This document shows positions 1-64,000 of a stretch of DNA of 64,000 bases, piece after piece; the stretch's first letter is position 1, and each line of letters begins with the position of its first letter. Below the pieces are notes generated by a model, which searched no databases, was not told where the DNA came from, and saw nothing but the letters and a program-made list of their open reading frames with translations. The stretch comes from Chitinophagales bacterium (GTDB taxonomy: Bacteria > Bacteroidota > Bacteroidia > Chitinophagales > CAIOSU01). A program made the translations under genes and the position numbers. The DNA is taken from contig JAWXCB010000008.1 in assembly GCA_034440455.1 (NCBI GenBank), positions 66,442 through 130,441 on the forward strand. Reading direction: 5' to 3'.

Positions 1-52
1 TGTTTTTTGGCTGAAACTATGCTGTCATCCGGCAATTAAAAATTTAGATGCA

Positions 53-970
53 ATGAATTGGCGAGTGCATTTGGTATTGTTGTTCACGAGTCTGCGCAAA
101 CCGCTCGACCCAAAGCCTGACGCAGACATTTCTAAAATGCGCAGACTATCTGACAGAGCAGCGCGATTGGGTTCATTGCTTTATGATTCAAAAACTCCAA
201 TTGCATTAGTAAAGGATGCATCAGCCGATGGCGTTCCCGTAAGAATTTACAAAGACTCAAAGGCAAACGGTCAGCGTGTAATGATTTACTATCATGGAGG
301 CGGTTTTGTGTTATATGGCTTGGATTCGCATGACAGGGTGTGCAGAAGATTGTGCAAGATGAATGACTGCATCGTAGTATCTGTTGACTATAGGCTTGCA
401 CCGGAACATACTTTTCCCGCAGCGCATGAGGATGCATTTACCGCTATTCAATGGGTAAGAGCAAATATTGAAAAGTATGGTGGTGATTCTTCAAAGCTTA
501 TTTTGATAGGCGACAGCGCTGGCGGCAATCTCGCAGCGTGCATGGCGCATAAATGCAAACGGGGAAATATTCCGCTGCTTGCTCAAATATTGAATTACCC
601 GTGGATTGACGGTAAGTTGAATAATCCCTCTATTGATAAAAATGGGAAGGGTTATTTACTCGAAAAGGAAACCATGTTCTGGTTTCAGCAGCAATACACT
701 CCGAAAAAGGAAGACCAATGCAAACCCTCCGTATCACCTTGTTATGAAAATGATTTTGCCAACCTCGCTCCGGCATTTATTCTCACCGCAGAGTTTGACC
801 CGTTGGTGGATGACGGCTTCAACTATTACGAGCAACTGAAAGCCGCAGACAATCGTGTTCTTTATAAAGAATACCCGCAACTGATTCACGGTTTTTTCAG
901 CATTCCCGGAGTTTCAAAAGAAGCGATGCAGGCGTATCGGGATATAAAAGAATTTCTAAGCGCTCTTTAA
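53..970 (+). CDS. alpha/beta-hydrolase esterase/lipase (hormone-sensitive-lipase / Aes-like family IV)
   Basis: 305-aa ORF with the oxyanion-hole motif HGGGF, the nucleophile elbow GDSAGGN, and C-terminal DPLVDD and HGF catalytic-triad contexts. Confidence 0.8.
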   Translation: MNWRVHLVLLFTSLRKPLDPKPDADISKMRRLSDRAARLGSLLYDSKTPIALVKDASADGVPVRIYKDSKANGQRVMIYYHGGGFVLYGLDSHDRVCRRLCKMNDCIVVSVDYRLAPEHTFPAAHEDAFTAIQWVRANIEKYGGDSSKLILIGDSAGGNLAACMAHKCKRGNIPLLAQILNYPWIDGKLNNPSIDKNGKGYLLEKETMFWFQQQYTPKKEDQCKPSVSPCYENDFANLAPAFILTAEFDPLVDDGFNYYEQLKAADNRVLYKEYPQLIHGFFSIPGVSKEAMQAYRDIKEFLSAL

Positions 971-1404
971 TTCATCCTCCGCAGATAATTCACCTGCCCC
1001 AAATGATAATTGAGATGTGCCGTGAGATGAGTCAACACAAAAAGTGTTGTTGATGCTTCTTTGAATTTTTCAAGCGGATAAATCTGCATCACTTGTTCAT
1101 CCGTTAATTCTGACAATGTTTTTTTTACGATTACCGCAGTTTCATCCAAGCCTGCAAGAAGCGTTTCTTTCGAAATAGTTTTATCTGAAAACTCTTTATC
1201 GCGCTGACGCACGAAGCCCGTGTTTCCCAACACAGCGCCAATGAAATGCTTCAGATTCCCCGTGAGGTGCAGCGCAAGTGTTCCTGCTGAGTTTTTAATT
1301 TCGCCCTGCACAGTCCACAAGTGATCTTCAGGAAACAAGCGTATCTCTTCTTTGAATTTCTCTAAGTCGCGGAGAATGATTTCTGAAAAGGAGGAGGCTA
1401 TCAT
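967..1404 (-). CDS. DinB-superfamily protein (DUF1572-like four-helix bundle)
   Basis: 145-aa ORF with spaced His residues (LHLTGNLKHF ... HLTAHLNYHLGQ) typical of DinB/YfiT-like metal-binding bundles. Confidence 0.65.
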   Translation of the reverse strand: MIASSFSEIILRDLEKFKEEIRLFPEDHLWTVQGEIKNSAGTLALHLTGNLKHFIGAVLGNTGFVRQRDKEFSDKTISKETLLAGLDETAVIVKKTLSELTDEQVMQIYPLEKFKEASTTLFVLTHLTAHLNYHLGQVNYLRRMN

Positions 1405-1499
1405 GATTTACTGTTTAATGCTTTCGCCCACATTCTGATTCGTTTTTTTGAATAAGCTCGTGCTTCTTTAATAGTAAATGATCTCTTTGGTTTCTTCAT
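1401..1499 (-). CDS. possible 32-aa very basic small protein, translationally coupled to the DinB-family gene
   Basis: ATG at 1499. Hand translation gives MKKPKRSFTIKEARAYSKKRIRMWAKALNSKS. The TGA stop overlaps the downstream ATG as ATGA at 1401-1404. It is below the ORF-track length cutoff. Confidence 0.2.
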   Translation of the reverse strand: MKKPKRSFTIKEARAYSKKRIRMWAKALNSKS

Positions 1500-1540
1500 A
1501 TCAAATTCTCTTTTCTAATACAAACCCGATTTAGTCCGGA

Positions 1541-1575
1541 CTCCCTCTCCATTTGGAGAGGGGCGGGGTGAGGCT
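1541..1575 (+). repeat. GC-rich hairpin repeat, class 1 (CCCTCTCC-loop-GGAGAGGG followed by GCGGGGTGAGGCT)
   Basis: Stem 1543-1550 / 1556-1563 followed by GGGGTGAGGCT. Near-identical copies occur at 27855-27892 and, with an inserted second hairpin, at 23903-23964. Confidence 0.8.
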
Positions 1576-2878
1576 ATCCCTTAAACAACTCAAACCCGTT
1601 TGCAAACTCCTTCACCTCATTGTGTGTGGCGCTTATCAGCACAGCGTCATCATGATGCAAAATGAGCGTATCAATCCATTCCACGATGCGCAGCATATCA
1701 CTTTCCTTCATGCCGCGTGTGGTAGCTGCTGCCGTGCCGATGCGCATTCCTGAAGTTACCATTGGTGATTTATCATCAAACGGCACCATGTTTTTATTCA
1801 CCGTAATGCCCGCTTTGCCGAGTGTTTCTTCCGTGAGTTTGCCCGATACTTTCTTCGCGCGCATATCAATCAGCATTAGGTGATTGTCCGTGCCGCCTGA
1901 AATCACTTTATAGCCGCGCTTCACAAATTCATCCGCCATCGTCTTCGCGTTTTTCTTCACCTGCTCGATATAACTTTTATAATCAGGAGTGAGCGCTTCA
2001 TAAAAAGCAACCGCTTTCGCAGCAATCACATGTTCCAGCGGACCGCCCTGCGTTCCTGGGAATACGCCCGAATCAAGCAGCGCACTCATCATGCGGGTTT
2101 CACCTTTCGGAGTTTTGATGCCCCACGGGTTTTCAAAATCTTTTCCCATCATAATCACGCCCCCGCGCGGACCGCGCAATGTTTTATGCGTGGTGGAAGT
2201 AATGATGTGGCAATGCGGCAGCGGGTTGTTCAGCAAGCCGCAGGCAATCAGCCCTGCGGGATGCGCGATGTCAGCCATGAGCAATGCGCCTACGCTGTCG
2301 GCAATAGCGCGGAAGCGCGCATAATCCCAATCGCGCGAATAGGCAGATGCACCGCAGATGATAAGTTTAGGCTGCTCGCGCTTCGCAGTTTCTTCCACCT
2401 TGTCCATATCAATCAAGCCGGTGGCTTCTTCCACGCCATAGAAAAAAGGTTGATAGAGCTTTCCTGAAAAATTCACGGGCGAGCCGTGGGTAAGATGCCC
2501 GCCATGCGACAGGTTGAACCCGAGAATCTTATCACCGGGCTTCAGCACTGCAAGCATCACCGCTGCATTCGCCTGCGCGCCCGAGTGCGGCTGCACGTTG
2601 GCATAAGCCGCACCAAACAATTGCTTGAGGCGGTCAATGGCGAGTTGCTCCGACTCATCCACAAATTCGCAGCCGCCATAATAACGCCTGCCGGGATAGC
2701 CTTCCGCATATTTATTGGTGAGCACACTGCCCATCGCATCAAGCACCTGCTGGCTCACAAAATTCTCAGAGGCAATCAACTCAATGCCGGTGATTTGCCG
2801 CTCGCGCTCTTTGGCGATGATGTCAAAAATCAGCGTGTCGCGCTGCAAGCCTTGCGTTTTTTTTGTGAGCGTTTCCAT
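1574..2878 (-). CDS. glyA: serine hydroxymethyltransferase
   Basis: 434-aa ORF with full-length SHMT hallmarks ([36 protein letters not shown]-lysine region). Confidence 0.97.
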
Positions 2879-2894
2879 GAATCCGAGTTTTGTG

Positions 2895-2902
2895 CAAATT
2901 TA
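2895..2902 (-). promoter_or_regulatory. Bacteroidota-type -7 promoter box TAAATTTG for glyA
   Basis: The reverse complement of 2895-2902 is TAAATTTG, matching the TAnnTTTG consensus, 16 nt upstream of the glyA ATG. Confidence 0.4.
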
Positions 2903-3086
2903 AGGATGCACAGGTGAATTGAGGAAAGGATTTGGCGCGTATTTACTGTGTTTCTTTAGTGCTTTTACTGGTAGCATACTTTGTAGTAGAGTAGTGAATA
3001 TCTACAATAGTGCTTGTAAATACGTTAGTCAATATGCTCCTAAAAATTTATGTCCGTTGAAATGAACGCATAAGGGATAAATGAAG

Positions 3087-3150
3087 TTTTTAAAAGAAGG
3101 GATTAGAAGCACAACTGTTCGTTTACCTATCAAAACCCTTCTTTTAAAAA
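3087..3150. repeat. perfect 15-bp inverted repeat (TTTTTAAAAGAAGGG / CCCTTCTTTTAAAAA) with a 34-nt spacer
   Basis: Arms at 3087-3101 and 3136-3150, read directly from the sequence. It lies in the 600-bp non-coding gap left of the R-M islet. Confidence 0.7.
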
Positions 3151-3290
3151 TTTGCAATTATCTTTCTGTTAGCTGATGCCGTGCTTTTCCCACGAAGTGA
3201 TTCACTTTCATGTCAGCACGAAAGTATGTAAAAGCGAATTACATTAAAAGCAGAATCGTGTCAAGTTTGCAGAAAGCCAAGTGCCTTGAG

Positions 3291-3312
3291 AAAAATAAAT
3301 TTGTAAAAAAAG
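3291..3312 (+). repeat. left copy of the 22-nt inverted repeat AAAAATAAATTTGTAAAAAAAG flanking the C-R/M cassette
   Basis: Perfect reverse-complement match to 6524-6545. Contains TAAATTTG (a TAnnTTTG -7 box). Confidence 0.85.
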
Positions 3313-3434
3313 GAAGGGTGGATTTTTTTTGGGTGGCGAAAAAATACTCTCTTAAAAACTTTGCTTGTAGCGTTGGCTTGCAGCGGTTTTAAAAAGTGTA
3401 TTTTTTTCTGCGTTGGATTTTATTTTCAGATGTT

Positions 3435-3458
3435 ACTTATAGTCTTTGATTTATAGTC
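3435..3458 (+). promoter_or_regulatory. C-box operator pair (ACTTATAGTC-TTTG-ATTTATAGTC) for the controller protein
   Basis: Two 10-nt boxes with an ACT-N3-AGTC core separated by 4 nt, 23 nt upstream of the C gene. This resembles the GACT-N3-AGTC C-box architecture of C-protein-regulated R-M systems. Confidence 0.6.
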
Positions 3459-3480
3459 AACAAGTCAGCACTTTTGCACC

Positions 3481-3720
3481 GTGGATGTAAAGCTAAAAAT
3501 AGGTCAAAGAATGAAGACACTCCGTGAGGCATCAAGTATGTCTCAAAAGGATTTGGCTTATGCTGCCAACCTGGATAGAAGCTACATTGCAAGTATTGAA
3601 AATGGTCAGCGAAATGTATCTATTGTCAATATTGAAAAGATTGCAACTGCCCTAAATGTAACCGTAAAAGAATTTTTTAACGATGCCAAATTCAATAAAC
3701 ATTCAAAAGGCATTAAATAA
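3481..3720 (+). CDS. R-M controller (C) protein, XRE-family helix-turn-helix
   Basis: 79-aa ORF with an HTH_XRE pattern (IGQRMKTLREASSMSQKDLAYAANLDRSYIASIENGQRNVSI). It overlaps the downstream endonuclease ORF by 38 nt. The start is GTG at 3481; the alternative ATG at 3511 would truncate helix 1. Confidence 0.8.
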   Translation: MDVKLKIGQRMKTLREASSMSQKDLAYAANLDRSYIASIENGQRNVSIVNIEKIATALNVTVKEFFNDAKFNKHSKGIK

Positions 3721-4498
3721 TTTCAAAGCCCTAATTGAAGATTCAATTAGAGAGGGTGGAGAAGAAGCCAAACAAGCAATGATTAGGTCATCAAGACCTA
3801 TCTTGAATTTGCATGAAGCAGTTAAAAGTGAATTGATAAAAGCTGGTGTTGCTAAGGATTTTATTTTTCCTCCTCTTAATTCAAGAACGCCTGAATTAAA
3901 ACTTGCTGGTTCAAGGAAACAAAAAAATCAAGATGTCTGTATTGTCCCCAATCATAAGAAGGCAGATGAAATATTAAAGGAAGGATTGCTGCAAGATGTC
4001 GTTGATGAGTTTGGTGAAAAGTTTACTGAAAGAACAATTGCAATAAATGTAAGAAGCCAAATAAGCAGTATTCAAAAAAACTTTGACACTCTCTATGAAA
4101 GAACTACATCAGAGGCAATAAATCTTCATGACCGTTGTCCGAAAATGTGTATGGGAGAAGTTTATATGATTGCAGTTCCTGAATATGATGATAAGGCAAT
4201 TAGGGAAAGTAATGTTGGCTTTAAGAAAATAAGTCAAGCATTAGTTCTTAAATACATCAAATCGTTTCAAGCAATCAACAATAGAAAAGGAATTGAGAGG
4301 AATTTCTATAAGTATGAAAGAGTTTGTTTACTAATTGTTGATTTCAATAAAAGTCCTGCGAAGATTTATAACACAAATGCAGAATTGATAAAAGATGGAT
4401 TGATTCCCAAAGATAGCACGGTTGACATTGGCGAATTGTCTTGGGATAAATTTGTTCCCGAACTTTTAAAAACCTATTCAGAAAGATTCGGCAAATAA
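3683..4498 (+). CDS. putative Type II restriction endonuclease (specificity unknown)
   Basis: 271-aa ORF overlapping the C gene and convergent with the methyltransferase, the classical C-R / M layout. A possible PD-(D/E)XK-like segment is QDVCIV ... AINVRSQ. No family was recognised by eye. Confidence 0.55.
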   Translation: MPNSINIQKALNNFKALIEDSIREGGEEAKQAMIRSSRPILNLHEAVKSELIKAGVAKDFIFPPLNSRTPELKLAGSRKQKNQDVCIVPNHKKADEILKEGLLQDVVDEFGEKFTERTIAINVRSQISSIQKNFDTLYERTTSEAINLHDRCPKMCMGEVYMIAVPEYDDKAIRESNVGFKKISQALVLKYIKSFQAINNRKGIERNFYKYERVCLLIVDFNKSPAKIYNTNAELIKDGLIPKDSTVDIGELSWDKFVPELLKTYSERFGK

Positions 4499-6345
4499 AT
4501 ATTCAAGTGATATTTTTCAATCAGAAAATCATTAATCTCCTCGCTGTCATTCAAACTTCTTAAAGTTTGAATTTCGTTTTCTGTTAAGTCGGGAATATTA
4601 AATTTCTCTATGAAGTTTTTTTGATAGCAAGGATAACCGCCTTCAATCGCAACACTTGTTTTACTTACATAATAATCCATAACATAAGAGTTCAGAATTT
4701 TCTGAACTACATCTATGTTTTCAATTTTGGTAATTGGATTTATTAACTCCGCAAACATTCCGTTGGTCTCTTGCTCTCTGTAATAAAGTCCGTAACCGTT
4801 TGTAAAAAAACCTTCATCTTCAACCAATAAAAATCTTGGGTGCTGACTAAATGTTGGGTTCAAAATTTTCTTTCCTGTTCTTGTCAGTCCTTGCGTTCTG
4901 CCCCAAACAAAGAAAGGTGCAAAGGCAACTTTGCCTTTGTCTCTTGCAAGTAAATTTTCTTTCTCTGTAAGAAAGTAAGCGTAACACTTTGGATATTTTT
5001 TCTTAAAATCATTTTCAGGAATTGAGGTAGCAATTCCATTTTTAATGATGTAAGGAAAAATAATTTTCCTTGTGTTGTGTTCAACTTCTTTTTGCGTTCT
5101 GAAATCAGAAATTTTGTAAACTGGTTTTACAACTTCCTTTTCAATTTCAAAAGTTCCATTGTCTGTTGTCTTGATGTAACACCCGTTTTTAATGTTGCTG
5201 CCGTCAATGAAAAATATATCGTCTTTGAGTGTTGCAATACCAACACAAATATCAAACAGTTTACCGATTGGCTTGCCAATCGTTTCAATTGTTTTGATAT
5301 TTTGTTGTTCGTTTGTTTTTAGCAGTCGCCACTTTTTTACATTCAAGTTTTCAAGATAGTTTAGCGAACCATTCGCATTAGCAACAAACGCCTCTGGCGT
5401 TTGTTGTTCTTTTATTCTGTCGTAGGTTATCGCCTCATTCTGTTGCTTGCTCAAAAAAGTAATTGCGGTGTAAGTCTGTGCATCAAAAACTTTTTTGTGG
5501 CTAAAATCAATTATTCGTGTTACACATTTTTGTTGCTGAAAATATTTACGCAATGCCTCACCTGCAAGTGAAGTGAAATAATTGTTCGGTGTGATGTAAC
5601 CAAGTTTGCCTGTTGGTTTGAGCAACTTGTAACCCAACTCAAAAAAAGCAAAGTAAAGATTGAAAGTTCCGCCTTCAACTGTTGTCCAATGTTTCGCTAA
5701 ATAATTTCTGTTATCGTCTGTCAAGTCTTGAAACTTTACATAAGGTGGGTTGCCCACAATGTTGTCAAAGTTTATTTTCCAATTTGTCCGCAAACTGTCT
5801 TGGTGATACAAATTGAAATCGCTGTCGTTAAGTTGCTCACCGTTTTGCAAGGCGTAAATTGTCAGAATGAGTTTTGCTCTGTGAATGTTGTATTCAAGAA
5901 TGTCCGAACCGAAAATATTTTCTTTTACAATTTTTCGAATTGATTTCTTGAAAGCCCGTTTGTAGTAGTCTGTCAAGCCAACTAAAAATGCACCGCAACC
6001 ACAACTTGGGTCAAGGTTTTTATCATTTTCTTTCGGCTGAATTTCGTTGATGATAAAATCAATGATGTAGTCGGGAGTAAAAAATGCTCCGTTAAATTTT
6101 CTGTCGCTAATTGGAATGATTAACTCTAAATGATTTTCAAGTTCCTTGATGTTGGAAATGTTTAGCGAAGAAGTGTCAAAGTAGAGTTGTGGTGTTTGCT
6201 CAAAGTCCTTGAAGTAGCTTGTCAGGATTGAGCTTTTGGCAAAGTTGATTTTGTTGTTTGTCAGGTAGAAATAAATTAAATGCTGTTCAAGACTTGTCAA
6301 GTCGTGAGTTTGAATTAGCTGATTTAATATTCCCTTCTTTACCAT
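4474..6345 (-). CDS. Type II N6-adenine DNA methyltransferase, gamma class (Eco57I/TaqI-like)
   Basis: 623-aa ORF with AdoMet motif I (LDPSCGCGAFLV) upstream of catalytic motif IV (IVGNPPY), followed by a long C-terminal target-recognition region. Confidence 0.85.
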   Translation of the reverse strand: MVKKGILNQLIQTHDLTSLEQHLIYFYLTNNKINFAKSSILTSYFKDFEQTPQLYFDTSSLNISNIKELENHLELIIPISDRKFNGAFFTPDYIIDFIINEIQPKENDKNLDPSCGCGAFLVGLTDYYKRAFKKSIRKIVKENIFGSDILEYNIHRAKLILTIYALQNGEQLNDSDFNLYHQDSLRTNWKINFDNIVGNPPYVKFQDLTDDNRNYLAKHWTTVEGGTFNLYFAFFELGYKLLKPTGKLGYITPNNYFTSLAGEALRKYFQQQKCVTRIIDFSHKKVFDAQTYTAITFLSKQQNEAITYDRIKEQQTPEAFVANANGSLNYLENLNVKKWRLLKTNEQQNIKTIETIGKPIGKLFDICVGIATLKDDIFFIDGSNIKNGCYIKTTDNGTFEIEKEVVKPVYKISDFRTQKEVEHNTRKIIFPYIIKNGIATSIPENDFKKKYPKCYAYFLTEKENLLARDKGKVAFAPFFVWGRTQGLTRTGKKILNPTFSQHPRFLLVEDEGFFTNGYGLYYREQETNGMFAELINPITKIENIDVVQKILNSYVMDYYVSKTSVAIEGGYPCYQKNFIEKFNIPDLTENEIQTLRSLNDSEEINDFLIEKYHLNIYLPNLSE

Positions 6346-6523
6346 TTGTCCGTGTTGACTTTAAGCAACAAAAGTAACTATAAAAATTTACTCTTCAAGA
6401 AAATTCTGAAAAAACTTATCACCATCTTCAAAGAGGTGGAGAAAACACTCTTTCATTTTTTTTCGGGATAGCTTGTGTGTAGGCAAAAAAATGAAAGTGT
6501 GTTTTGTGCGTTGGAGTGGGTGG

Positions 6524-6545
6524 CTTTTTTTACAAATTTATTTTT
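6524..6545 (-). repeat. right copy of the 22-nt inverted repeat flanking the C-R/M cassette
   Basis: The reverse complement of 6524-6545 equals 3291-3312 exactly. It lies about 180 nt upstream of the methyltransferase start codon. Confidence 0.85.
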
Positions 6546-6647
6546 GAAGCGTTGCCTTTAGAAGCTGTGTCGGTTGTCGTCCATCTTGTCAAAAAACTGT
6601 TTGTTCAAAGCCGAAAAGTTCAAGGTTAGCAGTGTCCCAATACGTTT

Positions 6648-7601
6648 TCAGCTAACTAAATGGTCGGGATGGTCAGCCGTCCATACTTCGGTTTCCCAAG
6701 CGATGTCCATCTGCCACTTTCTAAAATCATTTCTTGTTAAGAACGCTGTTACAAAAATCAATTCAGCATTGCAGTCCTTCAACATTTTTCGCAATTCCAA
6801 AACTCGCGTTTCACTCATCGGTCCCGAACTATAAACGGCTTCAATCAAATAGAGCCATTTATTTTCCTTGCTGTAAGCAATGATGTCGGGCAATTCATCA
6901 TGCGAAAGTTCAAAGAAGTTTAACTTCTTCAACTCTTCAATTTCTATGTGCAAAAATTTATTTGAAGTGTCGCCAATGTAAAGAACAGAACAGTCGCTTC
7001 CGTATCGTGGCAAAAATTCTTCAATGATTGCTTTCTGCAAAACATTGTGTTCGCCAAGCGAAAGTTCAAGTGGCAAGCCGCTTGGAAGTTTCACTGGAAT
7101 TTTTTCAATGTTTCTTTTTCGTGAAAGTATTCGAGCAAGATTTGGTTTGTTCTTGTTGAATACTTTCAAAGATTTATTCCAGTTAACGGTATTGTATGTT
7201 ACGATTAACGCTTTGAAGTCAGGATGCAAAGCATAACCTCTTGTTGGATCATTGGTTGCAGAACCTTTATTTACTCCGCTGTTAATTACAATGTCAGCAA
7301 GCACAAGCAACTTCAAATCTTTTCTTCTGATGTCGTCATAAGAACCCGAAGAAATGTTTTCTTCAAAGTTTTTATTTACGATGTTGATGATGTCACGTGA
7401 TTTTAGATTTGCATTTTCTTTTGCTTTGCTTCAATCTGTTGTAACACCTGCAACTGCTAAAAGACAAACAGCCATTCTTTCCAAACCTCTTTCGGTTTTG
7501 GATGTCATAGGAATTCCAACACTCTCTAAAATTTCAAGTGCTTCGTTAATTATTTTCTGAACCGATTTTGATTTGGTGCTTTTGCGGATATACTTCTTCA
7601 T
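6648..7601 (-). pseudogene. PstI/BsuBI-family Type II restriction endonuclease gene interrupted by one in-frame TGA (codon 57)
   Basis: The ATG at 7601 opens MKKYIRKSTKSKSVQKIINEALEILESVGIPMTSKTERGLERMAVCLLAVAGVTTD, then TGA at 7431-7433. The same frame continues without further stops into the 222-aa ORF. C-terminal motifs (LPDIIAY, WLYLIEAV, IFVTAF, IAWETEVW) resemble the BsuBI/PstI catalytic domain. Confidence 0.7.
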
Positions 7602-7675
7602 AGATTAAACAGGGTAAGCACCTTGTTTGCTTGTAAATTATTTTCTAAAACTTCTTCAACGGAATACATTTCGTT

Positions 7676-8659
7676 TTACTGATAACATTCTTTCAAAGCC
7701 AATGCTAACTGATAAGCTAAAAGCGGTGGAACTGCATTTCCTATTTGATTAAATCGTTGTGTTTCGTTTCCTGTAAACTCAAACCAATCGGGGAAACTTT
7801 GCAGTCGTGCAGCTTCGCTGTGAAATAATCTTCTGCGTCTGCCATCTGAAAGTCGCACTCGTTGCATATCGCCTGTTGCACCTGCAAGATTTCTACAAGT
7901 TAATGTTCGTGCAGGTTTAGTAGGGTAAAGGTCTCTGGGGTTGATACAGAAAGATGCTTTCTCATACTTCGCAACATAAGTGTCCATTGAAGCATTCAAA
8001 AATTTGCTGCCTTCGGGTGCTGTTAACATGGTATCGCCAATGGCTTCGCCAACTGTTACTTTTTTATGATGTGGTTTCGGGAAATTAAATTTTGCTCTGT
8101 GTCCGAAAACAAAAAGTCGTTCTCTGTTTTGCGGCACTCCAAAATTTACTGCGTTCAAAAGTTTGTAGTCAATAATGTATCCTAACTTTTGAAGTTCTTT
8201 AATCACCAAATCAAAATACCATTTGTTTGAGTAGAGAAGTCCACGAACATTTTCAAACATGAAAACTTTCGGCTGCAGTTTTTTTACTGCATCAATAAAA
8301 ATCGGAAAGCCATCCCGTGCATCTTCAATTCCTTTTTGATGTCCGCCAACGCTGAACGGCTGACAAGGTGGTCCTCCAATAATTATTTCAGCTTCGGGAT
8401 ATTCAAAGTCAAGGTTAAGTTTTACAGCAAAGCAGTTACCGTTTAAATTCTTATCATAAGTTGCAGTAGCTGCCGTATCCATTTCGTAGCCGATTGTCTT
8501 GTAACCAGCCGCCTCAAAACCCAATGACAAACCACCACAACCTGCAAACAAGTCTAACACTATTTCTTTCTCGGTTGTCCTTGGTTTTAGAGTAGACTTT
8601 ACATAGTCAATGTAGCTTGTCATCAAATTTTTTGTTGTTTCAAATTTAAGCAAGAGCAC
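7676..8659 (-). CDS. DNA (cytosine-5)-methyltransferase
   Basis: Motifs I (FAGCGGLSLGF), IV (GGPPCQPFS), VI (ENV), VIII (QNRERLF) and X (GNAVPP). The likely true start is the ATG at 8623, because a TAAATTTG -7 box lies at 8641-8648. Confidence 0.9.
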   Translation of the reverse strand: MLLLKFETTKNLMTSYIDYVKSTLKPRTTEKEIVLDLFAGCGGLSLGFEAAGYKTIGYEMDTAATATYDKNLNGNCFAVKLNLDFEYPEAEIIIGGPPCQPFSVGGHQKGIEDARDGFPIFIDAVKKLQPKVFMFENVRGLLYSNKWYFDLVIKELQKLGYIIDYKLLNAVNFGVPQNRERLFVFGHRAKFNFPKPHHKKVTVGEAIGDTMLTAPEGSKFLNASMDTYVAKYEKASFCINPRDLYPTKPARTLTCRNLAGATGDMQRVRLSDGRRRRLFHSEAARLQSFPDWFEFTGNETQRFNQIGNAVPPLLAYQLALALKECYQ

Positions 8660-9054
8660 CTACAAGAGATGACATCAATCTCCATCCTTTTTTCTTTTCA
8701 CTATCCAAATTCCCAATCCTCAACCTTATCTATTAATCTTCACCCGCTAAATCTCCTTTCTCACCTGCTTTTTCTCAAACAGTAAATGCTTTAAAGAAAA
8801 ACTCACACGCTGCATTTGGAGAAGCACCTGCAAAAAAGAATGCAGCAGGTGAAAAAGAAAATGTAGCGATTGCTTTTGAAGAAATAGCAACTGCTATTTC
8901 AAGTGTGGCAAGCAGTTTTCCGGATAGAGCATCTGCAAAAAATAAATCAGCATCTGCGGCATTTAAAAAAGCAACCGAAATCTATTTAAAAGCAGGCGAA
9001 ACTTTTGCTTCAGTAATGCGTATTATCAAATCATAACCACCTAAACGCAACTCT

Positions 9055-9684
9055 ATGGCAAAAGTAAAACTCGGACTACGCAACCTGAGCGCAAGTGAAA
9101 CAATTATCAAAGGCACGAGCATCCTGTATCAGATGCAAGGCAATCCAAATTTCCCACCTGAAACTACCCCACCCCTTTCAGAGATAGCCGCACAATTGGC
9201 AGAGTTGCGCACAACCACTGCTAATGCAATGAATCATGACAAGGTGATGATAACACGCAGAAACCAAAAGCACGAAGAATTTTTGGTGTTGCTGAGGAAA
9301 TTGGGAGGATGGGTTTCCATGCAAACGGATAATATAGTGGTTATTCAATCTTCAGGTTTTGATGTGATTGAAAAGAAACACGCATCCCCGGAGATGACGC
9401 AGCCCGAACGTGCGCGTAGCATTTCCAATGCGGGTGCTGCTCAACTGAAAATCATGTGGCGACCTGTGCAGGGCGCAACGCAATACGTAGTGGAAACAAC
9501 CACAGAAAAAGAGCCTTATAGAGCAGAAGTGAAATGGAATGTATGCGGTTATTCATCACAAGCAAAACTTACCATTGATAGCAGTGAACTGAAACCCCTC
9601 ACTCCGTATTATTTCCGTGTTCGAGCCTTGGGCACATCAGGTATCGGACCTCCAAGCGACATTGTAAGAGGCCTATTTTTTTAA
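9055..9684 (+). CDS. hypothetical protein with a C-terminal fibronectin-type-III-like domain
   Basis: 209-aa ORF with FN3-like C-terminal half (LKIMWRPVQGATQYVVE ... YYFRVRALG). Paralog of the interrupted gene at 29238-29861. Confidence 0.6.
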   Translation: MAKVKLGLRNLSASETIIKGTSILYQMQGNPNFPPETTPPLSEIAAQLAELRTTTANAMNHDKVMITRRNQKHEEFLVLLRKLGGWVSMQTDNIVVIQSSGFDVIEKKHASPEMTQPERARSISNAGAAQLKIMWRPVQGATQYVVETTTEKEPYRAEVKWNVCGYSSQAKLTIDSSELKPLTPYYFRVRALGTSGIGPPSDIVRGLFF

Positions 9685-9784
9685 TTGAGGTAGCGTACTT
9701 TCGGTACGTTCTTCTATAAGCACTCTTTCAAGAGGGGAAACAAGATTTTTTGAAATCCTTCGTTTCTTTCCTTATATTTAGGTT

Positions 9785-10585
9785 ATGAAAAATGTCCTTT
9801 CATTATCACTCGTTGCGCTACTCGTGTTGTGCGCTTCTTTTGTTTTGCAGACAACGAAAAAATTCACGCCACCCGGCACCGTGTCCGTCAACGACTCGCT
9901 CTATTTTGATGAAACTGAAATCTCCAACCTGCAATGGAGGGAATATGAAGATTGGGTAAAGCAGAAATTTGGCGCGTCCTCTCCAGAACATGCAAAAGCA
10001 ATTCCAGATACTTTAGTTTGGCGAGTAGCTCTTTCAGAAGATTACTACGAGGAGCAATACTATAATCCGAAATTCAAGGACCACCCCGTAGTTGGAATAA
10101 GCCATGAGCAGGCGGGTGCATACTGCAAATGGAGAACAGCAAGAGTGCGGCAAGTGATGGAAACAGATGCAAAAGGGAAAGAGGTTTTGCCAAAATCAAT
10201 CAACTACCGCCTGCCTTCAAAAGCCGAGTGGGAGGAAGTTGCGAGAGCGGACTTTAGTGAAAAAACGAAACAGCAATTAAGCAAAAAGAAATGGCAGGGA
10301 GCACAGCTATACAATGCTGTGCGCTATGATTCCACATACATCGGCACAGGCAAAGTAAATCCAAAAGCTACCATCACCGCCCCTGTTTATATGTATTTGC
10401 CAAATAAACTCGGCATCCATAACCTGTTCGGCAACGTGGGTGAAATGATTTCTGAGGAAGGAGTTTACAAAGGCGGTGGCTGGGCGGATAAGATGGATGA
10501 ATTGAAAGCGGAGAAAGACTATTCTTATGAGAAGCCAACCGCCACTGTCGGCTTCCGGTGCGCGTGCGAGGTGAAGTGGAAGTGA
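9785..10585 (+). CDS. SUMF1/formylglycine-generating-enzyme-family domain protein (secreted or lipoprotein)
   Basis: 266-aa ORF with a signal peptide and FGE-sulfatase-type motifs (GISHEQAGAYCKWR, NLFGNVGEM, GGGWAD, VGFRCA). Confidence 0.7.
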   Translation: MKNVLSLSLVALLVLCASFVLQTTKKFTPPGTVSVNDSLYFDETEISNLQWREYEDWVKQKFGASSPEHAKAIPDTLVWRVALSEDYYEEQYYNPKFKDHPVVGISHEQAGAYCKWRTARVRQVMETDAKGKEVLPKSINYRLPSKAEWEEVARADFSEKTKQQLSKKKWQGAQLYNAVRYDSTYIGTGKVNPKATITAPVYMYLPNKLGIHNLFGNVGEMISEEGVYKGGGWADKMDELKAEKDYSYEKPTATVGFRCACEVKWK

Positions 10586-10705
10586 AAAATTCCCGTTTCC
10601 TGGAATAAGTACGCGCCAAAAACCGCTCAAATAATCCTTCTGTGTGCTATGAGAACTCTCCCCTGTTCTCTATATTTACTATCCTAAAAATTACCCTGCA
10701 CAGTG

Positions 10706-11092
10706 ATGAACAAAGAATATTACGCATTCTTTTTCTTTTCTCTTCTTCTGTGGACTGCATGCTCGGAAGATGAAGGAAACTCAACAGGCTGCGCAAAAGG
10801 TGATTTTATTGGCGTGTGGAATATGAATGAGCAGTGTAATGGCGCTGATTTTCAAAATCCACTCACGATAACGGAATTGGCTTCGGGTATTCGCATTTCA
10901 AATCTTGGTGGTGGCGGAGCAAACGCGGCAGTGGATGCTTCGATAGATGGTTCATCTTTTACAATTGCGCCACAATCTGTGCAAGGCTATACGATTAGCG
11001 GCAACGGCTCTCTGAATGCGGGTTGCGCGCAACTCACGCTCAGTTGGCAGGGAGGACCCAATGGCAGCTGCGCGGGAACGGGTACGAAATAA
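10706..11092 (+). CDS. hypothetical lipoprotein
   Basis: Signal peptide ending in a lipobox-like LWTAC, Gly-rich mature part. No family recognised. Confidence 0.45.
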   Translation: MNKEYYAFFFFSLLLWTACSEDEGNSTGCAKGDFIGVWNMNEQCNGADFQNPLTITELASGIRISNLGGGGANAAVDASIDGSSFTIAPQSVQGYTISGNGSLNAGCAQLTLSWQGGPNGSCAGTGTK

Positions 11093-11153
11093 ATTTTCCA
11101 TATCCAAATGGCAAATAACAAAACTCAAAAAGCCAGCATTCCGCTTGTTGTTT

Positions 11154-11181
11154 GTGATTTGAAATTTGAGAATTGAGAATT
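11154..11181 (+). repeat. degenerate heptamer micro-array (GTGATTT GAAATTT GAGAATT GAGAATT)
   Basis: Four consecutive 7-nt units read directly, 32 nt upstream of the GTG start at 11213. Confidence 0.6.
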
Positions 11182-11212
11182 TTGATATTGGTTATTTAAA
11201 CAACTTCAGTTC

Positions 11213-14200
11213 GTGCAACTACTGAAGCAACTCATATTGCCCTCTCTCTTGCTCTGTGCTTACTACGGACATTCCCAATGTGTGCCCGTGCAGCCGCAGA
11301 ACCTACAGGTGAGCGTAAATAATTTCACAGGCAACGTAACGGTAGAATGGCGCGTGCCGTGCCCTTCATCCTGCAACAACAGCGCAAACACTTCGGTGCT
11401 TTATTTCATTGGTTTCTATTCGCAGCAATCAGCCGCCCCCAATGCGCTTGATGGCGAATATGGCTTCACTACGTTTGTCGCGGTGGGTTGTCCTTATACT
11501 GAATTGTGGGACGGCTTCTATCGAGACTCCACTTCCACCGCAGAGCCGAAAGAATCAGAGTGCATTTCTATTTTGATGGGGCAGGAGGTGAACCCGTTCA
11601 GCCCGGGCTTTGAAGCATCGTTCAGCAAGCAGGAAATCTGCAACAACAATTATGGCTATGGCGCGGGCATCATGCGGCAAAGCTTTCCGGGCTATGTGTT
11701 TTGCAGCGGTGTCACCTATGATGTGAAAGTATGGGAAATCGAAGTGAATGTGCCTCCTAATGGCAGCGTGACTTCGCAATCAATAGCGTGCAATGATTTG
11801 TATCTTGATGAATCTGCGCCTGTGGTGCAGACATCTGCGTTCACATATCCCGGTTTTATTTCCACGATTGCTTCGCCCGTCATCACCATCAGCAGTTCTG
11901 AAAGCAGCGATGGCGTTTACTCAGGGGTGGATAACAGGATTATCATTGATTGCACCGACACGTTTTCATTTGAGTATAATGTAACGCCCGGTTGCAACTT
12001 CACCGAGTCGGTTGCTGCGTATTTTAATATCAGCCAGACTTATACTTATGCCACCGGCATTTACAATCCGTGGGATTGGGGACTGGGCGTGGATGATTGG
12101 TATATCTTTTTTGCAAACAATATTGTGAACGGAAGCACTGGGCAACCTGTGCCTTACATCGGCACGAATTATTTTCAGTCGTTTACCGTGAGCGATGATA
12201 TGGAAGTGTGCATCCTCACGCAAGACCCTTGCAATGGCAGTTCGGGAAAAACGTGTATCCAGTTTGAGGCAGTTGATTTGGATACGGTGATAGCAGACTT
12301 CGGCTACAATATCGTGTGGTCAAATCAATGCGATTCGTTTGAAGTGGAATTTATCAATAACACCACTGGTGCAATTACTTACTATTGGGATTTTGGTGAT
12401 GGAGGTTTTTCAACCGATACAAACCTTACGCATCTGTTTGTAGGTGGTGGTCCATTTGAAGTTGAGCTTGCTGCAATCCATACAGGCTGGTGCGGCAACA
12501 ACGACACGGTGACGCAAACATTAAGTTTCTCCCCGGTGATTGACACCGCGCAGGCAGTAATCAGCTACACTTCCACTTACTCGACATCGTGTGATTCGCT
12601 TGTTGCGCAATTCACTACCCAAACCATCAGCAACGGAAGTTTGCTGTGGGATTTCGGCAACGGAACAACATCTACCGCGCTGAATCCCACCGTGATTTAC
12701 ACGCAGCCGGGGACATACGATGTGTCACTTGTGGTGATTCCTACAAGCGTTTGTTTGCTGCCGGATACATTTCATGAAACGGTTACTTTCAATCCAATTA
12801 CAAATAATGCTGTTGCTGACTTCAGCTACAATTTGATTTGGTCGAATGATTGTGATTCATTCATGGTAGAGTTCACGAACCTCTCTACGGGCACATCCGA
12901 TTATTATTGGGAATTTGGCGACAACACGTTTTCATCGGATACGAATCTCACGCATGTATTCACTTCGGGAGGACCATTCACAGTTGTATTAACTGCTTAT
13001 TATGGCGGCACCTGCGGCATCAATGATTCTACTGTTCAAACGCTCAACTTCACTCCCCTGATTGATAAGTTGGAAGCAGCTTTCAGTTACACTTCTGCGT
13101 ATTCACCAAATTGCGATTCCTTGCTCGTGCAATTCACAGGCAGCAGTTCAGGCGCGGCAACCTACCTGTGGGATTTCGGAAATGGCACAACTGTTTCAAC
13201 TCCAAATGGAAGCGCGGTGTATTTCATTCCGGGCGACTACAATGTTTCGCTCATCATCACTCCAACTGCAAACTGCACGATAGGTGATACTGCTGCACAA
13301 CTCGTGAACTTCACTCCGCTTGCTTATAACTCTATTGCAGATTTCACTTACAACATTCTTTCTTCCAATGCCTGCGATACGTTTGTTGTTGAATTCACCA
13401 ACCACAGCACAGGTGGCACTTCCTACTTCTGGGATTTTGGAAACGGAACAACTTCAACCGACACAAATGCGATTATCACTTATGCGGCAGGAACTTACGA
13501 TGTACAGCTTCAGGTGAATGATAGCAGAAGTTGTTCATCAAACGACACAACAATGCAACAACTTCTATTCACGCCTGTGTTCGACACGCTGCTTGCTGAT
13601 TTTGATTACACAATTGTTCCAAACTGTGATGTGGTTGAACTGACATTCACCAACCTCAGTACAGGCATCAATCAATTTTTGTGGCAGGTAAATAATGCAA
13701 TCGTCAGCAATGAATTTTCACCCAACAGCACGTTACTTTATTCCGATGCAGATACGCTGAGTGTGTCGCTCACCGCCCGCGCGACAAACAACTGCATCAC
13801 CGGAGATACTGCATCAAAAATCATCTCGTTACCCGCGCCTTATGGTTATCCTGTTGCTGATTTCACATTCACTCCGACAGAACCTGATGAAGATGAAGTA
13901 GTAAGGTTCACCGATGCTTCGCTGCGAGCGCATCCTGATTCTTATTGGTGGGATTTTAGGGATGGCGCTTCTTCCTCTGAAAAAAATCCTCAGCATATTT
14001 ACTCCGAGTTGGGCGCATACACCATTTGTCTCTCCGTGGCGAATGAATACAGTTGCCCCGATTCGGCTTGCAAGCAATTGCTGATTGTGTCAGATGATTT
14101 GGTGGATTTGCCCACAGCTTTTACTCCGAATGGAGATGACCACAATGATATTTTCATCGTGCGCGGAAAAGATATTGAAAAGATTGATTTGAAGATTTTC

Positions 14201-14368
14201 AACCGCGGGGGAGAATTAGTTTTTCAGAGCAAAAACCCGTATTTTGGGTGGGATGGCACTTACAAAGGCGAGCCGCAGGAAATGGAAGTGTATGACTGGC
14301 TGCTGAATGCAACACTAAAGTCAGGCACGGGAGTTTTTAAGAAAGGAAATGTGACGTTGCTGAGATGA
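11213..14368 (+). CDS. large secreted multi-PKD-domain protein with a T9SS type-B sorting domain (gliding-motility-associated C-terminal domain)
   Basis: 1051 aa with a signal peptide and about seven PKD-like repeats (ADFSY..W....C....V.F.N.S.G...Y.WDFGDG). The C-terminus LPTAFTPNGDDHNDIF ... GNVTLLR is typical of type-B CTDs. Confidence 0.85.
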   Translation: MQLLKQLILPSLLLCAYYGHSQCVPVQPQNLQVSVNNFTGNVTVEWRVPCPSSCNNSANTSVLYFIGFYSQQSAAPNALDGEYGFTTFVAVGCPYTELWDGFYRDSTSTAEPKESECISILMGQEVNPFSPGFEASFSKQEICNNNYGYGAGIMRQSFPGYVFCSGVTYDVKVWEIEVNVPPNGSVTSQSIACNDLYLDESAPVVQTSAFTYPGFISTIASPVITISSSESSDGVYSGVDNRIIIDCTDTFSFEYNVTPGCNFTESVAAYFNISQTYTYATGIYNPWDWGLGVDDWYIFFANNIVNGSTGQPVPYIGTNYFQSFTVSDDMEVCILTQDPCNGSSGKTCIQFEAVDLDTVIADFGYNIVWSNQCDSFEVEFINNTTGAITYYWDFGDGGFSTDTNLTHLFVGGGPFEVELAAIHTGWCGNNDTVTQTLSFSPVIDTAQAVISYTSTYSTSCDSLVAQFTTQTISNGSLLWDFGNGTTSTALNPTVIYTQPGTYDVSLVVIPTSVCLLPDTFHETVTFNPITNNAVADFSYNLIWSNDCDSFMVEFTNLSTGTSDYYWEFGDNTFSSDTNLTHVFTSGGPFTVVLTAYYGGTCGINDSTVQTLNFTPLIDKLEAAFSYTSAYSPNCDSLLVQFTGSSSGAATYLWDFGNGTTVSTPNGSAVYFIPGDYNVSLIITPTANCTIGDTAAQLVNFTPLAYNSIADFTYNILSSNACDTFVVEFTNHSTGGTSYFWDFGNGTTSTDTNAIITYAAGTYDVQLQVNDSRSCSSNDTTMQQLLFTPVFDTLLADFDYTIVPNCDVVELTFTNLSTGINQFLWQVNNAIVSNEFSPNSTLLYSDADTLSVSLTARATNNCITGDTASKIISLPAPYGYPVADFTFTPTEPDEDEVVRFTDASLRAHPDSYWWDFRDGASSSEKNPQHIYSELGAYTICLSVANEYSCPDSACKQLLIVSDDLVDLPTAFTPNGDDHNDIFIVRGKDIEKIDLKIFNRGGELVFQSKNPYFGWDGTYKGEPQEMEVYDWLLNATLKSGTGVFKKGNVTLLR

Positions 14369-14492
14369 AATAAAATGAAAAAAGCGGCAAGTTTTTTATG
14401 AAAGGCGGAATTAGAGTTGTAGGGGAACGGTGGTTTTACCAAATTGATATAAATGCGAACGTGAGTATAAAGCCGGAACGGATTGCACTCAA

Positions 14493-17171
14493 ATGAAAAA
14501 TACATTTAACCCGGTTTTTGTTTTCGCACTCGCAGGATTGCTTTTCTTTGCGAAAAATATTGCCGCCCAGACTGAAACCATTCCTGCCGGCTCATTCATC
14601 GTTGACATGGGCGTGGTTCCGCAAACCATTGGCAACGGATTGAAGCCTTATGGTTTGGTTTATTCTTTAATCGAGAACTATAATGTTCCCGTTAGATGGG
14701 CGATTAATCCCAACAAAAATTTTGGCGGAGTTGATTTCAGTTACAACGGTTATGATTTCAGGGGCGGTCCGTTTATTATCACAACTCCTTCCCGCACGGC
14801 AGTGGTAAACAGCGAAATAGCAGCATGGCAGGCACAAGGTGTGGCGGGCATCACAACTACAGCGGATCTCACAGTCCCCATTTACCGGACGCTCACAGAA
14901 TTTACAAATGTCGTGATTGACCAGCAGAATGAGGCGCTGGTGATTCCTTATTACAACAATGCCGGAATATCAAGTTCCTCCTACCGTATTGGCTCGCCTG
15001 CCGATTTGAATTATTGCGATGACATGTACGCCATGCCTCATGCCGACCCTGAATGGACAACGCACCAAAACTTGCTGTACTTCAACACCAATCTCAACGG
15101 ATTCATCTGGGCAGGTTGCCATGCAGTGAGCATGTTGGAAGCATTGATAAATCCTGCCGATTCATCGCAACGGACAAATTTTCTCACGCAAAGCGGTATG
15201 CAATGCTGGAAAATAAATAGCTGCGAACCACCTATCACCGAGTTTCATGCGCAACAGCCAACCTTGCCGTATCTCTATGATTCTTCAACAGGAGGCTTGC
15301 CCGTGATGCAATTTATGGAAGATATGACTCCCTCCACTGAAAATGGCTCCGAGCCATGGTATATTCCATTAAACACAGGCACATGGAATCCGGGAGCAAT
15401 CCGTTGCGTCAAAACTTCTGATGGAGCATCTCCCCGTGAGGGCGTGAAACTCGTGTATGGACGCGGCTTTGATAATCCGTCAAACGGAATGGTGATGTAT
15501 GAAGGCGGACACACAGGGCACAACAACGGCAGCATTCAATCGCAGGTAGCTTTTCAAAGAGCTTATTTCAACTTCGTGCTGATGGCGGGACTTGAACGGC
15601 ATATTGACACTGTGACTGCGGACTTCAGCTATAGCATTATCTGGACAAACAACTGCGATTCGTTCATGGTGCAATTCGTGAACAACTCAACAGGGGATGC
15701 CGATTACTATTGGGATTTTGGTGATGGCGCTACTTCAACGGATTCTGCGGTGACGCATCTTTTTATCGGAAACGATTCTGTGGAAGTGATGCTCGCTACA
15801 GTGACAACGAGTTGGTGCGGATTAAGCGATACCACCTATCAGCCTATCCATTTTAACCCGGTGCTTGACACGCTCGATTTTGATTTTATTTTTTCAGAAA
15901 GCCTCGCTGCGGATTGCGATTCACTGCTGGCGCAATTCAACACTTCAATAAGCGGCAATGCAACTGCGTCTTGGGATTTTGGAAACGGAATGACTGCGAC
16001 CGGCACTTCCGTTTCCTTTGCTTATACGGACACGGGCATTTACAATGTGACGCTCACTGTTACGCCTGCATCACCCTGCACTATTGGGCGCAGCATTTCA
16101 AGGCAGGTTACTTTTAGTCCGACACGCTATGCTACCATCGCTGACTTTACGCACAATGTGATTTATTCTAATACTTGCGATACGTTTGTAGTCAAGTTCA
16201 ACAATCTCAGTTCTGGCGGCACTTCTTACCTCTGGGATTTTGGCAACGGAAGCGCGTCAGCAAATTTTGAAGAAACAATCACGTACGCAGCCGGAAATTA
16301 CAACGTGTCTTTACAAGTGAATGACAGCCATCAATGCTCAACGAATGACACCGCCTTCCTGTCCCTTGTCTTCACTTCGACCATTGTGAATCCACTTGCC
16401 GATTTCACTTACGATGTTGCTACGAATTGCGATGTATCAGAAGTGAATTTTTCCAATCGCAGTTCGGGCACGAGTAATTTCATCTGGCGGCTGAATAACA
16501 ATGTCAGCAGCAGTTTGCTTTCGCCTGATGGTCCTTTGCAATATTATCAATCGGATACAATCAATGTTGAACTCTCTACAGCGGGAACAAACAATTGCTA
16601 TTCGAATGATACCATTTCAAAAACTATCTTCATTCCTGCACCATATGGCTATCCGGTAGCTGATTTTAATTTTATGCCTGTGAATCCTGAAGTGGATGAG
16701 GTGATACAGTTTACCAATTTATCGCAACGCGCTGACCTTTCTTTATATCAGTGGAATTTTGGCGATGGAAGTACTACAGCCGAAATCAATCCGCAACATG
16801 CTTACACGCAAAAGGGTGTGTATGACATCTGTCTCTCTGCTGACAACGGTTATAACTGTCCGTCTATTGCCTGCAAGGATATTCCAGTGATTTATACCGA
16901 AGTAGTTGAACTGCCCACAGCATTCACTCCCAATGGCGATAATCACAACGATATTTTCATCGTCCGCGGAAAAGACATCGAAAGAATTGATTTAAAAATT
17001 TTTAACCGATGGGGCGAGTTGGTGTTTCAAAGTAAAGACCTTACTGTAGGCTGGGATGGCACCTTCAAAGAAGATCCGCAGGAAATGGAAGTATATGATT
17101 GGCTGCTGAATGCAACACTGAAATCAGGCGCAGGAATTTTTAAGAAAGGAAATGTGACGTTACTGAGATAA
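14493..17171 (+). CDS. large secreted multi-PKD-domain protein with a T9SS type-B sorting domain (paralog of 11213-14368)
   Basis: 892 aa with a signal peptide, an unassigned N-terminal domain of about 370 aa, PKD repeats, and a CTD nearly identical to the upstream paralog. Confidence 0.85.
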   Translation: MKNTFNPVFVFALAGLLFFAKNIAAQTETIPAGSFIVDMGVVPQTIGNGLKPYGLVYSLIENYNVPVRWAINPNKNFGGVDFSYNGYDFRGGPFIITTPSRTAVVNSEIAAWQAQGVAGITTTADLTVPIYRTLTEFTNVVIDQQNEALVIPYYNNAGISSSSYRIGSPADLNYCDDMYAMPHADPEWTTHQNLLYFNTNLNGFIWAGCHAVSMLEALINPADSSQRTNFLTQSGMQCWKINSCEPPITEFHAQQPTLPYLYDSSTGGLPVMQFMEDMTPSTENGSEPWYIPLNTGTWNPGAIRCVKTSDGASPREGVKLVYGRGFDNPSNGMVMYEGGHTGHNNGSIQSQVAFQRAYFNFVLMAGLERHIDTVTADFSYSIIWTNNCDSFMVQFVNNSTGDADYYWDFGDGATSTDSAVTHLFIGNDSVEVMLATVTTSWCGLSDTTYQPIHFNPVLDTLDFDFIFSESLAADCDSLLAQFNTSISGNATASWDFGNGMTATGTSVSFAYTDTGIYNVTLTVTPASPCTIGRSISRQVTFSPTRYATIADFTHNVIYSNTCDTFVVKFNNLSSGGTSYLWDFGNGSASANFEETITYAAGNYNVSLQVNDSHQCSTNDTAFLSLVFTSTIVNPLADFTYDVATNCDVSEVNFSNRSSGTSNFIWRLNNNVSSSLLSPDGPLQYYQSDTINVELSTAGTNNCYSNDTISKTIFIPAPYGYPVADFNFMPVNPEVDEVIQFTNLSQRADLSLYQWNFGDGSTTAEINPQHAYTQKGVYDICLSADNGYNCPSIACKDIPVIYTEVVELPTAFTPNGDNHNDIFIVRGKDIERIDLKIFNRWGELVFQSKDLTVGWDGTFKEDPQEMEVYDWLLNATLKSGAGIFKKGNVTLLR

Positions 17172-17212
17172 TTACGAATTAGGAATTAGGAATGACGAAT
17201 TACGAATTGCAT
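17171..17212 (+). repeat. heptamer micro-array (ATTACGA ATTAGGA ATTAGGA ATGACGA ATTACGA ATTGCAT)
   Basis: Six consecutive 7-nt units. The annotated ATG of the PorP/SprF gene (17192) is part of unit 4. Confidence 0.75.
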
Positions 17213-18292
17213 AAAAAAAATAGCTGTCGTCAATCAAAAGGCAGCGGTAACTCAGTATCGAATTACCGAATCATCAAATTATCAAATTTGCTTGCCATTC
17301 TATTGTTGACTGTCGTCTGTCGTCTGATGACTTCCGCCCAAGACATTCACTTCTCTCAGTTCTATGCTTCTCCTCTAACGCTAAATCCTTCGCTTACCGG
17401 CAGCTTTGATGGACTGATGCGTTTCGGGGGAAATTACCGTACGCAGTGGGGCAGTGTGAGTGTGCCTTTTCAAACAGTTTCTGTTTTCACCGACCTGAAT
17501 ATCATGCGCAGTAAAATGGATGGCAACTGGTTGAGCGCGGGACTGCACGCGGTGAATGACCGTGCGGGTGACGGAAAACTGATGGCGAACAAAGCATCAC
17601 TTTCACTTGCGTATCATATCAAGCTTACGAAGTGGCGAAATTTTTATCTGAGCCTTGGCGCAGCGGGATTGTTTGTTCACAAGAAAATTGATTTCTCAAA
17701 ATTGCTGTTTGATTCGCAATGGAATGATGTGGGGTTTGATAGCCAGATCGACCCCGGAGAAAATTACGCAAGTGATGCCGTTCAGTATTTCGACTTTCAT
17801 GCAGGCGCTTCCATGTCATACTCTGTTCCGAAAAAATTCAGCATTGAAGGTGGCGTTTCTGTGATTCATATTTTCGCTCCGTATGAATCATATTTCAATG
17901 AGGACAACCAAGTGCACCGCAGACCTGTTGCGCATGTATATTCCGATATTCGTGTGCATAAAGACTGGGGCTTGCAGCCAGGCGCCTCGTATATGTATCA
18001 GCGGGGAGCACAAGAAATTGTTGTCGGAACAAACGTAACGCTTGATAAGAAACTGACTTACTCGCGCAAGCTTGTCATCTTCTTCGGCTTGTGGATGCGC
18101 AACCGTGATGCATTGTATCCTTTGGTTGGCGCGCAGTTGCAACGCACTCGCATGTTATTCAACTATGACTTGAACCTTTCAAAGCTCATTCCCGGCAGCT
18201 ACTCGGTAGGTGCGTTTGAAATCTCCATCGTGCATGTGATTGACAAGGATAGACCGGTGAATAATGTACGCATGTGTCCGAGGCTGTTTTAA
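17192..18292 (+). CDS. PorP/SprF-family type IX secretion system membrane protein
   Basis: 366-aa ORF. QDIHFSQFYASPLTLNPSLTG after the signal sequence is the family signature, and the gene sits directly downstream of type-B CTD cargo genes. The start is uncertain because the first 32 codons are encoded by tandem 7- and 8-nt repeats. Confidence 0.8.
   Translation: MTNYELHKKNSCRQSKGSGNSVSNYRIIKLSNLLAILLLTVVCRLMTSAQDIHFSQFYASPLTLNPSLTGSFDGLMRFGGNYRTQWGSVSVPFQTVSVFTDLNIMRSKMDGNWLSAGLHAVNDRAGDGKLMANKASLSLAYHIKLTKWRNFYLSLGAAGLFVHKKIDFSKLLFDSQWNDVGFDSQIDPGENYASDAVQYFDFHAGASMSYSVPKKFSIEGGVSVIHIFAPYESYFNEDNQVHRRPVAHVYSDIRVHKDWGLQPGASYMYQRGAQEIVVGTNVTLDKKLTYSRKLVIFFGLWMRNRDALYPLVGAQLQRTRMLFNYDLNLSKLIPGSYSVGAFEISIVHVIDKDRPVNNVRMCPRLF
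17256..17287 (+). repeat. octamer micro-array (TATCGAAT TACCGAAT CATCAAAT TATCAAAT)
   Basis: Four 8-nt units inside the annotated 5' end of the PorP/SprF ORF. Same word family as 47845-47876. Confidence 0.65.
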
Positions 18293-18394
18293 AATCAACT
18301 CCTTTCACTATAAAGTCAACCGGTTACTTCAGCAAAAATCAATTGTATCTGTGCTTCAAAATAGTATTTTTACCCTCTGAAACATACGTCCGTC

Positions 18395-20155
18395 ATGGAA
18401 AAACGCGAAGAAGGTTCTGAATTCACCGGGTTGAGCAGGGAAGAAATTGTAGCCCGTTTTGATGAATTAAGCAAAACAAAGGAGGTGCCCGAACTGATGC
18501 CACTGGCGGAGGAGTTGGAATCTGCCTACAACGAATTGCTGAATGAGCGCAAGGAAGATGAGAAGCAAAAATTTCTCGATGAAGGCGGCAGCGAGTTTGA
18601 TTTCGTGTATCATCGCGACCATACAGATGGCAGGTTTGCCGAGTTGTATAATCTTTTCAAAGACCGTAAAAACAAATTTTTTGAAGAGAAGAAAACGCAC
18701 GAGCGCGATAATCTTGTTGCTAAACAACAAGTGGTTACCGACCTGAAAACCCTGATTGAAAAGGGCGACAGCGTAGGCAAAGCATTCCAGCAATTCCGCG
18801 AATTGCGTGACCGCTGGAAAAACATCGGAGAGATTCCGAAAAAAAATGAGGAACAGTTAGAGAGCGATTACAGGCATCAGCGCGAGCGCTTCTATCACAT
18901 GATTCAGCTTACGCAGGGCATGAAAGAACTTGACTTGCAGAAGCATCTTGAAGAGAAAGAACACTTGCTGAAACGGATGGAAGAATTGATGGGCGAAAGA
19001 ACCATCAGGCGCGTGGAAGAATTGATTCGGAAGTATCGTGAAGATTGGTATGACATTGGTCCCGTGCCTGCGTTGAAGAAAGATGAAATCATCAGCCGGT
19101 TTAATGAAAACAGCGAGCGCGTGTTCACGAAAATCCATGCGCATTATGAGGGATTAAAAAAGAAATACGAAGAAAATCTGCTGGCGAAACTTGCGCTTTG
19201 CGAAAAGGTAGAAACAGTGGCGCAGGAAGAAATCTTCCATCCCCGCGATTGGGAAAGGAAGACGAAAGAAATATTAGAGTTGCAGCAGGAATGGAGAAAA
19301 ATCGGCAGGGTGATGAAAGAAGAAGCTGAAGCGGTATGGGAACGGTTTAGAAAAGCAAGCAATGATTTCTTTGAAAAGAAACGCGCATTCTATGAAACGC
19401 TGAAAAAAGATTACGATGCAAATAAGCAGGCGAAAGTAAAAGTGTGCGAACAGGCGGAGGCATTACAAACGAGCAACGACTGGGACAACACCGCTCAAAA
19501 ACTTATTCGCCTGCAACGGCAGTGGGAAAATATCGGACCGGCAGGGCTTTACAAAACCGACCAGACGCTCTGGAACAGATTCCGTGCAGCATGTAACGCA
19601 TTCTTTGATTCAAGAAAAAAACAGTTTGCAGCGCAGGAGGAAGAACGGAAAAATAATCTTGCAAAGCGGGAGCAGATTGTGAAGAAATTGGAAGAACTGA
19701 TTTCCTCCATCAGTTCAACAGAAGCGTTGCCGACTATTAAAGCCATTGCAAAAGAATGGGATGAAGCGGGTGAAGTGCCGCAGGATGTGCGCGAAGCGGT
19801 TTTCAAAAAATATACGCAAGCTGTTGATGCCTGCTATGAGCGAATGGGCATGAATGAAAGCGATAAGGAAATCTTGAAATTTCAGAACAAAGTGGAGCGC
19901 ATGAAAGGGGCTCCGGATTCAATGAGATTACTGGAAGATGAAAAGCGTTTCCTGCGCACTAAAATCCGCACCGTGGAAGATGAAGTGGCGAAAACGGAAA
20001 ACAACATGGGCTTTTTTGCAAAATCAAAGAATGTGGGCGCGTTGCTGGAAGGCGTGATGAAAGGCGTGGAGGAATCGAAAGCGCAATTAGCTTTTTTAAA
20101 GAAAAAGCTGGGAGTCCTTGAAAAAAATCTCCCGCGCCAAGAACAGATTCGGTAA
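18395..20155 (+). CDS. DUF349 repeat protein
   Basis: 586-aa, highly charged helical protein with five repeats of the W..IG.(V)P......LW.RF pattern (RWKNIGEIP, DWYDIGPVP, EWRKIGRV, QWENIGPA, EWDEAGEVP). Confidence 0.75.
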   Translation: MEKREEGSEFTGLSREEIVARFDELSKTKEVPELMPLAEELESAYNELLNERKEDEKQKFLDEGGSEFDFVYHRDHTDGRFAELYNLFKDRKNKFFEEKKTHERDNLVAKQQVVTDLKTLIEKGDSVGKAFQQFRELRDRWKNIGEIPKKNEEQLESDYRHQRERFYHMIQLTQGMKELDLQKHLEEKEHLLKRMEELMGERTIRRVEELIRKYREDWYDIGPVPALKKDEIISRFNENSERVFTKIHAHYEGLKKKYEENLLAKLALCEKVETVAQEEIFHPRDWERKTKEILELQQEWRKIGRVMKEEAEAVWERFRKASNDFFEKKRAFYETLKKDYDANKQAKVKVCEQAEALQTSNDWDNTAQKLIRLQRQWENIGPAGLYKTDQTLWNRFRAACNAFFDSRKKQFAAQEEERKNNLAKREQIVKKLEELISSISSTEALPTIKAIAKEWDEAGEVPQDVREAVFKKYTQAVDACYERMGMNESDKEILKFQNKVERMKGAPDSMRLLEDEKRFLRTKIRTVEDEVAKTENNMGFFAKSKNVGALLEGVMKGVEESKAQLAFLKKKLGVLEKNLPRQEQIR

Positions 20156-20197
20156 GTTTTGATTCTCACGAAATTCTTTTCGCGCTAACTTCAAGGG

Positions 20198-23100
20198 ATG
20201 AATCAATTGCCCGCCAACGGCAACTCTGAGGAAACTTTTGTTGCCAATAATAATTTTTATCAATCGCTCATAGACAAGGTCTTAGATGGCATCGCCATTA
20301 TTACATTTGACGGGAGCGTGAAGTTTTACAGTCACTCCGTTGAAAAAATCTTAGGCTACAGCCAAGAGGATAGCAGCGCACAAAACTTCTTTGCGCTTGT
20401 TCATCCTGATGACAAGGACAAGTGTAGCATAGCATTGGAAAAATTAATGACGGAGCCGAACATCCCCATTTTGAATTCGGTACGATTTCGCCATAAAGAC
20501 GGTTCGTGGAAAGATCTGGAGGCAAAAGCAGTTAACCTGGCAGATGACCCTGATATTCAGGGTATTCTTATTAATCTCAGGGAAGTGACAGAACGACTGC
20601 TGATACAGCAATCGTTGAAAGAAAGTGAAATGCGCTACCGGAGTTTGATTGAAAATTCGTTTGACGGAATTACAATTATTGATTTTGACGAAGTTGTAAA
20701 ATATCACAGCCCTTCCTTGTTGGAAATTCTTGGATACAGACCTGCGTCCGGAATCGGAAAGAGCATTTTGGAACTTTTGCATCCTGATGACCATCGCATA
20801 TTTTACGATTCAATACCGGTGCTGAAAAACAGTGCGGGTCATTTGGTTACAAACATTGTCCGGTTCAAGCATAAAAATGGTTCATGGGTAATTTTGGAAA
20901 CGAGATTTGTGAATTTATTAGACAAGCCCGGCATTGAAGGCATCCTGATAAACTATCGCGACATTACCCAGAGCGAAAACCTGAAAGAAGCGTTGCGCGA
21001 AAATGCAGAGCGTTACAAAACCATTGTTGAAACAGCTCCCGAAGCTATTTTTTTGATTGATACATCTACTGGCGCCATTCTCGACTTCAATCAGCGGGCA
21101 ATGGAAATGTTTGGATACTCGCGGGAGCATTTGCAAAATATGAAAGGTATTCATCTTAGTCCCCGCACACAACCGGACGGCATTTCTTCACTTGAATTCA
21201 TCAAAGCAAAGATTCAGGAAGCGCTTGGCGGTAGGAATGTGAGCTATGAATGGCATCATAAGGATTTCAACGACCGTCTTTTCCCGTGTGAAGTCCGTAT
21301 CACCCACTTTCCGCCTTACGATAAAAAAGTCATCCGTGGTACCATTGTAGATATTTCAAAACGCAAACAGATAGAAACCAGCCTGAAGGAAAGTGAAGAG
21401 CGATATCGCAACTTCACGGAAACAGCGCCTGAAACGATTTTTATTGTAGATGCTGAAACAGGAAAATTTATTGATTGCAATAAGAACGCAACAAAGTTGT
21501 TCGGCTACTCGCGTGAAAAGTTATTGAGCATGCGCGCAATTGAATTAAGCCCGCCCCGCCAGCCTGACGGCAGAGATTCGCTTGCAGCGGCAAAAGACAA
21601 GCTGCGCCTCGCGCTCAGGGAAAACAATATCGTGTATGAATGGCATCACATCAATTCGAAAGGGAAAATTTTCCCTACGGAAACAAGATTAGTTCGTTTT
21701 CCGCCTTATGATAAAAAGTATATTCGGGGTACAGTAAATGACATTACCGCAAGGAAAGTGCTGGAAGAAAAACTCAAACAGCAGGAAAAAGATTACCGCC
21801 ATCTTGCCAATGTATCTCCGGTTGGAATTTTTAGAACAGACACAAAAGGGAGAACGGTATTTGTAAACGAGAAATGGTGTGAAATCACTGGTTTATCATT
21901 CGAAGAAGCAACTGGTAATGGATGGCAAAGTGCAATCCATCCCGATGACCGGGATGGATCGTTGAAAGACTGGAAGAAAGCATTTAAGCTGAAAGAGGTA
22001 TCCAATGCAGTATTTCGTTTTCAAACACCGCAAGGAAGAATCAACTGGGTGTATGGGCAGGCTGTGCCTGATAAAGATGAGAGAGGAAATGTAATTGGCT
22101 ATGTAGGTTCTGTGACTGATATTACCGAACGGATGCATGCTATTGAGGCGCTTGCGAAAAGCGAAAAGCGCAATTCAGTTTTGTTGAAAGCAATTCCAGA
22201 CATGATTTTCCGTCTCTCAAAAACAGGAGTTTTTTTAGACTTTAAAGCGGCAACAAATTTTGGTCCCTTGGTTCCACCCGAATTCTTTATAGGGAAAAGA
22301 GTTAAAGAAGTATTGCCTCCGCCTATAGCAAAGCTTTGCATGAAAAATGTGAAGCAGGCGCTGAAAACAAACGCAATTCAAACTTTCAACTACTCGCTTG
22401 CCGACCCATCAAACCCTGAAAAACTTAATTTTTTTGAGGCAAGAATTCTTACGGATGATAATAATGAAGCACTGGCGCTGATACGGGATATTTCTCAGCA
22501 AAAAGAGGCAGAACAGGAATTGCGTGAAACGAATGGAAAACTAAAAGCCCTCTACCAGCGGCTTGAAACCATCCGCGAGGAAGAGAAGAAAAACATTGCA
22601 ATGGAAATTCATGATGAACTGGGCCAGGAACTCACCGCCATGAAACTTGGTATGTTTTGGTTGCAGCAATATATTAATCAACACAGAAAACGCGGGCTTG
22701 ACATTTTTCAAGTTGAAGACAAAGTGAAATCCCTTATTGACCTTTCAAGCCAAACAATAAGCTCGGCAAGAAGGCTCGCGCATCAATTACGTCCGGTTAT
22801 CTTAGATAATCTTGGTCTTATTCCTGCCATTGAATGGCAAATCAAATCGGTGAATGAAAGCGGAAGTGTGGAATGCGAATTCAGACATAACATCAGAAAG
22901 GTTAAATTTTCGGACGCTTTCAGCGTGGCGTTCTTCCGTATTATTCAAGAATCGCTCACCAATATCCTCCGACATTCAGAAGCAAAAAAAGCACTCGTGA
23001 AAGCGCATGCTACGAGAAGCGAACTGCAGCTGACAATTCAGGATAATGGCAAGGGGATTGAAAAGGAAGATTTATCGCATCCTGATAAGTTTGGAATTTT

Positions 23101-23236
23101 CGGCATGAAGGAACGGGTGAAAACATGGAGCGGTAAATTTGAATTGAAAGGAACGCACGGAAAAGGCACTTTGCTGACCTTTACCTTTCCATTAAAAGAA
23201 GTAGTTAAAAAGCATGATAAGCATAACACTGTGTGA
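20198..23236 (+). CDS. multi-PAS sensor histidine kinase (HisKA_3 / NarX-type)
   Basis: 1012 aa with at least five PAS-like modules (repeated YEWHH, DITERK patterns), an H-box EIHDELGQELTAMKL, and a C-terminal HATPase (DNGKGI, GIFGMKER). Confidence 0.85.
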   Translation: MNQLPANGNSEETFVANNNFYQSLIDKVLDGIAIITFDGSVKFYSHSVEKILGYSQEDSSAQNFFALVHPDDKDKCSIALEKLMTEPNIPILNSVRFRHKDGSWKDLEAKAVNLADDPDIQGILINLREVTERLLIQQSLKESEMRYRSLIENSFDGITIIDFDEVVKYHSPSLLEILGYRPASGIGKSILELLHPDDHRIFYDSIPVLKNSAGHLVTNIVRFKHKNGSWVILETRFVNLLDKPGIEGILINYRDITQSENLKEALRENAERYKTIVETAPEAIFLIDTSTGAILDFNQRAMEMFGYSREHLQNMKGIHLSPRTQPDGISSLEFIKAKIQEALGGRNVSYEWHHKDFNDRLFPCEVRITHFPPYDKKVIRGTIVDISKRKQIETSLKESEERYRNFTETAPETIFIVDAETGKFIDCNKNATKLFGYSREKLLSMRAIELSPPRQPDGRDSLAAAKDKLRLALRENNIVYEWHHINSKGKIFPTETRLVRFPPYDKKYIRGTVNDITARKVLEEKLKQQEKDYRHLANVSPVGIFRTDTKGRTVFVNEKWCEITGLSFEEATGNGWQSAIHPDDRDGSLKDWKKAFKLKEVSNAVFRFQTPQGRINWVYGQAVPDKDERGNVIGYVGSVTDITERMHAIEALAKSEKRNSVLLKAIPDMIFRLSKTGVFLDFKAATNFGPLVPPEFFIGKRVKEVLPPPIAKLCMKNVKQALKTNAIQTFNYSLADPSNPEKLNFFEARILTDDNNEALALIRDISQQKEAEQELRETNGKLKALYQRLETIREEEKKNIAMEIHDELGQELTAMKLGMFWLQQYINQHRKRGLDIFQVEDKVKSLIDLSSQTISSARRLAHQLRPVILDNLGLIPAIEWQIKSVNESGSVECEFRHNIRKVKFSDAFSVAFFRIIQESLTNILRHSEAKKALVKAHATRSELQLTIQDNGKGIEKEDLSHPDKFGIFGMKERVKTWSGKFELKGTHGKGTLLTFTFPLKEVVKKHDKHNTV

Positions 23237-23873
23237 CGACCATCAAATTGTAAGGAAGGGCATTCGGCAGATTCTCGAAGAAAGACCTGATTTTAAAGTC
23301 GTGTCTGAAGTTTCTAATGGAGAGCAACTCCTGAAAGAATTACGGCTAACCAAGCCGAATGTAGTGTTGCTTGATATCGGGCTGCCCGGAAGAAGCGGCT
23401 TGGAAGTGCTGAAGCAAATTCATCTGCTCTATCCAAGAATTAAGGTATTGGTGCTGAGTATGTATCCGGAGGACCAGTATGCAATCAGAACCATAAAAGC
23501 CGGGGCATCGGGCTATCTCCACAAGGACAGCGCGCCCAATGTATTGTATGAAGCGATTACTACAATTGCAAGCGGAGGTAAGTATGTAAGCGCGGCTATC
23601 ACGAATTTATTATTTAATGAAATCCTCTCAGAGAGTAAAGGTTCTCCGCTGCACAAGACGCTCTCTGACCGTGAGTTTGAAGTGTTGCTTCAACTTGGAA
23701 AAGGAAAAAAAGTTGGCGAAATCGCTCAGGGCTTGACATTGAGCGTAAAAACAGTGAGCACTTATAAAACCAGGATTTTTGAAAAGCTTGGCATTGATAA
23801 TGTCGCAGAGATTACTCAGTATCTTTTGAAGCATAACCTGCTACAGGAGAATCTTGCAGAGGAACCGCATTAA
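23214..23873 (+). CDS. NarL/FixJ-family response regulator (REC + LuxR HTH)
   Basis: 219 aa with a receiver domain (VVLLDIGLPGRSG) and LuxR-type HTH (LSDREFEVLLQLGKGKKVGEIAQGLTLSVKTVSTYKTRIFEKLG). Overlaps the kinase gene by 23 nt. Confidence 0.9.
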   Translation: MISITLCDDHQIVRKGIRQILEERPDFKVVSEVSNGEQLLKELRLTKPNVVLLDIGLPGRSGLEVLKQIHLLYPRIKVLVLSMYPEDQYAIRTIKAGASGYLHKDSAPNVLYEAITTIASGGKYVSAAITNLLFNEILSESKGSPLHKTLSDREFEVLLQLGKGKKVGEIAQGLTLSVKTVSTYKTRIFEKLGIDNVAEITQYLLKHNLLQENLAEEPH

Positions 23874-23902
23874 GGGCGGTTCAGAAAATTCTGCCACAGA
23901 CA

Positions 23903-23964
23903 CCCTCTCCTTCAGGAGAGGATTGGTTTACCTGCCTAAGTTTTAACGCAGGCAGGGGTGAGAC
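23903..23964 (+). repeat. class-1 GC-rich hairpin repeat with an inserted second hairpin
   Basis: CCCTCTCC-ttca-GGAGAGG, then CCTGCC-N14-GGCAGG, ending in GGGGTGAGA. Related to 1541-1575 and 27855-27892. Confidence 0.7.
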
Positions 23965-24134
23965 GATAAAAAAAGCAATTTTCAGAACTGCCCCTAAAGC
24001 GCTTTCTCTCAAAATTAATTTCTACGCTTTTTTACGTTCATTCTTTGTAGGAAAATTCCTACAAGCCTTTCAGATAGAATATCAATGCACTTTGCATCAT
24101 CCGGATTTAGCTTGCGTACTAGTTTTATTTACTG

Positions 24135-24803
24135 GTGAGCAACAGACTTCGTAAAATTGATATTCTTATTGCAGATGATCATCCAGCAGTGCGTTTAGGC
24201 ATTCGGTCAATTCTGCAACTCGAAAAAAATCTCAATGTAGTAGGCGAAGCAAAGAATGGCGAGGAATTACTGAAGATGATGGAGGGGAAGCGTGTTGACC
24301 TCGTTTTTATTGACCTCAACATGCCAGGGAAAAACGGACTTGAGACTACCCGGAAACTGCGTAAATATTACCCTAAACTTAAAATACTTGCATTCAGCAT
24401 ATATGACGACCAGCATAAAGTGCTGAGTATGTTAAAATCAGGAGCGGATGGATACTTGCTTAAGGCTGCTGAAAGCAATGAAGTGGTAGATGCCATCTCG
24501 GCTGTCATGAAAGGAGAGCACTATATTTCTAAGGAAATAGCCCACAAGGTAATTTTAGATGTAGTTGCAGGAAATATGCCTCCGACAATTGAAGAAGAAG
24601 CAACTGAGCCAAATGCGCTTTCAAAACGGGAAGAAGAGATTCTCAGTATGCTTGCCAACGACAACTCCTACAGCGAGGTCGCACAAAAACTGCACATCAG
24701 CAAGCGCACGGTTGACACGCATCGTTACAATATCTCCAAAAAACTGGGGATTAAAACTATAGCCGGTTTGATTCGCTATGCGATAAATCACAATCTGGCT
24801 TAG
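24135..24803 (+). CDS. NarL/FixJ-family response regulator (REC + LuxR HTH), second copy
   Basis: 222 aa, GTG start, with a receiver domain (LVFIDLNMPGKNG) and LuxR HTH (LSKREEEILSMLANDNSYSEVAQKLHISKRTVDTHRYNISKKLG). Confidence 0.85.
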   Translation: MSNRLRKIDILIADDHPAVRLGIRSILQLEKNLNVVGEAKNGEELLKMMEGKRVDLVFIDLNMPGKNGLETTRKLRKYYPKLKILAFSIYDDQHKVLSMLKSGADGYLLKAAESNEVVDAISAVMKGEHYISKEIAHKVILDVVAGNMPPTIEEEATEPNALSKREEEILSMLANDNSYSEVAQKLHISKRTVDTHRYNISKKLGIKTIAGLIRYAINHNLA

Positions 24804-25271
24804 ATAAAGCGCTTTCAAGCCGCGAATAATAGCAAACAGGTATAATAAACGGGAGATTTCGACCTCCGTGTTTTCACGTAGTTTTTTAGTCACTACTTAC
24901 CTTAGCCTTGTTTTTGACCTGTTTTATGGAGATTTACTCCTTAATTTTTCACCAATTTTGAATATTCACCATGAAAAAAGCATTCTCAAAAAAAGTCAGT
25001 TGATTTTATATTCAGCCGGATAGTAAGATTGATTGAATATCTTCCATGTTTTTTAAGTGATTAATAATCAACGATTTAGAGTAATTTTTATGAAGGGAGT
25101 CCCGATTTAAGGCACTTATGCACATTTTTTCGCACAAAACGCTCTTTTTAATGTGTAAAAAAAATAATCGAAAATCAGTGAAAATTCAAAAAGAAATATT
25201 AACATTGCGTAATAACTACGGGTTTTCCAGTACGTTATTTTACTTATTTTTTAACCAAAAATTTTTTAAAC

Positions 25272-25574
25272 ATGAGTTATCTCAACAAAAACCAGAACGA
25301 GATTCTTAACAAGGCAAAAATGAAAGTAAGAGCGCTTAACCATCCTCTCAGGCAGAAGATGCTGGCGCTTGTAAAAGACAACAAAAACCGCATGAATGTT
25401 ACAGACATTTATGTGAAACTGAGAATTGAGCAATCAGTTGCTTCTCAGCACCTTGCAATCTTGAGAAATCAGGAATTAGTTTCTACTGAAAGAGAAGGCA
25501 AAACGATTTGGTACAGCGTTGATGATGCTGCTATCAAGCGCCTCATTCAGGTATGCGAACAGGCTATCTCTTAA
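25272..25574 (+). CDS. ArsR/SmtB-family winged-helix transcriptional regulator
   Basis: 100 aa. LNHPLRQKMLALV ... IEQSVASQHLAILRNQELV fits the ArsR HTH pattern. Confidence 0.7.
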   Translation: MSYLNKNQNEILNKAKMKVRALNHPLRQKMLALVKDNKNRMNVTDIYVKLRIEQSVASQHLAILRNQELVSTEREGKTIWYSVDDAAIKRLIQVCEQAIS

Positions 25575-25600
25575 TTAAAGAGAAGACCATTAAAGAAAAA

Positions 25601-25630
25601 AGCTCCGGTTTATAGCCGGGGCTTTTTTTT
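25601..25630 (+). terminator. rho-independent terminator
   Basis: 8-bp stem AGCTCCGG / CCGGGGCT with a 7-nt loop, followed by a T8 run, 27 nt after the ArsR-like stop codon. Confidence 0.7.
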
Positions 25631-25655
25631 GTGCTTGGCTGACATATTTTAAATA

Positions 25656-25681
25656 CCTAACTTAGCCTAACACCCGTTAGG
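25656..25681. promoter_or_regulatory. candidate TetR operator: palindrome CCTAAC-ACCC-GTTAGG plus an extra CCTAAC half-site
   Basis: Palindrome at 25666-25681 and a direct half-site at 25656-25661, ending 3 nt before the TetR-family start codon. Confidence 0.3.
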
Positions 25682-25684
25682 TTA

Positions 25685-26266
25685 ATGCTTGTTGCAATAT
25701 CAAAAACGAAAGACCAGATAGTTTCCGCTGCGCAAAATATGTTCCGCGAGCGTGGTTATGCTGCCGCTTCCATGCGCGAGTTGGCGAAAGAAGTAGGCGT
25801 GGAACCTGCCAGCATTTACAGCCATTTCAAATCAAAAGACGACATCCTGAAATATATCTGCTTCAAAATCGCGGATGATTTTTTTGAGGCGCAGGAAGCA
25901 ATTCTGAACTCTGTTTCAAATCCGGTTGAGAAATTAAACCGCCTGATTGCGGAGCATCTTCGCGTGGTGATTAATAACCTTGACGCGGCTGCCGTGTTCT
26001 TTATTGAATGGAGTTACTTGAAAAAACCGGATTTGAAAAAATTCATTTCTATGCGCGAAAAATATGAACGAGGATTCAAAGAAGTGGTGCAGGAAGGAAT
26101 TACCAGCGGTGATTTTCGCATGATGGACGTGAACTTCACTGTGCGTTTGCTGTTTTCGGTAATGAATGGCGCACATGAATGGTATAAAATATCCGGCAAA
26201 GTATCTCCTGATGAAGTAGGCGAGAAAATGAGCGAATTTATTTTGAATGGACTGGTGATTAAATAA
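25685..26266 (+). CDS. TetR/AcrR-family transcriptional regulator (likely regulator of the downstream paa genes)
   Basis: 193 aa with an N-terminal TetR HTH (IVSAAQNMFRERGYAAASMRELAKEVGVEPASIYSHFKSKDDIL). Confidence 0.85.
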   Translation: MLVAISKTKDQIVSAAQNMFRERGYAAASMRELAKEVGVEPASIYSHFKSKDDILKYICFKIADDFFEAQEAILNSVSNPVEKLNRLIAEHLRVVINNLDAAAVFFIEWSYLKKPDLKKFISMREKYERGFKEVVQEGITSGDFRMMDVNFTVRLLFSVMNGAHEWYKISGKVSPDEVGEKMSEFILNGLVIK

Positions 26267-26305
26267 CAGCTTCAAGCCGCAAGCTGTTCGCGGCAAGCTT
26301 TTTTG

Positions 26306-26336
26306 GCTTGTAGCTCGTAGCTTGAGGCTTGCAGCT
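26306..26336 (+). repeat. heptamer micro-array (GCTTGTA GCTCGTA GCTTGAG GCTTGCA GCT)
   Basis: 4.4 consecutive 7-nt units ending 14 nt before the paaA ATG. Confidence 0.7.
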
Positions 26337-26349
26337 AAAAACAAAAACC

Positions 26350-27339
26350 ATGTACGGAAACATTTCCATCACTGACGAACCGAAGGGCAAAAAGCCTGCT
26401 GCACAGGAAGACCCTGAAAAGCTGGCTGCCTTTCAGGCGAAGATTGATGCGGGTGAAAAAATCGAGCCGCACGACTGGATGCCTGCCGAATATCGCAGGC
26501 AGTTGATTCGCATGATTGAACAACATGCGCACTCCGAAATCATTGGCGCGTTGCCTGAAGGAACCTGGATTACGCGCGCGCCAAGTTTGAAACGGAAACT
26601 TGCGCTGATTGCAAAAGTGCAGGATGAAATCGGACACGGGCATTTGCTTTACAATGCCGCTGAAACGCTGGGTAAATCACGCGAGCAGATGATTAACGAT
26701 TTGCTCACGGGCAAATCAAAATATTCCAACGTATTCAATTATCCTGCGAAAACATGGGCTGACGTAACAGTGATTGGTTTTCTGATTGATGCCGCAGCGA
26801 TTGTGAATCAGCTTGCGAATGCAAAAGGCTCTTATGGTCCGTATTGTCGCGCGTTGGAAAGAATTTGTTATGAAGAATCATTCCATCTGAAACAGGGGCA
26901 TGAAGCATTCGTCTATCTCGCCACCGGCTCAAAGAAGCAACGCGAGATGGCGCAGGATGCGATTAACCGCTGGTATCGTCCCATCATTCATTTCTTTGGT
27001 CCGCCTGATAAAATTTCGGTCCATACCGAACAACTCATGCGCTGGAAGGTGAAGATGGATACGAATGACAACATGCGTAACCAGTTTCTCGACACATATG
27101 TGCCGAAAGTGCTGGAAGTTGGAATTACATTTCCTGATAAAAATCTGAAAAAGAATAAAGAAACCGGACAATGGGATTTCAGCGACCCGAACTGGGATGA
27201 ATTTTTTCAAGTGATAAATGGAAACGGTCCGTGCAATAAAGAACGATTGGATGTGCGCAAATGGGCAGAAGAACACGGACGCTGGGTGCGGAAGGCTTTA
27301 TTGAATCCAGCGGAGAAATTTATGATTCCGTTGTCTTAA
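26350..27339 (+). CDS. paaA: 1,2-phenylacetyl-CoA epoxidase subunit A
   Basis: Di-iron ferritin-like oxygenase motifs ([26 protein letters not shown]). Start taken at the ATG at 26350 rather than the TTG at 26329. Confidence 0.9.
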
Positions 27340-27346
27340 AATAGGA

Positions 27347-27420
27347 GTTTAGTTGTCTGTTTTCAGTCTTCAGTTGTTGAGTGCTGAACAGTAAACCGTA
27401 AATAGCAAAACAGTAAACCG
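27347..27420 (+). repeat. degenerate 7-nt periodic tract plus the 10-nt direct repeat CAGTAAACCG
   Basis: Units GTTTAGT TGTCTGT TTTCAGT CTTCAGT, then CAGTAAA CCGTAAA TAGCAAA. CAGTAAACCG occurs at 27389-27398 and 27411-27420. The tract fills the paaA-paaB gap. Confidence 0.5.
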
Positions 27421-27423
27421 AAT

Positions 27424-27792
27424 ATGAAATCACTCGACCCCCGAATCAACCGCATCACAACTCCCGACAACATTGAGCCGGTGAAGGAGCATGAATACTG
27501 GCAGACGTACGAAGTGTTTCATCAGGATAAACGCGGAAATCATCATGAGCATGTAGGCTCGGTTCATGCGCCCAATAAAGAGATAGCGCTGCTGTTTGCC
27601 AAAGAACAATTTGCGCGGAGGAAACGCTGTGTGAACTTATGGGTGGTGAAGACAGCCGATATTTTCGCAACGCAACTGGAAGATGAAGACATGTTTTACA
27701 CCACACCTGAAAAAACGCATCGCGAAGCGGCAGGATATAAAGTGAGCGATAAAATTTCAAAGTTCAAAGCGAGTTTGAAGTCTAAAGTCTAA
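27424..27792 (+). CDS. paaB: 1,2-phenylacetyl-CoA epoxidase subunit B
   Basis: 122 aa. YEVFHQDKRG..HEHVGSVHAP ... LWVV matches the PaaB pattern. Position in the paa operon agrees. Confidence 0.85.
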   Translation: MKSLDPRINRITTPDNIEPVKEHEYWQTYEVFHQDKRGNHHEHVGSVHAPNKEIALLFAKEQFARRKRCVNLWVVKTADIFATQLEDEDMFYTTPEKTHREAAGYKVSDKISKFKASLKSKV

Positions 27793-27854
27793 GGTTTGAA
27801 GTTGGCGCTAATGCAATGACAGATATTTCTAAAAAATAAAAAGATACCCTCTTG

Positions 27855-27892
27855 TCTCCCCTCTCCATTGGAGAGGGGGCGGGGGTGAGGCT
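27855..27892 (+). repeat. class-1 GC-rich hairpin repeat
   Basis: CCCCTCTC-cattg-GAGAGGGG followed by GCGGGGGTGAGGCT, ending 5 nt before the paaC ATG. Confidence 0.8.
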
Positions 27893-27897
27893 AAACA

Positions 27898-28650
27898 ATG
27901 AAAGAAGCAATCAAAGACCTCTTATTCAAAATGGCGGATGATGCGCTCATCCTTGGGCATCGCAATTCCGAGTGGACGGGCTTGGGACCAATGCTCGAAG
28001 AAGACATTGCCTTTTCATCTATGGCACAAGATAAAATAGGACATGCGAACGCGCTTTATTCAATTTTGAATGAAGAATACGGAGAGGCAACTCCTAATAA
28101 ACTGGCGTATGAACGAAGCGAAAAAGATTTTAAATGTTGTCACTTCGTTGAGCTTCCTATTGGTGAATACGATTTCAGCCTCACGCGCCACTTCTTTTTT
28201 GACCATGCTGAAATTTGCCGCTACAAATTGCTGGAGCAATCAAGTGAAAAACGCATTGCAGCGCTTGCAAAAAAAATTCATGGCGAATTAAAATATCATG
28301 TGCTTCATGCTGATACATGGATGAAGAAACTTGCAATGGCTAATGAAGAAAGCCGTTCAAGAATGCTGAATGCTGTGAAAGAATGCTATCCATTCGCACT
28401 TGGCATTTTTGAAAAGAGCAAATGGGAAAACGAGTTAATCAAGAAAAATGTTTTTGCCGGTGAAGAAACATTACAGAACGAATGGCTGAAAAGTATGCAG
28501 CCCGTGTTGGATGCCGCTGAAATAAAACTGCCAACTAAAAAAGTTGAGCCTGTTTATGGCGGAAGAAACGGATTTCACACAGAACATCTGAAACCCTTGC
28601 TGGATGAAATGACTGAAGTATATCGCTTAGAGCCGAATGCGGAGTGGTGA
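27898..28650 (+). CDS. paaC: 1,2-phenylacetyl-CoA epoxidase subunit C
   Basis: 250 aa, ferritin-like. MADDALILGHRNSEWTG ... AQDKIGHANALY is typical of PaaC. Confidence 0.85.
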   Translation: MKEAIKDLLFKMADDALILGHRNSEWTGLGPMLEEDIAFSSMAQDKIGHANALYSILNEEYGEATPNKLAYERSEKDFKCCHFVELPIGEYDFSLTRHFFFDHAEICRYKLLEQSSEKRIAALAKKIHGELKYHVLHADTWMKKLAMANEESRSRMLNAVKECYPFALGIFEKSKWENELIKKNVFAGEETLQNEWLKSMQPVLDAAEIKLPTKKVEPVYGGRNGFHTEHLKPLLDEMTEVYRLEPNAEW

Positions 28651-28659
28651 GAAGCGCAG

Positions 28660-28732
28660 GTCACAGTGAGCGAAGTCGAACTGTAGCAGCGCGGGCAATC
28701 GCTCAATCCTTCGACTTCGCTCAGGATGACAA
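28660..28732. repeat. inverted pair of class-2 hairpin repeats (core TGAGCGAAGTCGAA)
   Basis: 28660-28686 is GTCACAGTGAGCGAAGTCGAACTGTAG. The reverse complement of 28706-28732 is TTGTCATCCTGAGCGAAGTCGAAGGAT. The GAGCGAAGTCGAA cores (28668-28680 / 28710-28722) are perfectly complementary. Confidence 0.8.
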
Positions 28733-28752
28733 CCGCACACTCTTAAAGAAGT

Positions 28753-29235
28753 ATGGTACTTACAACTAAAGAAGATATTCTTGAAGCGCTTCACAAAGTG
28801 AAAGACCCCGAAATCCCTGTCATCTCGGTGGTGGATTTGGGGATTATCACTGATGTAAAAGTGGATGGAAATTCTGCGCGCGTGACGATGGCTCCAACCT
28901 TTGTGGGCTGCCCTGCGGTTGACTACATGCGCGCGCAAATCAAAAAGAAAGTAGAGGAACTTGGTTTTGAAAAAGTGGAAGTGATTGTTGACCGCGAATA
29001 TAAATGGAGCACCAACGACATCTCGGAAAAAGGAAAACAACTGCTGAAAGATTTTCGACTTGCGCCACCGCCAAACATTACAGGCGAGTTAGACCTGAGT
29101 AATTTACAGGCAGCCTGTCCGCACTGTGGCAGCAAAAACACTACACTCAATTCGCCTTTCGGCTCCACGCTGTGCCGCGCGATGTATCTGTGTAAGGATT
29201 GTAAACTTTCGTTTGAGCAGTTTAAGCCGAAGTGA
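28753..29235 (+). CDS. paaD: 1,2-phenylacetyl-CoA epoxidase subunit D (DUF59/MIP18 domain + zinc ribbon)
   Basis: 160 aa with VKDPEIPVISVVDLG and a C-terminal CPHCGS ... CKDC motif. Last gene of the paaABCD block. Confidence 0.85.
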   Translation: MVLTTKEDILEALHKVKDPEIPVISVVDLGIITDVKVDGNSARVTMAPTFVGCPAVDYMRAQIKKKVEELGFEKVEVIVDREYKWSTNDISEKGKQLLKDFRLAPPPNITGELDLSNLQAACPHCGSKNTTLNSPFGSTLCRAMYLCKDCKLSFEQFKPK

Positions 29236-29237
29236 TT

Positions 29238-29861
29238 TTACACCGCCATGCTGCTCGCCACTTGCGATGCCCCCGACATCTCGCTGCCGCGCACTGAGAA
29301 AATTCTAAAACTGTAAATCGTTCCCAGCTTAAAACCAGAGAGGATAATCTTCGATTTGGTGGTAACGCCTCCGAAACGTCAGGTGGGTGATTCAATAATA
29401 CTTTGGTCGGTAAACTCCACGAGATAGCTCATTCCTTTTGCGCCCTTCCAGCGCAGCTTCAATTGCCCCGACTTTCCTTTGATAAACGATAGCTTCGGAT
29501 TCGTGGGCGGCACTAATAGCGCAACGGGGCGCGGCTCAATTATTTTCCATCCGCCTTTTTCAAGCGCGATTTTATCACCGCTTGTCACATTCACTGCATA
29601 ACTTGAAAGCAGCTTCAACAGGTTTTCGAGAATCGTTTTTTTCTCTTGTCGTTTTCCCACCATCAGCCCGTCTCTTCGGGAAGCATTGCTAATGCTTTGG
29701 CGCAGTTCCGCCAGCGCGTTGCCCACAATTGATAAAGATGGATTTGGCGCGGGGTAGATGCCCGGCTCTGCCGCCATTTTCGACAGAGTTTCTTCCGCAC
29801 TTTCCGCCACTTCACTCGCGTTCATGCGGCTATAACCAAAACTGATGCGCACAATGCTCAT
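29238..29861 (-). pseudogene. FN3-domain paralog of 9055-9684 interrupted by one in-frame TGA (29379-29381)
   Basis: The 160-aa ORF ends at TGA. The same frame continues for 46 codons (RFGGVTTKSKIILSGFKLGTIYSFRIFSVRGSEMSGASQVASSMAV) to TAA at 29238. The extension aligns with the C-terminus of the paralog, and the TGA aligns with its Trp. Confidence 0.65.
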
Positions 29862-30022
29862 AGGTTGTGTTTAAATAAATGGGTTTACGGAAAACAAAGA
29901 AAAATTATTTCGGAATAATTTTCCTTGTGCTGAAAAAACAAAAATTCTCTTCGACATTTTTGAATAGCGGAGAGCAAATTTTATTCATCCGCAACATTAT
30001 TTAATCATGTGTAACAGTTGAA

Positions 30023-30141
30023 AATTGTTCTGAACTAATTTGAAATGCGCGGAACAAATCTGGTTTGTTGTGAGCAATCTTTAATTGTTCTGGACAATTT
30101 TAGATTGCGCGGGAGATTTGGGGATTGTGCGGGAGGAATAG
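30023..30141. repeat. degenerate direct repeat with 60-bp period (two 38-nt cores plus a partial third)
   Basis: 30023-30060 and 30083-30120 match at 27 of 38 positions by hand alignment. A partial third copy, GATTGTGCGGGAGGAATAG, lies at 30123-30141. Confidence 0.5.
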
Positions 30142-30321
30142 ATTAATCGAATCAGAATTCATACAGTGGTTAATCAAGAAATATCTGTTGTTGATAGATT
30201 TTCGTCAGTTGATTAACAAGGAGGGTTGTTAATCGGAGAGGGAGGTTTTTAACTAAGAAATAGGGAATGTTGGTTCAGAAGCATTCGCCTCTTAGAGAAA
30301 CTTTTTCTGGGTATTAAGAAT

Positions 30322-30960
30322 TTACCCGAGCAGTATAGTAAGTTCAGAAGAGGATTCCTCTATATTGCTTTCACTTACAGCTACGGGCTTTTCATACACC
30401 ACCCGTATCCTCGAAAACGGCAGCGGCACTTTCTTTTTATCCCAAGCGCCCAAGCGGAAGTAGTGCGTCAATTCAAAGCGAATCGGCACAATCGGAATGC
30501 CTGAATGTTTGCTCATTTGCAACACGCCCTGCTTTAAAATGTATGGAGGCCCTGCCGGACCATCAGGATTAATCATGGTGTTGTAACCTTGTTTCAAATG
30601 CTCCACCACTTGTAGCATTGCATCCCTGCCACCATGCCCGCTGGAGCCGAGAAACAATTTTTTCATCCCCATCCAACTGAGAATAATATGAATCGGCTTC
30701 ATAAACCACAGCGGGTGGTTAATCCACGCATAAGGCTCGCGATAGCGGATATATACCGCGAAATAAGGTAGCAGGTTTTCATGCCATGTTGCATAGATAT
30801 GGTTCTTGTGAGGCGCGGGATGTTCTTCGCCTTCTTTCTCAATGCGGCAAGTGAGAAAAATCAGCAGTTGTATCGAATAGAGAAGCGCAGCGGCTGTATA
30901 AGAATAGAGAAGAAAGAATGGCTTTAGAAAAAATGGGATATTATCAACGCGGTAGGGCAT
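30322..30960 (-). CDS. DUF374 / lysophospholipid-acyltransferase-like membrane protein
   Basis: 212 aa with an N-terminal TM segment plus WHENLL and NPDGPAGP motifs characteristic of DUF374. Confidence 0.65.
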   Translation of the reverse strand: MPYRVDNIPFFLKPFFLLYSYTAAALLYSIQLLIFLTCRIEKEGEEHPAPHKNHIYATWHENLLPYFAVYIRYREPYAWINHPLWFMKPIHIILSWMGMKKLFLGSSGHGGRDAMLQVVEHLKQGYNTMINPDGPAGPPYILKQGVLQMSKHSGIPIVPIRFELTHYFRLGAWDKKKVPLPFSRIRVVYEKPVAVSESNIEESSSELTILLG

Positions 30961-30965
30961 TGGTG

Positions 30966-31226
30966 TCAGAGGTTCACATTTTTCCTGTCACCGATTTTGC
31001 GAACCTCAATAACTTTCACAGAATCCTCAATGCTATAGATGACGCGATAATTTCCAACACGAATCCGCCAGAGGTATTCTTTCTCGCCTTTTAATTTTTT
31101 ACAACCGACAGGACACGGGTTATCGGATAAGTCGCTGATAGCCGCGCTGATTTTACGGGTTTCATTTGCAGGCAATCGCTCCAATTCTTTCAGCGCCTGC
31201 TTGCTAATGCGGATAGCATAGCTCAT
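30966..31226 (-). CDS. RelE/ParE-family type II toxin
   Basis: 86-aa core (LWRIRVGNYRVIYSIEDSVKVIEVRKIGDRKNV). The ATG at 31226 overlaps the upstream antitoxin stop as ATGA. Confidence 0.8.
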   Translation of the reverse strand: MSYAIRISKQALKELERLPANETRKISAAISDLSDNPCPVGCKKLKGEKEYLWRIRVGNYRVIYSIEDSVKVIEVRKIGDRKNVNL

Positions 31227-31417
31227 AATTTGCCTTTTTTCTTCAGGCGTTTTTTTGCTTCTTCCCAACTGAGCATCTCGTCTCCTTTCCGCGATTCTGC
31301 AACAAGCACATCAATGAATTCGTGAATTTCCTCTTCATTTTTTTGAATCGCATCCAAAGCAATTACAACTGCTTTTTTCTTGTTGTTCTCGTCAGTGATG
31401 TAAGAAATGCCCTTCAT
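31223..31417 (-). CDS. putative antitoxin partner of the RelE/ParE toxin
   Basis: 64-aa ORF with a 4-nt overlap onto the toxin start. No family recognised. Confidence 0.55.
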   Translation of the reverse strand: MKGISYITDENNKKKAVVIALDAIQKNEEEIHEFIDVLVAESRKGDEMLSWEEAKKRLKKKGKL

Positions 31418-31451
31418 GATTTTACTTTTTACAAAAGTAGGATTTAAAGAT

Positions 31452-33107
31452 TCACTTGAACATCACCACAGCATGATACTCCTGCATGAATTCAGCATGG
31501 TTGCGTTGCTTCTGCTCTTCATTCCATCCGAACAACACTCCTGCTTTTTCTTTCAGGAATTGATATTCCTGCTCCACCACTTCGCGCTCGAAATAAAGTT
31601 TGCCGGTGCGCCTGATAAAAAAATCACTGAGGTTGGTTACGGCTTCTTCCGCAATGCAATAATCTAATTCTGCAAGTAGCAATGCTTTATTGCTAAATCC
31701 GGTTGGCTGTTCTTTCACAGCTTTGATAATTTTTTCACAAGCCGTTCCGTAGCGGTGAATCAAATTGAAAATATCTTTCGTGGTGATGTCGGAAGGCTGC
31801 GTCATTTTTTCTATTTTCTCGGCAAAGCCCGCAATGGAATATTCATCTTTAAAATCACCGCCACCAAGAATGATTTTATCAGTGAAGCAGCGCTTGAACT
31901 CAAGACCTTCATCGCTGGCAATCTGGTAAGCAGCAGTATCCACCGCGCGTTCCGCCATTTTACGAAAACCGGTGAGCTTGCCGCCCGCCATAGAAATTAG
32001 TCCCGAAGGAGAAATAAAAATTTCATCCTTGCGTGAAAGCTCCGAAGGGTCTTTGCCTTCTTCATGAATCAGCGGACGCAAGCCCGCCCATGAAGAGGTA
32101 ATATCTTTTTTCGTGAGTTCTACGGTGGGAAACATCGAGTTCACGGCAGCAAGCAGATACGCAACATCTTCTTTTGCCGTGACGGGATTTTCAATGTCGC
32201 CATCGTAGTTGGTGTCGGTAGTGCCGATGTAGGTAATCTCTCCGCGCGGTATCACAAAAATCATTCTGCCGTCAGCGACATCGAAATACGCTGACTGTCG
32301 CACGGGCAATTTTTCATAAGGCACCACAAGATGCACACCTTTGGTGAGATGCAGAGTTTTTCCTTTCAGCGAATTGTCTTTTCTGCGCAACGCATCCACC
32401 CACGGACCGGCAGCATTAATCACCTTCTTCGCGCGAATACTGAATTTCTTTTTGTTGATAATATCTGTGACATCCGCTCCCGAAACTTTTCCTTCAGCAT
32501 ATAACAGGTCATCCACTTCTGTATAGTTAATACAGCGCGCACCATAGTGCGCAGCGGTTTTCAGTACTTCCAGCACAAGCCGCGCATCATCCGTTCGATA
32601 CTCTTTATAGATAGCTCCGCCTTTTATATTGTCACTCCTGAGCAGCGGTTCTTTTTTAAGCGTAGCATATTTTGAAAGCATGTCCTTCCACTCGCTGAAA
32701 CGCACGCCCGCAAGCCAGTCATACACCGACAAGCCGATGGCGGTACTCGTTCTGCCGAGAGAGCCATTTTCGACAATGGGCAACAGCATGTTTTCAGAAA
32801 CAACAACGTGTGGCGCGTTGCGATGCAGGATAGCGCGCTCGCGTCCCACTTCTTTTACCAATGCAATTTCAAATTGCTTGAGGTAGCGCAACCCGCCATG
32901 AATCAGCTTGGTGGATTTACTGCTCGTGCCGGAAGCGAAATCTTTTTTCTCCACAAGCGCGACTTTCATGCCGCGTGAAGCCGCATCCAGCGCAATGCCT
33001 GCGCCCGTGATGCCGCCCCCGATAACGAGCAGGTCGAAGCCCTGCTTGCTGAGTTGCTCAATGGTAGAATCGCGTTGAAAAGTGGAAAGAATCTGTTTGT
33101 TTACCAC
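31452..33107 (-). CDS. glpD: FAD-dependent glycerol-3-phosphate dehydrogenase
   Basis: FDLLVIGGGITGAGIALDAASRGMKVALVEKKDFASGTSSKSTKLIHGGLRY is the GlpD N-terminus. Start placed at the GTG at 33107, because the longer ORF to 33254 overlaps the GIY-YIG gene and a repeat element. Confidence 0.9.
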   Translation of the reverse strand: MVNKQILSTFQRDSTIEQLSKQGFDLLVIGGGITGAGIALDAASRGMKVALVEKKDFASGTSSKSTKLIHGGLRYLKQFEIALVKEVGRERAILHRNAPHVVVSENMLLPIVENGSLGRTSTAIGLSVYDWLAGVRFSEWKDMLSKYATLKKEPLLRSDNIKGGAIYKEYRTDDARLVLEVLKTAAHYGARCINYTEVDDLLYAEGKVSGADVTDIINKKKFSIRAKKVINAAGPWVDALRRKDNSLKGKTLHLTKGVHLVVPYEKLPVRQSAYFDVADGRMIFVIPRGEITYIGTTDTNYDGDIENPVTAKEDVAYLLAAVNSMFPTVELTKKDITSSWAGLRPLIHEEGKDPSELSRKDEIFISPSGLISMAGGKLTGFRKMAERAVDTAAYQIASDEGLEFKRCFTDKIILGGGDFKDEYSIAGFAEKIEKMTQPSDITTKDIFNLIHRYGTACEKIIKAVKEQPTGFSNKALLLAELDYCIAEEAVTNLSDFFIRRTGKLYFEREVVEQEYQFLKEKAGVLFGWNEEQKQRNHAEFMQEYHAVVMFK

Positions 33108-33109
33108 AA

Positions 33110-33502
33110 TTAAAATTGGTTTCGATGCTCTGTATTTGTCATGGTGAGCGAAGTCGAACCATGTCTTTTTGAGGAAGCGTTTATTTTGTTTTTTGAATAA
33201 TACTTGTGGGATGTAAAATTCTTGCAGACTGCCAATTCTTTTAATCTCGACCAATTCCGCTGAATCAACGCTTCTTTCTTTTTTCTTGTCCAGCCTTTGA
33301 TTTGTTTTTCTAATTCAATTGCTTCGTTCGGATTATTCAGCATTTCACAAAAAACCAATTCAACAGGTCTTCGATGATAGATGTAGGCGTTTTCATCTTC
33401 ACCGGAATTATGTTCGGCAAGTCTTCTTTCAATATCATTTGTTACTCCAGTATAGTAACTCTGGTCGGCACATTTTACGATATAGACATACATCACTTTC
33501 AT
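33110..33502 (-). CDS. small GIY-YIG nuclease-family protein (UPF0213/COG2827-like)
   Basis: The N-terminus YVYIVKCADQSYYTGVTNDIERRLAEHN carries the GIY...YTG motif, and IKGWTRKKKEALI is typical. The C-terminal 30 codons read through a hairpin repeat, so the true end is uncertain. Confidence 0.8.
   Translation of the reverse strand: MKVMYVYIVKCADQSYYTGVTNDIERRLAEHNSGEDENAYIYHRRPVELVFCEMLNNPNEAIELEKQIKGWTRKKKEALIQRNWSRLKELAVCKNFTSHKYYSKNKINASSKRHGSTSLTMTNTEHRNQF
33136..33163 (+). repeat. class-2 hairpin repeat TTGTCATGGTGAGCGAAGTCGAACCATG
   Basis: Stem CATGG/CCATG around the core TGAGCGAAGTCGAA. Inverted partner at 33526-33553. Confidence 0.85.
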
Positions 33503-33525
33503 AAAAAAGTATTACTTCTTGCGGA

Positions 33526-33553
33526 CAGCCTTCGACTTCGCTCAGGCTGACAA
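33526..33553 (-). repeat. class-2 hairpin repeat (reverse complement TTGTCAGCCTGAGCGAAGTCGAAGGCTG)
   Basis: Same TTGTCA head and 14-nt core as 33136-33163, with compensatory stem changes (CAGCC/GGCTG). Confidence 0.85.
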
Positions 33554-33625
33554 AAAACTGATTGCAAATTCAGAACGTATAATTGTAAGATTGAGATAAG
33601 TGAAGTTTCGAGCGCAAAAGTAATT

Positions 33626-34648
33626 CTACCACTTCACAATCACCTTCCCTACTGACTTTCTTGATTCTAAAAACTCATGCGCTTCGGCAAGTTGATTGGT
33701 GGTGTACACTGCTCCGGTGTGTGGTTTTACTATTCCTTGTCCGTGCAGCTTCACCACGTTTTGCAGGCAGCGTTGCAGAATATCCTGTTTATCATCCGCA
33801 ATGCGCAGCATGTTAATGCCGATGAGCGCTTTGGTTTGCATGATAAGCACAGGTGGAAACAGCAAACCGAAACCCCACGCGAGTTTGAGATTTGCAAGCA
33901 GTTTGTTGCTTTCATCCATCGCTTCGGCTGCGCCATAGCACACTAACCTTCCGCCCGTTCCCAATAGCGCGAGACCATCACGCATTGTTTTTCCCCCGAT
34001 AGAATTAAAGATTACATCCGGTCTTTTCCCGTTCATGATTTTTTTCACAGCCTGATGCAAATCTTCTTTACGGTAATTAATCGGGTAATCTACTCCAAGT
34101 TTTCGCAGGTAATCCAATTTTTCATCTGAGCCTGCTCCGCCATAAATAATACACTTCCTGTTTTTGGCAAGTTGGATTAATGCAGTTCCCACACCACCCG
34201 CTGCGGCTTGTATCACAACATGGTCGCCTTCATTCAGGCGCACCATCTCTTCGGCTGCATAATAAGCAGTACAATATTGCGTGGCAAGCGCGGCTGCTTC
34301 GCCTGCTTCCATATTTTCGGAAATCGGCACAACGCCTTTCGCATCTGATGCAACTTGTGTGGCATATCCGCCAAAGCGCGTGAACGCAACCACACGCTGT
34401 CCGATTTGCAGATGCGTTACATTGCTTCCAAGTTTTGAAATATTACCGACAGCATCATAGCCGATTACGCAGGGAAGTGGCGGGCAATCCTGGTATTTGC
34501 CGGTGCGCGCAACCACGTCTGCGAAGTTCAGTCCGAATGCTTCCACATCAACCACCACTTCATGCGGCTTAGGTTGCAGGTCGGGAAATTCTTTCAGCGC
34601 AAAGGCTTCTTTGGCGGAACCAAAGCGGGTAAGTTGGAATGCTTTCAT
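33626..34648 (-). CDS. zinc-type alcohol dehydrogenase-like / NADPH:quinone oxidoreductase (MDR superfamily)
   Basis: 340 aa with a GroES-like N-terminal domain and Rossmann motif AAAGGVGTALIQLAK. Confidence 0.8.
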   Translation of the reverse strand: MKAFQLTRFGSAKEAFALKEFPDLQPKPHEVVVDVEAFGLNFADVVARTGKYQDCPPLPCVIGYDAVGNISKLGSNVTHLQIGQRVVAFTRFGGYATQVASDAKGVVPISENMEAGEAAALATQYCTAYYAAEEMVRLNEGDHVVIQAAAGGVGTALIQLAKNRKCIIYGGAGSDEKLDYLRKLGVDYPINYRKEDLHQAVKKIMNGKRPDVIFNSIGGKTMRDGLALLGTGGRLVCYGAAEAMDESNKLLANLKLAWGFGLLFPPVLIMQTKALIGINMLRIADDKQDILQRCLQNVVKLHGQGIVKPHTGAVYTTNQLAEAHEFLESRKSVGKVIVKW

Positions 34649-34662
34649 AATAGGTGGCTTAA

Positions 34663-35898
34663 TTAATATCTCTCAACTGGAAAACTCATGCAATGTGGTC
34701 CGCCTCGGGCGCGGGAAAGTTCGGTGGAGGGAATGCTGATGATGGTGCGTTCCATTTTGTCGGGCTGGATGATTCCTTTTTGAAATGCTTCAATCACAGT
34801 TTCGGCATCCACTACGTTGTAGCCTCGTTCTCTGAAAGCCTCATGCGTTTTTGCATTGCGGTTGTAAGCGATGGCAACGCCATCTTTCACGGCAAGCAGG
34901 TTGCATCCGTCTGTCCATTGCTCACGCTCATCAAAGGGCGCTTTGCCCTGTCCGCATAAAATGAATTCCGTTTTGGGATTCATCTTCAGGAAAAAATCTT
35001 TTAAAGAGGGATACGTGATTTCAGCCGAAGATCCTTTTTTGTAATGATACAGCTTCATTTTTTTTTCTTTCATCACCAAGGGCGCAAACACCACGTATTC
35101 ATTTTTACTTGCCTGCGTGAAAATGGTATCAATGTGCATGGAGGCGCGTTTCTTCGGAATATCAATGCGCAGCAGATTTTGAATAACATTCTTTTTGAAC
35201 AACACTTCCGCAAGAAAATCCACTGCCTTTGAAGAAGTGCGCGAACTACATCCCACCATGAGCGTTTTGTTGTCATACACCATGATGTCACCGCCTTCGA
35301 TTTTTATTTCATCGCCTTCCTGCGTGAGGTCAATCACGCGCTTATTTTCTACAAAATCCTTGAACAGCGGATGATAATTTACGATGGTGCGTGTGAGAAT
35401 GCTTTCACGACTACGCGCCTTTTTTCGTGCATGGCAGATAACGATGTGGTCGTTAATGACTGCGCCAATATCGCGGGTGAACACATAGTTTGGAAGCGGG
35501 GAAAATAGTTGCTTGTTGTCCTGTTGCAAAATGCCGGTGAACAAGGTGTAAACCAACTGGTCAGCGGGAAGTTTGCGCAGTTTCTCGCGTGTTTTATCCG
35601 ACTCTTTTTCCAGCTTGCATACGGCATCAACGAGTTCTGCTTTTGCCTGCTCATTCAGCAGCACCACTTCCCTGAGCATGTCCTGCGTATCATGCACATT
35701 TTCTTCACCAAGAAACATATTCAGCACCTGCTCGAAAATGAAATGCTCTTCCTGCATCCGTGCGAGAAACACGATGTCATCATACAAAAATTCAAGCGCC
35801 TTACTTGGCGTCACAATTTCAATGCCGTCATCAGGCGCGTGGATAATCACCTTGCGCAGGGGCTTTACTTCCGAATTAACACTTAAAACTTTAGACAT
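34663..35898 (-). CDS. arginine deiminase-family protein (guanidino-group-modifying enzyme fold)
   Basis: 411 aa. The C-terminal GGPHCMSFPV catalytic-Cys motif and overall length fit ArcA-like enzymes. Confidence 0.7.
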   Translation of the reverse strand: MSKVLSVNSEVKPLRKVIIHAPDDGIEIVTPSKALEFLYDDIVFLARMQEEHFIFEQVLNMFLGEENVHDTQDMLREVVLLNEQAKAELVDAVCKLEKESDKTREKLRKLPADQLVYTLFTGILQQDNKQLFSPLPNYVFTRDIGAVINDHIVICHARKKARSRESILTRTIVNYHPLFKDFVENKRVIDLTQEGDEIKIEGGDIMVYDNKTLMVGCSSRTSSKAVDFLAEVLFKKNVIQNLLRIDIPKKRASMHIDTIFTQASKNEYVVFAPLVMKEKKMKLYHYKKGSSAEITYPSLKDFFLKMNPKTEFILCGQGKAPFDEREQWTDGCNLLAVKDGVAIAYNRNAKTHEAFRERGYNVVDAETVIEAFQKGIIQPDKMERTIISIPSTELSRARGGPHCMSFPVERY

Positions 35899-35922
35899 AC
35901 AATTTCATCATGTAGAATAACC

Positions 35923-35964
35923 AAAAATCAAATTTCAAATAGCAAATAGCAAATAGCAAATAGA
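35923..35964. repeat. heptamer micro-array (AAAAATC AAATTTC AAATAGC AAATAGC AAATAGC AAATAGA)
   Basis: Six consecutive 7-nt units, three of them identical. On the sense strand of the downstream gene (start 35898) it reads CTATTTG x4. Confidence 0.8.
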
Positions 35965-36001
35965 AATTCGATTTTAGATTTGTTATTTGAAAATTTGCAA
36001 T

Positions 36002-36922
36002 TTAATACACCATCATCTTCATACAAAAACAACTTCCTCCCGATTTGATGTATTCGGAAGTATCAATTTCACTTACCTCAAAACCTAAGTTATTCAATTC
36101 GCGCTTCATCACGGTTGTGCCTTTTTGAAGCACGGCTACTTTTTCCCGCGTCTTTGCATCATTCACCAAATGCGCATTCAACGCAAAATAGTTATCCGCT
36201 TCCTCATCGGGAATTTCGATGATGTTTTTGAAAAGTTTTTTCAACTCCTGCAAGTCTTCCTTTTGAAAAGCAGCAGGCGTAAGCATCACAGTGTTTTCAT
36301 CCACAGGAATGAAACACGTATCAAGATGATAAAACCGCGCATCTTCCAACTTCAGCAATACAATCGGCACTTGCAATAATTCTGAAATCTCTTTATACGC
36401 TGCTGCATCTGTGCGATGTCCATAGCCGCCATACAAAAGATTTTTACCGTAATGCGGAATCAAGTCGCCCATTCCTTCAAAATGAGGCGCGCCACTCAAC
36501 TCTAATAATTCATAGCCAAGCTCTGTATAGAATTTTCTGAAATAAGGCACTTCACGCTCACGGCTTGCATGACGCATTTTACTCATCACCACTACCTTCT
36601 TGCCATTCAGCATCCAGGGAAAGGATTGATTAGCAGTGAATAGCATATCCTCCAATCCATCCACTCCTTTTATTTCAAGTACATCATCCAAAATTCCTGA
36701 TTGCTTCCATTTTTGATACACTTCTTTCAAATCATTCCATTGCTGAATAGCAAGGTTTTTATCTAAGCCTCCCACATTGTCCTGCATGTGTACGTTCTTC
36801 ACGTCAACGATATCAAAATATTCAGGAGTAGAAATGAGGACGCTACGCGGCTCTTTCCTATCGGTGATTTCCGCAATGGAGAAACCAATTTCTGATGGAT
36901 TGTAAATTATATTCTCAACCAT
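36002..36922 (-). CDS. amidinotransferase / arginine-deiminase-related protein (CtlX/DDAH-like)
   Basis: 306 aa. The C-terminal SGGSCFCM catalytic-Cys context and the FYHLDTCF motif are typical of the guanidino-modifying superfamily. Confidence 0.65.
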   Translation of the reverse strand: MVENIIYNPSEIGFSIAEITDRKEPRSVLISTPEYFDIVDVKNVHMQDNVGGLDKNLAIQQWNDLKEVYQKWKQSGILDDVLEIKGVDGLEDMLFTANQSFPWMLNGKKVVVMSKMRHASREREVPYFRKFYTELGYELLELSGAPHFEGMGDLIPHYGKNLLYGGYGHRTDAAAYKEISELLQVPIVLLKLEDARFYHLDTCFIPVDENTVMLTPAAFQKEDLQELKKLFKNIIEIPDEEADNYFALNAHLVNDAKTREKVAVLQKGTTVMKRELNNLGFEVSEIDTSEYIKSGGSCFCMKMMVY

Positions 36923-36947
36923 AAAGGAAACGGAGAATTTGACAAAT

Positions 36948-38021
36948 CTACTCCAACTCCACTTTCATCTTCACCGGCTGATGGTCGGAATACTTGAAAT
37001 CAAGATTGATTCCATTCACCTCCAGCACTTTCACATTCGGAGAGACCAAAAAGAAATCAATCAGCGTCACAAAAGTTTTACCCTTTTCAAATGCCGTAGC
37101 AAGTTTGCGGTTCGTGGGCGTATTTGAATCGAATGCCCAATTCCAGCCGGGCATAAAATCAGATGGAATATTAAGTTGAACGTAGGAGCCATCCGCATCT
37201 TTCCCGAAATGCTGGTAATCGAAATCAGGCGGGCATTGATTCCAGTCGCCACCCACGATAATGTAGTTTCCTTTTGCATACTCCTCCGTCAGTAATCCTT
37301 TGAGCAATTCCATTTCTTTTTTCTTGATTGAACCTCCTTCATCATAAGCTTCATTATGCGTGTTAATCACCACCAATTGCTTTCCGTTGGGAAGATTATA
37401 GCGATGCAACAACAAACATCTGTCCAACCAAAACACACGCTTGGGCCAGGGAAAACCACCGGGTAAAGAAATGCGTGTTGCTTCTACGGGTTGAAATTTA
37501 CTGTAAGAGCCAAGCCCCGCATCTACTTTGCCAAGCGCATCCCACGGCTTGTTGAGCGGAGCGGGAACATAATCCACGACATAGTTTTGCGCATAGGTGT
37601 AGGCATGATTCGGCAATGCTTTTGCAAGCGCTTCCAATTCATTTACTCTGTGGCTGCGCTTGGAATTCACATCCACTTCCTGAATTAAAATAAAATCAAC
37701 ATCTGCTTGTGAGGCAAGTGTTGTTGTGATTCCTTTCAGATTTTCTTCCACTCTTTCTTTGGAAGGGCGCACCATTTTTCCGCCATCAAAAAAGAAATCT
37801 TCTTTGTCACCCAAGCCGGAGTAGCCAATATTCCATAGCAAGAAAGTAAATACGCTGTCAGTTGGTGTTGCGCTTACGGGATTTTTGATTTCAACGCTTT
37901 CGGTGGGCGCAGGCTCATAATTAGTAAGTGTGCCGTAGAGCATGTTGCCACCGACATAAAGCGCGGCAATACCGGCAAACAACAGGAGAATAAAGAGGAG
38001 CATTTTGAGTCTTCTTTTCAT
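36948..38021 (-). CDS. endonuclease/exonuclease/phosphatase (EEP) family protein, membrane-anchored
   Basis: 357 aa with an N-terminal TM helix and EEP-type motifs (LLWNIGY, ILIQEVD, GDWN, SDHQPV). Confidence 0.75.
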   Translation of the reverse strand: MKRRLKMLLFILLLFAGIAALYVGGNMLYGTLTNYEPAPTESVEIKNPVSATPTDSVFTFLLWNIGYSGLGDKEDFFFDGGKMVRPSKERVEENLKGITTTLASQADVDFILIQEVDVNSKRSHRVNELEALAKALPNHAYTYAQNYVVDYVPAPLNKPWDALGKVDAGLGSYSKFQPVEATRISLPGGFPWPKRVFWLDRCLLLHRYNLPNGKQLVVINTHNEAYDEGGSIKKKEMELLKGLLTEEYAKGNYIIVGGDWNQCPPDFDYQHFGKDADGSYVQLNIPSDFMPGWNWAFDSNTPTNRKLATAFEKGKTFVTLIDFFLVSPNVKVLEVNGINLDFKYSDHQPVKMKVELE

Positions 38022-38145
38022 TATTTGAGAATTTAGGAGGGTGTTTCAAAGATACAGATTCAGGACAAGCCAAATCTCTATATTTGTTAAAGCAAGATTA
38101 TCCGCTTGTTTCCCCGCAAGCTATTTTTAACCAAATTCATCCTGA

Positions 38146-38976
38146 ATGAATACTGACGAATTTCATTGGCGCTCTATTGACGAACTGAACATTTATGGAA
38201 AATATTGGGCTCCCGAAAAAGAAATTAAAGGTGTTGTTTGCCTTGTGCATGGCATGGGCGAGCACTGCAACCGCTATGACTTTGTCGGAAAATTTCTTTC
38301 CGATAATGCAGTTGCGCTGATTGGTTATGACCAGCGTGGGCATGGTAAGTCGGAAGGAAAAAGAGGGCATACGCCATCGTATGACCACCTCTTACAGGGC
38401 GTGGACAATCTGATTCACAAAGCGAAAGAATTGTTTCCCGAATTGCCGATCATACTTTACGGACATAGCATGGGGGGTAATCTGGTGTTGAATTATGCGA
38501 TGCAAAAGAAACCCATCCTGAATGGCGTGATTGCATCAAGTCCTTGGTTAAGATTAGCATTTGAGCCGCCCGCAATCCAAGTGAAACTGGGACATTGGAT
38601 GAAAAAGATTTATCCCGCGTTTTCGCAATCAACAAATCTGGATGCCAAGGCTATTTCACGCATTCCAGAAGAAGTGAAGAAATATGAAAACGACCCGTTG
38701 GTGCATGATAAAATCACTGCGATGATGTTCACATCCGTATATGATGCAGGGCTGCGGGCATTGAATAATCCGGATGAAATGGAATTGCCCTTGTTGCATT
38801 TTCATGGGAACGCTGATAAACTTACTTCGTGTGCTGCTTCAAAAGAATTTACGGGAAATGTAAAAGGGGATGTGACGTTTAAAATGTTTGAAGGGGCATT
38901 TCACGAAACGCATAATGATTTGTGCCGCGAGGAAGTATTGAATTTGATGAAAAATTGGGTGGAGGAAAGGCTATGA
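38146..38976 (+). CDS. alpha/beta hydrolase (lysophospholipase / monoacylglycerol-lipase-like)
   Basis: 276 aa with HGMGEH, the nucleophile elbow GHSMGG, and C-terminal HE..N. Confidence 0.8.
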   Translation: MNTDEFHWRSIDELNIYGKYWAPEKEIKGVVCLVHGMGEHCNRYDFVGKFLSDNAVALIGYDQRGHGKSEGKRGHTPSYDHLLQGVDNLIHKAKELFPELPIILYGHSMGGNLVLNYAMQKKPILNGVIASSPWLRLAFEPPAIQVKLGHWMKKIYPAFSQSTNLDAKAISRIPEEVKKYENDPLVHDKITAMMFTSVYDAGLRALNNPDEMELPLLHFHGNADKLTSCAASKEFTGNVKGDVTFKMFEGAFHETHNDLCREEVLNLMKNWVEERL

Positions 38977-39039
38977 AAAATTCCAATATCCAAAGAGCAA
39001 AATTCAAGAGGACGGTTTTGAAAATAGTTCATCTGCATT

Positions 39040-39067
39040 TTGATTATTGAAATTTGAAAATTGGTAA
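39040..39067 (+). repeat. heptamer micro-array (TTGATTA TTGAAAT TTGAAAA TTGGTAA)
   Basis: Four consecutive 7-nt units ending 15 nt before the ATG at 39082. Confidence 0.6.
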
Positions 39068-39081
39068 TTTCAGGAAGGCAG

Positions 39082-40410
39082 ATGTTTGCAATCATTGACA
39101 CAGAAACGACAGGCGGCAATCCGGTGAAAGACCGCATCATGGAGATTGCCGTTATCCTGCATGATGGCGAGCGCGTGGTGGAAGAATTTGCAACGCTGCT
39201 CAATCCGGGCACTCCCATCGCCCCGTTTATTATTTCGCTTACAGGCATCACAAATGAAATGGTGCAGGATGCGCCAACCTTCGACCAGATTGCGGAAACG
39301 GTGGAGCGGCTCACCGGGAAAAGCATTTTTGTAGCGCATAATGCGCGCTTTGATTATTCGGTGGTGCGCAGGGAGTTCAAGCGCATGGGCGTTCGCTTTC
39401 AGCGGAAGCAACTCTGCACTGTGCATCTCAGCCAGAAATTATTACCCGGAAAACAATCGTACAGTCTCGGTAAACTTTGCCGCGAAATCGGGATACAAGT
39501 TGAAAAACGTCACCGCGCTTTGGGTGATGCGCGGGCAACGGTTTTGTTATTTGAAAAACTGCTAGGAGGCGACAAGGAGCATATCATCAACAGCGTGTTC
39601 ACCGATGAGTTGGAAGGCGCTGATATTCCGCCCAATCTTTCATCCGAAACCGTTGATGATTTGCCGGAGGAAACAGGCGTTTATTATTTCTTAGATGATA
39701 AAATGAAAATCCTGTTTGTGGGCAAAAGCAGGAACATCCGCAAGCGCGTGATTGATCATATCCTGAAAGAGGCAAACGAGCCTTATTTCGCCCGCATGAA
39801 AAACCGGATTTATGATGTGCAGTATGAAATCACCGGCAGCGAGTTAATCGCGCAGTTGTTTGAGTTTGATGAAATAGAGAAACACGCCCCGCCTTTCAAT
39901 TTCACAAGAAGAAAAAAACAATACAACTACGGCATTTACTCTTTCACCGATGCGGATGGTTTGTTGAATCTCGGTATTGATAAATTGAATCGCGATGAAC
40001 CTCCGCTTCTGGAAACGATTTCTTACAACACGGCTTTAAAAATCCTGAAAAAGCTCGTTCCTAAATATGAATTAGACCCGCGCCTGTGCGGATTGGGTAA
40101 TGGCGATGAAACGCCTGCTATCAGTCCGTTGCTGTACAATTCAAAAGTGCAGCGGCTGCTTCAGAGATACCAGCATGAGCATCCCAATTTTTTCATTATT
40201 GGCGAAGGCAGAGCGCATCACGAGCAATCCGTGGTGTGGGTGGAAAGAAACTGCTACAAAGGCTTTGGCTATTTCGAGCCGGAACACATCGAAAACGACA
40301 TCCAATCGCTGATGGATGCAGTGAAGCCTTCAATAAACAATGCGGACGCAAGCCGCCTGATTAAAAACTGGATGAAGAAGAAGATGAAGGATGAGGTGAT
40401 TAAGTATTAA
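39082..40410 (+). CDS. DnaQ-like 3'-5' exonuclease fused to a GIY-YIG (UvrC/Cho-like) domain
   Basis: The N-terminus FAIIDTETTG ... AHNARFDY ... HRALGDA gives the Exo I-III motifs. This is followed by GVYYFLDDKMKILFVGKSRNIRKRVIDH (GIY-YIG). Confidence 0.8.
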   Translation: MFAIIDTETTGGNPVKDRIMEIAVILHDGERVVEEFATLLNPGTPIAPFIISLTGITNEMVQDAPTFDQIAETVERLTGKSIFVAHNARFDYSVVRREFKRMGVRFQRKQLCTVHLSQKLLPGKQSYSLGKLCREIGIQVEKRHRALGDARATVLLFEKLLGGDKEHIINSVFTDELEGADIPPNLSSETVDDLPEETGVYYFLDDKMKILFVGKSRNIRKRVIDHILKEANEPYFARMKNRIYDVQYEITGSELIAQLFEFDEIEKHAPPFNFTRRKKQYNYGIYSFTDADGLLNLGIDKLNRDEPPLLETISYNTALKILKKLVPKYELDPRLCGLGNGDETPAISPLLYNSKVQRLLQRYQHEHPNFFIIGEGRAHHEQSVVWVERNCYKGFGYFEPEHIENDIQSLMDAVKPSINNADASRLIKNWMKKKMKDEVIKY

Positions 40411-40539
40411 TGTACCCCTGAATTTCATCTGCTCAATAAATTACTTGACAACTCTTTTCTTGTTCTGTTGAAATGTTAAAAGGATTCGCGCAAGCGGATT
40501 TTTATTGCGGCTAATTTTTGCTGCAAATAAATCCGGAAC

Positions 40540-41709
40540 ATGATTGAAGACATCCTCAGCCCCCTTCCCTGGAGCCAGATTGAAAAATATAAAGCGCTGC
40601 CTGCCAACCGCTGGGGCGCAAATGTTGAATTTTTCACGGGTGACCTTCCCGATATGGAAAATGTACATATCGCAATCATCGGTGTGAAGGAAGACAGGGG
40701 CGCAGTGGATAATGAGGGATGCTTTGACGCGGTAGGCGCAATTCGCGAACAACTCTACAATCTTGTTACGCATCACCAGTCATTAAAAATTTGGGATTTC
40801 GGAAATATTGAAAAAGGCAGCGAACTCACTGACACCTATTTCGGAGTGAGCAGCGTGCTGAATCAATTGCTCAAAGGAAAAGCGGTACCGATTATCATTG
40901 GCGGCAGCCACGACATCACGGCTGCACAGTTCAAAGGCTACAGCAGCTTTGAGCGCGATGTAAACCTTACGGTGATTGATGAGCGTGTTGACCTGGAGGA
41001 AATGGACGGACAGTTTTCTGACCAAAATCATCTTTCAAAAATCATCACAGGCAATCCGCCATTTTTGGGCAATCTGAATCTACTTGGTTATCAATCACAT
41101 TTCTCTGATCTAAAATCTTTGGAGACTTTGGATAAGCTCGGCTTCGAATGTATGCGCTTCGGCACGGTGCGCAAAGAAATGGAAGAAGTAGAGCCGCTTG
41201 TGCGCGAATCGGATATGCTGAGTTTTGATATTTCAGCGATTCGCGCTTCTGACGCGCCCGCAATGAAAGGCGCTACTCCAAACGGATTTTCCGGAGAAGA
41301 AGCGTGTCAAATCTGCCGCTATGCAGGATTGAGCGACCGCCTCAGTTCCATCGGCATTTACAATTTTAATCCTGTGTTTGACCGCAACGACCAAACAGCG
41401 CAACTCATCGCACAGATGATTTGGTATTTCACCGATGGCTTTTACAGCCGCAAAGACGACAAGCTCACGCTCACGGAAAAAGATTTTTACCGCTACATCG
41501 TGCATTTGGATGAAGGTCACCATGACCTGCATTTTTGGAAAAGCCGCAAGAGCGACCGCTGGTGGTTGGAAGTGTCAGTGCCGCAGTTGGGTAAGAAGAA
41601 AAACAAGCCGATGTTAGTGCCCTGCTCATACAATGATTACAAAATCGCCAGCGCAGGCGAACTTCCCGAACGCTGGATTAAGGCGCAGTTGAAGGCGGCT
41701 GCGGTTTAA
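40540..41709 (+). CDS. arginase/ureohydrolase-family protein (formimidoylglutamase-like)
   Basis: 389 aa. IIIGGSHDIT and LSFDISAIRASDAP resemble the metal-binding motifs of the arginase family. Confidence 0.7.
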   Translation: MIEDILSPLPWSQIEKYKALPANRWGANVEFFTGDLPDMENVHIAIIGVKEDRGAVDNEGCFDAVGAIREQLYNLVTHHQSLKIWDFGNIEKGSELTDTYFGVSSVLNQLLKGKAVPIIIGGSHDITAAQFKGYSSFERDVNLTVIDERVDLEEMDGQFSDQNHLSKIITGNPPFLGNLNLLGYQSHFSDLKSLETLDKLGFECMRFGTVRKEMEEVEPLVRESDMLSFDISAIRASDAPAMKGATPNGFSGEEACQICRYAGLSDRLSSIGIYNFNPVFDRNDQTAQLIAQMIWYFTDGFYSRKDDKLTLTEKDFYRYIVHLDEGHHDLHFWKSRKSDRWWLEVSVPQLGKKKNKPMLVPCSYNDYKIASAGELPERWIKAQLKAAAV

Positions 41710-41839
41710 CATTAAGGTTAAGTTAAGCGTAAAGCATCTTTGTCTCGCAATGCGGATGCAATCTGCTGTTTCAATTTATTTTTAGAGAGATTCTTGAAAA
41801 ATAGGGCGGTAAAATCCTTAGTTTTATTCCCCCCGATTC

Positions 41840-44623
41840 ATGAAATTGAGATTTCTTTCCCTCTTATTTATTATATTCAACACACTTGCACTCTCTGCGC
41901 AAACTGCATCGCTGAAAGGGACGCTTGTTGACCTTGATGAAAATCTCACTATTGCGGATGCTGTCGTAACAATTACCGGAGAAAAAATTTTTGAAACGAA
42001 ATCTGACGATAACGGCATCTTCCAATTCAATGAAGTTCCCTTTGGAAAATATGAATTGAAAGTTGAAAAGGAAGGATATGAAATTGTCTCCCGCTCGCTG
42101 GATGTTACCGAAAAAGAAAAAAAAATAGGGCTGATTATTTTATCAAAGTTTGATGAAAATGCCGACCGCTTTGTGCAGGATAATATTCCTGTCATTTCGT
42201 TTGCGGAATCAGATATCAATGACCGCTCCTCGCAAAATGTGTCGGGCGTGTTGAGCGCTTCGCGCGATGCATTCATCTCAGCTTCTTCCTTCAATTGGGG
42301 CGCTGCGCGTTTCCGTATTCGCGGGTATGAGGGCGAAAATTTTGCCACACTGATGAATGGCGCTCCCATGAATGATTTGGCAACGGGACAAACATTCTGG
42401 TATTTGTGGGGCGGATTGAATGACGTGTTGCGAAACCGCGAAAACGCTTTTGGGCTTGCCGCTTCTACGTTTGCATTTGGCGGAGTTGGCGGCTCCAACG
42501 ATTTGGATGCGCGCGCAGCGCGGCAGCGGAAACAACTTTCTACTTCCTACGCGATTTCCAATCGCAACTATATGCACCGCCTGATGACTACATACAACTC
42601 AGGCATTCTGAAAAACAACTGGGCGGTTTCGCTTTCGTTTTCCAGACGTTGGGCGCAGGAGAATTACATTCCCGGAACATGGTTTGACGGATATTCTTAT
42701 TTCGCTTCGGTGGAGAAACTCATCGGATTTAAACATTCCATCAGCCTCACCACGTTTGGCGCGCCCACCCGCAGCGGACGCTCCACGCCTTCAATACAGG
42801 AGATGAACGATTTAGCGGGAACAAATTATTACAACCCGGGATGGGGCTATCAGAATGGCGAAAAGCGCAACGCGATAGTCGGAAAAAATTTCCAGCCGGT
42901 TTTTGTGCTGAATCACGAATGGAAAATCAATAAAAAGTCTTCGCTTGAAAGCGCGGTTTCGTATTTGTTCGGAAAAAATTCGGTGGGCGCGTTGGATTGG
43001 TATAACGCGCCCGACCCGCGTCCTGATTACTATCGCAACCTGCCCAGCCTGATTGAAGATTCCACATTACAACAGGAAGCCGAATATTTGCTTTCCAATT
43101 CTAAAGAAGCGCGACAAGTTGATTGGGATAATCTCTACAACGTGAATTATCATAATACCGAAAACGTAGCTGATGGAATCAACGGAGATTCCATCACGGG
43201 AAACCGCTCGCTTTACATCGTGCAGAATCGCGTGATTAAAAATCAGAAGCTCGCGGTGAATGCGGTGTACAACAATTCTCTGTCAGAACATGTGCTGCTC
43301 ACGACTGGCGTTTCGTATCAAAGGCAAACATCGAATTATTATGCAGAAGTGAATGACTTGCTGGGTGGAGATTTTTTTATGGACTTCAATCAGTTTGCCG
43401 AGCAGGATTTTCCCGACAGCGACACCGCTGTGCAAAACGATTTGAACCGCCCTAACCGGCTTGTGCGGGAAGGCGAACAGTATAGTTATGACTACACGTT
43501 GACGAATTGTAAAACCACCGCATGGCTGCAAACGCATTTCAAATACAATCACTTTGATTTTTTCCTCGCGGGCGAACTTACCTCTTCTCGCTACTGGCGC
43601 GAAGGGAATACTCGTGTCGGATTATTTCCAGATAACTCTTATGGTGAAGGTGAGAGTCAGCAGTTCTTCAATTATTTTCTGAAGGGCGGATTGACCTACA
43701 AAATCAACGGCAGAAATTATTTGTTTGCAAACGGAGCATATCTTACACGCGCTCCGCTCGTGCAGGATGCGCTGGTGTCGCCTCGCACACGCGACCAATA
43801 CGCGCCAACATTAGACGACACCAAAATATTTTCCGCTGAAGGCGGCTACTATTTAAAAAGCCCGAAAGTGAAAGGCAGACTCACTGGTTTCTTCACACAA
43901 TTCAACGACCAGATTCAGACCTACAATTTTTATCATGAAGATTTTCGCACACAAATCAACTATACGCTCACGAATGTTGACACGCGCCACATGGGCGTTG
44001 AGTTTGCGGTAGATGCGCGGCTGTGGCAAGGACTGAGCGCAACTGCTGTGGCCTCTATCGGGCAGTATTATTACACTTCGCGTCCTGATGCCACCGTCAC
44101 GCAGGATAATAATTCGGAAGTGTTGCAGAACGAAACGATTTATGCAAAGAATTTTTTCGTGTCGGGTTCACCGCAGAAAGCATATACGCTTGGCTTGAGC
44201 TATCGCGGAAAGAAGTTCTGGTTTGTAAATCTTTCGTGGAATATTTATGATGATATTTATATCAGCTTCAACCCTGCGCGCAGAACTACGCAAGCGGTTG
44301 ATATGGTGCAGGAAGGCTCGCAGGAGTGGAATGCTATTATTGAGCAGGAAGAAGTGAATCCTGATTTCAAAGACAAGTTCACGCTTGATTTATTTGGCGG
44401 AAAATCTTTCAAGTTGAATAAAGAGCGCGTGCATGGCTATAATTTTTTCATGGTGCTGAATGTAGGCGTGAATAATATCCTCAACAATCAAAACATGATC
44501 GTAGGCGGCTTTGAGCAGTTGCGTTTTGATTTCACCGAGAAAAATCCGAACAAGTTTGCCTCAAGATATTTTTACAACTACGGGGCTACGTTTTTTGTGA
44601 ATTTGACTTTTAGAATGAATTAA
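41840..44623 (+). CDS. TonB-dependent outer-membrane receptor with an N-terminal carboxypeptidase-regulatory-like domain
   Basis: 927 aa with a signal peptide, a CarboxypepD_reg-like beta-sandwich (GTLVDLDENLTIADAVVTITGE ... FGKYELKVEKEGY), a plug region, and a C-terminal aromatic residue pattern (FFVNLTFRMN). Confidence 0.8.
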   Translation: MKLRFLSLLFIIFNTLALSAQTASLKGTLVDLDENLTIADAVVTITGEKIFETKSDDNGIFQFNEVPFGKYELKVEKEGYEIVSRSLDVTEKEKKIGLIILSKFDENADRFVQDNIPVISFAESDINDRSSQNVSGVLSASRDAFISASSFNWGAARFRIRGYEGENFATLMNGAPMNDLATGQTFWYLWGGLNDVLRNRENAFGLAASTFAFGGVGGSNDLDARAARQRKQLSTSYAISNRNYMHRLMTTYNSGILKNNWAVSLSFSRRWAQENYIPGTWFDGYSYFASVEKLIGFKHSISLTTFGAPTRSGRSTPSIQEMNDLAGTNYYNPGWGYQNGEKRNAIVGKNFQPVFVLNHEWKINKKSSLESAVSYLFGKNSVGALDWYNAPDPRPDYYRNLPSLIEDSTLQQEAEYLLSNSKEARQVDWDNLYNVNYHNTENVADGINGDSITGNRSLYIVQNRVIKNQKLAVNAVYNNSLSEHVLLTTGVSYQRQTSNYYAEVNDLLGGDFFMDFNQFAEQDFPDSDTAVQNDLNRPNRLVREGEQYSYDYTLTNCKTTAWLQTHFKYNHFDFFLAGELTSSRYWREGNTRVGLFPDNSYGEGESQQFFNYFLKGGLTYKINGRNYLFANGAYLTRAPLVQDALVSPRTRDQYAPTLDDTKIFSAEGGYYLKSPKVKGRLTGFFTQFNDQIQTYNFYHEDFRTQINYTLTNVDTRHMGVEFAVDARLWQGLSATAVASIGQYYYTSRPDATVTQDNNSEVLQNETIYAKNFFVSGSPQKAYTLGLSYRGKKFWFVNLSWNIYDDIYISFNPARRTTQAVDMVQEGSQEWNAIIEQEEVNPDFKDKFTLDLFGGKSFKLNKERVHGYNFFMVLNVGVNNILNNQNMIVGGFEQLRFDFTEKNPNKFASRYFYNYGATFFVNLTFRMN

Positions 44624-44627
44624 AATG

Positions 44628-44675
44628 TTTGTAGTTCGTGTTTTGTTGTTTGTAGTTACAACAATGCAACACGAA
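44628..44675. repeat. heptamer tract (TTTGTAG TTCGTGT TTTGTTG TTTGTAG) that folds into an imperfect hairpin
   Basis: Outer stem TTCGTGTT (44635-44642) / AACACGAA (44668-44675) and inner stem TTGTTG / CAACAA, between the receptor gene and the downstream lipoprotein gene. Confidence 0.6.
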
Positions 44676-44685
44676 TAAAACTTAA

Positions 44686-46086
44686 ATGATAGACATGAAG
44701 AAGTTTCTGTTTCCAGTATTCCTCTTATTACTATCGTTATCCTCCTGCATCAAAGACGATTTTGATGCACCGCCTGCGGATGGAGAAGACCCGGATATTA
44801 CTGCCAACACAACGATTGCGCAACTCAAGCAATTGTTCACCAGTTCGCCTGTGCAAATCACGGATTCATTGGTGATTCAGGGTGTTGTCACCTCAAGCGA
44901 CAAGGCAGGAAATTTTTACAAGACACTTGTGATACAAGATGCTACTGCTGGTATTTCCATTCGTCTCGACCAAACGGATTTATATGCGGATTATCCTATT
45001 GGCAGAAGAATATTTGTAAAATGCAAGAACCTGTGGCTGGGCGATTATGGCGACCTCGTGCAAATAGGCGGAGCATTGGATGACAGCGACCCGCAAAACC
45101 CCGGAGTGCTTCCGATTCCTTCTGCATTAATTGGCAACTATCTGCTGAAAGGAAAATATAATATTCCGGTTGCTCCGATTGTCCTCACAATTGACCAGTT
45201 GGATAATCTTTATCAAAACATGCTCATCCAATTGAATGATGTGGAGTTTGCCTCAGCGGAATTGGGAAAAACTTATGCAGATGCAGTGGAGCAAAATTCA
45301 GAAAACAGAATGCTTACTGATTGCAATGGTAATTCTGTAATCCTGCGCAACAGCGGATTTGCACAATTTGCAGGCGATACGCTACCCGATGGAAACGGTA
45401 CGCTGACTGCAATTTTCAGCGTGTTTACAGATGATTTTCAATTGCTGATTAACGATGTCACTGATGTGCAGTTTGACAGTGCGCGCTGCACAAGTGGCGG
45501 TGGCGGAGATGGAATCATGGGCATCCGCAATTTGTATGCGGGCAGTGATGTTGTAATTGGTTCCGGAAAAATTATTACCGGCACTGTGATTTCCGATAAA
45601 ACGAACGCCAACTTCGACCCGAAAAATTTAGTGCTGCAAGATTCAACTGGCGGTATTGTTGTGCGTTTCACTGCTGCGCACAACTTCAACACGGGTGACG
45701 AAGTGGAGATGGATGTTTCGGGGCAAACATTGACTGAATACAATGGATTAATAGAAATTGACGGAGCGCCCAACTCAACCACAACAAAAACCGGAACGGG
45801 AAATGTCACTGCCCGCACTGCAACCATTTCCCAAATTAATTCCAACTCCAACATTTGGGAATCAACATTAGTGAAAGTGAATAATGTAACATTGACGGGA
45901 AGCAGCGGACAATATTCGGGTACGCTTACCATGACCGATGCCACCGGAACTCTCGACCTGTACACGCGAACCGGAGCTACTTTTGCTACTACGTCTTATC
46001 CCACAGGAAGCGTATCTGTCACAGGAGTGTTGGGCGATTTTAATGGGGAACAATTGAGCATCCGCAACACTGCTGATGTGCAATAA
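44686..46086 (+). CDS. lipoprotein partner of the TonB-dependent receptor (DUF5689-like, tandem OB-fold-like halves)
   Basis: 466 aa with a lipobox (LSLSSC) and two internally similar halves. The family assignment is from memory only. Confidence 0.45.
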   Translation: MIDMKKFLFPVFLLLLSLSSCIKDDFDAPPADGEDPDITANTTIAQLKQLFTSSPVQITDSLVIQGVVTSSDKAGNFYKTLVIQDATAGISIRLDQTDLYADYPIGRRIFVKCKNLWLGDYGDLVQIGGALDDSDPQNPGVLPIPSALIGNYLLKGKYNIPVAPIVLTIDQLDNLYQNMLIQLNDVEFASAELGKTYADAVEQNSENRMLTDCNGNSVILRNSGFAQFAGDTLPDGNGTLTAIFSVFTDDFQLLINDVTDVQFDSARCTSGGGGDGIMGIRNLYAGSDVVIGSGKIITGTVISDKTNANFDPKNLVLQDSTGGIVVRFTAAHNFNTGDEVEMDVSGQTLTEYNGLIEIDGAPNSTTTKTGTGNVTARTATISQINSNSNIWESTLVKVNNVTLTGSSGQYSGTLTMTDATGTLDLYTRTGATFATTSYPTGSVSVTGVLGDFNGEQLSIRNTADVQ

Positions 46087-46096
46087 ATTCAGGTGA

Positions 46097-46867
46097 CTAA
46101 AACCTCAGGTGCTTAACAGTAAGTCCGTTGTTGATGAGCTGCTTCAGCGAGTCAATGCCGATTTTCAAATGTGTTTGCGCGAAGTTGTTCGTGACGGATT
46201 TATCGCTTTCATCGGTTTTCACTCCTTGCGGAATCATCGGCTGATCGCTCACGAGCAATAATGCACCCGCAGGAATTTCATTTTTGAACGCAGTAATAAA
46301 GATCGTGGCGGTTTCCATGTCAATCGCCATCGTGCGGATTTTGCGCAAATATTCTTTGAACTCTTCGTCCCACTCCCACACTCTGCGGTTGGTGGTGTAA
46401 ACGGTGCCTGTCCAGTAGTCCTGATTGTTATCACGAATGGTGGTGGAAATTGCTTTTTGCAACGCAAACGCTGGAAGCGCAGGCACTTCCGCAGGAAAGT
46501 AATCATTGGATGTTCCTTCACCGCGAATGGCTGCAATCGGAAGAATAAAATCTCCGATTTCGCTTTTCTTTTTCAGCCCACCGCATTTGCCAAGAAACAA
46601 CACGGCTTGTGGTTCGATGGCGCTTAATAAATCCATTATCGTAGCAGCATTCGGACTGCCCATGCCGAAGTTGATAATCGTGATGCCATCAGCGCTCGCG
46701 CTGCGCATTGGGCGATTTTCTCCAACAACCTTCACCGAATGCAGGTCGGCAAACATCTGCACGTAATTATCAAAATTGGTGAGCAGAATGTATTGCGAGA
46801 AATCTTTCAACTCTCTGCCAGTATAGCGGGGCAGCCAGTTGGTAACGATGTCTTTTTTGATGTGCAT
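46097..46867 (-). CDS. AMP nucleosidase (short form; PNP/UDP phosphorylase fold)
   Basis: 256 aa. YILLTNFDNYVQMFA and GKCGGL ... DMETA motifs resemble the Amn catalytic domain. Confidence 0.6.
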   Translation of the reverse strand: MHIKKDIVTNWLPRYTGRELKDFSQYILLTNFDNYVQMFADLHSVKVVGENRPMRSASADGITIINFGMGSPNAATIMDLLSAIEPQAVLFLGKCGGLKKKSEIGDFILPIAAIRGEGTSNDYFPAEVPALPAFALQKAISTTIRDNNQDYWTGTVYTTNRRVWEWDEEFKEYLRKIRTMAIDMETATIFITAFKNEIPAGALLLVSDQPMIPQGVKTDESDKSVTNNFAQTHLKIGIDSLKQLINNGLTVKHLRF

Positions 46868-46871
46868 TCAG

Positions 46872-47735
46872 TTATTTCTTTTCGTAATCATAAAACCCCT
46901 TTCCCGTTTTTCTTCCCAATTGCCCCGCTTCAACTTTTTGCTGCTGAATTCTGCTCGGACGAAATTTTGAATCATGGTGAAACGATTCAAACAGCGAGGA
47001 AGTAACAGAGAAGTTAATATCGTTCCCCACGAAATCCATCAGCCGGAACGGACCCATTTTAAAACCGGATGCTTCCATCAGCGCATCAATATCTTCATAA
47101 GATGCGACTCCTTCTTCGAGCGCTTTCAGTGACTCCACATAGTAATGCCGCGCAACGCGGTTCACAATAAAACCCGGTGAATCTTTCGCCAGCACGGGCG
47201 ATTTGCCCATTTTTTCAGCAAGCGCAGAAATTGTTTTTGCAACGGAATCATGCGTAACCGCGCCTGAAATCACTTCCACCAACTTCATGATATGCGCAGG
47301 CATGAAAAAGTGCATACCGACAACTCTTTCGGGGTTTGGAATGGAAGCGGCAATTCTTGTAATCGGAATTGAAGAAGTGTTTGTTGCAAGAATACAATCC
47401 GCAGCGTTGTTTGCAGCGAGTCGTTTGAATAAATCTTGTTTCACTTCCAATTTTTCAACGACCGCTTCAATGATGACATCTGCTTTTACCTCATTGAAGT
47501 TGTTCGTGAATTTCAATCGTTTCAGAATTACCTCTTTTTGTTCTGTACTCAGTTTTTTCTTTTCAATTGCAGCATCCATGTTTTTTAGGATACTGTTCTT
47601 TGATTTTTCTAATTGCGGTTCGCTGATATCATAGAGCATTGTAGCATAGCCAGTTTGCGCTGCAACCTGCGCAATGCCCGAACCCATAGAGCCGGAGCCA
47701 ATGATGGCAATGGTTTTTATGTCGCTGAGAGTCAA
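46872..47735 (-). CDS. 3-hydroxyacyl-CoA / 3-hydroxybutyryl-CoA dehydrogenase
   Basis: 287 aa with Rossmann motif IAIIGSGSMGSGIA and the C-terminal HCDH domain (GFIVNR). TTG start, since an in-frame TAG lies 27 nt upstream. Confidence 0.85.
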   Translation of the reverse strand: MTLSDIKTIAIIGSGSMGSGIAQVAAQTGYATMLYDISEPQLEKSKNSILKNMDAAIEKKKLSTEQKEVILKRLKFTNNFNEVKADVIIEAVVEKLEVKQDLFKRLAANNAADCILATNTSSIPITRIAASIPNPERVVGMHFFMPAHIMKLVEVISGAVTHDSVAKTISALAEKMGKSPVLAKDSPGFIVNRVARHYYVESLKALEEGVASYEDIDALMEASGFKMGPFRLMDFVGNDINFSVTSSLFESFHHDSKFRPSRIQQQKVEAGQLGRKTGKGFYDYEKK

Positions 47736-47758
47736 GTTGTAAGTTTTAAGCTGTAAGT
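47731..47758 (-). repeat. heptamer micro-array (sense strand: ACTTACA GCTTAAA ACTTACA ACTTGAC)
   Basis: Four 7-nt units abutting and including the TTG start of the dehydrogenase gene. Shares the word ACTTACA with 56068-56116. Confidence 0.6.
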
Positions 47759-47844
47759 TCTATGAATCATCCCCCTGAAATCGCTTCAATTCTGTTATGC
47801 CCTTCGCACTCACACAATCCCTCGATCATGAGAGACTTTTCATC

Positions 47845-47876
47845 ATCGAATCATCGAATCACCGAATTATCGAATC
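47845..47876. repeat. octamer micro-array (ATCGAATC ATCGAATC ACCGAATT ATCGAATC)
   Basis: Four consecutive 8-nt units immediately 3' of the pheS stop codon. Same word family as 17256-17287. Confidence 0.75.
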
Positions 47877-47879
47877 AAA

Positions 47880-48923
47880 TTACCACCCGCTTTCAAATTG
47901 CTGCAAAAACCGCACATCATTTTCTGACAGCAGCCGAATATCTTTGATTTGATATTTCAGCATGGCGATGCGTTCGATTCCCATACCGAAAGCAAAACCC
48001 GTATAGACGCTGCTGTCAATCTTACAATTCTCCAACACTTGCGGGTCAACCATGCCGCAGCCGAGAATCTCAACCCAGCCGCTTCCTTTACACACGGGAC
48101 AACCCGTTCCACTACAAATGAAACAGGTAACATCAAGTTCAGCAGATGGCTCCGTGAATGGAAAGTAAGATGGACGCAGTCTGATTTTTGTTTCTTTCCC
48201 AAAAAATTCCTGTGCGAAATAGAGCAATGTTTGCTTCAAGTCCGCAAAGGAAACATTCTTGTCAACGTACAATCCTTCAACTTGATGAAAGAAACAATGA
48301 GAGCGGGCAGAGATAGTTTCGTTGCGATACACGCGCCCGGGACAAATCACGCGGATAGGCGGCTTTTGATTTTCCATCACGCGCACCTGCACGTTGGAAG
48401 TATGTGTGCGCAGCAGCCACTGCTGGTCTTCAGTGACAAAATAAGTATCCTGCATATCACGCGCGGGATGGTCGGGCGGAAAATTCAATGCGGTGAAGTT
48501 GTACCAGTCCTTTTCAATTTCAGGACCTTCGGCAATCGTGTAGCCGATGCTGCTGAAAATATCAATGATTTTTTTGCGCACAATGGTAACAGGATGACGC
48601 GAGCCTAATTCAACCGGCTCGCCCGGCATCGTGAGATCAATATTCGTAGTTGTTTTTGAAGATGCAGATTCAAACTGTTCCTTCAGCGATTCGTATTTTG
48701 ATTCAGCTTCCTGCTTGAGCGTATTTAAGGTTTGTCCGAAATTTTTCTTTTCCTCAGCGGGCACTTCTTTCATCAGAGCGAAAACATCTTTCAACTTTCC
48801 TTTGCTGCCGAGGTAGGTTATCCTGAATTGTTCGAGTTCCTGCACATTTTTTATTTCCGAAGATTTGATTTCATCAAGCAGTTTTTGCGTTTCCGCGTAA
48901 TACTGCTGCACTCCTGTTTCCAT
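47880..48923 (-). CDS. pheS: phenylalanine--tRNA ligase alpha subunit
   Basis: 347 aa with class II aaRS motifs (HPARDMQDTYF, FRNE-like VYRNETISARSH, GFAFGMGIERIAML). Confidence 0.95.
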   Translation of the reverse strand: METGVQQYYAETQKLLDEIKSSEIKNVQELEQFRITYLGSKGKLKDVFALMKEVPAEEKKNFGQTLNTLKQEAESKYESLKEQFESASSKTTTNIDLTMPGEPVELGSRHPVTIVRKKIIDIFSSIGYTIAEGPEIEKDWYNFTALNFPPDHPARDMQDTYFVTEDQQWLLRTHTSNVQVRVMENQKPPIRVICPGRVYRNETISARSHCFFHQVEGLYVDKNVSFADLKQTLLYFAQEFFGKETKIRLRPSYFPFTEPSAELDVTCFICSGTGCPVCKGSGWVEILGCGMVDPQVLENCKIDSSVYTGFAFGMGIERIAMLKYQIKDIRLLSENDVRFLQQFESGW

Positions 48924-48974
48924 GCTGGCGTAAAATTTTTTTTAAAGATAGGGAGGAAGTTCGTTATTTAGGGC

Positions 48975-49000
48975 TTGTCATACCGCACTTGTTGCGGCAT
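48975..49000 (+). repeat. TTGTCAT-headed hairpin repeat (TTGTCATACCGC-acttgtt-GCGGCAT)
   Basis: Shares the TTGTCAT head with the class-2 elements but has a different stem-loop. Lies in the pheS / pterin dehydratase divergent gap. Confidence 0.6.
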
Positions 49001-49060
49001 CCCCTGATTAAATTATTTGCGGATGGTGGAACGAGTCCGCCATGACATTAAACAAATATT

Positions 49061-49294
49061 ATGTGGACTGAACAAAACAACCAACTCTACCGCAAGTTTG
49101 AATTCAAAGACTTCAGCAAAGCATTCGCGTTCATGACGCGCGTAGCCTTGCTTGCGGAAAAACACAATCATCATCCCTACTGGACGAATGCGTGGAACAC
49201 CGTAGAGATTTATCTTAGCACCCACGATGCCGGAAATAGCATAACGGAACGCGACAGAAAACTGGCGGCAGCGATTGACAAACTTTTAGAATAG
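49061..49294 (+). CDS. 4a-hydroxytetrahydrobiopterin (pterin-4a-carbinolamine) dehydratase
   Basis: 77 aa. [20 protein letters not shown] ... V.I.L.THD is the PCD signature. Confidence 0.85.
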
Positions 49295-49296
49295 GC

Positions 49297-51405
49297 ATGT
49301 ACTCAAAGCAGCAACAACAGGATTTAATTCATCTTTCTCAGAAACTTTTGAAAGTTGACGCTCCTCCATCTCATAAAAATGAAGCTGGAGATTTAGTCCA
49401 TGAATTGCGAAATGTAATCAGTTTCCACGACTGGAAGTATTACGTGCAGAATGACCCCGCAGTCAGCGATTTTGAATATGACAAGCTATTCAAGCTGCTG
49501 AAAAAAACCGAAGAGCAATTTCCTGAACTTCTCATGTTTGATTCACCTACGCAACGTGTTGCGTATGGACTTACCAAAGAATTTCCCTCTGTGGCACATC
49601 TCGTGCCGATGCTCTCGCTTGACAATTCTTATGATGAAGCCGACTTGATTGAATTTGACCGCAGGGTAAAAGATTTAGCAGAGGTAGAAACCGTGGAGTA
49701 TTGCGTGGAGCCAAAGTTTGACGGAGCAAGCATTGCGCTGATTTATGAAAACGACAAACTCATTCGTGGAGCAACACGGGGAGATGGAGCGATGGGCGAA
49801 GAAATCACCAACAACGTGAAAGTGCTACGCTCCCTGCCGCTCTCCGCGCCCTTTTCAAAATACGGAATCAAAAAAGCGGAACTGCGCGGGGAGGTGATTA
49901 TTCAAAAAGAAAAATTCAAAAGAATCAACGAGAAAAGAATCGAAGAAGGTTTGTCGGTGTTTGCCAATCCGCGCAATAGCGCATCGGGTGCGTTGCGCAT
50001 GCAGGATTCAAAAGAAGTGGCGGGCAGAGGTTTAGAAGGATTCATGTATCACCTTGCATATGCGGTGGATGCAAATGGGAAAAATGTATTGCGGGATTCG
50101 GTTACTTCACACGAGCAATCATTGGAAATCTTGTACACGTTGGGATTCAAATCGCCTTACGAAATAAAAAAGGTGTGCAAGACAATTAATGAGGTTGCTC
50201 AATTCTGCGAACATTGGCAGGAAAAACGCGACTCGTTTCCCTATGAGATTGACGGCATGGTGGTGAAGGTGAATAAATATCGCTTGCAAGAATTGACCGG
50301 AGCTACTTCGCATCACCCGCGCTGGGCGATGGCGTATAAATTCAAAGCGCGGCAGGCAACTACACAACTGAATGCTGTGATTTTCAGCGTGGGCAGAACG
50401 GGCGCGATTACTCCAATTGCGCAGGTGGAGCCGGTATATCTCGCGGGCGTTACCATTTCAAACATCTCGCTTTTTAATGAAGAAATTTTGCGGGAAAAAG
50501 ATGTGCGCATTGGTGATACGGTGTTGATTGAACGCGCAGGCGATGTGATTCCCTATATCGTAAAATCCATTCCCGAAGCGCGAAACGGAAATGAAAAGAT
50601 TGTTCACTTTCCGAAAGAATGTCCTTCGTGTAATTCTACGTTAGTGAAAACAGAAGGTGAAGCGATAATTCGCTGCGTGAATGTGAACTGCCCGGTGCAG
50701 GTAGCAGGACGCATCATTCATTTCGTGTCGGGTGATGCGATGGATATTCGCGGGCTGGGCGAATCTATCGTAAGTAAATTCTTTGAGGAGGGCTTGCTGA
50801 AAACAATTCCCGACATCTATCGCTTGGATTTTGAAAAAATAAAAACGCTTGAAGGTTTTGGTGAAAAGTCTGCTGTCAAGTTGCAAAGCGCAATTGAGGC
50901 ATCTAAAACCCAACCCATTCATCGTGTGATTTTCGGTTTGGGTATTCGGTACGTGGGAGAGACTACCGCAAAAACGCTCGCGAAAAATATCAACCACATT
51001 CTTGACCTGAAAGAAAAAACGCTTGAGCAATTACAGGAAATGGAAGACATCGGTCCGAAAGTGGCAGGGGGCATTCTTGAATTCTTTCAAAACCAAGACA
51101 ACATTCATCTCTTGCAAGAGTTGGAAAAGTTTGGTGTGAATATGACTGCGGATAAAACTTCATCCGTGAAATCAGATAAACTGCAAGGGCAGACGTTTCT
51201 TTTTACTGGAACGCTGGAAAAATTTTCACGCAATGAAGCCGAAGAAATGGTGGAAGCCAATGGCGGGAAGAATGTCGGCTCTGTAAGCTCAAAATTGAAT
51301 TACCTCGTGGCAGGCGCATCCGCAGGCAGCAAATTGGAGAAGGCGAAGAAAATCGCTTCAATAAAAATTCTGACAGAAGAGGAATTTTTGGAGCTGGTGA
51401 AATGA
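49297..51405 (+). CDS. ligA: NAD-dependent DNA ligase
   Basis: 702 aa with the adenylation motif CVEPKFDGAS, an OB fold, a Zn finger (CPSCNSTL ... C..V.C), HhH repeats and a C-terminal BRCT (GQTFLFTGTL). Confidence 0.95.
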   Translation: MYSKQQQQDLIHLSQKLLKVDAPPSHKNEAGDLVHELRNVISFHDWKYYVQNDPAVSDFEYDKLFKLLKKTEEQFPELLMFDSPTQRVAYGLTKEFPSVAHLVPMLSLDNSYDEADLIEFDRRVKDLAEVETVEYCVEPKFDGASIALIYENDKLIRGATRGDGAMGEEITNNVKVLRSLPLSAPFSKYGIKKAELRGEVIIQKEKFKRINEKRIEEGLSVFANPRNSASGALRMQDSKEVAGRGLEGFMYHLAYAVDANGKNVLRDSVTSHEQSLEILYTLGFKSPYEIKKVCKTINEVAQFCEHWQEKRDSFPYEIDGMVVKVNKYRLQELTGATSHHPRWAMAYKFKARQATTQLNAVIFSVGRTGAITPIAQVEPVYLAGVTISNISLFNEEILREKDVRIGDTVLIERAGDVIPYIVKSIPEARNGNEKIVHFPKECPSCNSTLVKTEGEAIIRCVNVNCPVQVAGRIIHFVSGDAMDIRGLGESIVSKFFEEGLLKTIPDIYRLDFEKIKTLEGFGEKSAVKLQSAIEASKTQPIHRVIFGLGIRYVGETTAKTLAKNINHILDLKEKTLEQLQEMEDIGPKVAGGILEFFQNQDNIHLLQELEKFGVNMTADKTSSVKSDKLQGQTFLFTGTLEKFSRNEAEEMVEANGGKNVGSVSSKLNYLVAGASAGSKLEKAKKIASIKILTEEEFLELVK

Positions 51406-51556
51406 AGCATCCGAAAAAAGCAGATATACGGAAAGTAGTCGAATTTCCGAAGGAAAGAGACGTACTACTTACCGTTAATACCGAACATTCTACGGTTTAT
51501 TTTTTCGAAAACCTGAGTTGTTTCGGTATAACTTTAATTGACCTCAAAGTACAAAG

Positions 51557-51790
51557 ATGAATACAGACCTCAAAAAAAAAGTACAGGAAGAGATTGCTGA
51601 TGCGGATGAACACATCCTGAAAGCCGTTCTTGCGCTGCTGAAAGAATACAACAAATCTCATTCGGGCTATCAACTCTCTGAAGAGCAGTTACAAATTGTA
51701 AGGGAGCGCAAAACCCGCTATGAAAACGGGCAAAGCAAAGGATACACGTGGGATGAAGTTAAATCGAGGCTTAAGCCAAAAAGAAAGTGA
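51557..51790 (+). CDS. putative addiction-module antitoxin
   Basis: 77-aa ORF whose stop overlaps the start of a ParE/RelE-like toxin ORF. Confidence 0.5.
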   Translation: MNTDLKKKVQEEIADADEHILKAVLALLKEYNKSHSGYQLSEEQLQIVRERKTRYENGQSKGYTWDEVKSRLKPKRK

Positions 51791-52089
51791 AAACGTATTC
51801 TCTCATCCTGACGCAGGAAGCTGCTGACGAGGTAGAGGCCTCTTATTATTTCTACGAGGATAAACAGCCGGGACTTGGTGAAAGATTTAAGATGCAGTTG
51901 GACGAAACGCTATCGCTGATTCAGCGTAATCCTGAAATGTTCAATGTGGTTAAAGATGATTTTAGAGAAGCGGAAATACGCGTGTTTCCTTTTGTGGTTG
52001 TTTTTGAAATTGTCGGGAAGGAAATCAGGGTATATTCAGTTTTTCATACCAGCAGAAATCCCCGGAGAAGAAGTAGAAGGACATTGTAA
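51787..52089 (+). CDS. ParE/RelE-family type II toxin
   Basis: 100 aa, GTG start overlapping the upstream stop. FPFVVVFEIVGKEIRVYSVFHTSRNP is a typical ParE-like C-terminus. Confidence 0.7.
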   Translation: MKTYSLILTQEAADEVEASYYFYEDKQPGLGERFKMQLDETLSLIQRNPEMFNVVKDDFREAEIRVFPFVVVFEIVGKEIRVYSVFHTSRNPRRRSRRTL

Positions 52090-52137
52090 TAAAAGGATGT
52101 TGGAGATTTCATAAATTCGCACCAACCCCATTGAAAT

Positions 52138-52422
52138 ATGGCTGATACATTTTCAAAAGCGCTCCCGAATACCTTCACCGACACGGTAGAAGAACTGATA
52201 GATGTTCAGCGTCTCGTGGTGTATAATGATGACGTGAATACGTTTGATTGGGTGATTCTTTCACTCTCGGAAATTTGCGGGCATACCGAAGAACAAGCCG
52301 AGCAGCTTTCCCTGATTATTCATTTCAAAGGGAAGGCGATTGTGAAGGAAGATTTTTATGAAAAACTTTCTCCGCTCAAAACGGGATTGACCGACCGTGG
52401 AATCAGCGCTACTATCGAATAA
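52138..52422 (+). CDS. clpS: ATP-dependent Clp protease adaptor ClpS
   Basis: 94 aa. VVYNDDVNTFDWVI ... HTEEQAEQLSLIIHFKGKA matches the ClpS core. Confidence 0.85.
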   Translation: MADTFSKALPNTFTDTVEELIDVQRLVVYNDDVNTFDWVILSLSEICGHTEEQAEQLSLIIHFKGKAIVKEDFYEKLSPLKTGLTDRGISATIE

Positions 52423-52430
52423 GCATCACC

Positions 52431-53189
52431 TTGTCGTTTAGGATTATTTCCCCCTACTTCACGCTTCAGTTTCTTCTCTTTTTTTCATTGCTCGTTCCGC
52501 AAAGCGGATGGGCGCAAACTAAATACGAGCTAAAGTATAAAACCGATATTCCCATTGGCGCGGTTGGGTTGGGTACCCTCACGGCTTCTTATTTCATGGG
52601 CAGAAAAAGCGAAGCGCCTACTCCGCAGCAAATCCAATTACTCAACAGAGATGACATTTGGAAATTTGACCGTAGCGCAACGTATCGCTGGTCGCCCAAG
52701 TGCGCCACCGCGAGCGATGTATTTATGTATTCTTCTTTTGTGATGCCGGGATTGTTATTCATAAATAAAAACGTGCGGCAGGAGCGGTATGTCACTTTGC
52801 TTTATGCAGAAACAATGGCGCTTTCAGCGGGCATCACAAGTCTTGTAAAAGAGTTAACGCACCGTTACCGTCCTTACGCATACAATGAAAATGTGAGCAT
52901 GGAAAAGAAGTTGAAAAAAGATACGCGGATGTCGTTTTTCTCAGGGCACACTTCGCTGGTGGCAAGCTCTTCTTTTTTCATGGCGAAAGTCTATTCAGAC
53001 CTCAACCCTAATTCAAAATTGAAGCCACTTGTTTGGACATCGTGCGCCTTGCTGCCTGCCATTGTGGGCATTCTTCGCTATTGTGCAGGAAAACATTATC
53101 CCACCGACATCATCGTGGGGTATGCTACTGGTGCGGCTATTGGATTTTTTGTGCCGTATATTCACAAGAAGAAAGAATTCAGACCTTAA
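52431..53189 (+). CDS. PAP2-superfamily phosphatase (membrane)
   Basis: 252 aa with the three PAP2 motifs: KELTHRYRP, SFFSGHTS and RYCAGKHYPTD. Confidence 0.8.
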   Translation: MSFRIISPYFTLQFLLFFSLLVPQSGWAQTKYELKYKTDIPIGAVGLGTLTASYFMGRKSEAPTPQQIQLLNRDDIWKFDRSATYRWSPKCATASDVFMYSSFVMPGLLFINKNVRQERYVTLLYAETMALSAGITSLVKELTHRYRPYAYNENVSMEKKLKKDTRMSFFSGHTSLVASSSFFMAKVYSDLNPNSKLKPLVWTSCALLPAIVGILRYCAGKHYPTDIIVGYATGAAIGFFVPYIHKKKEFRP

Positions 53190-53311
53190 AGCCATCAGGA
53201 AGGGATAAGCTCATAGTGCCTTCCTAACGAGCCGTAGCCGCTGTCAATTTGTCGTCTATCTTTGCGTGGCATTTTTATTGACTACACAGGTAAACCTAAT
53301 TTTCATTGAAC

Positions 53312-53890
53312 ATGGCGGAGGATGCTAAAAATATGTCAGGCGGCTCAGATGTTGTGAGCGAGGAGCCAAAAGAGTCCACAGAATCAACTCCGGGCAAAGA
53401 ATTTCGCCTGAAAAGACGCGCTGCCTTTATCCGGCTGAAAGAAGAAATCGTGCAACAGAAAGAAAAGAACACCGACCTGAAAGACAAGTACTTGCGCCTG
53501 CTTGCCGACTTTGACAATTTCAAAAAACGCTCGGCTAAAGAGTGGATTGAGAAGAATAAAGAAGCCGGAAAAGAGGTAATCGTGCCGATGCTCACCGTGC
53601 TGGATGATTTCGAGCGGGCGTTGCGCACCATGAAAACATCCGACAACATCGAATCTATCCGCGAAGGCTCCGAACTTATTTTCAATAAGCTGAAAAAAAA
53701 TCTGGAACAAAAAGGGTTGGAGCCGATGGAATCAATCGGGCAGCCGTTTGACCCCGAACGGCATGATGCCATCACCGAAATACCCGCACAGATGGAAAAT
53801 GACAAAGGCAAAGTGATGGACGAAATCGAGCGCGGCTACCTGATCAACGGAAAAATTATCAGACACGCAAAAGTGGTAGTGGGAAAATAA
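53312..53890 (+). CDS. grpE: nucleotide exchange factor GrpE
   Basis: RLLADFDNFKKR ... FDPERHDAI ... GYLINGKIIRHAKVVV. Start taken at the ATG at 53312. A TATCTTTG -7-like box lies at 53257-53264. Confidence 0.9.
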   Translation: MAEDAKNMSGGSDVVSEEPKESTESTPGKEFRLKRRAAFIRLKEEIVQQKEKNTDLKDKYLRLLADFDNFKKRSAKEWIEKNKEAGKEVIVPMLTVLDDFERALRTMKTSDNIESIREGSELIFNKLKKNLEQKGLEPMESIGQPFDPERHDAITEIPAQMENDKGKVMDEIERGYLINGKIIRHAKVVVGK

Positions 53891-53899
53891 GTTTAACCC

Positions 53900-54009
53900 G
53901 TCATTGCGAGCCAGGAACGAGCGAAGCAATCCCACGATGATAGAATGATTTTGGGATTGCTTCGGAAAATAGCAAGGGCTGAAGCAAATGGGCTTTCCCT
54001 CGCAATGAC
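53900..54009. repeat. 110-bp compound palindrome built from GTCATTGCGAG-type hairpin repeats
   Basis: Outer arms GTCATTGCGAG (53900-53910) / CTCGCAATGAC (53999-54009). Inner arms CGAAGCAATCCC (53922-53933) / GGGATTGCTTCG (53953-53964). Confidence 0.8.
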
Positions 54010-54023
54010 GCTGAAGATAAATC

Positions 54024-55211
54024 ATGGCAAAACAAGATTACTACGAAACATTAGGTGTCGGCAAAGACGCTTCTGCGGAAGAAATTAAAAAGTCTTACCG
54101 CAAGGAGGCGCTCAAATACCATCCTGATCGCAACCCCGGCAATAAAGACGCAGAAGAAAAATTCAAGCAGGCTGCTGAGGCTTACGAAATATTAAGCGAC
54201 AAAGACAAGCGCGCAAAATACGACCGCTTCGGGCACAACGGTGTGAAAGGCGGTAACGGAGGTGGCGGCTTTTCGGGCGAAGGCATGTCTATGGACGACA
54301 TCTTCTCGCACTTCGGAGATGTGTTTGGCGGAGGAGGTGGTGGCAGTCCCTTTGAGCAGTTTTTTGGCGGCTCGCAGGGCGGCAGACGCGCACATGCAGG
54401 CGCGCACGGCTCCAATTTGCGCATCAAAGTAAAACTCACCTTGCAAGAAATCGCCACCGGAATAAAAAAGGCGGTGAAGGTAAAAAAAGAAATAACCTGC
54501 GAAGTGTGCCGCGGAACGGGCGCGAAAGAAGGCTCCTCGCGCAATGCCTGCCACACCTGTCATGGCTCCGGGGTGGTGCGTAAAGTCACCAACACCATTC
54601 TCGGACAGATGCAAACCAGTTCTACCTGCCCCACCTGTCATGGCGAGGGGCAAACTATTACTGCCAAATGCACCAACTGCCATGGTGAAGGCAAAACCCA
54701 CGGAGAAGAAACCATTCATATTGAACTTCCCGCTGGCGTGAATGACGGTATGCAGCTTTCCATGCGCGGCAAGGGAAACGTGGGCAGCCGGGGCGGACAA
54801 CCGGGTGATTTAATTATCCTGATTGAAGAAACGCCCGACCCGCATCTGAGGCGCGTCAACAATAGCGACATCGTGTATGACCTCCATCTCAACTTTGCCG
54901 ATGCGGCTTTAGGCACCACCGTTGAAGTGCCCACGCTCGATGGCAAAGCAAAAATCAAAATACCCCCCGGCACGCAGGGCGGCAAAATCCTGCGCCTGAA
55001 AGGCAAGGGCATTCCCTCTGTTGAAAGCCGCTACCAGGTGGGCGACCAGCTTGTTGATGTGAACATCTGGACACCCCGCCACCTCACCAAAGAAGAAGAA
55101 GAACTGATGGAAAAGCTGCGCAAGTCGCCCAACTTTCATCCCAACCCCGAAGCAGGCGAGAAGGGCTTCTTTGAAAAATTCAGAGATTTTTTTGGCGGAG
55201 GAGAGGGATGA
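54024..55211 (+). CDS. dnaJ: molecular chaperone DnaJ
   Basis: 395 aa with a J domain (DYYETLGV ... HPDRNPG), a G/F-rich region, and four CxxCxGxG zinc-finger repeats. Confidence 0.95.
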
Positions 55212-55283
55212 TTTGACATACAAATGACCTTTTTGTTTTCATTCCACATCCTTTTCTGTCTAAATTGTTCCCACTATTGATTT

Positions 55284-55958
55284 ATGTCTGCCACCTCAGT
55301 AAAGCGAATTCGTTATTCTCCAAGATTTCTGCTGGGACTATTTTTTATTGGATTTGTTTTTGCCTGCGAAAAAACTCTTGAAGAAAACCCGCATCAAAAA
55401 GAAAAATTTCAAATGAAAGCGGGTGCAGTTGACTCTGCGGAATATTATTTTCAGCCCGATTATACTTTTCAGAAGATAATTGATACCTGTTTTGGTTATC
55501 GGGATTCACTATTAATAGATTTAAACAGGGATAGCATTCATGATTTGGCAGTTATATGGACTAAAGCTGTTCTTTCCCTACAGATTAGTTGCTGTCCACA
55601 AGATTCAGGCTGGGAGTGTTTTCCAACTTTGATGGACTACAAATGGATTAATCTTCTAAATCCTGATTTGCAAATCGCATCCAACAGAATAGACTTTAGC
55701 GGACTTTCAGAGAATTTTATTCAACCATTAAATTCCAATGATACTATTAATGATAATCTAAATTGGAGTTCATTTCGGGCTCAATATATCTTCCGAGGTT
55801 CAAACTATTATATAGAACCAACAGGATATTGGGGGAATCAAACCCATTTTGCAGGAGTAAGACTTTTGGAGCCAAATGATACCTTATACGGTTGGATAAG
55901 AATTAATCCGGATTCAACTCTCAGAGTCATTGATTTTGCTTTTGAAGGAGGTAGATAA
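55284..55958 (+). CDS. hypothetical lipoprotein
   Basis: 224-aa ORF with a signal/lipobox-like FVFAC. No family recognised. Confidence 0.4.
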   Translation: MSATSVKRIRYSPRFLLGLFFIGFVFACEKTLEENPHQKEKFQMKAGAVDSAEYYFQPDYTFQKIIDTCFGYRDSLLIDLNRDSIHDLAVIWTKAVLSLQISCCPQDSGWECFPTLMDYKWINLLNPDLQIASNRIDFSGLSENFIQPLNSNDTINDNLNWSSFRAQYIFRGSNYYIEPTGYWGNQTHFAGVRLLEPNDTLYGWIRINPDSTLRVIDFAFEGGR

Positions 55959-56030
55959 TCACCACCCCACCTAAGTCATACGCTACGAAAGATGCCGTTA
56001 TGTAAAGGAAATCAGTACGCGCCAAATAAC

Positions 56031-56116
56031 AGTAATAAGTTGTAAGTGAATAGCTGATTTATCTTCAACAACTTATTACTTACAACTTATTACTTACAAC
56101 TTACGACTTACAACTT
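56031..56116. repeat. 17-bp perfect hairpin plus a seven-unit heptamer array (ACAACTT ATTACTT ACAACTT ATTACTT ACAACTT ACGACTT ACAACTT)
   Basis: AGTAATAAGTTGTAAGT (56031-56047) is the exact reverse complement of 56078-56094. The array spans 56068-56116 and runs into the -7 box. Confidence 0.85.
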
Positions 56117-56123
56117 AACTTTG
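56116..56123 (+). promoter_or_regulatory. Bacteroidota-type -7 promoter box TAACTTTG
   Basis: Matches TAnnTTTG, 10 nt upstream of the ABC ATPase ATG. Confidence 0.4.
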
Positions 56124-56133
56124 CCTCCCCCTT

Positions 56134-57033
56134 ATGGCAATCCTTTCCCTGCAAAACATCAATAAATCGTTTGGCGATAAAAAAGCCAACGATAATATTT
56201 CGCTTGAGGTAAGGGAAAATTCCATTTTCGGAATGCTGGGACCGAATGGCGCGGGCAAAACCACACTCATCCGCATCATCACGAATATTATGGTGGCTGA
56301 TTCGGGCAGCATCACGCTAAACGGTCAGCCGTTGGGGCGCGCGCACAATGAACTCATCGGCTACATGCCCGAAGAGCGCGGGCTGTATAAAAAGATGAAG
56401 GTGGGCGAACATCTGATTTATCTGGCGCGGCTGAAAAACCTGTCGAAGAAGGTGGCGAAAGAGAAGGTGAATTTCTGGCTGGAAAAATTCAACATCACCG
56501 ATTGGTATGAGAAGCGCGTGGAAGAACTTTCAAAAGGGATGCAGCAAAAGGTGCAGTTTATCGCAACGGTGATTAACGACCCGAAGCTGCTGATTCTTGA
56601 TGAGCCGTTTTCGGGATTAGACCCGATAAACACAAATTTGCTGAAAGATGAAATCCAGGAGTTGAAGCGCAAAGGCACGGCTATTATTTTCTCCACGCAC
56701 CGCATGGAGCAGGTGGAAGAAATCTGTGAAGACATTGCCCTCATCAACAACGGACGCAATATTCTGAGCGGAAGCGTGCGCGACATCCGCGAGCGGTTTA
56801 AGGAAAATTTGTTCAGCATCAGCTACAAAGGCGCATTGCCTGAATTGAATGGCAGGCTCAACATCGTGCAGCAGAAAGACCATGAGCTAATTATTAAAAT
56901 GGAGAGCGGGCAATCGCCAAATGATGCGCTGAAATATTGCATCGAGCATCATATTGAGGTGCATGGGTTCAAAGAAATTTTGCCTGCAATCAACGAGATT
57001 TTTATAAAGGAAGTGCAAAAATCAAATGGGTAA
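56134..57033 (+). CDS. ABC transporter ATP-binding protein (ABC-2 / NatA-like)
   Basis: Walker A GPNGAGKTT, signature LSKGMQQK, Walker B LLILDEP. Confidence 0.9.
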   Translation: MAILSLQNINKSFGDKKANDNISLEVRENSIFGMLGPNGAGKTTLIRIITNIMVADSGSITLNGQPLGRAHNELIGYMPEERGLYKKMKVGEHLIYLARLKNLSKKVAKEKVNFWLEKFNITDWYEKRVEELSKGMQQKVQFIATVINDPKLLILDEPFSGLDPINTNLLKDEIQELKRKGTAIIFSTHRMEQVEEICEDIALINNGRNILSGSVRDIRERFKENLFSISYKGALPELNGRLNIVQQKDHELIIKMESGQSPNDALKYCIEHHIEVHGFKEILPAINEIFIKEVQKSNG

Positions 57034-58333
57034 AATCTGGCTCATCATCCAGCGGGAATATCTGACGCGCGTGAAGAAAACTTCCTTCATCGTCACCACG
57101 CTGCTTGCGCCTGCGGGGTTTGCGCTGTTTTTTATCGGGGTGGTTTTCCTTTCAAGCTATGGCGAAAGCAAAAAGCGCATCGTGGTGCTCGATGACAGCG
57201 GCTATTTCAAAAATAAATTCGCTGACGACAATTCGCTTTACTTTTTCTTCAGCGATTCTAATTTCTTGTGGCTCGAAAAAAATTATGCTTCGCTCAAGTA
57301 TGACGGCATTCTGCTTATTCCGCCTGTCACTGATTTAAATAATCCGCGCGGCATTCAATATCGCTCCGATAAGCAACTTGGCATCAAGGCAAAAGATTAC
57401 ATCGAAAAACAAATCGCCAAAGTATTGCGCGAGAAAAAAATCGAGGAGGCGCAGATTGACAAGAGCGTTCTGAAAAATCTGGAGAACACCAAAGTGAGTC
57501 TGGAGAACATCGTGTATGGCGCGGAAGGCGAAAAAACAGGCGACACGCTCATTGCCACTGCGCTCGGCTACATGATGGGCTTTGTGATTTACATGGTGCT
57601 GTTTATCTATGGCGCCATGGTAATGAAAGGCGTGATGGAAGAAAAGACAAGCCGCATCATCGAAGTGATGGCATCATCGGTGCGTCCGTTTCAACTGATG
57701 ATGGGAAAAATCATCGGCATAGGCGCAGTGGGACTGACGCAGTTTATCCTCTGGGCTATTCTTATCGGCTTTGTGTATATGATTTTGGGAATTGTGTTCG
57801 CAGGTCAGCTTGCAGACATGCAGCAATTCACCATGAACCCTGAGATGGCGCCCACGCCTGACCAATATGAAGTTGCAATGGCGCTCACAAGCTGGGAGAA
57901 TATTCCATTGATGAAGTTGTTTTTCTTTTTCCTGTTTTATTTTCTTGGCGGCTATCTGATTTACGGAGCGCTGTATGCCGCGCTTGGTTCTGCCACGAAT
58001 GATGAAGGCGATTCGCAATCGCTTTCCGTAATCATTTCCCTTCCGATTGTGCTTTCCATCTTCATCATGATGTCGGCAATCCAGGAGCCTGACAGCGCTT
58101 TGGCAATCTGGGCTTCCATCATCCCGTTCACCGCACCGATTGTGATGCCTGCGCGGATTCCCTTCGGACCGGATACGTGGCAAATCGTTGCTTCGATGAT
58201 TTCAGTAGTTCTTGGATTCGTTTTCACAACATGGATAGCTGCAAAAATTTATCGCACCGGCATTTTGATGTACGGGAAAAAGGTTACGCTAAAAGAACTT
58301 GCTAAGTGGGTTGTTCAGTCTGATGCCTTCTAA
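57026..58333 (+). CDS. ABC-2-type transporter permease (NatB-like)
   Basis: 435 aa with an N-terminal TM segment, a large extracytoplasmic loop and a C-terminal cluster of TM helices. Overlaps the ATPase gene by 8 nt. Confidence 0.8.
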   Translation: MGKIWLIIQREYLTRVKKTSFIVTTLLAPAGFALFFIGVVFLSSYGESKKRIVVLDDSGYFKNKFADDNSLYFFFSDSNFLWLEKNYASLKYDGILLIPPVTDLNNPRGIQYRSDKQLGIKAKDYIEKQIAKVLREKKIEEAQIDKSVLKNLENTKVSLENIVYGAEGEKTGDTLIATALGYMMGFVIYMVLFIYGAMVMKGVMEEKTSRIIEVMASSVRPFQLMMGKIIGIGAVGLTQFILWAILIGFVYMILGIVFAGQLADMQQFTMNPEMAPTPDQYEVAMALTSWENIPLMKLFFFFLFYFLGGYLIYGALYAALGSATNDEGDSQSLSVIISLPIVLSIFIMMSAIQEPDSALAIWASIIPFTAPIVMPARIPFGPDTWQIVASMISVVLGFVFTTWIAAKIYRTGILMYGKKVTLKELAKWVVQSDAF

Positions 58334-58344
58334 AACCGAAACGC

Positions 58345-58950
58345 ATGTCAAACGAACGCAAAAGAATTTTCCTGCCGTTCAAGAATCAAATTGAAATTCC
58401 GCCTGTGTTTTATGCTGACGCAACAGGCGAGCCGTTTAAAAACTGCGTGATGTGCGGCAAGAATGTTTTAGAGCCAGGTACGCATTACATGATTGAAAAA
58501 GCGATGCGCTATGATAAAAAGAATGACATTACGGAAACGCTGATTGAGTATGCCATTTGCACAGAATGTCATGGAAAAATTGCAGCCAATCTTTCAAAAG
58601 AATCCATGGAGCGGCTCGGAGATTATTTTGCAAACAATGTTGACCTTTCCTCACGCATGACTCTGTTGATGGAAGGCAAAACAGATGTAAACGAATGGCT
58701 CTCTAAGTGCGCAGTGAAAGGCAAGGCGCTGAATGATTGTGCTGAATACCAGATTTGCTGCGCATGTGAAGGAAGCAATATGTTGTTGTCGCATACGCCT
58801 CTGATGTTCAGTGATGTCGCAATGGAAGAGATGCAGGGATTGCTCTCCGCACAAACCAAAGAAGAACTTGACCGCTTCCGCGATGAGTTTCTCGGCATCC
58901 CGCCAGAGTGGAGAGAACTGCTGAAAGACCGCGCACTTATTTTTGTATAG
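58345..58950 (+). CDS. hypothetical Cys-rich protein
   Basis: 201-aa ORF with CVMCGK ... CTECHG and CCACEG motifs. No family recognised. Confidence 0.45.
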   Translation: MSNERKRIFLPFKNQIEIPPVFYADATGEPFKNCVMCGKNVLEPGTHYMIEKAMRYDKKNDITETLIEYAICTECHGKIAANLSKESMERLGDYFANNVDLSSRMTLLMEGKTDVNEWLSKCAVKGKALNDCAEYQICCACEGSNMLLSHTPLMFSDVAMEEMQGLLSAQTKEELDRFRDEFLGIPPEWRELLKDRALIFV

Positions 58951-58986
58951 AATCGGTTTATTTTCGCACTCACATTTATTTCATCA

Positions 58987-59748
58987 ATGGATTTATCAGC
59001 ACTCTTTACCCCCGAAGCGCTCATCAGCCTTGTCACGCTCACATTTCTGGAAATTGTATTGGGCGTTGACAATATCATCTTCATTTCCATCATTACCAAC
59101 AAATTACCACAAGCGCAACAACCGCGCGCACGATTTATCGGGTTATCCTTAGCATTAGTTTTCAGGATATTGTTGCTGATGGGCATCTCTTATATCGTAA
59201 AGTTTACTGCTCCGATTTTTGAACTTCCTTTTACAGCATTCCTGAGCAGTGTGGGAATACAACATGCCCAGGAAACGGCAGAAATAAGCGGCAGAGATAT
59301 TATTTTATTCTTCGGAGGATTGTTTCTGATTGCAAAAAGCATTTCTGAATTGCACGGCAAAGTAGCGGGGCACGAAGCACACAACAAGACGGTTAAAGCT
59401 GCTACTTTCGGCTCCATCTTAGTGCAGATTGTATTGATTGATATGGTGTTTTCATTCGATTCAATTTTAACAGCAGTGGGCTTGTCAAATCAAATTCCGA
59501 TTATGATTGCGGCAGTGGTTATTTCCATTCTCACTATGATGCTGTTTTCCAGCGCCATCAGCAATTTTGTAAACAAGCATATCACCTTGCAGGTATTGGC
59601 ACTTACGTTTTTAGTGCTGATCGGCTTTATGCTGATGATTGAAGCCTTTGCCTATCATGTACCCAAAGGCTATATCTATTTCGCTATCTTCTTCTCGCTT
59701 GCGGTAGAGGTGTTGAATTTGCGGATACGGAAAAAATCAGCGGAATGA
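58987..59748 (+). CDS. TerC-family integral membrane protein
   Basis: 253 aa, multi-TM, with LEIVLGVDNIIFISI and DMVFSFDSILTAVG, the duplicated TerC signature. Confidence 0.85.
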   Translation: MDLSALFTPEALISLVTLTFLEIVLGVDNIIFISIITNKLPQAQQPRARFIGLSLALVFRILLLMGISYIVKFTAPIFELPFTAFLSSVGIQHAQETAEISGRDIILFFGGLFLIAKSISELHGKVAGHEAHNKTVKAATFGSILVQIVLIDMVFSFDSILTAVGLSNQIPIMIAAVVISILTMMLFSSAISNFVNKHITLQVLALTFLVLIGFMLMIEAFAYHVPKGYIYFAIFFSLAVEVLNLRIRKKSAE

Positions 59749-59837
59749 TTTCATGCAGAATTAACGTCAGATTATTTTTTATTTACCAAAATTTTTCTAT
59801 TTGCGGTATTATTTTTTAACCCCATAAATAGTTACCT

Positions 59838-60041
59838 ATGAAAAAACTTGTTCCGGTAGTGGCTCTGTTTGCAGTGCTCAGTTTGGCATCCTGCAAAAAA
59901 GATTACGTGTGTTCCTGCACAGTTTTAGGAATAACAACGAAGACTACGATTCCTGACACAAAGAAGGGCGATGCAGAAGATGCATGCGATGCTTCTGACA
60001 CCGCTGCACAGGTTGCAGGCGGTAGTTGCGAGTTGGAATAA
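59838..60041 (+). CDS. small lipoprotein, hypothetical
   Basis: 67 aa with signal peptide and lipobox LASC, and six Cys residues. Confidence 0.45.
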   Translation: MKKLVPVVALFAVLSLASCKKDYVCSCTVLGITTKTTIPDTKKGDAEDACDASDTAAQVAGGSCELE

Positions 60042-60061
60042 TCCTATTTGAAACTGATTTT

Positions 60062-60105
60062 AAAAACCGCTGTTCTCGGTCTGAGAACAGCGGTTTTCTT
60101 TTTTG
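60062..60105. terminator. bidirectional rho-independent terminator
   Basis: 13-bp perfect stem AACCGCTGTTCTC (60065-60077) / GAGAACAGCGGTT (60083-60095) with a 5-nt loop, an A-run upstream and a T-rich run downstream, between convergent genes. Confidence 0.8.
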
Positions 60106-60122
60106 CTCGAAAGGATGTAGCG

Positions 60123-61064
60123 TCAGAGTTTAGCTACTTGATGTTTCATCATTAAAAACTCTTCCAAAATCTCCTTTAAAATTTGCGCAGCAGGTTTCAC
60201 GTCATTTATCATCGCAGCGACTTGCCCGATTTCCAATTCGCCTTCCTCCAAATCTCCTTCATACATTCCTTTTTTCGCCCTCGCTCTTCCAAGCAGTTGA
60301 GCAAGTTCTTCCCGCGAAGCTCCTCGCAATTCTGCCTCCTGCACTTGCTGAAAGAATTTATTTTTAATCAATCGGACAGGAACAAGTTGTTTCATCGTCA
60401 ACAACGTGTCGCCTTCTTTCGCCTCCACAATTTTGTTTTTGAAATTGATATGTCCGGATGATTCTTCGCTTGCAGCGAAGCGCGAACCTACTTGTACGCC
60501 TTCTGCTCCGAGTGCAAAAGCAGCCAGCATCGCGCGTCCCGAAGAAATTCCGCCCGCAGCTATCAATGGAAGTTGAACCGCATCACGTACCATCGGAATT
60601 AGCACCATCGTAGTTGTTTCTTCGCGCCCGTTGTGACCGCCTGCTTCAAAACCCTCTGCTACGATTGCATCTACGCCAACCTCTTCACACTTCTTCGCAA
60701 ACTTTACGCTTGACACGACATGCACAACGGTGATTCCCTTTTGCTTCAGCGTCTTCGTCCATACGTTTGGATTTCCTGCTGAGGTGAAAACGATTTTCAC
60801 TCCTTCATCCATAATGATTTGCATGTGCTGGTCAATCGCGGGATACATCAGCGGAACATTCACGCCAAAAGGTTTGTCGGTCGCTGCCTTGCACTTGCGA
60901 ATGTGGTCACGCAAAATGTCGGGATACATGGAGCCAGAGCCAATAATACCGAGTCCGCCCGCGTTGCTTACCGCTGAAGCAAGCTCCCAGCCTGAACACC
61001 AAATCATACCCGCCTGGATAATGGGATATTGAATTTTGAATAATTCAGTGATGCGGTTAGTCAT
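60123..61064 (-). CDS. NAD(P)H-dependent flavin oxidoreductase (nitronate monooxygenase / FabK-like)
   Basis: 313 aa, TIM-barrel NMO pattern (YPIIQAGM, GGLGIIG, EGFEAGGH, AAGGI). Confidence 0.85.
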   Translation of the reverse strand: MTNRITELFKIQYPIIQAGMIWCSGWELASAVSNAGGLGIIGSGSMYPDILRDHIRKCKAATDKPFGVNVPLMYPAIDQHMQIIMDEGVKIVFTSAGNPNVWTKTLKQKGITVVHVVSSVKFAKKCEEVGVDAIVAEGFEAGGHNGREETTTMVLIPMVRDAVQLPLIAAGGISSGRAMLAAFALGAEGVQVGSRFAASEESSGHINFKNKIVEAKEGDTLLTMKQLVPVRLIKNKFFQQVQEAELRGASREELAQLLGRARAKKGMYEGDLEEGELEIGQVAAMINDVKPAAQILKEILEEFLMMKHQVAKL

Positions 61065-61073
61065 CGCGAAGCA

Positions 61074-62087
61074 TCAGGCTTTTTTCTTCTCTCCGCTGAA
61101 ATCTATCTCGGTATTATCGCCAATATTAAGCGACTGTTTGGAACCGGTTACGCGCGTATCGCTTCCGATAATGGAATTGGTGAGCCGCACATTATTGAGG
61201 TTTGCAAAATCCCCAATGATAGAGTTGCTGACAATTGAGGCATCTACGGAAGCATTTTCGCCAATGGTCACAAATGGACCTATTATGGAGTTCATCAGCT
61301 TTGTTCCTTTTGCAATAGTTACCGGCTGAATCAGAATAGAATTTTGCAACATCTCTTTATCCACAGGAACATACTCGGTGCCCTTCAGCAGTTTCGCATT
61401 CGTTTCCAGCAGAATTTCCATCTTGCCGCAGTCATACCAGTTGTCAACACGGAAACTGTCGAACTCAACACCCTTTCCCATCATGAGCATGATGGCATCC
61501 GTAAGATGAATTTCTTCGCCTTCCTTCATTTCTTTTTCTACTAACTGACTCAGCATTTCAAACAGTAGTTTCGATTCTTTGATTTTGTAAACGCCCACAA
61601 GCGCCATGTTTGACTTCGGAAACTTCGGCTTCTCCACCAGCCCCGCAATTTTCCCTTTGCTGTCAAATTCCACCACGCCAAAGTCACGCGGGTCATCCAC
61701 CTTGCGCACACCCAAAGTTGATTTAGGCGATTTCAATACCTCTGATAAATCTACTTTCACAATTGTATCACCCAGCACAATCAGAATTTCTTCATCAGGC
61801 TTCACAAAACTTTTTGTCGTCCAAATTGCGTGACCCACGCCCAGTCTGTCAGCCTGCACTGCATAGTCGGCTTTGATTTGCGGATATTTTGAATCAACGT
61901 GGTCTTTAATTTTTTCACCGAGATAGCCCACCACAAAAACGAATTCATTCAACCCAACTTCCAGCAACTGGTCAATGATAAAATCGAGAATACGTTTTCC
62001 GGCTACCGGGATGAGCGCTTTAGGTTGTGTGTAAGTGAGGGGTCTGAGTTTGGTTCCTGCGCCAGCAACGGGGATAATTACTTTCAT
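61074..62087 (-). CDS. sugar-phosphate nucleotidyltransferase with a C-terminal left-handed beta-helix
   Basis: The N-terminal MKVIIPVAGAGTKLRPLTYTQPKALIPV is the NTP-transferase signature. The C-terminus has hexapeptide repeats. Confidence 0.8.
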   Translation of the reverse strand: MKVIIPVAGAGTKLRPLTYTQPKALIPVAGKRILDFIIDQLLEVGLNEFVFVVGYLGEKIKDHVDSKYPQIKADYAVQADRLGVGHAIWTTKSFVKPDEEILIVLGDTIVKVDLSEVLKSPKSTLGVRKVDDPRDFGVVEFDSKGKIAGLVEKPKFPKSNMALVGVYKIKESKLLFEMLSQLVEKEMKEGEEIHLTDAIMLMMGKGVEFDSFRVDNWYDCGKMEILLETNAKLLKGTEYVPVDKEMLQNSILIQPVTIAKGTKLMNSIIGPFVTIGENASVDASIVSNSIIGDFANLNNVRLTNSIIGSDTRVTGSKQSLNIGDNTEIDFSGEKKKA

Positions 62088-62139
62088 AAAATAGCTTGGC
62101 TAAATTAGTGAAAAGAGTTCTGTGAAATAGATGTTGATG

Positions 62140-62170
62140 TTGTCATGCTGGACTCGTTCCGGCATGACAA
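62140..62170. repeat. TTGTCAT-headed palindromic repeat (TTGTCATGC-N13-GCATGACAA)
   Basis: 9-bp perfect arms read directly, between the nucleotidyltransferase start and the creD stop. Confidence 0.7.
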
Positions 62171-62174
62171 AAGA

Positions 62175-63527
62175 TTACTCTCCCTGCTTCTTCATTCCAT
62201 ACCAATCAATATTTCTCGAAAGGAACATCACAATTCCAAGTATCAGGAACAGCCCGATGCTTCCGATTAATAATGAATAATCCTGCAATTGCAATGTGCT
62301 GAACAAGAATCCGTAAAGCGCAATCAACACAAGGCTCATCACGAGGGTAAGGAGATTTTTTTGAAAAATGGAACGCGAGTATAATGTTATCATTCCGATA
62401 ATTCCGATACTGCTGACTAAGTATGCCTTGTTGAAACTGATATGCTCGGAAAGCGCAACCAGCAACGTGTAGAAAAGACAGAGCGCCAATCCGACAAGAA
62501 TATATTGAATCGGGTGAATATTCCTCCGGTTCATCACTTCCACCAAAAAGCAAAAGAGGAACGTAAGTGAAATGAACATGAGCGCATACTTCACAGAGCG
62601 GATAGATTTTTGATATTGCTCCACAGGCACCAGCAAGCCGACACCAAATGAAGATTCCAGCACATCATAGGTGTTTTCAATCCATGTTTGAGGATAGTTG
62701 CGATTGAGATGCAAAGCCTTCCAACTTGCAGTAAAACCTTCGTTATTAATTTCTCTTGACACGGGTAAGAATGCTCCGGTGAAACTCGGATTCTTCCATG
62801 CGGATTGAATACTGACGTTTGTTTCCTTTCCAAGCGGCACGAAATAAAAACTGTTGGAGCCGTTGAGATTCAATCCGAAGGAAAACGAATACCCGGTTGA
62901 ATCTAACGCTACAGGCACTTTGCAACTTACGCCTGAAGTAGAAATTCCACCATTGCCAATACCGGGTTCGGGCTGTAGAATTTGTCCGTTCCAATTCAGC
63001 TTGAGCATATCGCGGATGCCGCGCATGTCTGAAATACCGACAGACAAAAAAGCATCCTGCCATTGAATGTGTTCAGGATTCACCGATGGAATTGTGAGCG
63101 CGGGAAATGTGCCATTGACCTGTAGTTGCGCATTATAGACTACCACTTCAAAAATTCCACGATAGCGCGTTTCAGGATTTAATGCGCCTGTGATAGCAAG
63201 CGTTTCCGGAAGGATGCGGATGTATTCCGTGGTTTCTTTTCCATAAGTGCTCTGACTGTATTTTTTATAAGGAATGGTAAGCACAGGTCCGTTCAGCGTT
63301 TGCACGTTTCCCCATTTATCACTCACTTCGTTGATTGCTTCTTCCTGCCGGTATTGCCGCTCATGAATAAGCGATTGAATGAAGGAAGTCGGGATCATCA
63401 GGATAAGAATCAAAATCCCGATAACGATGATTTTGATGGTGACAGAATTGCTAATCCAGTTGTTTAACCGGTCAATAACTGAAGGGGCAGAGGTTTCCAT
63501 ATTTTTTGTTTTCACACTCAAACTCAC
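62175..63527 (-). CDS. creD: cell-envelope integrity inner-membrane protein CreD
   Basis: 450 aa with an N-terminal TM segment, a large periplasmic domain and a C-terminal TM cluster. IHERQYRQEEAINEVSDKWG is typical of CreD. The start may be the ATG at 63500. Confidence 0.75.
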   Translation of the reverse strand: MSLSVKTKNMETSAPSVIDRLNNWISNSVTIKIIVIGILILILMIPTSFIQSLIHERQYRQEEAINEVSDKWGNVQTLNGPVLTIPYKKYSQSTYGKETTEYIRILPETLAITGALNPETRYRGIFEVVVYNAQLQVNGTFPALTIPSVNPEHIQWQDAFLSVGISDMRGIRDMLKLNWNGQILQPEPGIGNGGISTSGVSCKVPVALDSTGYSFSFGLNLNGSNSFYFVPLGKETNVSIQSAWKNPSFTGAFLPVSREINNEGFTASWKALHLNRNYPQTWIENTYDVLESSFGVGLLVPVEQYQKSIRSVKYALMFISLTFLFCFLVEVMNRRNIHPIQYILVGLALCLFYTLLVALSEHISFNKAYLVSSIGIIGMITLYSRSIFQKNLLTLVMSLVLIALYGFLFSTLQLQDYSLLIGSIGLFLILGIVMFLSRNIDWYGMKKQGE

Positions 63528-63612
63528 GCCCCGATGAATTATTTTGCAAACGGAATCAATTAGTATCTTTTAACATTTTCTGGCTGATTACCGCGTTAAA
63601 AAAAATATTTCT

Positions 63613-63933
63613 ATGCCTTGGCTTATCCTTATCGTTGCCGGACTTTTTGAAGTCGGCTTCACCACCTGCCTTAAACTCTCCAACAATTTTTCCGATTGGA
63701 AATGGAGTGTTGGATTTTTCTTCTGCATCACGCTGAGTTTTTTGTTGCTGAATAAAGCCGTGCAAACAATTCCACTCGGAACGGGCTATGCCGTGTGGAC
63801 AGGCATTGGCGCAGTGGGTACGGTAATTATCGGGATGCTTTTCTTCAAAGAGCCAACTGACTTTTGGCGATTGTTTTTTATCTTTTCTTTGATTGGCTCT
63901 GTTGTGGGATTGAAATTGGTATCTTCAAATTAA
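63613..63933 (+). CDS. sugE: SMR-family small multidrug/guanidinium exporter (SugE/Gdx-like)
   Basis: 106 aa with four TM helices. The N-terminus MPWLILIVAGLFEVGFTTCLK carries the conserved membrane Glu. Confidence 0.85.
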   Translation: MPWLILIVAGLFEVGFTTCLKLSNNFSDWKWSVGFFFCITLSFLLLNKAVQTIPLGTGYAVWTGIGAVGTVIIGMLFFKEPTDFWRLFFIFSLIGSVVGLKLVSSN

Positions 63934-64000
63934 AATCCATGACGCTCTTCTTTCGCATTTTTCTGCTCGTCAATCTTGCTTTGTTTTTTCTTTTTCTGAT

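Follow-up and report, generated by a model that had tools for sequence, protein, structure and literature searches.

A small GIY-YIG nuclease gene of a Chitinophagales bacterium lies in the spacer of an inverted doublet of a dispersed hairpin repeat, with the heads of both copies directed outward. The gene is inherited vertically and kept by purifying selection, and the repeat copies around it and in other intergenic sites have been gained, lost, and amplified. The reading we favor, with measured confidence, is that of a REP/BIME-like hairpin repeat family with a dedicated, vertically inherited, Slx1-like UPF0213 nuclease that is analogous to the RAYT of REP elements. RAYTs are REP-associated tyrosine transposases of the HUH Y1 (IS200/IS605-like) type, and to our knowledge the REP/REPIN-RAYT pair is the only well-studied case of a lasting repeat population with a single-copy, vertically inherited enzyme gene. 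The background on these systems ("REPtrons") is drawn in part from PMC3116915, PMC5581495, and 10.1101/2022.05.22.493013. No published description of a GIY-YIG nuclease paired with a hairpin repeat was found in the literature searched, which included work on REP in Bacteroidetes.

The window analyzed here, the whole stretch of 64,000 nt, contains exactly four exact copies of the 14-mer TGAGCGAAGTCGAA, at 28667 (+), 28710 (−), 33145 (+), and 33531 (−), where our own calculation over both strands (128 kb) gives a chance expectation of ∼5e-4. A 21-nt pattern that takes in the head also has four exact matches. When up to three mismatches are allowed, it has seven against 1.6 expected, and none of 100 shuffles reaches seven; matches to the 14-mer with three mismatches are at chance level in the window. 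The letters of the two copies that bracket the GIY-YIG ORF are exactly as had been given in an earlier, sequence-only reading of this DNA: positions 33136–33163 on the plus strand read TTGTCATGGTGAGCGAAGTCGAACCATG, and the reverse complement of 33526–33553 reads TTGTCAGCCTGAGCGAAGTCGAAGGCTG. A repeat search returns them as a 31-nt inverted pair that is 81% complementary and 358 nt apart. Since the gene is on the minus strand, the earlier account needs correction in that 33526–33553 is the upstream copy, ending 23 nt before the ATG of the GIY-YIG gene, and 33136–33163 is the downstream one; the two are in opposite orientation with both heads outward. The second inverted pair that had been placed near 28660–28732 consists of the other two exact copies of the 14-mer, which lie in the paaC-paaD spacer as a gene-less doublet. 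Its elements are tail to tail with ∼20 nt between them, and 31 pairs with this "> ∼20 nt <" architecture are seen in other genomes. The TTGTCAT-headed hairpins that had been counted with the same family do exist, at 48975–49050, 53899–54011, and 62140–62170, but their cores differ and they show no enrichment around GIY-YIG genes, and thus represent separate repeat families. Coordinates are collected in Table 1.

Table 1. Features of the GIY-YIG locus and of the gene-less doublet (positions in the window)
Feature	Position	Strand	Description	Recurrence or remark
Conserved nuclease core, residues 1–100	33203..33502	-	UPF0213/COG2827 GIY-YIG; C-terminal "C-x-N" motif (AVCKN)	
Non-conserved C-terminal ORF tail	33110..33202	-	Read-through into and past the downstream hairpin	Differs or absent in orthologues
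Upstream hairpin element	33526..33553	-	TTGTCA-GCC-TGAGCGAAGTCGAA-GGC-TG, head-first on gene strand	Same place and orientation in 63/80 homologous loci
Downstream hairpin element	33136..33163	+	TTGTCA-TGG-TGAGCGAAGTCGAA-CCA-TG, head-first on plus strand	Inverted copy just after gene in 56/80 loci
Left element of gene-less doublet, paaC-paaD spacer	28657..28684	+	AGGTCA-CAG-TGAGCGAAGTCGAA-CTG-TA	Exact 14-mer copy
Right element of gene-less doublet	28705..28732	-	TTGTCA-TCC-TGAGCGAAGTCGAA-GGA-TT, head-first on minus strand	Exact 14-mer copy

The GIY-YIG ORF (33110–33502, minus strand, 130 aa) matches Pfam PF01541 over residues 4–76 with an E value of 3.7e-19, and profile searches against solved structures return 1ZG2 (E 3.8e-19) and 1YWL (E 1.8e-15). 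The Pfam and profile matches bear out the COG2827/UPF0213-type identity that had been assigned to it. A Foldseek search with the AF2 model also places 1ZG2 and 1YWL at the top, followed by Slx1, a structure-specific nuclease. An alignment of 40 sequences reveals that Y7, Y16/Y17, R27, H31, and E65 are invariant; on the basis of superfamily knowledge, we take the invariant Tyr of GIY, Tyr of YIG, Arg, and Glu to be catalytic, and the protein is presumably an active nuclease. The protein clade carries a KGW(S/T)RxKK motif and two extra C-terminal helices with clade-specific motifs. Neither the domain search nor the AF2 model reveals a domain for DNA binding or strand transfer outside the ∼100-aa core, and no transposase domain is seen in the unit by domain search. 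A RAYT had been stated to be lacking from the unit, and in agreement with this, tblastn with an approximate E. coli RAYT query, which is a weak test, gives no match in the window and one marginal match in 80 homologous loci. A phage or defense origin of the nuclease was considered and set aside, as there is no PHROG or NCBIfam match.

The C-terminal part of the annotated protein is a product of the repeat. Comparison with orthologues gives a conserved length of ∼100 aa for the stand-alone protein, and the annotated ORF, whose last ∼30 codons (..HGSTSLTMT..) are non-conserved read-through of the hairpin, takes in the downstream element. The pLDDT of the AF2 model is >90 for residues 1–90, <60 from approximately residue 100, and <50 from approximately residue 110. 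Orthologues of the window protein end at differing positions, and the tails in 42 of 120 homologues are translations of the element in differing reading frames. In the window, the stop codon is located 2 nt before the likely GTG start of glpD. The repeat accounts for the variability of C-terminal tails and for spurious small ORFs in Bacteroidota and Sphingomonadales annotations.

Bracketing of the gene by a dispersed hairpin repeat in inverted copies is a strong family-wide rule and not a local accident. This was established with 80 homologous loci from different Bacteroidota species, among which there are 86 GIY-YIG genes, the window itself having one (individual loci are given below by their L numbers). 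The strict motif TGTCA-NNN-TGAGC-N3-4-TCGAA-N'N'N' has 238 matches ≤300 bp from a GIY-YIG gene and 43 at >1 kb in 1.1 Mb, an ∼80-fold difference in density, to be read with the proviso that many of the loci are orthologous and that our association statistics ignore kinship. A head-first copy occurs upstream of 63 of the 80 genes and an inverted copy downstream of 56, with both in 47; six apparent exceptions to the orientation rule have variant cores or enlarged loops. The end of the upstream copy is often 6–20 nt ahead of the start codon. Away from the gene, 33 headed copies are dispersed over 1.11 Mb of flanks, and 30 of these are outside long ORFs even though long ORFs make up 87% of the sequence. 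They are found in intergenic spacers, just after stop codons. The 64-kb window has one gene-less doublet, and the density in other genomes is about 1 per 30 kb, a sparseness that counts against the favored reading. A further 54 copies are present in virus-derived contigs without a nearby GIY-YIG gene.

The elements share a common structure. The TGTCA head is found in 97–99% of 324 copies, and all three variable stem pairs are paired in 85% of 277 distinct elements, compared to 16% in shuffles (maximum of 25% in 1000 shuffles), with several pair types in use at each of the three positions. The copies in the window had been described as having fully compensatory 5-bp stems. The covariation is real, but across the family only three pairs vary and covary, and the CA/TG extension is paired in only 49% and 27% of copies. 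The core may prolong the stem through T:A, tandem sheared G.A/A.G (TGAG/CGAA), and G:C, closing on a C-GNA-G mini-loop; this idea is suggested by the sequences because TGAG...CGAA is invariant, four G-N-A-G variants occur, and some genomes have enlarged apical loops. As a point against the favored reading, single hairpins are weak with nearest-neighbor DNA energies (−2 to −5 kcal/mol, z of 0 to −2).

These structural data bear on the possibility that the hairpins act in cis as signals in RNA or DNA, for example as 3'-end stabilizers, terminators, or autoregulation operators, and that the protein would bind them only to regulate, or not at all, with dispersal left to another enzyme or to chance recombination. 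The window doublet (28657–28732) is a strong long hairpin, folding at −19 kcal/mol as ssDNA with z = −5, the dispersed copies follow stop codons as mRNA-stabilizing REPs do, and the position of the upstream copy before the start codon would be apt for translational or transcriptional control. However, the stem triplets of adjacent inverted copies differ in 79 of 80 pairs, with subtypes alternating in opposite orientation, which weakens the long hairpin and makes it unlikely to be a selected structure. The conservation of loop and head across two phyla is far beyond what a terminator or stabilizer needs. An intrinsic terminator can be rejected, since the terminator scan misses the hairpins, no T-run follows them, and their stems comprise 3–5 variable bp with a conserved loop sequence. 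A known RNA family was likewise rejected: neither the window nor five loci contain an Rfam 15 match at gathering score, and nothing relevant appears at E ≤10 in 33000–33700. Finally, pure autoregulation leaves the copies in phage-derived contigs and those far from GIY-YIG genes unexplained. We consider the hairpins unlikely to be cis-acting signals alone.

The sequence-only reading had described the unit as a cassette inserted directly into the region upstream of glpD, and the history of the locus does not bear this out. Relatives whose GlpD is 71–88% identical have the same order of ADH, GIY-YIG, and glpD, and the GIY-YIG protein is the better conserved of the two (83–93% versus 71–88% amino-acid identity). 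For the GIY-YIG gene at this locus, dN/dS is 0.02–0.05 with dS >1, i.e., synonymous sites are saturated. A metagenome scan with glpD revealed two further close relatives (L094 and L095), both of which have a decayed remnant of the gene at the same site and neither of which has an empty site. In all relatives found, the site is occupied or holds a decayed remnant, with no presence/absence polymorphism. Synteny, saturated dS, and low dN/dS rule out a recent insertion, and the copy of the system found upstream of glpD is a resident of long standing. An arrangement that is fixed and syntenic had been thought to speak against a RAYT-like role. It is found here in part, but RAYTs are also vertically inherited, so that synteny counts against a mobile cassette rather than against such a role.

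The same data can be brought to bear on an autonomous selfish cassette, either a free-standing homing endonuclease gene or a transposon with hairpin terminal inverted repeats, for which the gene-less doublets would be empty targets or miniature derivatives. Such a cassette would explain why the gene occupies precisely the doublet spacer and why gene-less doublets of the same architecture exist. It would also fit the decayed remnants at the glpD site, the several paralogues per genome (L067, L093, and L071/L092), and the truncation or frameshifting of ∼6–8% of gene copies (L015, L054, L082, L092, and L042). Nevertheless, relatives whose synonymous sites have diverged to saturation carry the gene at the glpD locus, groups of loci keep both flanks across genera, a single context is seen for all 17 contigs that have the exact protein, and gene-less doublets stay unfilled. 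There is no direct repeat abutting the heads at 33136/33553 or 28657/28732 that would indicate a target-site duplication, and the ∼100-aa core is accompanied by no DNA-binding or strand-transfer domain. An all-versus-all search of the flanks of 160 loci shows array length polymorphisms and no clean single-copy filled/empty pair, and the lack of such a pair and of a target-site duplication also weighs against the reading we favor. On this evidence, an autonomous cassette is very unlikely.

The resident system that we favor instead shows turnover of its repeats. Orthologous loci hold two, three, or five copies of the element, alternating copies form arrays (L023, L056, and L085), and tandem doublet arrays are seen in Flavobacterium. 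Slippage or unequal recombination could produce the tandem arrays by the gene, and neither would require a nuclease. Decay of the gene goes together with loss of the elements (L095 as compared to L094, and L184); L095 and L184 are the only loci that point to this, and they suggest that the elements depend on the enzyme. A relative (L175/L176) lacks the window doublet in its paaC-paaD spacer, though that spacer is unrelated throughout and the boundaries of an insertion are therefore unreadable.

The repeat also matches the protein by type. Where the protein has a C-terminal C-x-N motif, the flanking loops are of the G-N-A-G type in 38 cases and of the other type in none, and LSKN.. proteins are flanked by Y-T-G loops 27:5, with truncated ORFs such as L092 among the five; the association between loop type and C-terminal motif has a Fisher p of 1e-14, again ignoring kinship. 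Both protein/loop pairs coexist in one genome (L071 and L092), and elements >1 kb from the gene match the local loop type in 24 of 29 cases. Nor is the system confined to Bacteroidota, because three Sphingomonadales loci (L179, L185, and L186) have the same core adjoining homologous genes. The head there is GTTCA/GTTCG, and loop type again tracks C-terminal class (24/25 and 27:4). Inverted bracketing and the match between loop variant and protein subclade are hallmarks of REP/RAYT, which makes the proposed analogy an apt one; that the nuclease acts on the hairpins is the portion of it that we infer.

The matching of loop and protein is pertinent to a further explanation, in which the nuclease is a host guardian that removes or resolves repeat hairpins or cruciforms in the manner of Slx1, and the repeats are spread by another agent and pile up by the gene for unrelated reasons, for example, as a tolerated insertion site. 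Slx1 and UPF0213 are the closest folds, the E. coli member, to which the window protein is 33% identical, is annotated as "DNA damage response nuclease YhbQ", and vertical inheritance with strong purifying selection fits a host function. A guardian would not, however, be expected to have a doublet of fixed orientation around its gene in 47–63 of 80 genomes, or a loop type of its own beside each paralogue. The E. coli yhbQ and Bacillus yazA loci that were examined have the genes packed in operons without such repeats, and no other mobilizing enzyme is seen near the elements, the sole RAYT candidate being the marginal match from the weak tblastn test. We therefore regard a guardian role as distinctly improbable.

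For the dedicated nuclease that we favor, a sequence of events may be envisioned. The protein would recognize the hairpin in folded form and read its apical loop through the C-terminal helices, and would cut at or near the hairpin; repair or replication by the host would then duplicate or remove copies. GIY-YIG enzymes hydrolyze DNA and form no covalent intermediate, unlike the cut-and-rejoin chemistry of HUH enzymes such as RAYT, so dispersal would need host functions. Through this sequence of events, the nuclease would maintain and disperse the repeat population in the way that RAYT does for REPINs. A broader proposal, which we put forward tentatively, is that bacteria have a second, independent nuclease-repeat partnership, in which a UPF0213/Slx1-like GIY-YIG clade, in at least Bacteroidota and Alphaproteobacteria, recognizes, cuts, maintains, and spreads TGAGC...TCGAA hairpins, and in which paralogues serve different loop variants within one genome.

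If this is a look-alike built on an unrelated nuclease fold without cut-and-rejoin chemistry, such partnerships arose more than once, and the question is raised as to how a purely hydrolytic nuclease can propagate repeats. The element, with its defined head, free 3-bp stem, and conserved core, is a candidate substrate for a large family of uncharacterized small GIY-YIG proteins, and the pairing of the C-x-N clade with G-N-A-G loops and of the LSKN clade with Y-T-G loops provides a built-in specificity contrast. If true, the proposal would provide the large family of "GIY-YIG nuclease family proteins" with a function and would explain the origin of the repeat family behind the spurious predicted peptides FDSAQGD, LRLRSGRT, PSTSSGRT, and VRAEPVEG.

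Several known systems resemble the one described here. Like IS200/IS605 and MITEs (e.g., Correia elements), it has subterminal hairpins, here as putative recognition features, and short, gene-less derivatives scattered between genes, but the unit contains no transposase of a known class, no target-site duplication is seen, and the hairpins are on opposite strands at the two ends. As with free-standing GIY-YIG homing endonucleases (phage T4 Seg, I-TevI), the nuclease gene lies between copies of a possible target; here, however, the protein is without a separate DNA-binding domain, the candidate target is a multicopy hairpin repeat rather than a unique gene sequence, and inheritance is syntenic over the long term instead of following cycles of invasion and decay. 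UPF0213/COG2827 proteins (E. coli YhbQ, B. subtilis YazA, BH0048 = 1ZG2, and EF2693 = 1YWL) and eukaryotic Slx1, which acts with Slx4 on branched DNA, share the same GIY-YIG core. YhbQ and YazA are without flanking hairpins, whereas the present clade has the extra helices and KGW(S/T)RxKK. The BIMEs of enterobacteria also combine two repeat types in alternating opposite orientation, separated by characteristic spacers and in some cases arrayed in tandem; the sequence here is another one, no IHF or gyrase sites are known for it, and the flanked nuclease gene is a feature of this system and not of BIMEs.

The closest parallel is REP/RAYT. It differs in its enzyme, which here is a hydrolytic nuclease of UPF0213/Slx1-type GIY-YIG fold and not an HUH Y1 transposase, and which thus would not cut and rejoin DNA by itself. 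The hosts here are Bacteroidota and Sphingomonadales, and the dispersed density appears much lower than that of classical REPs. The head is TGTCA (GTTCA/GTTCG in Sphingomonadales) rather than the GTAG or CGTC of the REP head classes defined in PMC3733652, an article that does not mention a TGTCA-headed hairpin repeat. In both systems, nonetheless, the repeats are short extragenic hairpins, scattered between genes, in which the head is conserved and the stems vary and covary; the inverted doublet is the unit, and the enzyme gene lies between inverted copies. In both, the enzyme gene is low-copy, vertically inherited, and under purifying selection, and each enzyme clade has its own variant of the repeat.

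The 28-nt sequences that the sequence-only reading had reported on either side of the GIY-YIG gene match the window exactly, and a repeat search returns them as a 31-nt inverted pair with a spacing of 358 nt. The 14-mer TGAGCGAAGTCGAA occurs perfectly exactly four times in the window (28667+, 28710-, 33145+ and 33531-), where a calculation predicts ~5e-4 copies. The headed pattern GTCA-N3-TGAGC-N3-GTCGAA also gives four perfect matches, and no convincing degenerate matches to it were found in the window. The doublet lacking a nuclease gene could fold as a long hairpin at -19 kcal/mol.

Features of the window and of the compared loci
Feature	Position	Arrangement or content
Focal unit, in gene orientation	GIY-YIG 33110-33502 (minus); elements 33136-33163 (+), 33526-33553 (-)	ADH (Zn-dependent alcohol dehydrogenase-family), head-first element, 23 nt, GIY-YIG, inverted element, glpD
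Gene-less doublet	28657-28732	Between paaC and paaD; heads outward like focal pair; ~20 nt between tails
RelB-like gene	31223-31417 (minus)	Between glpD and DUF374 gene
ParE-toxin-like gene	~30966-31226 (minus)	Between glpD and DUF374 gene
~110-bp element	53899-54011	Inverted GTCATTGCGAG termini; just upstream of dnaJ-like start
Hairpins with common loop GGACTCGTTCC	48975-49050; 62140-62170	TGTCATG head
RAYT-like match	L046 7783-8178	~1.8 kb upstream of GIY-YIG gene
GIY-YIG gene with internal deletion	L094 380-690; L095 200-340	27 N-terminal codons joined to C-terminal end
paaC-paaD spacer of relative	L175/L176 1414-1500	No doublet; unrelated palindrome (caatgtgccaat ... attggcacattg)
Sphingomonadales loci with core and homologous GIY-YIG gene	L179 459-903; L185 9900-10380; L186 9822-10380
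Sphingomonas parapaucimobilis		nrdR, < >, GIY-YIG, <; core identical, TGAGCGAAGTCGAA; head GTTCA/GTTCG
Sphingomonas sp. HMP6 (L185; rnc/GIY/era) and Altererythrobacter		< > GIY < >; Y-T-G cores
Sphingomonas paeninsulae copy	L184 600-975	Between rnc and era; in-frame stop; no flanking elements

The elements make up a repeat family whose stem is base-paired. Conservation of the head TGTCA is 97-99% over 324 copies, and the three free bases that follow it are paired with the three beyond the core at rates of 96%, 97% and 89%. Pairs 2 and 3 draw on three or four Watson-Crick types and pair 1 is C:G in ~86%; the CA/TG stem extension of the window copies is paired in just 49% and 27% across the family. 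Of 277 distinct copies, 85% have every one of the three variable pairs, compared with 16% (maximum 25%) in 1000 shuffles, and sliding the partner by 1-3 columns gives 9-53% pairing per pair. Loop variants (GGAG 101, TTG 75, CTG 61, GAAG 27, GTAG 11, GCAG 11) sort into two classes, G-N-A-G and Y-T-G. Triplets are unlike between the two members of 79 of 80 neighbouring inverted pairs, so folding takes place within each copy, and the two subtypes alternate in the manner of the enterobacterial BIMEs. Nearest-neighbour energies make a lone hairpin weak (-2 to -5 kcal/mol); we suspect that tandem sheared G.A pairs carry the stem on through TGAG/CGAA. The elements match no Rfam family, and a terminator scan did not pick them up.

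The protein of the window is a UPF0213/COG2827 member with a GIY-YIG domain (PF01541, E 3.7e-19). A profile of 40 homologues matches the structural-genomics entries 1ZG2 (BH0048) and 1YWL (EF2693), which are also the nearest folds to the AlphaFold model, confident over residues 1-90, followed by Slx1; Y7, Y16/17, R27, H31 and E65 are invariant in the homologue alignment. In the annotated 130-aa ORF the final ~30 codons translate the downstream hairpin (HGSTSLTMT), and this tail is disordered in the model and unlike between orthologues. Element-derived tails occur in 42 of the 120 best homologues in varying frames (FDSAQGD, STPLTMT, LRLRSG), arguing that the tail is read-through and not a domain.

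The association of nuclease gene and repeat is tight, oriented and clade-specific. One genome per species was searched with the protein profile, giving 80 loci from Bacteroidota plus one Ignavibacteriae. In 1.29 Mb of locus sequence overall, the strict motif TGAGC-N3-4-TCGAA is found 127 times at ≤100 bp from the GIY-YIG gene, 111 times at 101-300 bp, 51 times at 301-1000 bp and 43 times beyond 1 kb, a density ~80-fold higher near the gene. A head-first copy lies ≤250 bp upstream of 63 of the 80 genes and an inverted copy downstream of 56, with copies on both sides in 47. Where the C-terminal helix of the protein ends in C-x-N (AVCKN in the window), the flanking loops are G-N-A-G (38 loci vs 0); where the ending is LSKN/LSKT, they are Y-T-G (27 loci; five exceptions, including truncated ORFs such as L092). 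Without phylogenetic correction, Fisher p = 1e-14. Since both clades occur within the same genera and even within one genome (Epilithonimonas mollis; L071, L092), the loop pairing follows the protein and not the host. Copies >1 kb away have the local loop type in 24 of 29 cases.

For the six genes with neither an upstream nor a downstream copy, the elements are variants: the core is TCGG or TGAGGCTCTCGAA, or the apical loop is enlarged. Variants <200 bp from the gene in four loci (L067, L073, L089, L059) keep GTCA-NNN-TGAG...TCGAA-N'N'N' and carry 15-25 extra, partly self-complementary apical bases; such forms would fit a hairpin that is recognised at its base and can vary at its tip. Separately, tblastn with an approximate E. 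coli RAYT sequence gave just one match in the 80 loci, a marginal one in L046 (E 0.009, 20% identity over 133 aa).

The GIY-YIG gene is vertically inherited, an old resident, and the repeats turn over. The exact window protein is found on 17 contigs in one and the same context, and its closest homologues (79-88% identical across the full ORF) likewise lie at ADH/GIY-YIG/glpD. Among four genomes the 96-aa core is 83-93% identical (glpD, 71-88%), with dS >1 and dN/dS of 0.02-0.05. This synteny and selection speak against the earlier suggestion that the cassette was inserted directly upstream of glpD. Many of the 80 loci group by both flanks in common, across genera. Elements at the orthologous site number two in the window and L011, three in L012 and five in L009, with stems that differ through compensatory changes; Flavobacterium loci hold one to six copies, in some cases as "> 14 nt <" doublets arrayed in tandem. 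Two relatives (L094, L095; glpD ~80% identical) have a common internal deletion in the gene; one retains three hairpins, and the other has none left, having lost a 150-bp segment with two hairpins plus the upstream copy. The unit may be a selfish cassette, the least compatible of three rival explanations with the synteny and selection data; alternatively, the hairpins may be cis-regulatory, or the enzyme may be a guardian nuclease.

Dispersed copies also exist. At >1 kb from any GIY-YIG gene, 33 headed copies are found in 1.11 Mb (~0.02 expected by calculation); 30 lie outside long ORFs, which make up 87% of that sequence, and about half are paired, often right after a stop codon. In 395 kb of virus-derived contigs there are 54 copies, none of them near a GIY-YIG gene. 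The locus comparison yielded no clean filled/empty site pair and no target-site duplication.

Other hairpins listed in the sequence-only reading exist, but their cores differ, placing them outside this family, and they were not found near GIY-YIG genes in other genomes' loci. The ~110-bp element belongs to a separate dispersed repeat family, its terminus recurring in six further loci of Bacteroidota, at a long distance from the GIY-YIG gene in each. The GGACTCGTTCC-loop hairpins are a third family, seen in this window only among all loci fetched. In the relatives L011 and L012 glpD directly adjoins DUF374, so the RelB/ParE-like pair is an insertion or deletion polymorphism.

Sphingomonadales cores are TGAGCGAAGTCGAA or TGAGC-YTG-TCGAA, with GTTCA/GTTCG replacing the TGTCA head; no further copies lie within ±10 kb in the HMP6 and Altererythrobacter loci. 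Element-derived tails or N-terminal extensions (LRLRSGRT, PSTSSGRT, VRAEPVEG) occur in 59 of 120 alphaproteobacterial homologues, and loop type again tracks C-terminal class (AAIP with LRLRS, 24 of 25; LARN with PSTSSG, 27 vs 4). The S. paeninsulae pseudogene is syntenic with the intact, element-flanked HMP6 copy. No repeats accompany E. coli yhbQ or Bacillus-type yazA, which are packed in operons.

From these patterns we infer that the nuclease recognises the hairpin elements and cuts them, which would drive their maintenance and spread. Within full-text literature that covered few subscription journals, we found no description of bacterial GIY-YIG genes linked to REP-like, MITE-like or hairpin repeats. 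The initial likening to a REPtron holds for architecture and population behaviour, which are common to REP/REPIN-RAYT and the present repeats and nuclease, but the defining HUH enzyme and the GTAG/CGTC head are absent here. The system is thus classed as working like REP/REPIN-RAYT without being a member of it.

Follow-up and report, generated by a model that had tools for sequence, protein, structure and literature searches.

The short imperfect repeats in the spacers of the window (the whole stretch of DNA analysed, 64,000 nucleotides) are part of a genome-wide set of 370 arrays, about 250 of which (258 in the non-coding set used below) lie in non-coding DNA, as the first-pass annotation had suspected in proposing a feature of the entire genome. 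They are probably heptanucleotide, and in smaller number octanucleotide, tandem arrays of the long-unit simple sequence repeat (SSR)/STRR-like class, made by slippage and given their polarity by a translation filter. The features of a heptanucleotide member of this class are all present, i.e., an excess at period 7, a bias towards non-coding DNA, slippage among close relatives and patchy amplification. Repeats of this class, polarity included, have been published before; the AT-rich units found here are new to the class.

Arrays were called with Tandem Repeats Finder (TRF) at cut-off scores of ≥40 genome-wide and ≥30 in the window, the control for TRF counts being a composition-matched shuffle of 100-bp blocks. 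Gene starts and stops were taken from our own ORF caller, with which the JGI calls in the population contigs agree for the window genes compared by hand. The suggested tandem-repeat scan of the whole genome yielded 148, 139 and 72 arrays of periods 7, 14 and 21, respectively, far above the 0, 15 and 0 of the shuffled control (score ≥40). Likewise, 4-mers recurring three times number 925 at spacing 7, compared to 101 at spacing 5 and 84 at spacing 10. Eight of the 11 window loci listed originally were recovered by TRF (score ≥30), including both octamer arrays (period 8; 17256-17288 and 47842-47877, first placed at 17256-17287 and 47845-47876), whereas the degeneracy of those at 26306-26336, 39040-39067 and 44628-44662 puts them below detection. 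The arrays measure 23–60 nt and leave the assembly unbroken, and contig ends checked for 7-periodic tracts, a sign of long or unstable arrays, displayed none.

Several heptamer unit families coexist (AAACTNN, AATTASG and others), with units degenerate at 2–3 positions, and an octamer family (TRATTYGR) is also present. That words recur across unlinked loci holds genome-wide, with in-phase cores on the C-rich strand of AACT in 99 and AATT in 43 of the 258 non-coding arrays. The AAACT cores (4–5 nt, about 100 loci) stand beside freely varying positions. Neutral slippage and drift do not predict such conserved cores, which may instead point to a binding factor or a shared origin.

Array density amounts to 2.9 per 100 kb in coding DNA versus 33–59 per 100 kb across the four spacer types. 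The initial description of arrays almost always ending 10–35 nt before a start codon does not hold: 85 arrays in co-directional spacers are closer to the start and 76 closer to the stop, and convergent spacers, which contain no start codon, carry 33 arrays per 100 kb versus 34 in divergent ones. Start-proximal arrays moreover typically end 3–11 nt before the ATG, and three of the loci taken as start-upstream (17170, 44628 and 47842) are after-stop arrays. The arrays abut both gene ends and often constitute the bulk of a short spacer. Since abutment to stop codons is equally frequent and convergent spacers are filled as well, they are not a promoter- or start-codon-specific feature, as had been supposed.

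The two gene ends differ in array orientation. Immediately ahead of starts, the sense strand is the G-poor one (NNAAACT, CCTAATT); immediately behind stops, it is the G/T-rich complement. Arrays no more than 8 nt from a start codon are C-rich in sense 50 times and G-rich 8 times (p 2e-8); among those equally close to a stop codon, the G-rich orientation prevails by 53 to 10 (p 3e-8). AACT runs terminate 3–11 nt ahead of the ATG in 28 of 41 cases, and no such run starts in the first 20 nt behind a stop. The same polarity is found in a second genus (G004; 9:0 before starts, 10:3 after stops). It is broken by about 15 % of the gene-end arrays, including those at 35.9, 11.15 and 26.3 kb of the window. 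TTG or TTTG every 7 nt on the sense strand, noted earlier for several arrays, corresponds to the after-stop orientation, the G-poor strand being the one read in sense before starts. Replication strand is ruled out by logic as the cause of polarity, because the two ends of one gene carry opposite array orientations.

The polarity may reflect a selection filter imposed by translation, the phylum initiating without Shine-Dalgarno sequences and hence needing leaders that are open, G-poor and free of AUG. The G-poor strand is indeed nearly free of ATG, GTG and TTG, and before-start arrays contain 0.07 start-like triplets per 7 nt versus 0.48 if flipped. Array-free leaders of this genome have 13 % G at positions -15 to -6 and no Shine-Dalgarno signal, and translation initiation in Bacteroidetes as published matches such G-poor, Shine-Dalgarno-less leaders (PMC6847099, PMC7797042). 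Lone arrays are predicted to open the leader and paired arrays to close it, the mean unpaired probability at positions -40 to -1 being 0.615 with lone arrays, 0.495 in controls and 0.386 with paired arrays (p 4e-7 and 1e-5). For the after-stop end, the filter explanation depends solely on stop-codon content, since the G/T-rich bias is not mirrored in array-free 3' flanks (G 19–20 %, C 19–22 %). TGA, TAA and TAG are abundant in all three frames of the G/T-rich strand. Stops in all three sense frames occur in 87 % of after-stop octamer arrays versus 7 % if flipped, and in 48 % of after-stop heptamer arrays versus 25 % if flipped; as the sole reason for the orientation, stop-codon content is thus convincing for octamers and only modest for heptamers.

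Replication slippage, in steps of 7 or 14 nt, both generates the arrays and alters their length. The window was compared with 34 metagenome contigs of the population (99.2–100 % identical, 409 kb aligned), and the only multi-base indels in these 409 kb are -14 at 56072, -14/+7 at 35940-35978 and -7 at 11170. Slippage is demonstrated because all of them fall inside heptamer arrays and have lengths divisible by 7. The early suspicion of a slippage-prone feature is thereby confirmed at three of the listed arrays, where population contigs differ from the window in steps of 7, 14 or 21 nt. A unit is identical to the next but one in 44 % of cases, against 13 % expected by chance, which fits 14-nt slippage; adjacent units are identical at the chance rate. 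Such length changes might in turn modulate expression.

An inverted partner within 120 nt accompanies 82 of the 258 non-coding arrays versus 3 in the mirror control. Where both array types occur, hairpins reach from stop to start, with a handedness of 14:0. Since the same unit families serve both gene ends, spacers with both arrays would automatically carry an inverted repeat, predicted to form a 15–35-bp hairpin from the stop codon to the next start codon. Complementarity between real partner arms exceeds that between cross-locus arms marginally (0.545 vs 0.473, p 0.04); an origin by exact inverted duplication was accordingly rejected, the partners being barely more complementary than arms from different loci. 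Folding of the hairpin spacers, compared between strands as a test for selection at the RNA level, provides no advantage to the sense strand (more stable in 15 of 33), and G-U pairs give no signal. A palindromic element of the REP/BIME or MITE type was discarded as well, given that loops are unrelated, arms share only a 4–5-nt core and the family differs by locus. The same applies to an intrinsic terminator, since stems are AT-rich, the 3' arm runs into the start codon and the hairpin at 56 kb has no terminator-like match. Rfam covariance models retrieved no match in the whole window at gathering thresholds. Paired arrays are plausible substrates of RNase III, comparable to the intervening sequences of 23S rRNA.

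The array at 56068-56117 on the forward strand, (ACAACTT ATTACTT)x3.6, comprises 7 heptamers (TRF periods 7 and 14, 7.1 copies), is G-poor in sense and ends 16 nt before the ATG (56134) of a gene for an ABC-transporter ATPase. It has 7 units in the window and in contig L022 and 5 units in contigs L023-L026. A G/T-rich inverted partner on the same strand (AGTAATAAGTTGTAAGT..., 56031-56056) is predicted to form a 19-bp stem with 56069-56094 (minimum free energy -23.1 kcal/mol, z -5.8), so that the perfect 17-nt inverted copy reported at first (56031-56047 versus 56078-56094) is real. Between array and ATG, TAACTTTG (56116-56123, forward strand) matches the Bacteroidota -7 box TAnnTTTG. A similar box, TAACTTGT, occupies the equivalent position in the nearest match of the genome collection, a Chitinophagaceae metagenome-assembled genome (L001; DnaJ 74 % identical), from which the array region is absent.

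Among the long-unit microsatellites of bacteria, heptamer repeats are the most frequent, and we know of no established role for them. The STRR units of cyanobacteria, CCCCAGT, TTGGTCA and CAACAGT, differ in sequence from those found here, and STRR arrays can be much longer than 23–60 nt. The arrays nevertheless share with the STRR heptamers of heterocystous cyanobacteria and the heptanucleotide-dominated long SSRs of Mrazek et al. 2007 (summarised in PMC4679880, PMC4692102) the 7-nt tandem unit, the intergenic location, lineage-specific amplification and polymerase slippage as proposed origin, rendering the comparison with STRR made in the first-pass annotation apt.

A close precedent are the GGGAATC and GGGGA(C/T)T heptamers of Xanthomonas campestris, X. 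axonopodis and Nostoc PCC 7120 (Rehm et al. 2015, PMC4692102). Their G-rich strand is the coding strand 0–50 bp after stops, often overlapping the stop, and the non-coding strand 0–50 bp before starts. They are intergenic with mostly about 4 units and include many convergent inverted pairs able to form stem-loops; neighbouring genes lack a common function, and length as well as sequence vary among close relatives (PMC4692102). Polarity (53:10 and 50:8), inverted pairs and stop-codon overlap are common to both. In contrast, the units of the present genome are AT-rich and devoid of G runs except in a minor GTGTTGAGGGTGG family, and they are unable to form G-quadruplexes. Further differences are the several unit families plus octamers, the a-b-a-b alternation with its 14-nt superperiod and the Shine-Dalgarno-less Bacteroidota host.

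The TAACTGA direct repeats of marine Beggiatoaceae, some cyanobacteria and five Bacteroidetes (MacGregor 2015, PMC4679880) resemble the before-start arrays in the AACT core, the forward orientation, the end a few nt before starts without ribosome-binding site, the sporadic lineages and the ribosomal-protein and other housekeeping genes downstream. A minority of them point toward stop codons (12 of 170 in the Guaymas 'Maribeggiatoa' (BOGUAY) genome), and related heptamers are rarely repeated (PMC4679880). The present genome contains no TAACTGA doublets, related units (AAACTTC, AAACTGT, AATTAGG and others) being repeated instead; unlike in the TAACTGA family, units are degenerate at 2–3 positions and after-stop arrays are as common as before-start ones. 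Phase-variable contingency loci, e.g., the heptamer or tetramer tracts of Haemophilus influenzae (PMC12721329, PMC8262952), likewise have slippage-prone tandem units variable in number among isolates, situated there in the promoter or 5'-UTR. The arrays studied here differ in being imperfect and short, in occurring at both gene ends and in flanking housekeeping genes.

Within about 340 Bacteroidota genomes the arrays occur sporadically, the class having been amplified in scattered bacterial lineages. Matches to (AAACTNN)x3 are found in 58 of 301 Bacteroidota genomes and exceed 30 in few of them; the highest count, 78, is that of the present genome. Array presence differs from the sister genus G004 at most orthologous spacers, the latter mostly lacking the array.

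In an alternative, considerably less probable reading, the arrays are the intact or relic stems of an insertable element resembling the rRNA intervening sequence (IVS). Its full form would carry a small four-helix-bundle gene of PF05635, the '23S rRNA intervening-sequence protein' family, in the loop. Hairpins without a gene, like lone arrays, would then be decayed or non-autonomous copies, and an insert would be harmless even inside operons because RNase III would cut the stem out of the transcript. Of the 12 PF05635 genes in the genome, seven lie between two 7- or 8-nt arrays and ten have such an array on at least one side, versus 41 of 3367 other genes bracketed by arrays (odds ratio 114, p 6e-11). 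The G-rich arm ends 0–4 nt before the PF05635 ATG and the complementary arm follows the stop, as in C129 (29-nt match) and C100 (25-nt match); however, any gene landing in a spacer would be bracketed in this manner under the polarity rule alone. One copy resides between nuoC and nuoD, where the spacer of G004 measures 64 nt and lacks the gene, and a PF05635 homologue of G004 (locus L009) is flanked by GAGTGTT and ACCCAAC arms. Presence/absence polymorphism of the nuo-operon copy was not observed among three contigs with identical NuoC, all of which keep the gene. Across 41 relatives, PF05635 copy number correlates with array count (rho 0.43–0.48, p 0.002–0.005, uncorrected for phylogeny). ORF-bearing 23S rRNA intervening sequences are known from Coxiella burnetii and Leptospira (Warrier et al. 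2016, PMC4990558), that of Coxiella possessing a 28-bp stem, a gene of this family and strain-variable heptamers directly before its ATG, with excision by RNase III shown (PMC4990558). The shared traits are a long stem of terminal inverted repeats, a PF05635/S23p gene in the loop, tandem heptamers before its ATG and unit numbers that differ among strains; different are the location between protein-coding genes rather than in rRNA and the lack of a gene in most hairpins.

Against an insertable element, PF05635 genes adjoin only about 10 of the about 250 arrays, and none lies inside an array pair of the window. The arms differ wholly between copies (AGTTTGG, GAGACRT, AAGTTGT, AATTAGG, AGCTTGC, GATTCGGT), unlike the ends of transposing elements, arms from different loci are nearly as complementary as real hairpin partners, and neither a transposase nor target duplication nor filled-versus-empty polymorphism was seen. 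It appears rather unlikely that the inverted heptamer arrays are stems of an 'mRNA intervening sequence', inserted between genes and trimmed by RNase III as in 23S rRNA, with about 50 gene-less hairpins and many lone arrays as its relics. If true, this reading would link the surplus of heptamer repeats in some bacteria, so far without explanation, to a single family of elements; RNase III-dependent processing would be predicted at every stop-to-start hairpin, with arm slippage setting the stem length.

Equally tentative is the assumption that the arrays are cis-acting leader docking sites for a single-strand-binding protein (ribosomal protein S1, a cold-shock protein or similar) reading one unit per 7 nt, with slippage as rheostat or phase switch. 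Conserved AAACT/AAYT cores with variable flanks (about 140 loci), tight placement of the last unit 3–11 nt before the ATG and natural polymorphism in unit number would agree with such a role, which was likewise proposed for the TAACTGA repeats (PMC4679880) and for the TTCAAAA repeats of Nostoc, deletion of which altered reporter output (bioRxiv 10.1101/2022.06.06.494920). However, as many arrays follow stops or fill convergent spacers, where no leader exists. Some orthologous spacers bear arrays in two genera, sometimes with different unit families, but in most the sister genus has none. The downstream genes are housekeeping genes without shared theme (DHFR, BCCP, NuoB, L17, LpxD, GalE and others), whereas phase variation typically affects surface or contingency genes; an association of the arrays with genes for surface structures, restriction-modification or virulence was not observed. 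Moreover, the 14-nt change at 56 kb leaves at least 36 nt beside the -7 box and the ATG intact.

That the arrays are promoter architecture acting on transcription initiation at the DNA level (a direct-repeat operator, an UP-like element or a supply of -33 TTTG boxes) is very improbable. The array at 56 kb abuts a TAnnTTTG box conserved in position in L001, such boxes are enriched 0–40 nt upstream of ATGs genome-wide (301 vs 56 in the reversed control), and the G/T-rich orientation offers TTTG every 7 nt. Yet among 102 array-bearing upstream regions the box lies between array and ATG in 6 and upstream of the array in 9, while 86 have none, which equals the background rate and lends a promoter role no support. 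The TTTG-bearing strand is, furthermore, the one avoided before start codons, convergent spacers are equally array-dense, and elements repeated every 7 bp do not stay on the same side of the double helix. Chance periodicity in AT-rich intergenic DNA, to which the three loci too degenerate for TRF score 30 (26306, 39040, 44628) might be attributed, is refuted by 148 versus 0 arrays against composition-matched shuffles at score 40, the confinement of the excess to spacing 7 and population indels of whole units, and its probability is practically nil.

With slippage and a translation filter as the preferred explanation, the genome offers a clean case, combining about 250 arrays, two-sided polarity, length alleles at identical flanks and a statistical tie to the PF05635 family. 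The polarity can be read in terms of Shine-Dalgarno-independent translation, with no G, AUG, GUG or UUG before starts and three-frame stops after stops. For population genomics, the arrays represent ready strain markers of the variable-number tandem-repeat type. In annotation, they cause over-extended N-termini (e.g., PorP/SprF at 17192), rendering called starts there suspect.

In the latter case, a G/T-rich after-stop array of (AATTACG/AATTAGG)x5.6 (17170-17208, forward strand, TRF) starts within the TAA stop of a PKD/CHU_C gene and is constant in length in 10 population contigs. It is followed by the octamer array of TATCGAAT/TACCGAAT... units at 17256-17288 (forward strand, TRF period 8), C-rich in sense, at the end of which an in-frame TTG (17288) is the likelier PorP/SprF start. 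Two of the length-variable arrays are exceptions to the polarity rule. The TTTGAGA-type array at 11151-11182 (forward strand, TRF), located 30 nt upstream of a PKD/CHU_C type IX secretion cargo gene (11213), is G/T-rich before a start codon and one unit shorter in L046 and L049. The array at 35922-35967 (TRF), (CAAATAG)x4 on the plus strand between two minus-strand genes, has 4, 3 or 2 units in the population and a handedness opposite to the genome rule; its opposite arm of ATTTGTT type (35978-35996, minus strand) has 1 unit in the window and 3 units in L027 and L038.

Between paaA and paaB (forward strand), a degenerate G/T-rich heptamer arm begins 8 nt after the paaA stop (27347-27385), and a complementary A/C-rich arm (AACAGTA AACCGTA..., 27387-27418, TRF) ends 5 nt before the paaB ATG; their predicted pairing is weak (z -0.8). 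Upstream of paaA, a GCTTGTA/GCTCGTA array of the AGCT-core family (26306-26336, forward strand) stays below the TRF threshold. A weak periodic TTGAnnn tract (39040-39067, forward strand) 14 nt before the ATG at 39082 and a degenerate G/T-rich array (44628-44662, forward strand) 4 nt past the stop of a TonB-dependent receptor gene are likewise uncalled by TRF, the latter being predicted to fold with the A/C-rich tract after it (z -2.6). On the minus strand, the G-poor array ACTTACA GCTTAAA ACTTACA (47734-47759, TRF) sits 46 nt upstream of a 3-hydroxyacyl-CoA dehydrogenase ATG (47687). The octamer array at 47842-47877 (TRF period 8), reading GATTCGAT/AATTCGGT in sense on the minus strand, starts 2 nt after the pheS stop, and genus G004 has a matching array at the orthologous place.

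Heptamer arrays are a real feature of this genome, but the first-pass annotation, which placed them immediately upstream of start codons, mis-described their position. The source assembly (Bacteroidota; 4.53 Mb, 137 contigs, 44 % G+C; window at C8:66442-130441) contains CHU_C and PorP/SprF genes of type IX secretion; among the relatives found, the closest named one is a Chitinophagaceae metagenome-assembled genome. Arrays were called with Tandem Repeats Finder (TRF; score ≥30 in the window, ≥40 genome-wide), counts being controlled by a 100-bp block shuffle of the genome. Gene ends were taken from an ORF caller based on codon usage (3375 genes; coding fraction 87 %), the genes of which match the JGI gene calls on population contigs for those window genes that were compared by hand. 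The genome-wide scan yielded 370 merged arrays (median length 32 nt), 258 of them non-coding, and bore out the suggested genome-wide occurrence beyond chance: arrays of period 7, 14 and 21 number 148, 139 and 72, versus 0, 15 and 0 in the shuffle. Likewise, 4-mers occurring thrice in a row are found 925 times at spacing 7, compared to 101 and 84 times at spacings of 5 and 10. In-phase cores on the C-rich strand of the non-coding arrays are mostly AACT (99), followed by AATT (43), CAAC (16) and ACTT (10). A second family of 8-nt period (TGATTCGG/TAATTCGA, i.e., TRATTYGR) is present at about 50 loci, among them 17256 and 47842 within the window. Two contig ends (C25:1-178 and C112:1-99) are occupied by a perfect 21-bp tandem repeat without 7-nt periodicity (GGTGAGTAGACCTCTACTCAT, palindromic core), probably representing a single long array that broke the assembly.

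Array density per 100 kb is 2.9 in coding DNA, 34 in divergent, 33 in convergent and 44–59 in co-directional spacers. Within the latter, 85 arrays lie closer to the start and 76 closer to the stop, both groups peaking 0–10 nt from the gene end. Since the arrays fill spacers and touch both kinds of gene end, with convergent spacers as densely populated as divergent ones, the placement upstream of start codons captures only half of the picture, and the feature is not promoter- or start-specific.

Array orientation depends on the gene end. Arrays before starts read (NNAAACT)n, (CCTAATT)n or (CAACTAA)n in gene orientation, whereas those after stops are the complements, (AGTTTNN)n or (AATTAGG)n, and frequently start inside the stop codon. 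Of the arrays located no more than 8 nt from a start, 50 have the C-rich and 8 the G-rich strand in sense (p about 2e-8); at the same distance from a stop, the sense strand is G-rich in 53 and C-rich in 10 (p about 3e-8). Of 41 AACT runs, 28 end 3–11 nt before an ATG, and no AACT run begins in the first 20 nt after a stop; AGTT runs show the reverse placement. The polarity recurs in a genome of another genus of the same family (G004; 9:0 at starts, 10:3 at stops). Downstream of start-proximal arrays lie ordinary genes (DHFR, BCCP, NuoB, L17, LpxD, GalE, 3-hydroxybutyryl-CoA dehydrogenase), and we take GyrA, SdhA and GlpK, from our own reading of the sequences, to belong to them as well. The Bacteroidota -7 box TAnnTTTG peaks 10–30 nt before ATGs genome-wide (301 within 50 nt vs 56 for the reversed control), implying that 5' leaders are very short in this genome.

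The same polarity, together with stop-codon overlap and frequent inverted pairs, was described for heptamer repeats of Xanthomonas (GGGAATC) and Nostoc (GGGGAYT) by Rehm et al. (2015, PMC4692102); the present arrays share these properties but have AT-rich units. Start-proximal "forward" TAACTGA repeats were reported for Beggiatoaceae and five Bacteroidetes (MacGregor 2015, PMC4679880). With class, polarity and inverted pairs already in print, the arrays add a new member, AT-rich and from Bacteroidota, to a repeat class that is known, yet unexplained.

A replication-strand effect is rejected as the cause of the polarity, since orientations are opposite at the two ends of one gene. Rather, we infer a translational filter on array orientation, as judged from G-poor leaders, scarcity of start triplets, three-frame stops and leader openness. 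Array-free leaders of this genome contain 13 % G at -15 to -6 and lack a Shine-Dalgarno signal. Bacteroidetes ribosomes ignore Shine-Dalgarno sequences, initiation being tuned by weak secondary structure, adenines upstream of the start and a depletion of additional AUGs (PMC6847099, PMC7797042). Arrays before starts carry 0.07 ATG/GTG/TTG triplets per 7 nt in their actual orientation versus 0.48 when flipped. Three-frame stops are provided by 87 % of after-stop octamer arrays (7 % flipped) and 48 % of after-stop heptamer arrays (25 % flipped). Moreover, the mean unpaired probability at -40 to -1 is higher for lone start-proximal arrays than for controls (0.615 vs 0.495, p 4e-7). Arrays would thus arise by slippage, and the filter would decide which orientation survives. 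Support for this reading is weaker at the after-stop end, since no bias between G and C is seen in 3' flanks that lack arrays.

For 82 of the 258 non-coding arrays, an inverted partner lies no more than 120 nt away (3 in the mirror control), many co-directional spacers having the layout stop / (AGTTTNN)n / loop / (NNAAACT)n / 3–10 nt / ATG. All 14 AGTT/AACT pairs have the G/T arm on the 5' side and the A/C arm on the 3' side. Handedness is equal on both strands and exactly as predicted by the polarity rule for co-directional, convergent and divergent spacers. True partners are only marginally more complementary than cross-locus arms (0.545 vs 0.473, p 0.04), and sense RNA is not favoured over antisense in folding (15/33). 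Taken together, the hairpins may be a by-product of the polarity rule. Even so, they would still form in RNA; paired arrays leave leaders less accessible (0.386 vs 0.495, p 1e-5).

The proposed proneness to slippage was confirmed in 34 population contigs, found by exact identity of window proteins and originating from a single metagenome series (JGI Ga0163144-55, Logan SRR6448205-19) and from two further assemblies, one at ENA and one at NCBI (409 kb aligned, 99.2–100 % identity, window 9388-58533). The array at 56068-56117 has seven units in the window and contig L022, but five (-14 nt) in L023-26, with identical flanks over 177 columns. Three alleles exist at 35.9 kb, both arms varying (CAAATAG x4/x3/x2, ATTTGTT x1/x3), and two contigs lack 7 nt at 11170. 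These three listed arrays, which thus change length by slippage in multiples of 7 nt, account for all multi-base indels in the alignment; the eight remaining listed arrays, more degenerate, were covered and constant in length. In AAACT arrays, adjacent units are identical in 13 of 78 cases, no more than by chance, while units two apart are identical in 12 of 27 (44 %; expected 3.6), agreeing with a 14-nt slippage step. The sole other indel is a +1/-1 pair 6 nt apart in pheS of a single contig (48336-48342 vs L038), which reflects an assembly error or else a frameshift that is compensated. Contig L037 (Ga0163147_10000052, 11412-21156) diverges from the window at about 46867, after a purine-nucleoside-phosphorylase-like gene, Por_Secre_tail, beta-helix and DDE-transposase genes replacing 3HCDH and pheS; it is a strain-level structural variant.

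Between genera, some orthologous spacers differ in unit number: the nuoA-nuoB spacer holds the same family with different unit number in both genomes. At most arrayed gene ends of G004, however, the array is absent from the source genome. Among 41 arrayed gene ends of G004 8 are also arrayed there, compared to 9 of 112 array-free ones. Some orthologous spacers hold a different family in the same orientation; more often the spacer of the source genome is short and plain (e.g., 6 nt vs an 83-nt hairpin in G004). The pattern (AAACTNN)x2AAACT has 78 matches in the source genome, more than in any other of the roughly 340 Bacteroidota genomes sampled. At least one match is present in 58 of 301 genomes, a few unrelated ones having 36–49; other genomes are rich in the reversed control pattern, which denotes other 7-nt units. 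Some spacers that hold heptamer arrays in the sister genus are filled in the source genome by a distinct family of GC-rich, REP-like hairpins (GCCGGACTCGTTCCGGCATCCCC ... GGGGATTCCGGCATGAAACCGGAATG; C63:1995-4547, C25 at 27.6 kb, C113 at 13.7 kb).

Genes of the 23S rRNA intervening-sequence protein family (PF05635, 23S_rRNA_IVP, four-helix bundle) are tied to the arrays. Ten of the 12 copies are bordered by arrays of 7- or 8-nt period, seven of them on both sides, versus 41 of 3367 other genes with arrays on both sides (odds ratio 114, p 6e-11). A G-rich arm ends 0–4 nt before the PF05635 ATG, accounting for a few of the polarity exceptions (e.g., C5 5615, C66 67110), and the arms of different copies belong to different families. 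Between nuoC and nuoD lies a copy with an internal TGA (C1:22596-23064), flanked by AGTTTGG and AAACTCA arrays; the corresponding spacer of G004 is 64 nt long and devoid of it. Copy number correlates with array count across 41 relatives (rho 0.43–0.48, kinship ignored). The 23S intervening sequence of Coxiella is built like these cassettes, differs in heptamer number among strains and is excised by RNase III (PMC4990558). From this tie and likeness, we may reasonably infer that the hairpins are processed by RNase III, and an element origin of the arrays is possible. However, only about 10 of some 250 arrays bear the gene, and no movement of the cassettes was seen.

Eight of the 11 loci listed for the window were called by TRF (score ≥30), while 26306, 39040 and 44628 are weakly periodic. 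In the spacer upstream of the ABC-transporter ATPase gene (55959-56133), seven alternating ACAACTT/ATTACTT heptamers (56068-56117) end 16 nt before the ATG, TAACTTTG being located in between. An inverted copy at 56031-56056 includes the reported 17 perfect bases and gives a 19-bp stem (minimum free energy -23.1 kcal/mol, z -5.8 vs shuffles), the only hairpin in the window strongly more stable than shuffles; those at 35.9 and 44.6 kb are moderately more stable (z about -2.6) and that at 27.3 kb is not more stable than shuffles (z -0.8). No canonical terminator was found at the 56.0-kb hairpin, and no Rfam family matched anywhere in the window. In a related Chitinophagaceae metagenome-assembled genome (L001), the ABC gene follows dnaJ after 36 nt with a -7-like box kept, and this spacer lacks both the array and the 224-aa ORF preceding it in the window (55284-55958; no Pfam match, JGI calls of 181 or 224 aa). 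The whole 0.9 kb (55212-56133 vs L001 3064-3099), comprising ORF and array, looks like an insertion. At the PorP/SprF gene, the annotated ATG (17192) is the fourth unit of a heptamer array and codons 22–32 are an octamer array; immediately after an in-frame TTG at 17288 comes the signal-peptide-like LLAILLLTVVC, and the Pfam match begins at residue 48. The true start is probably about 32 codons downstream of the annotated ATG.
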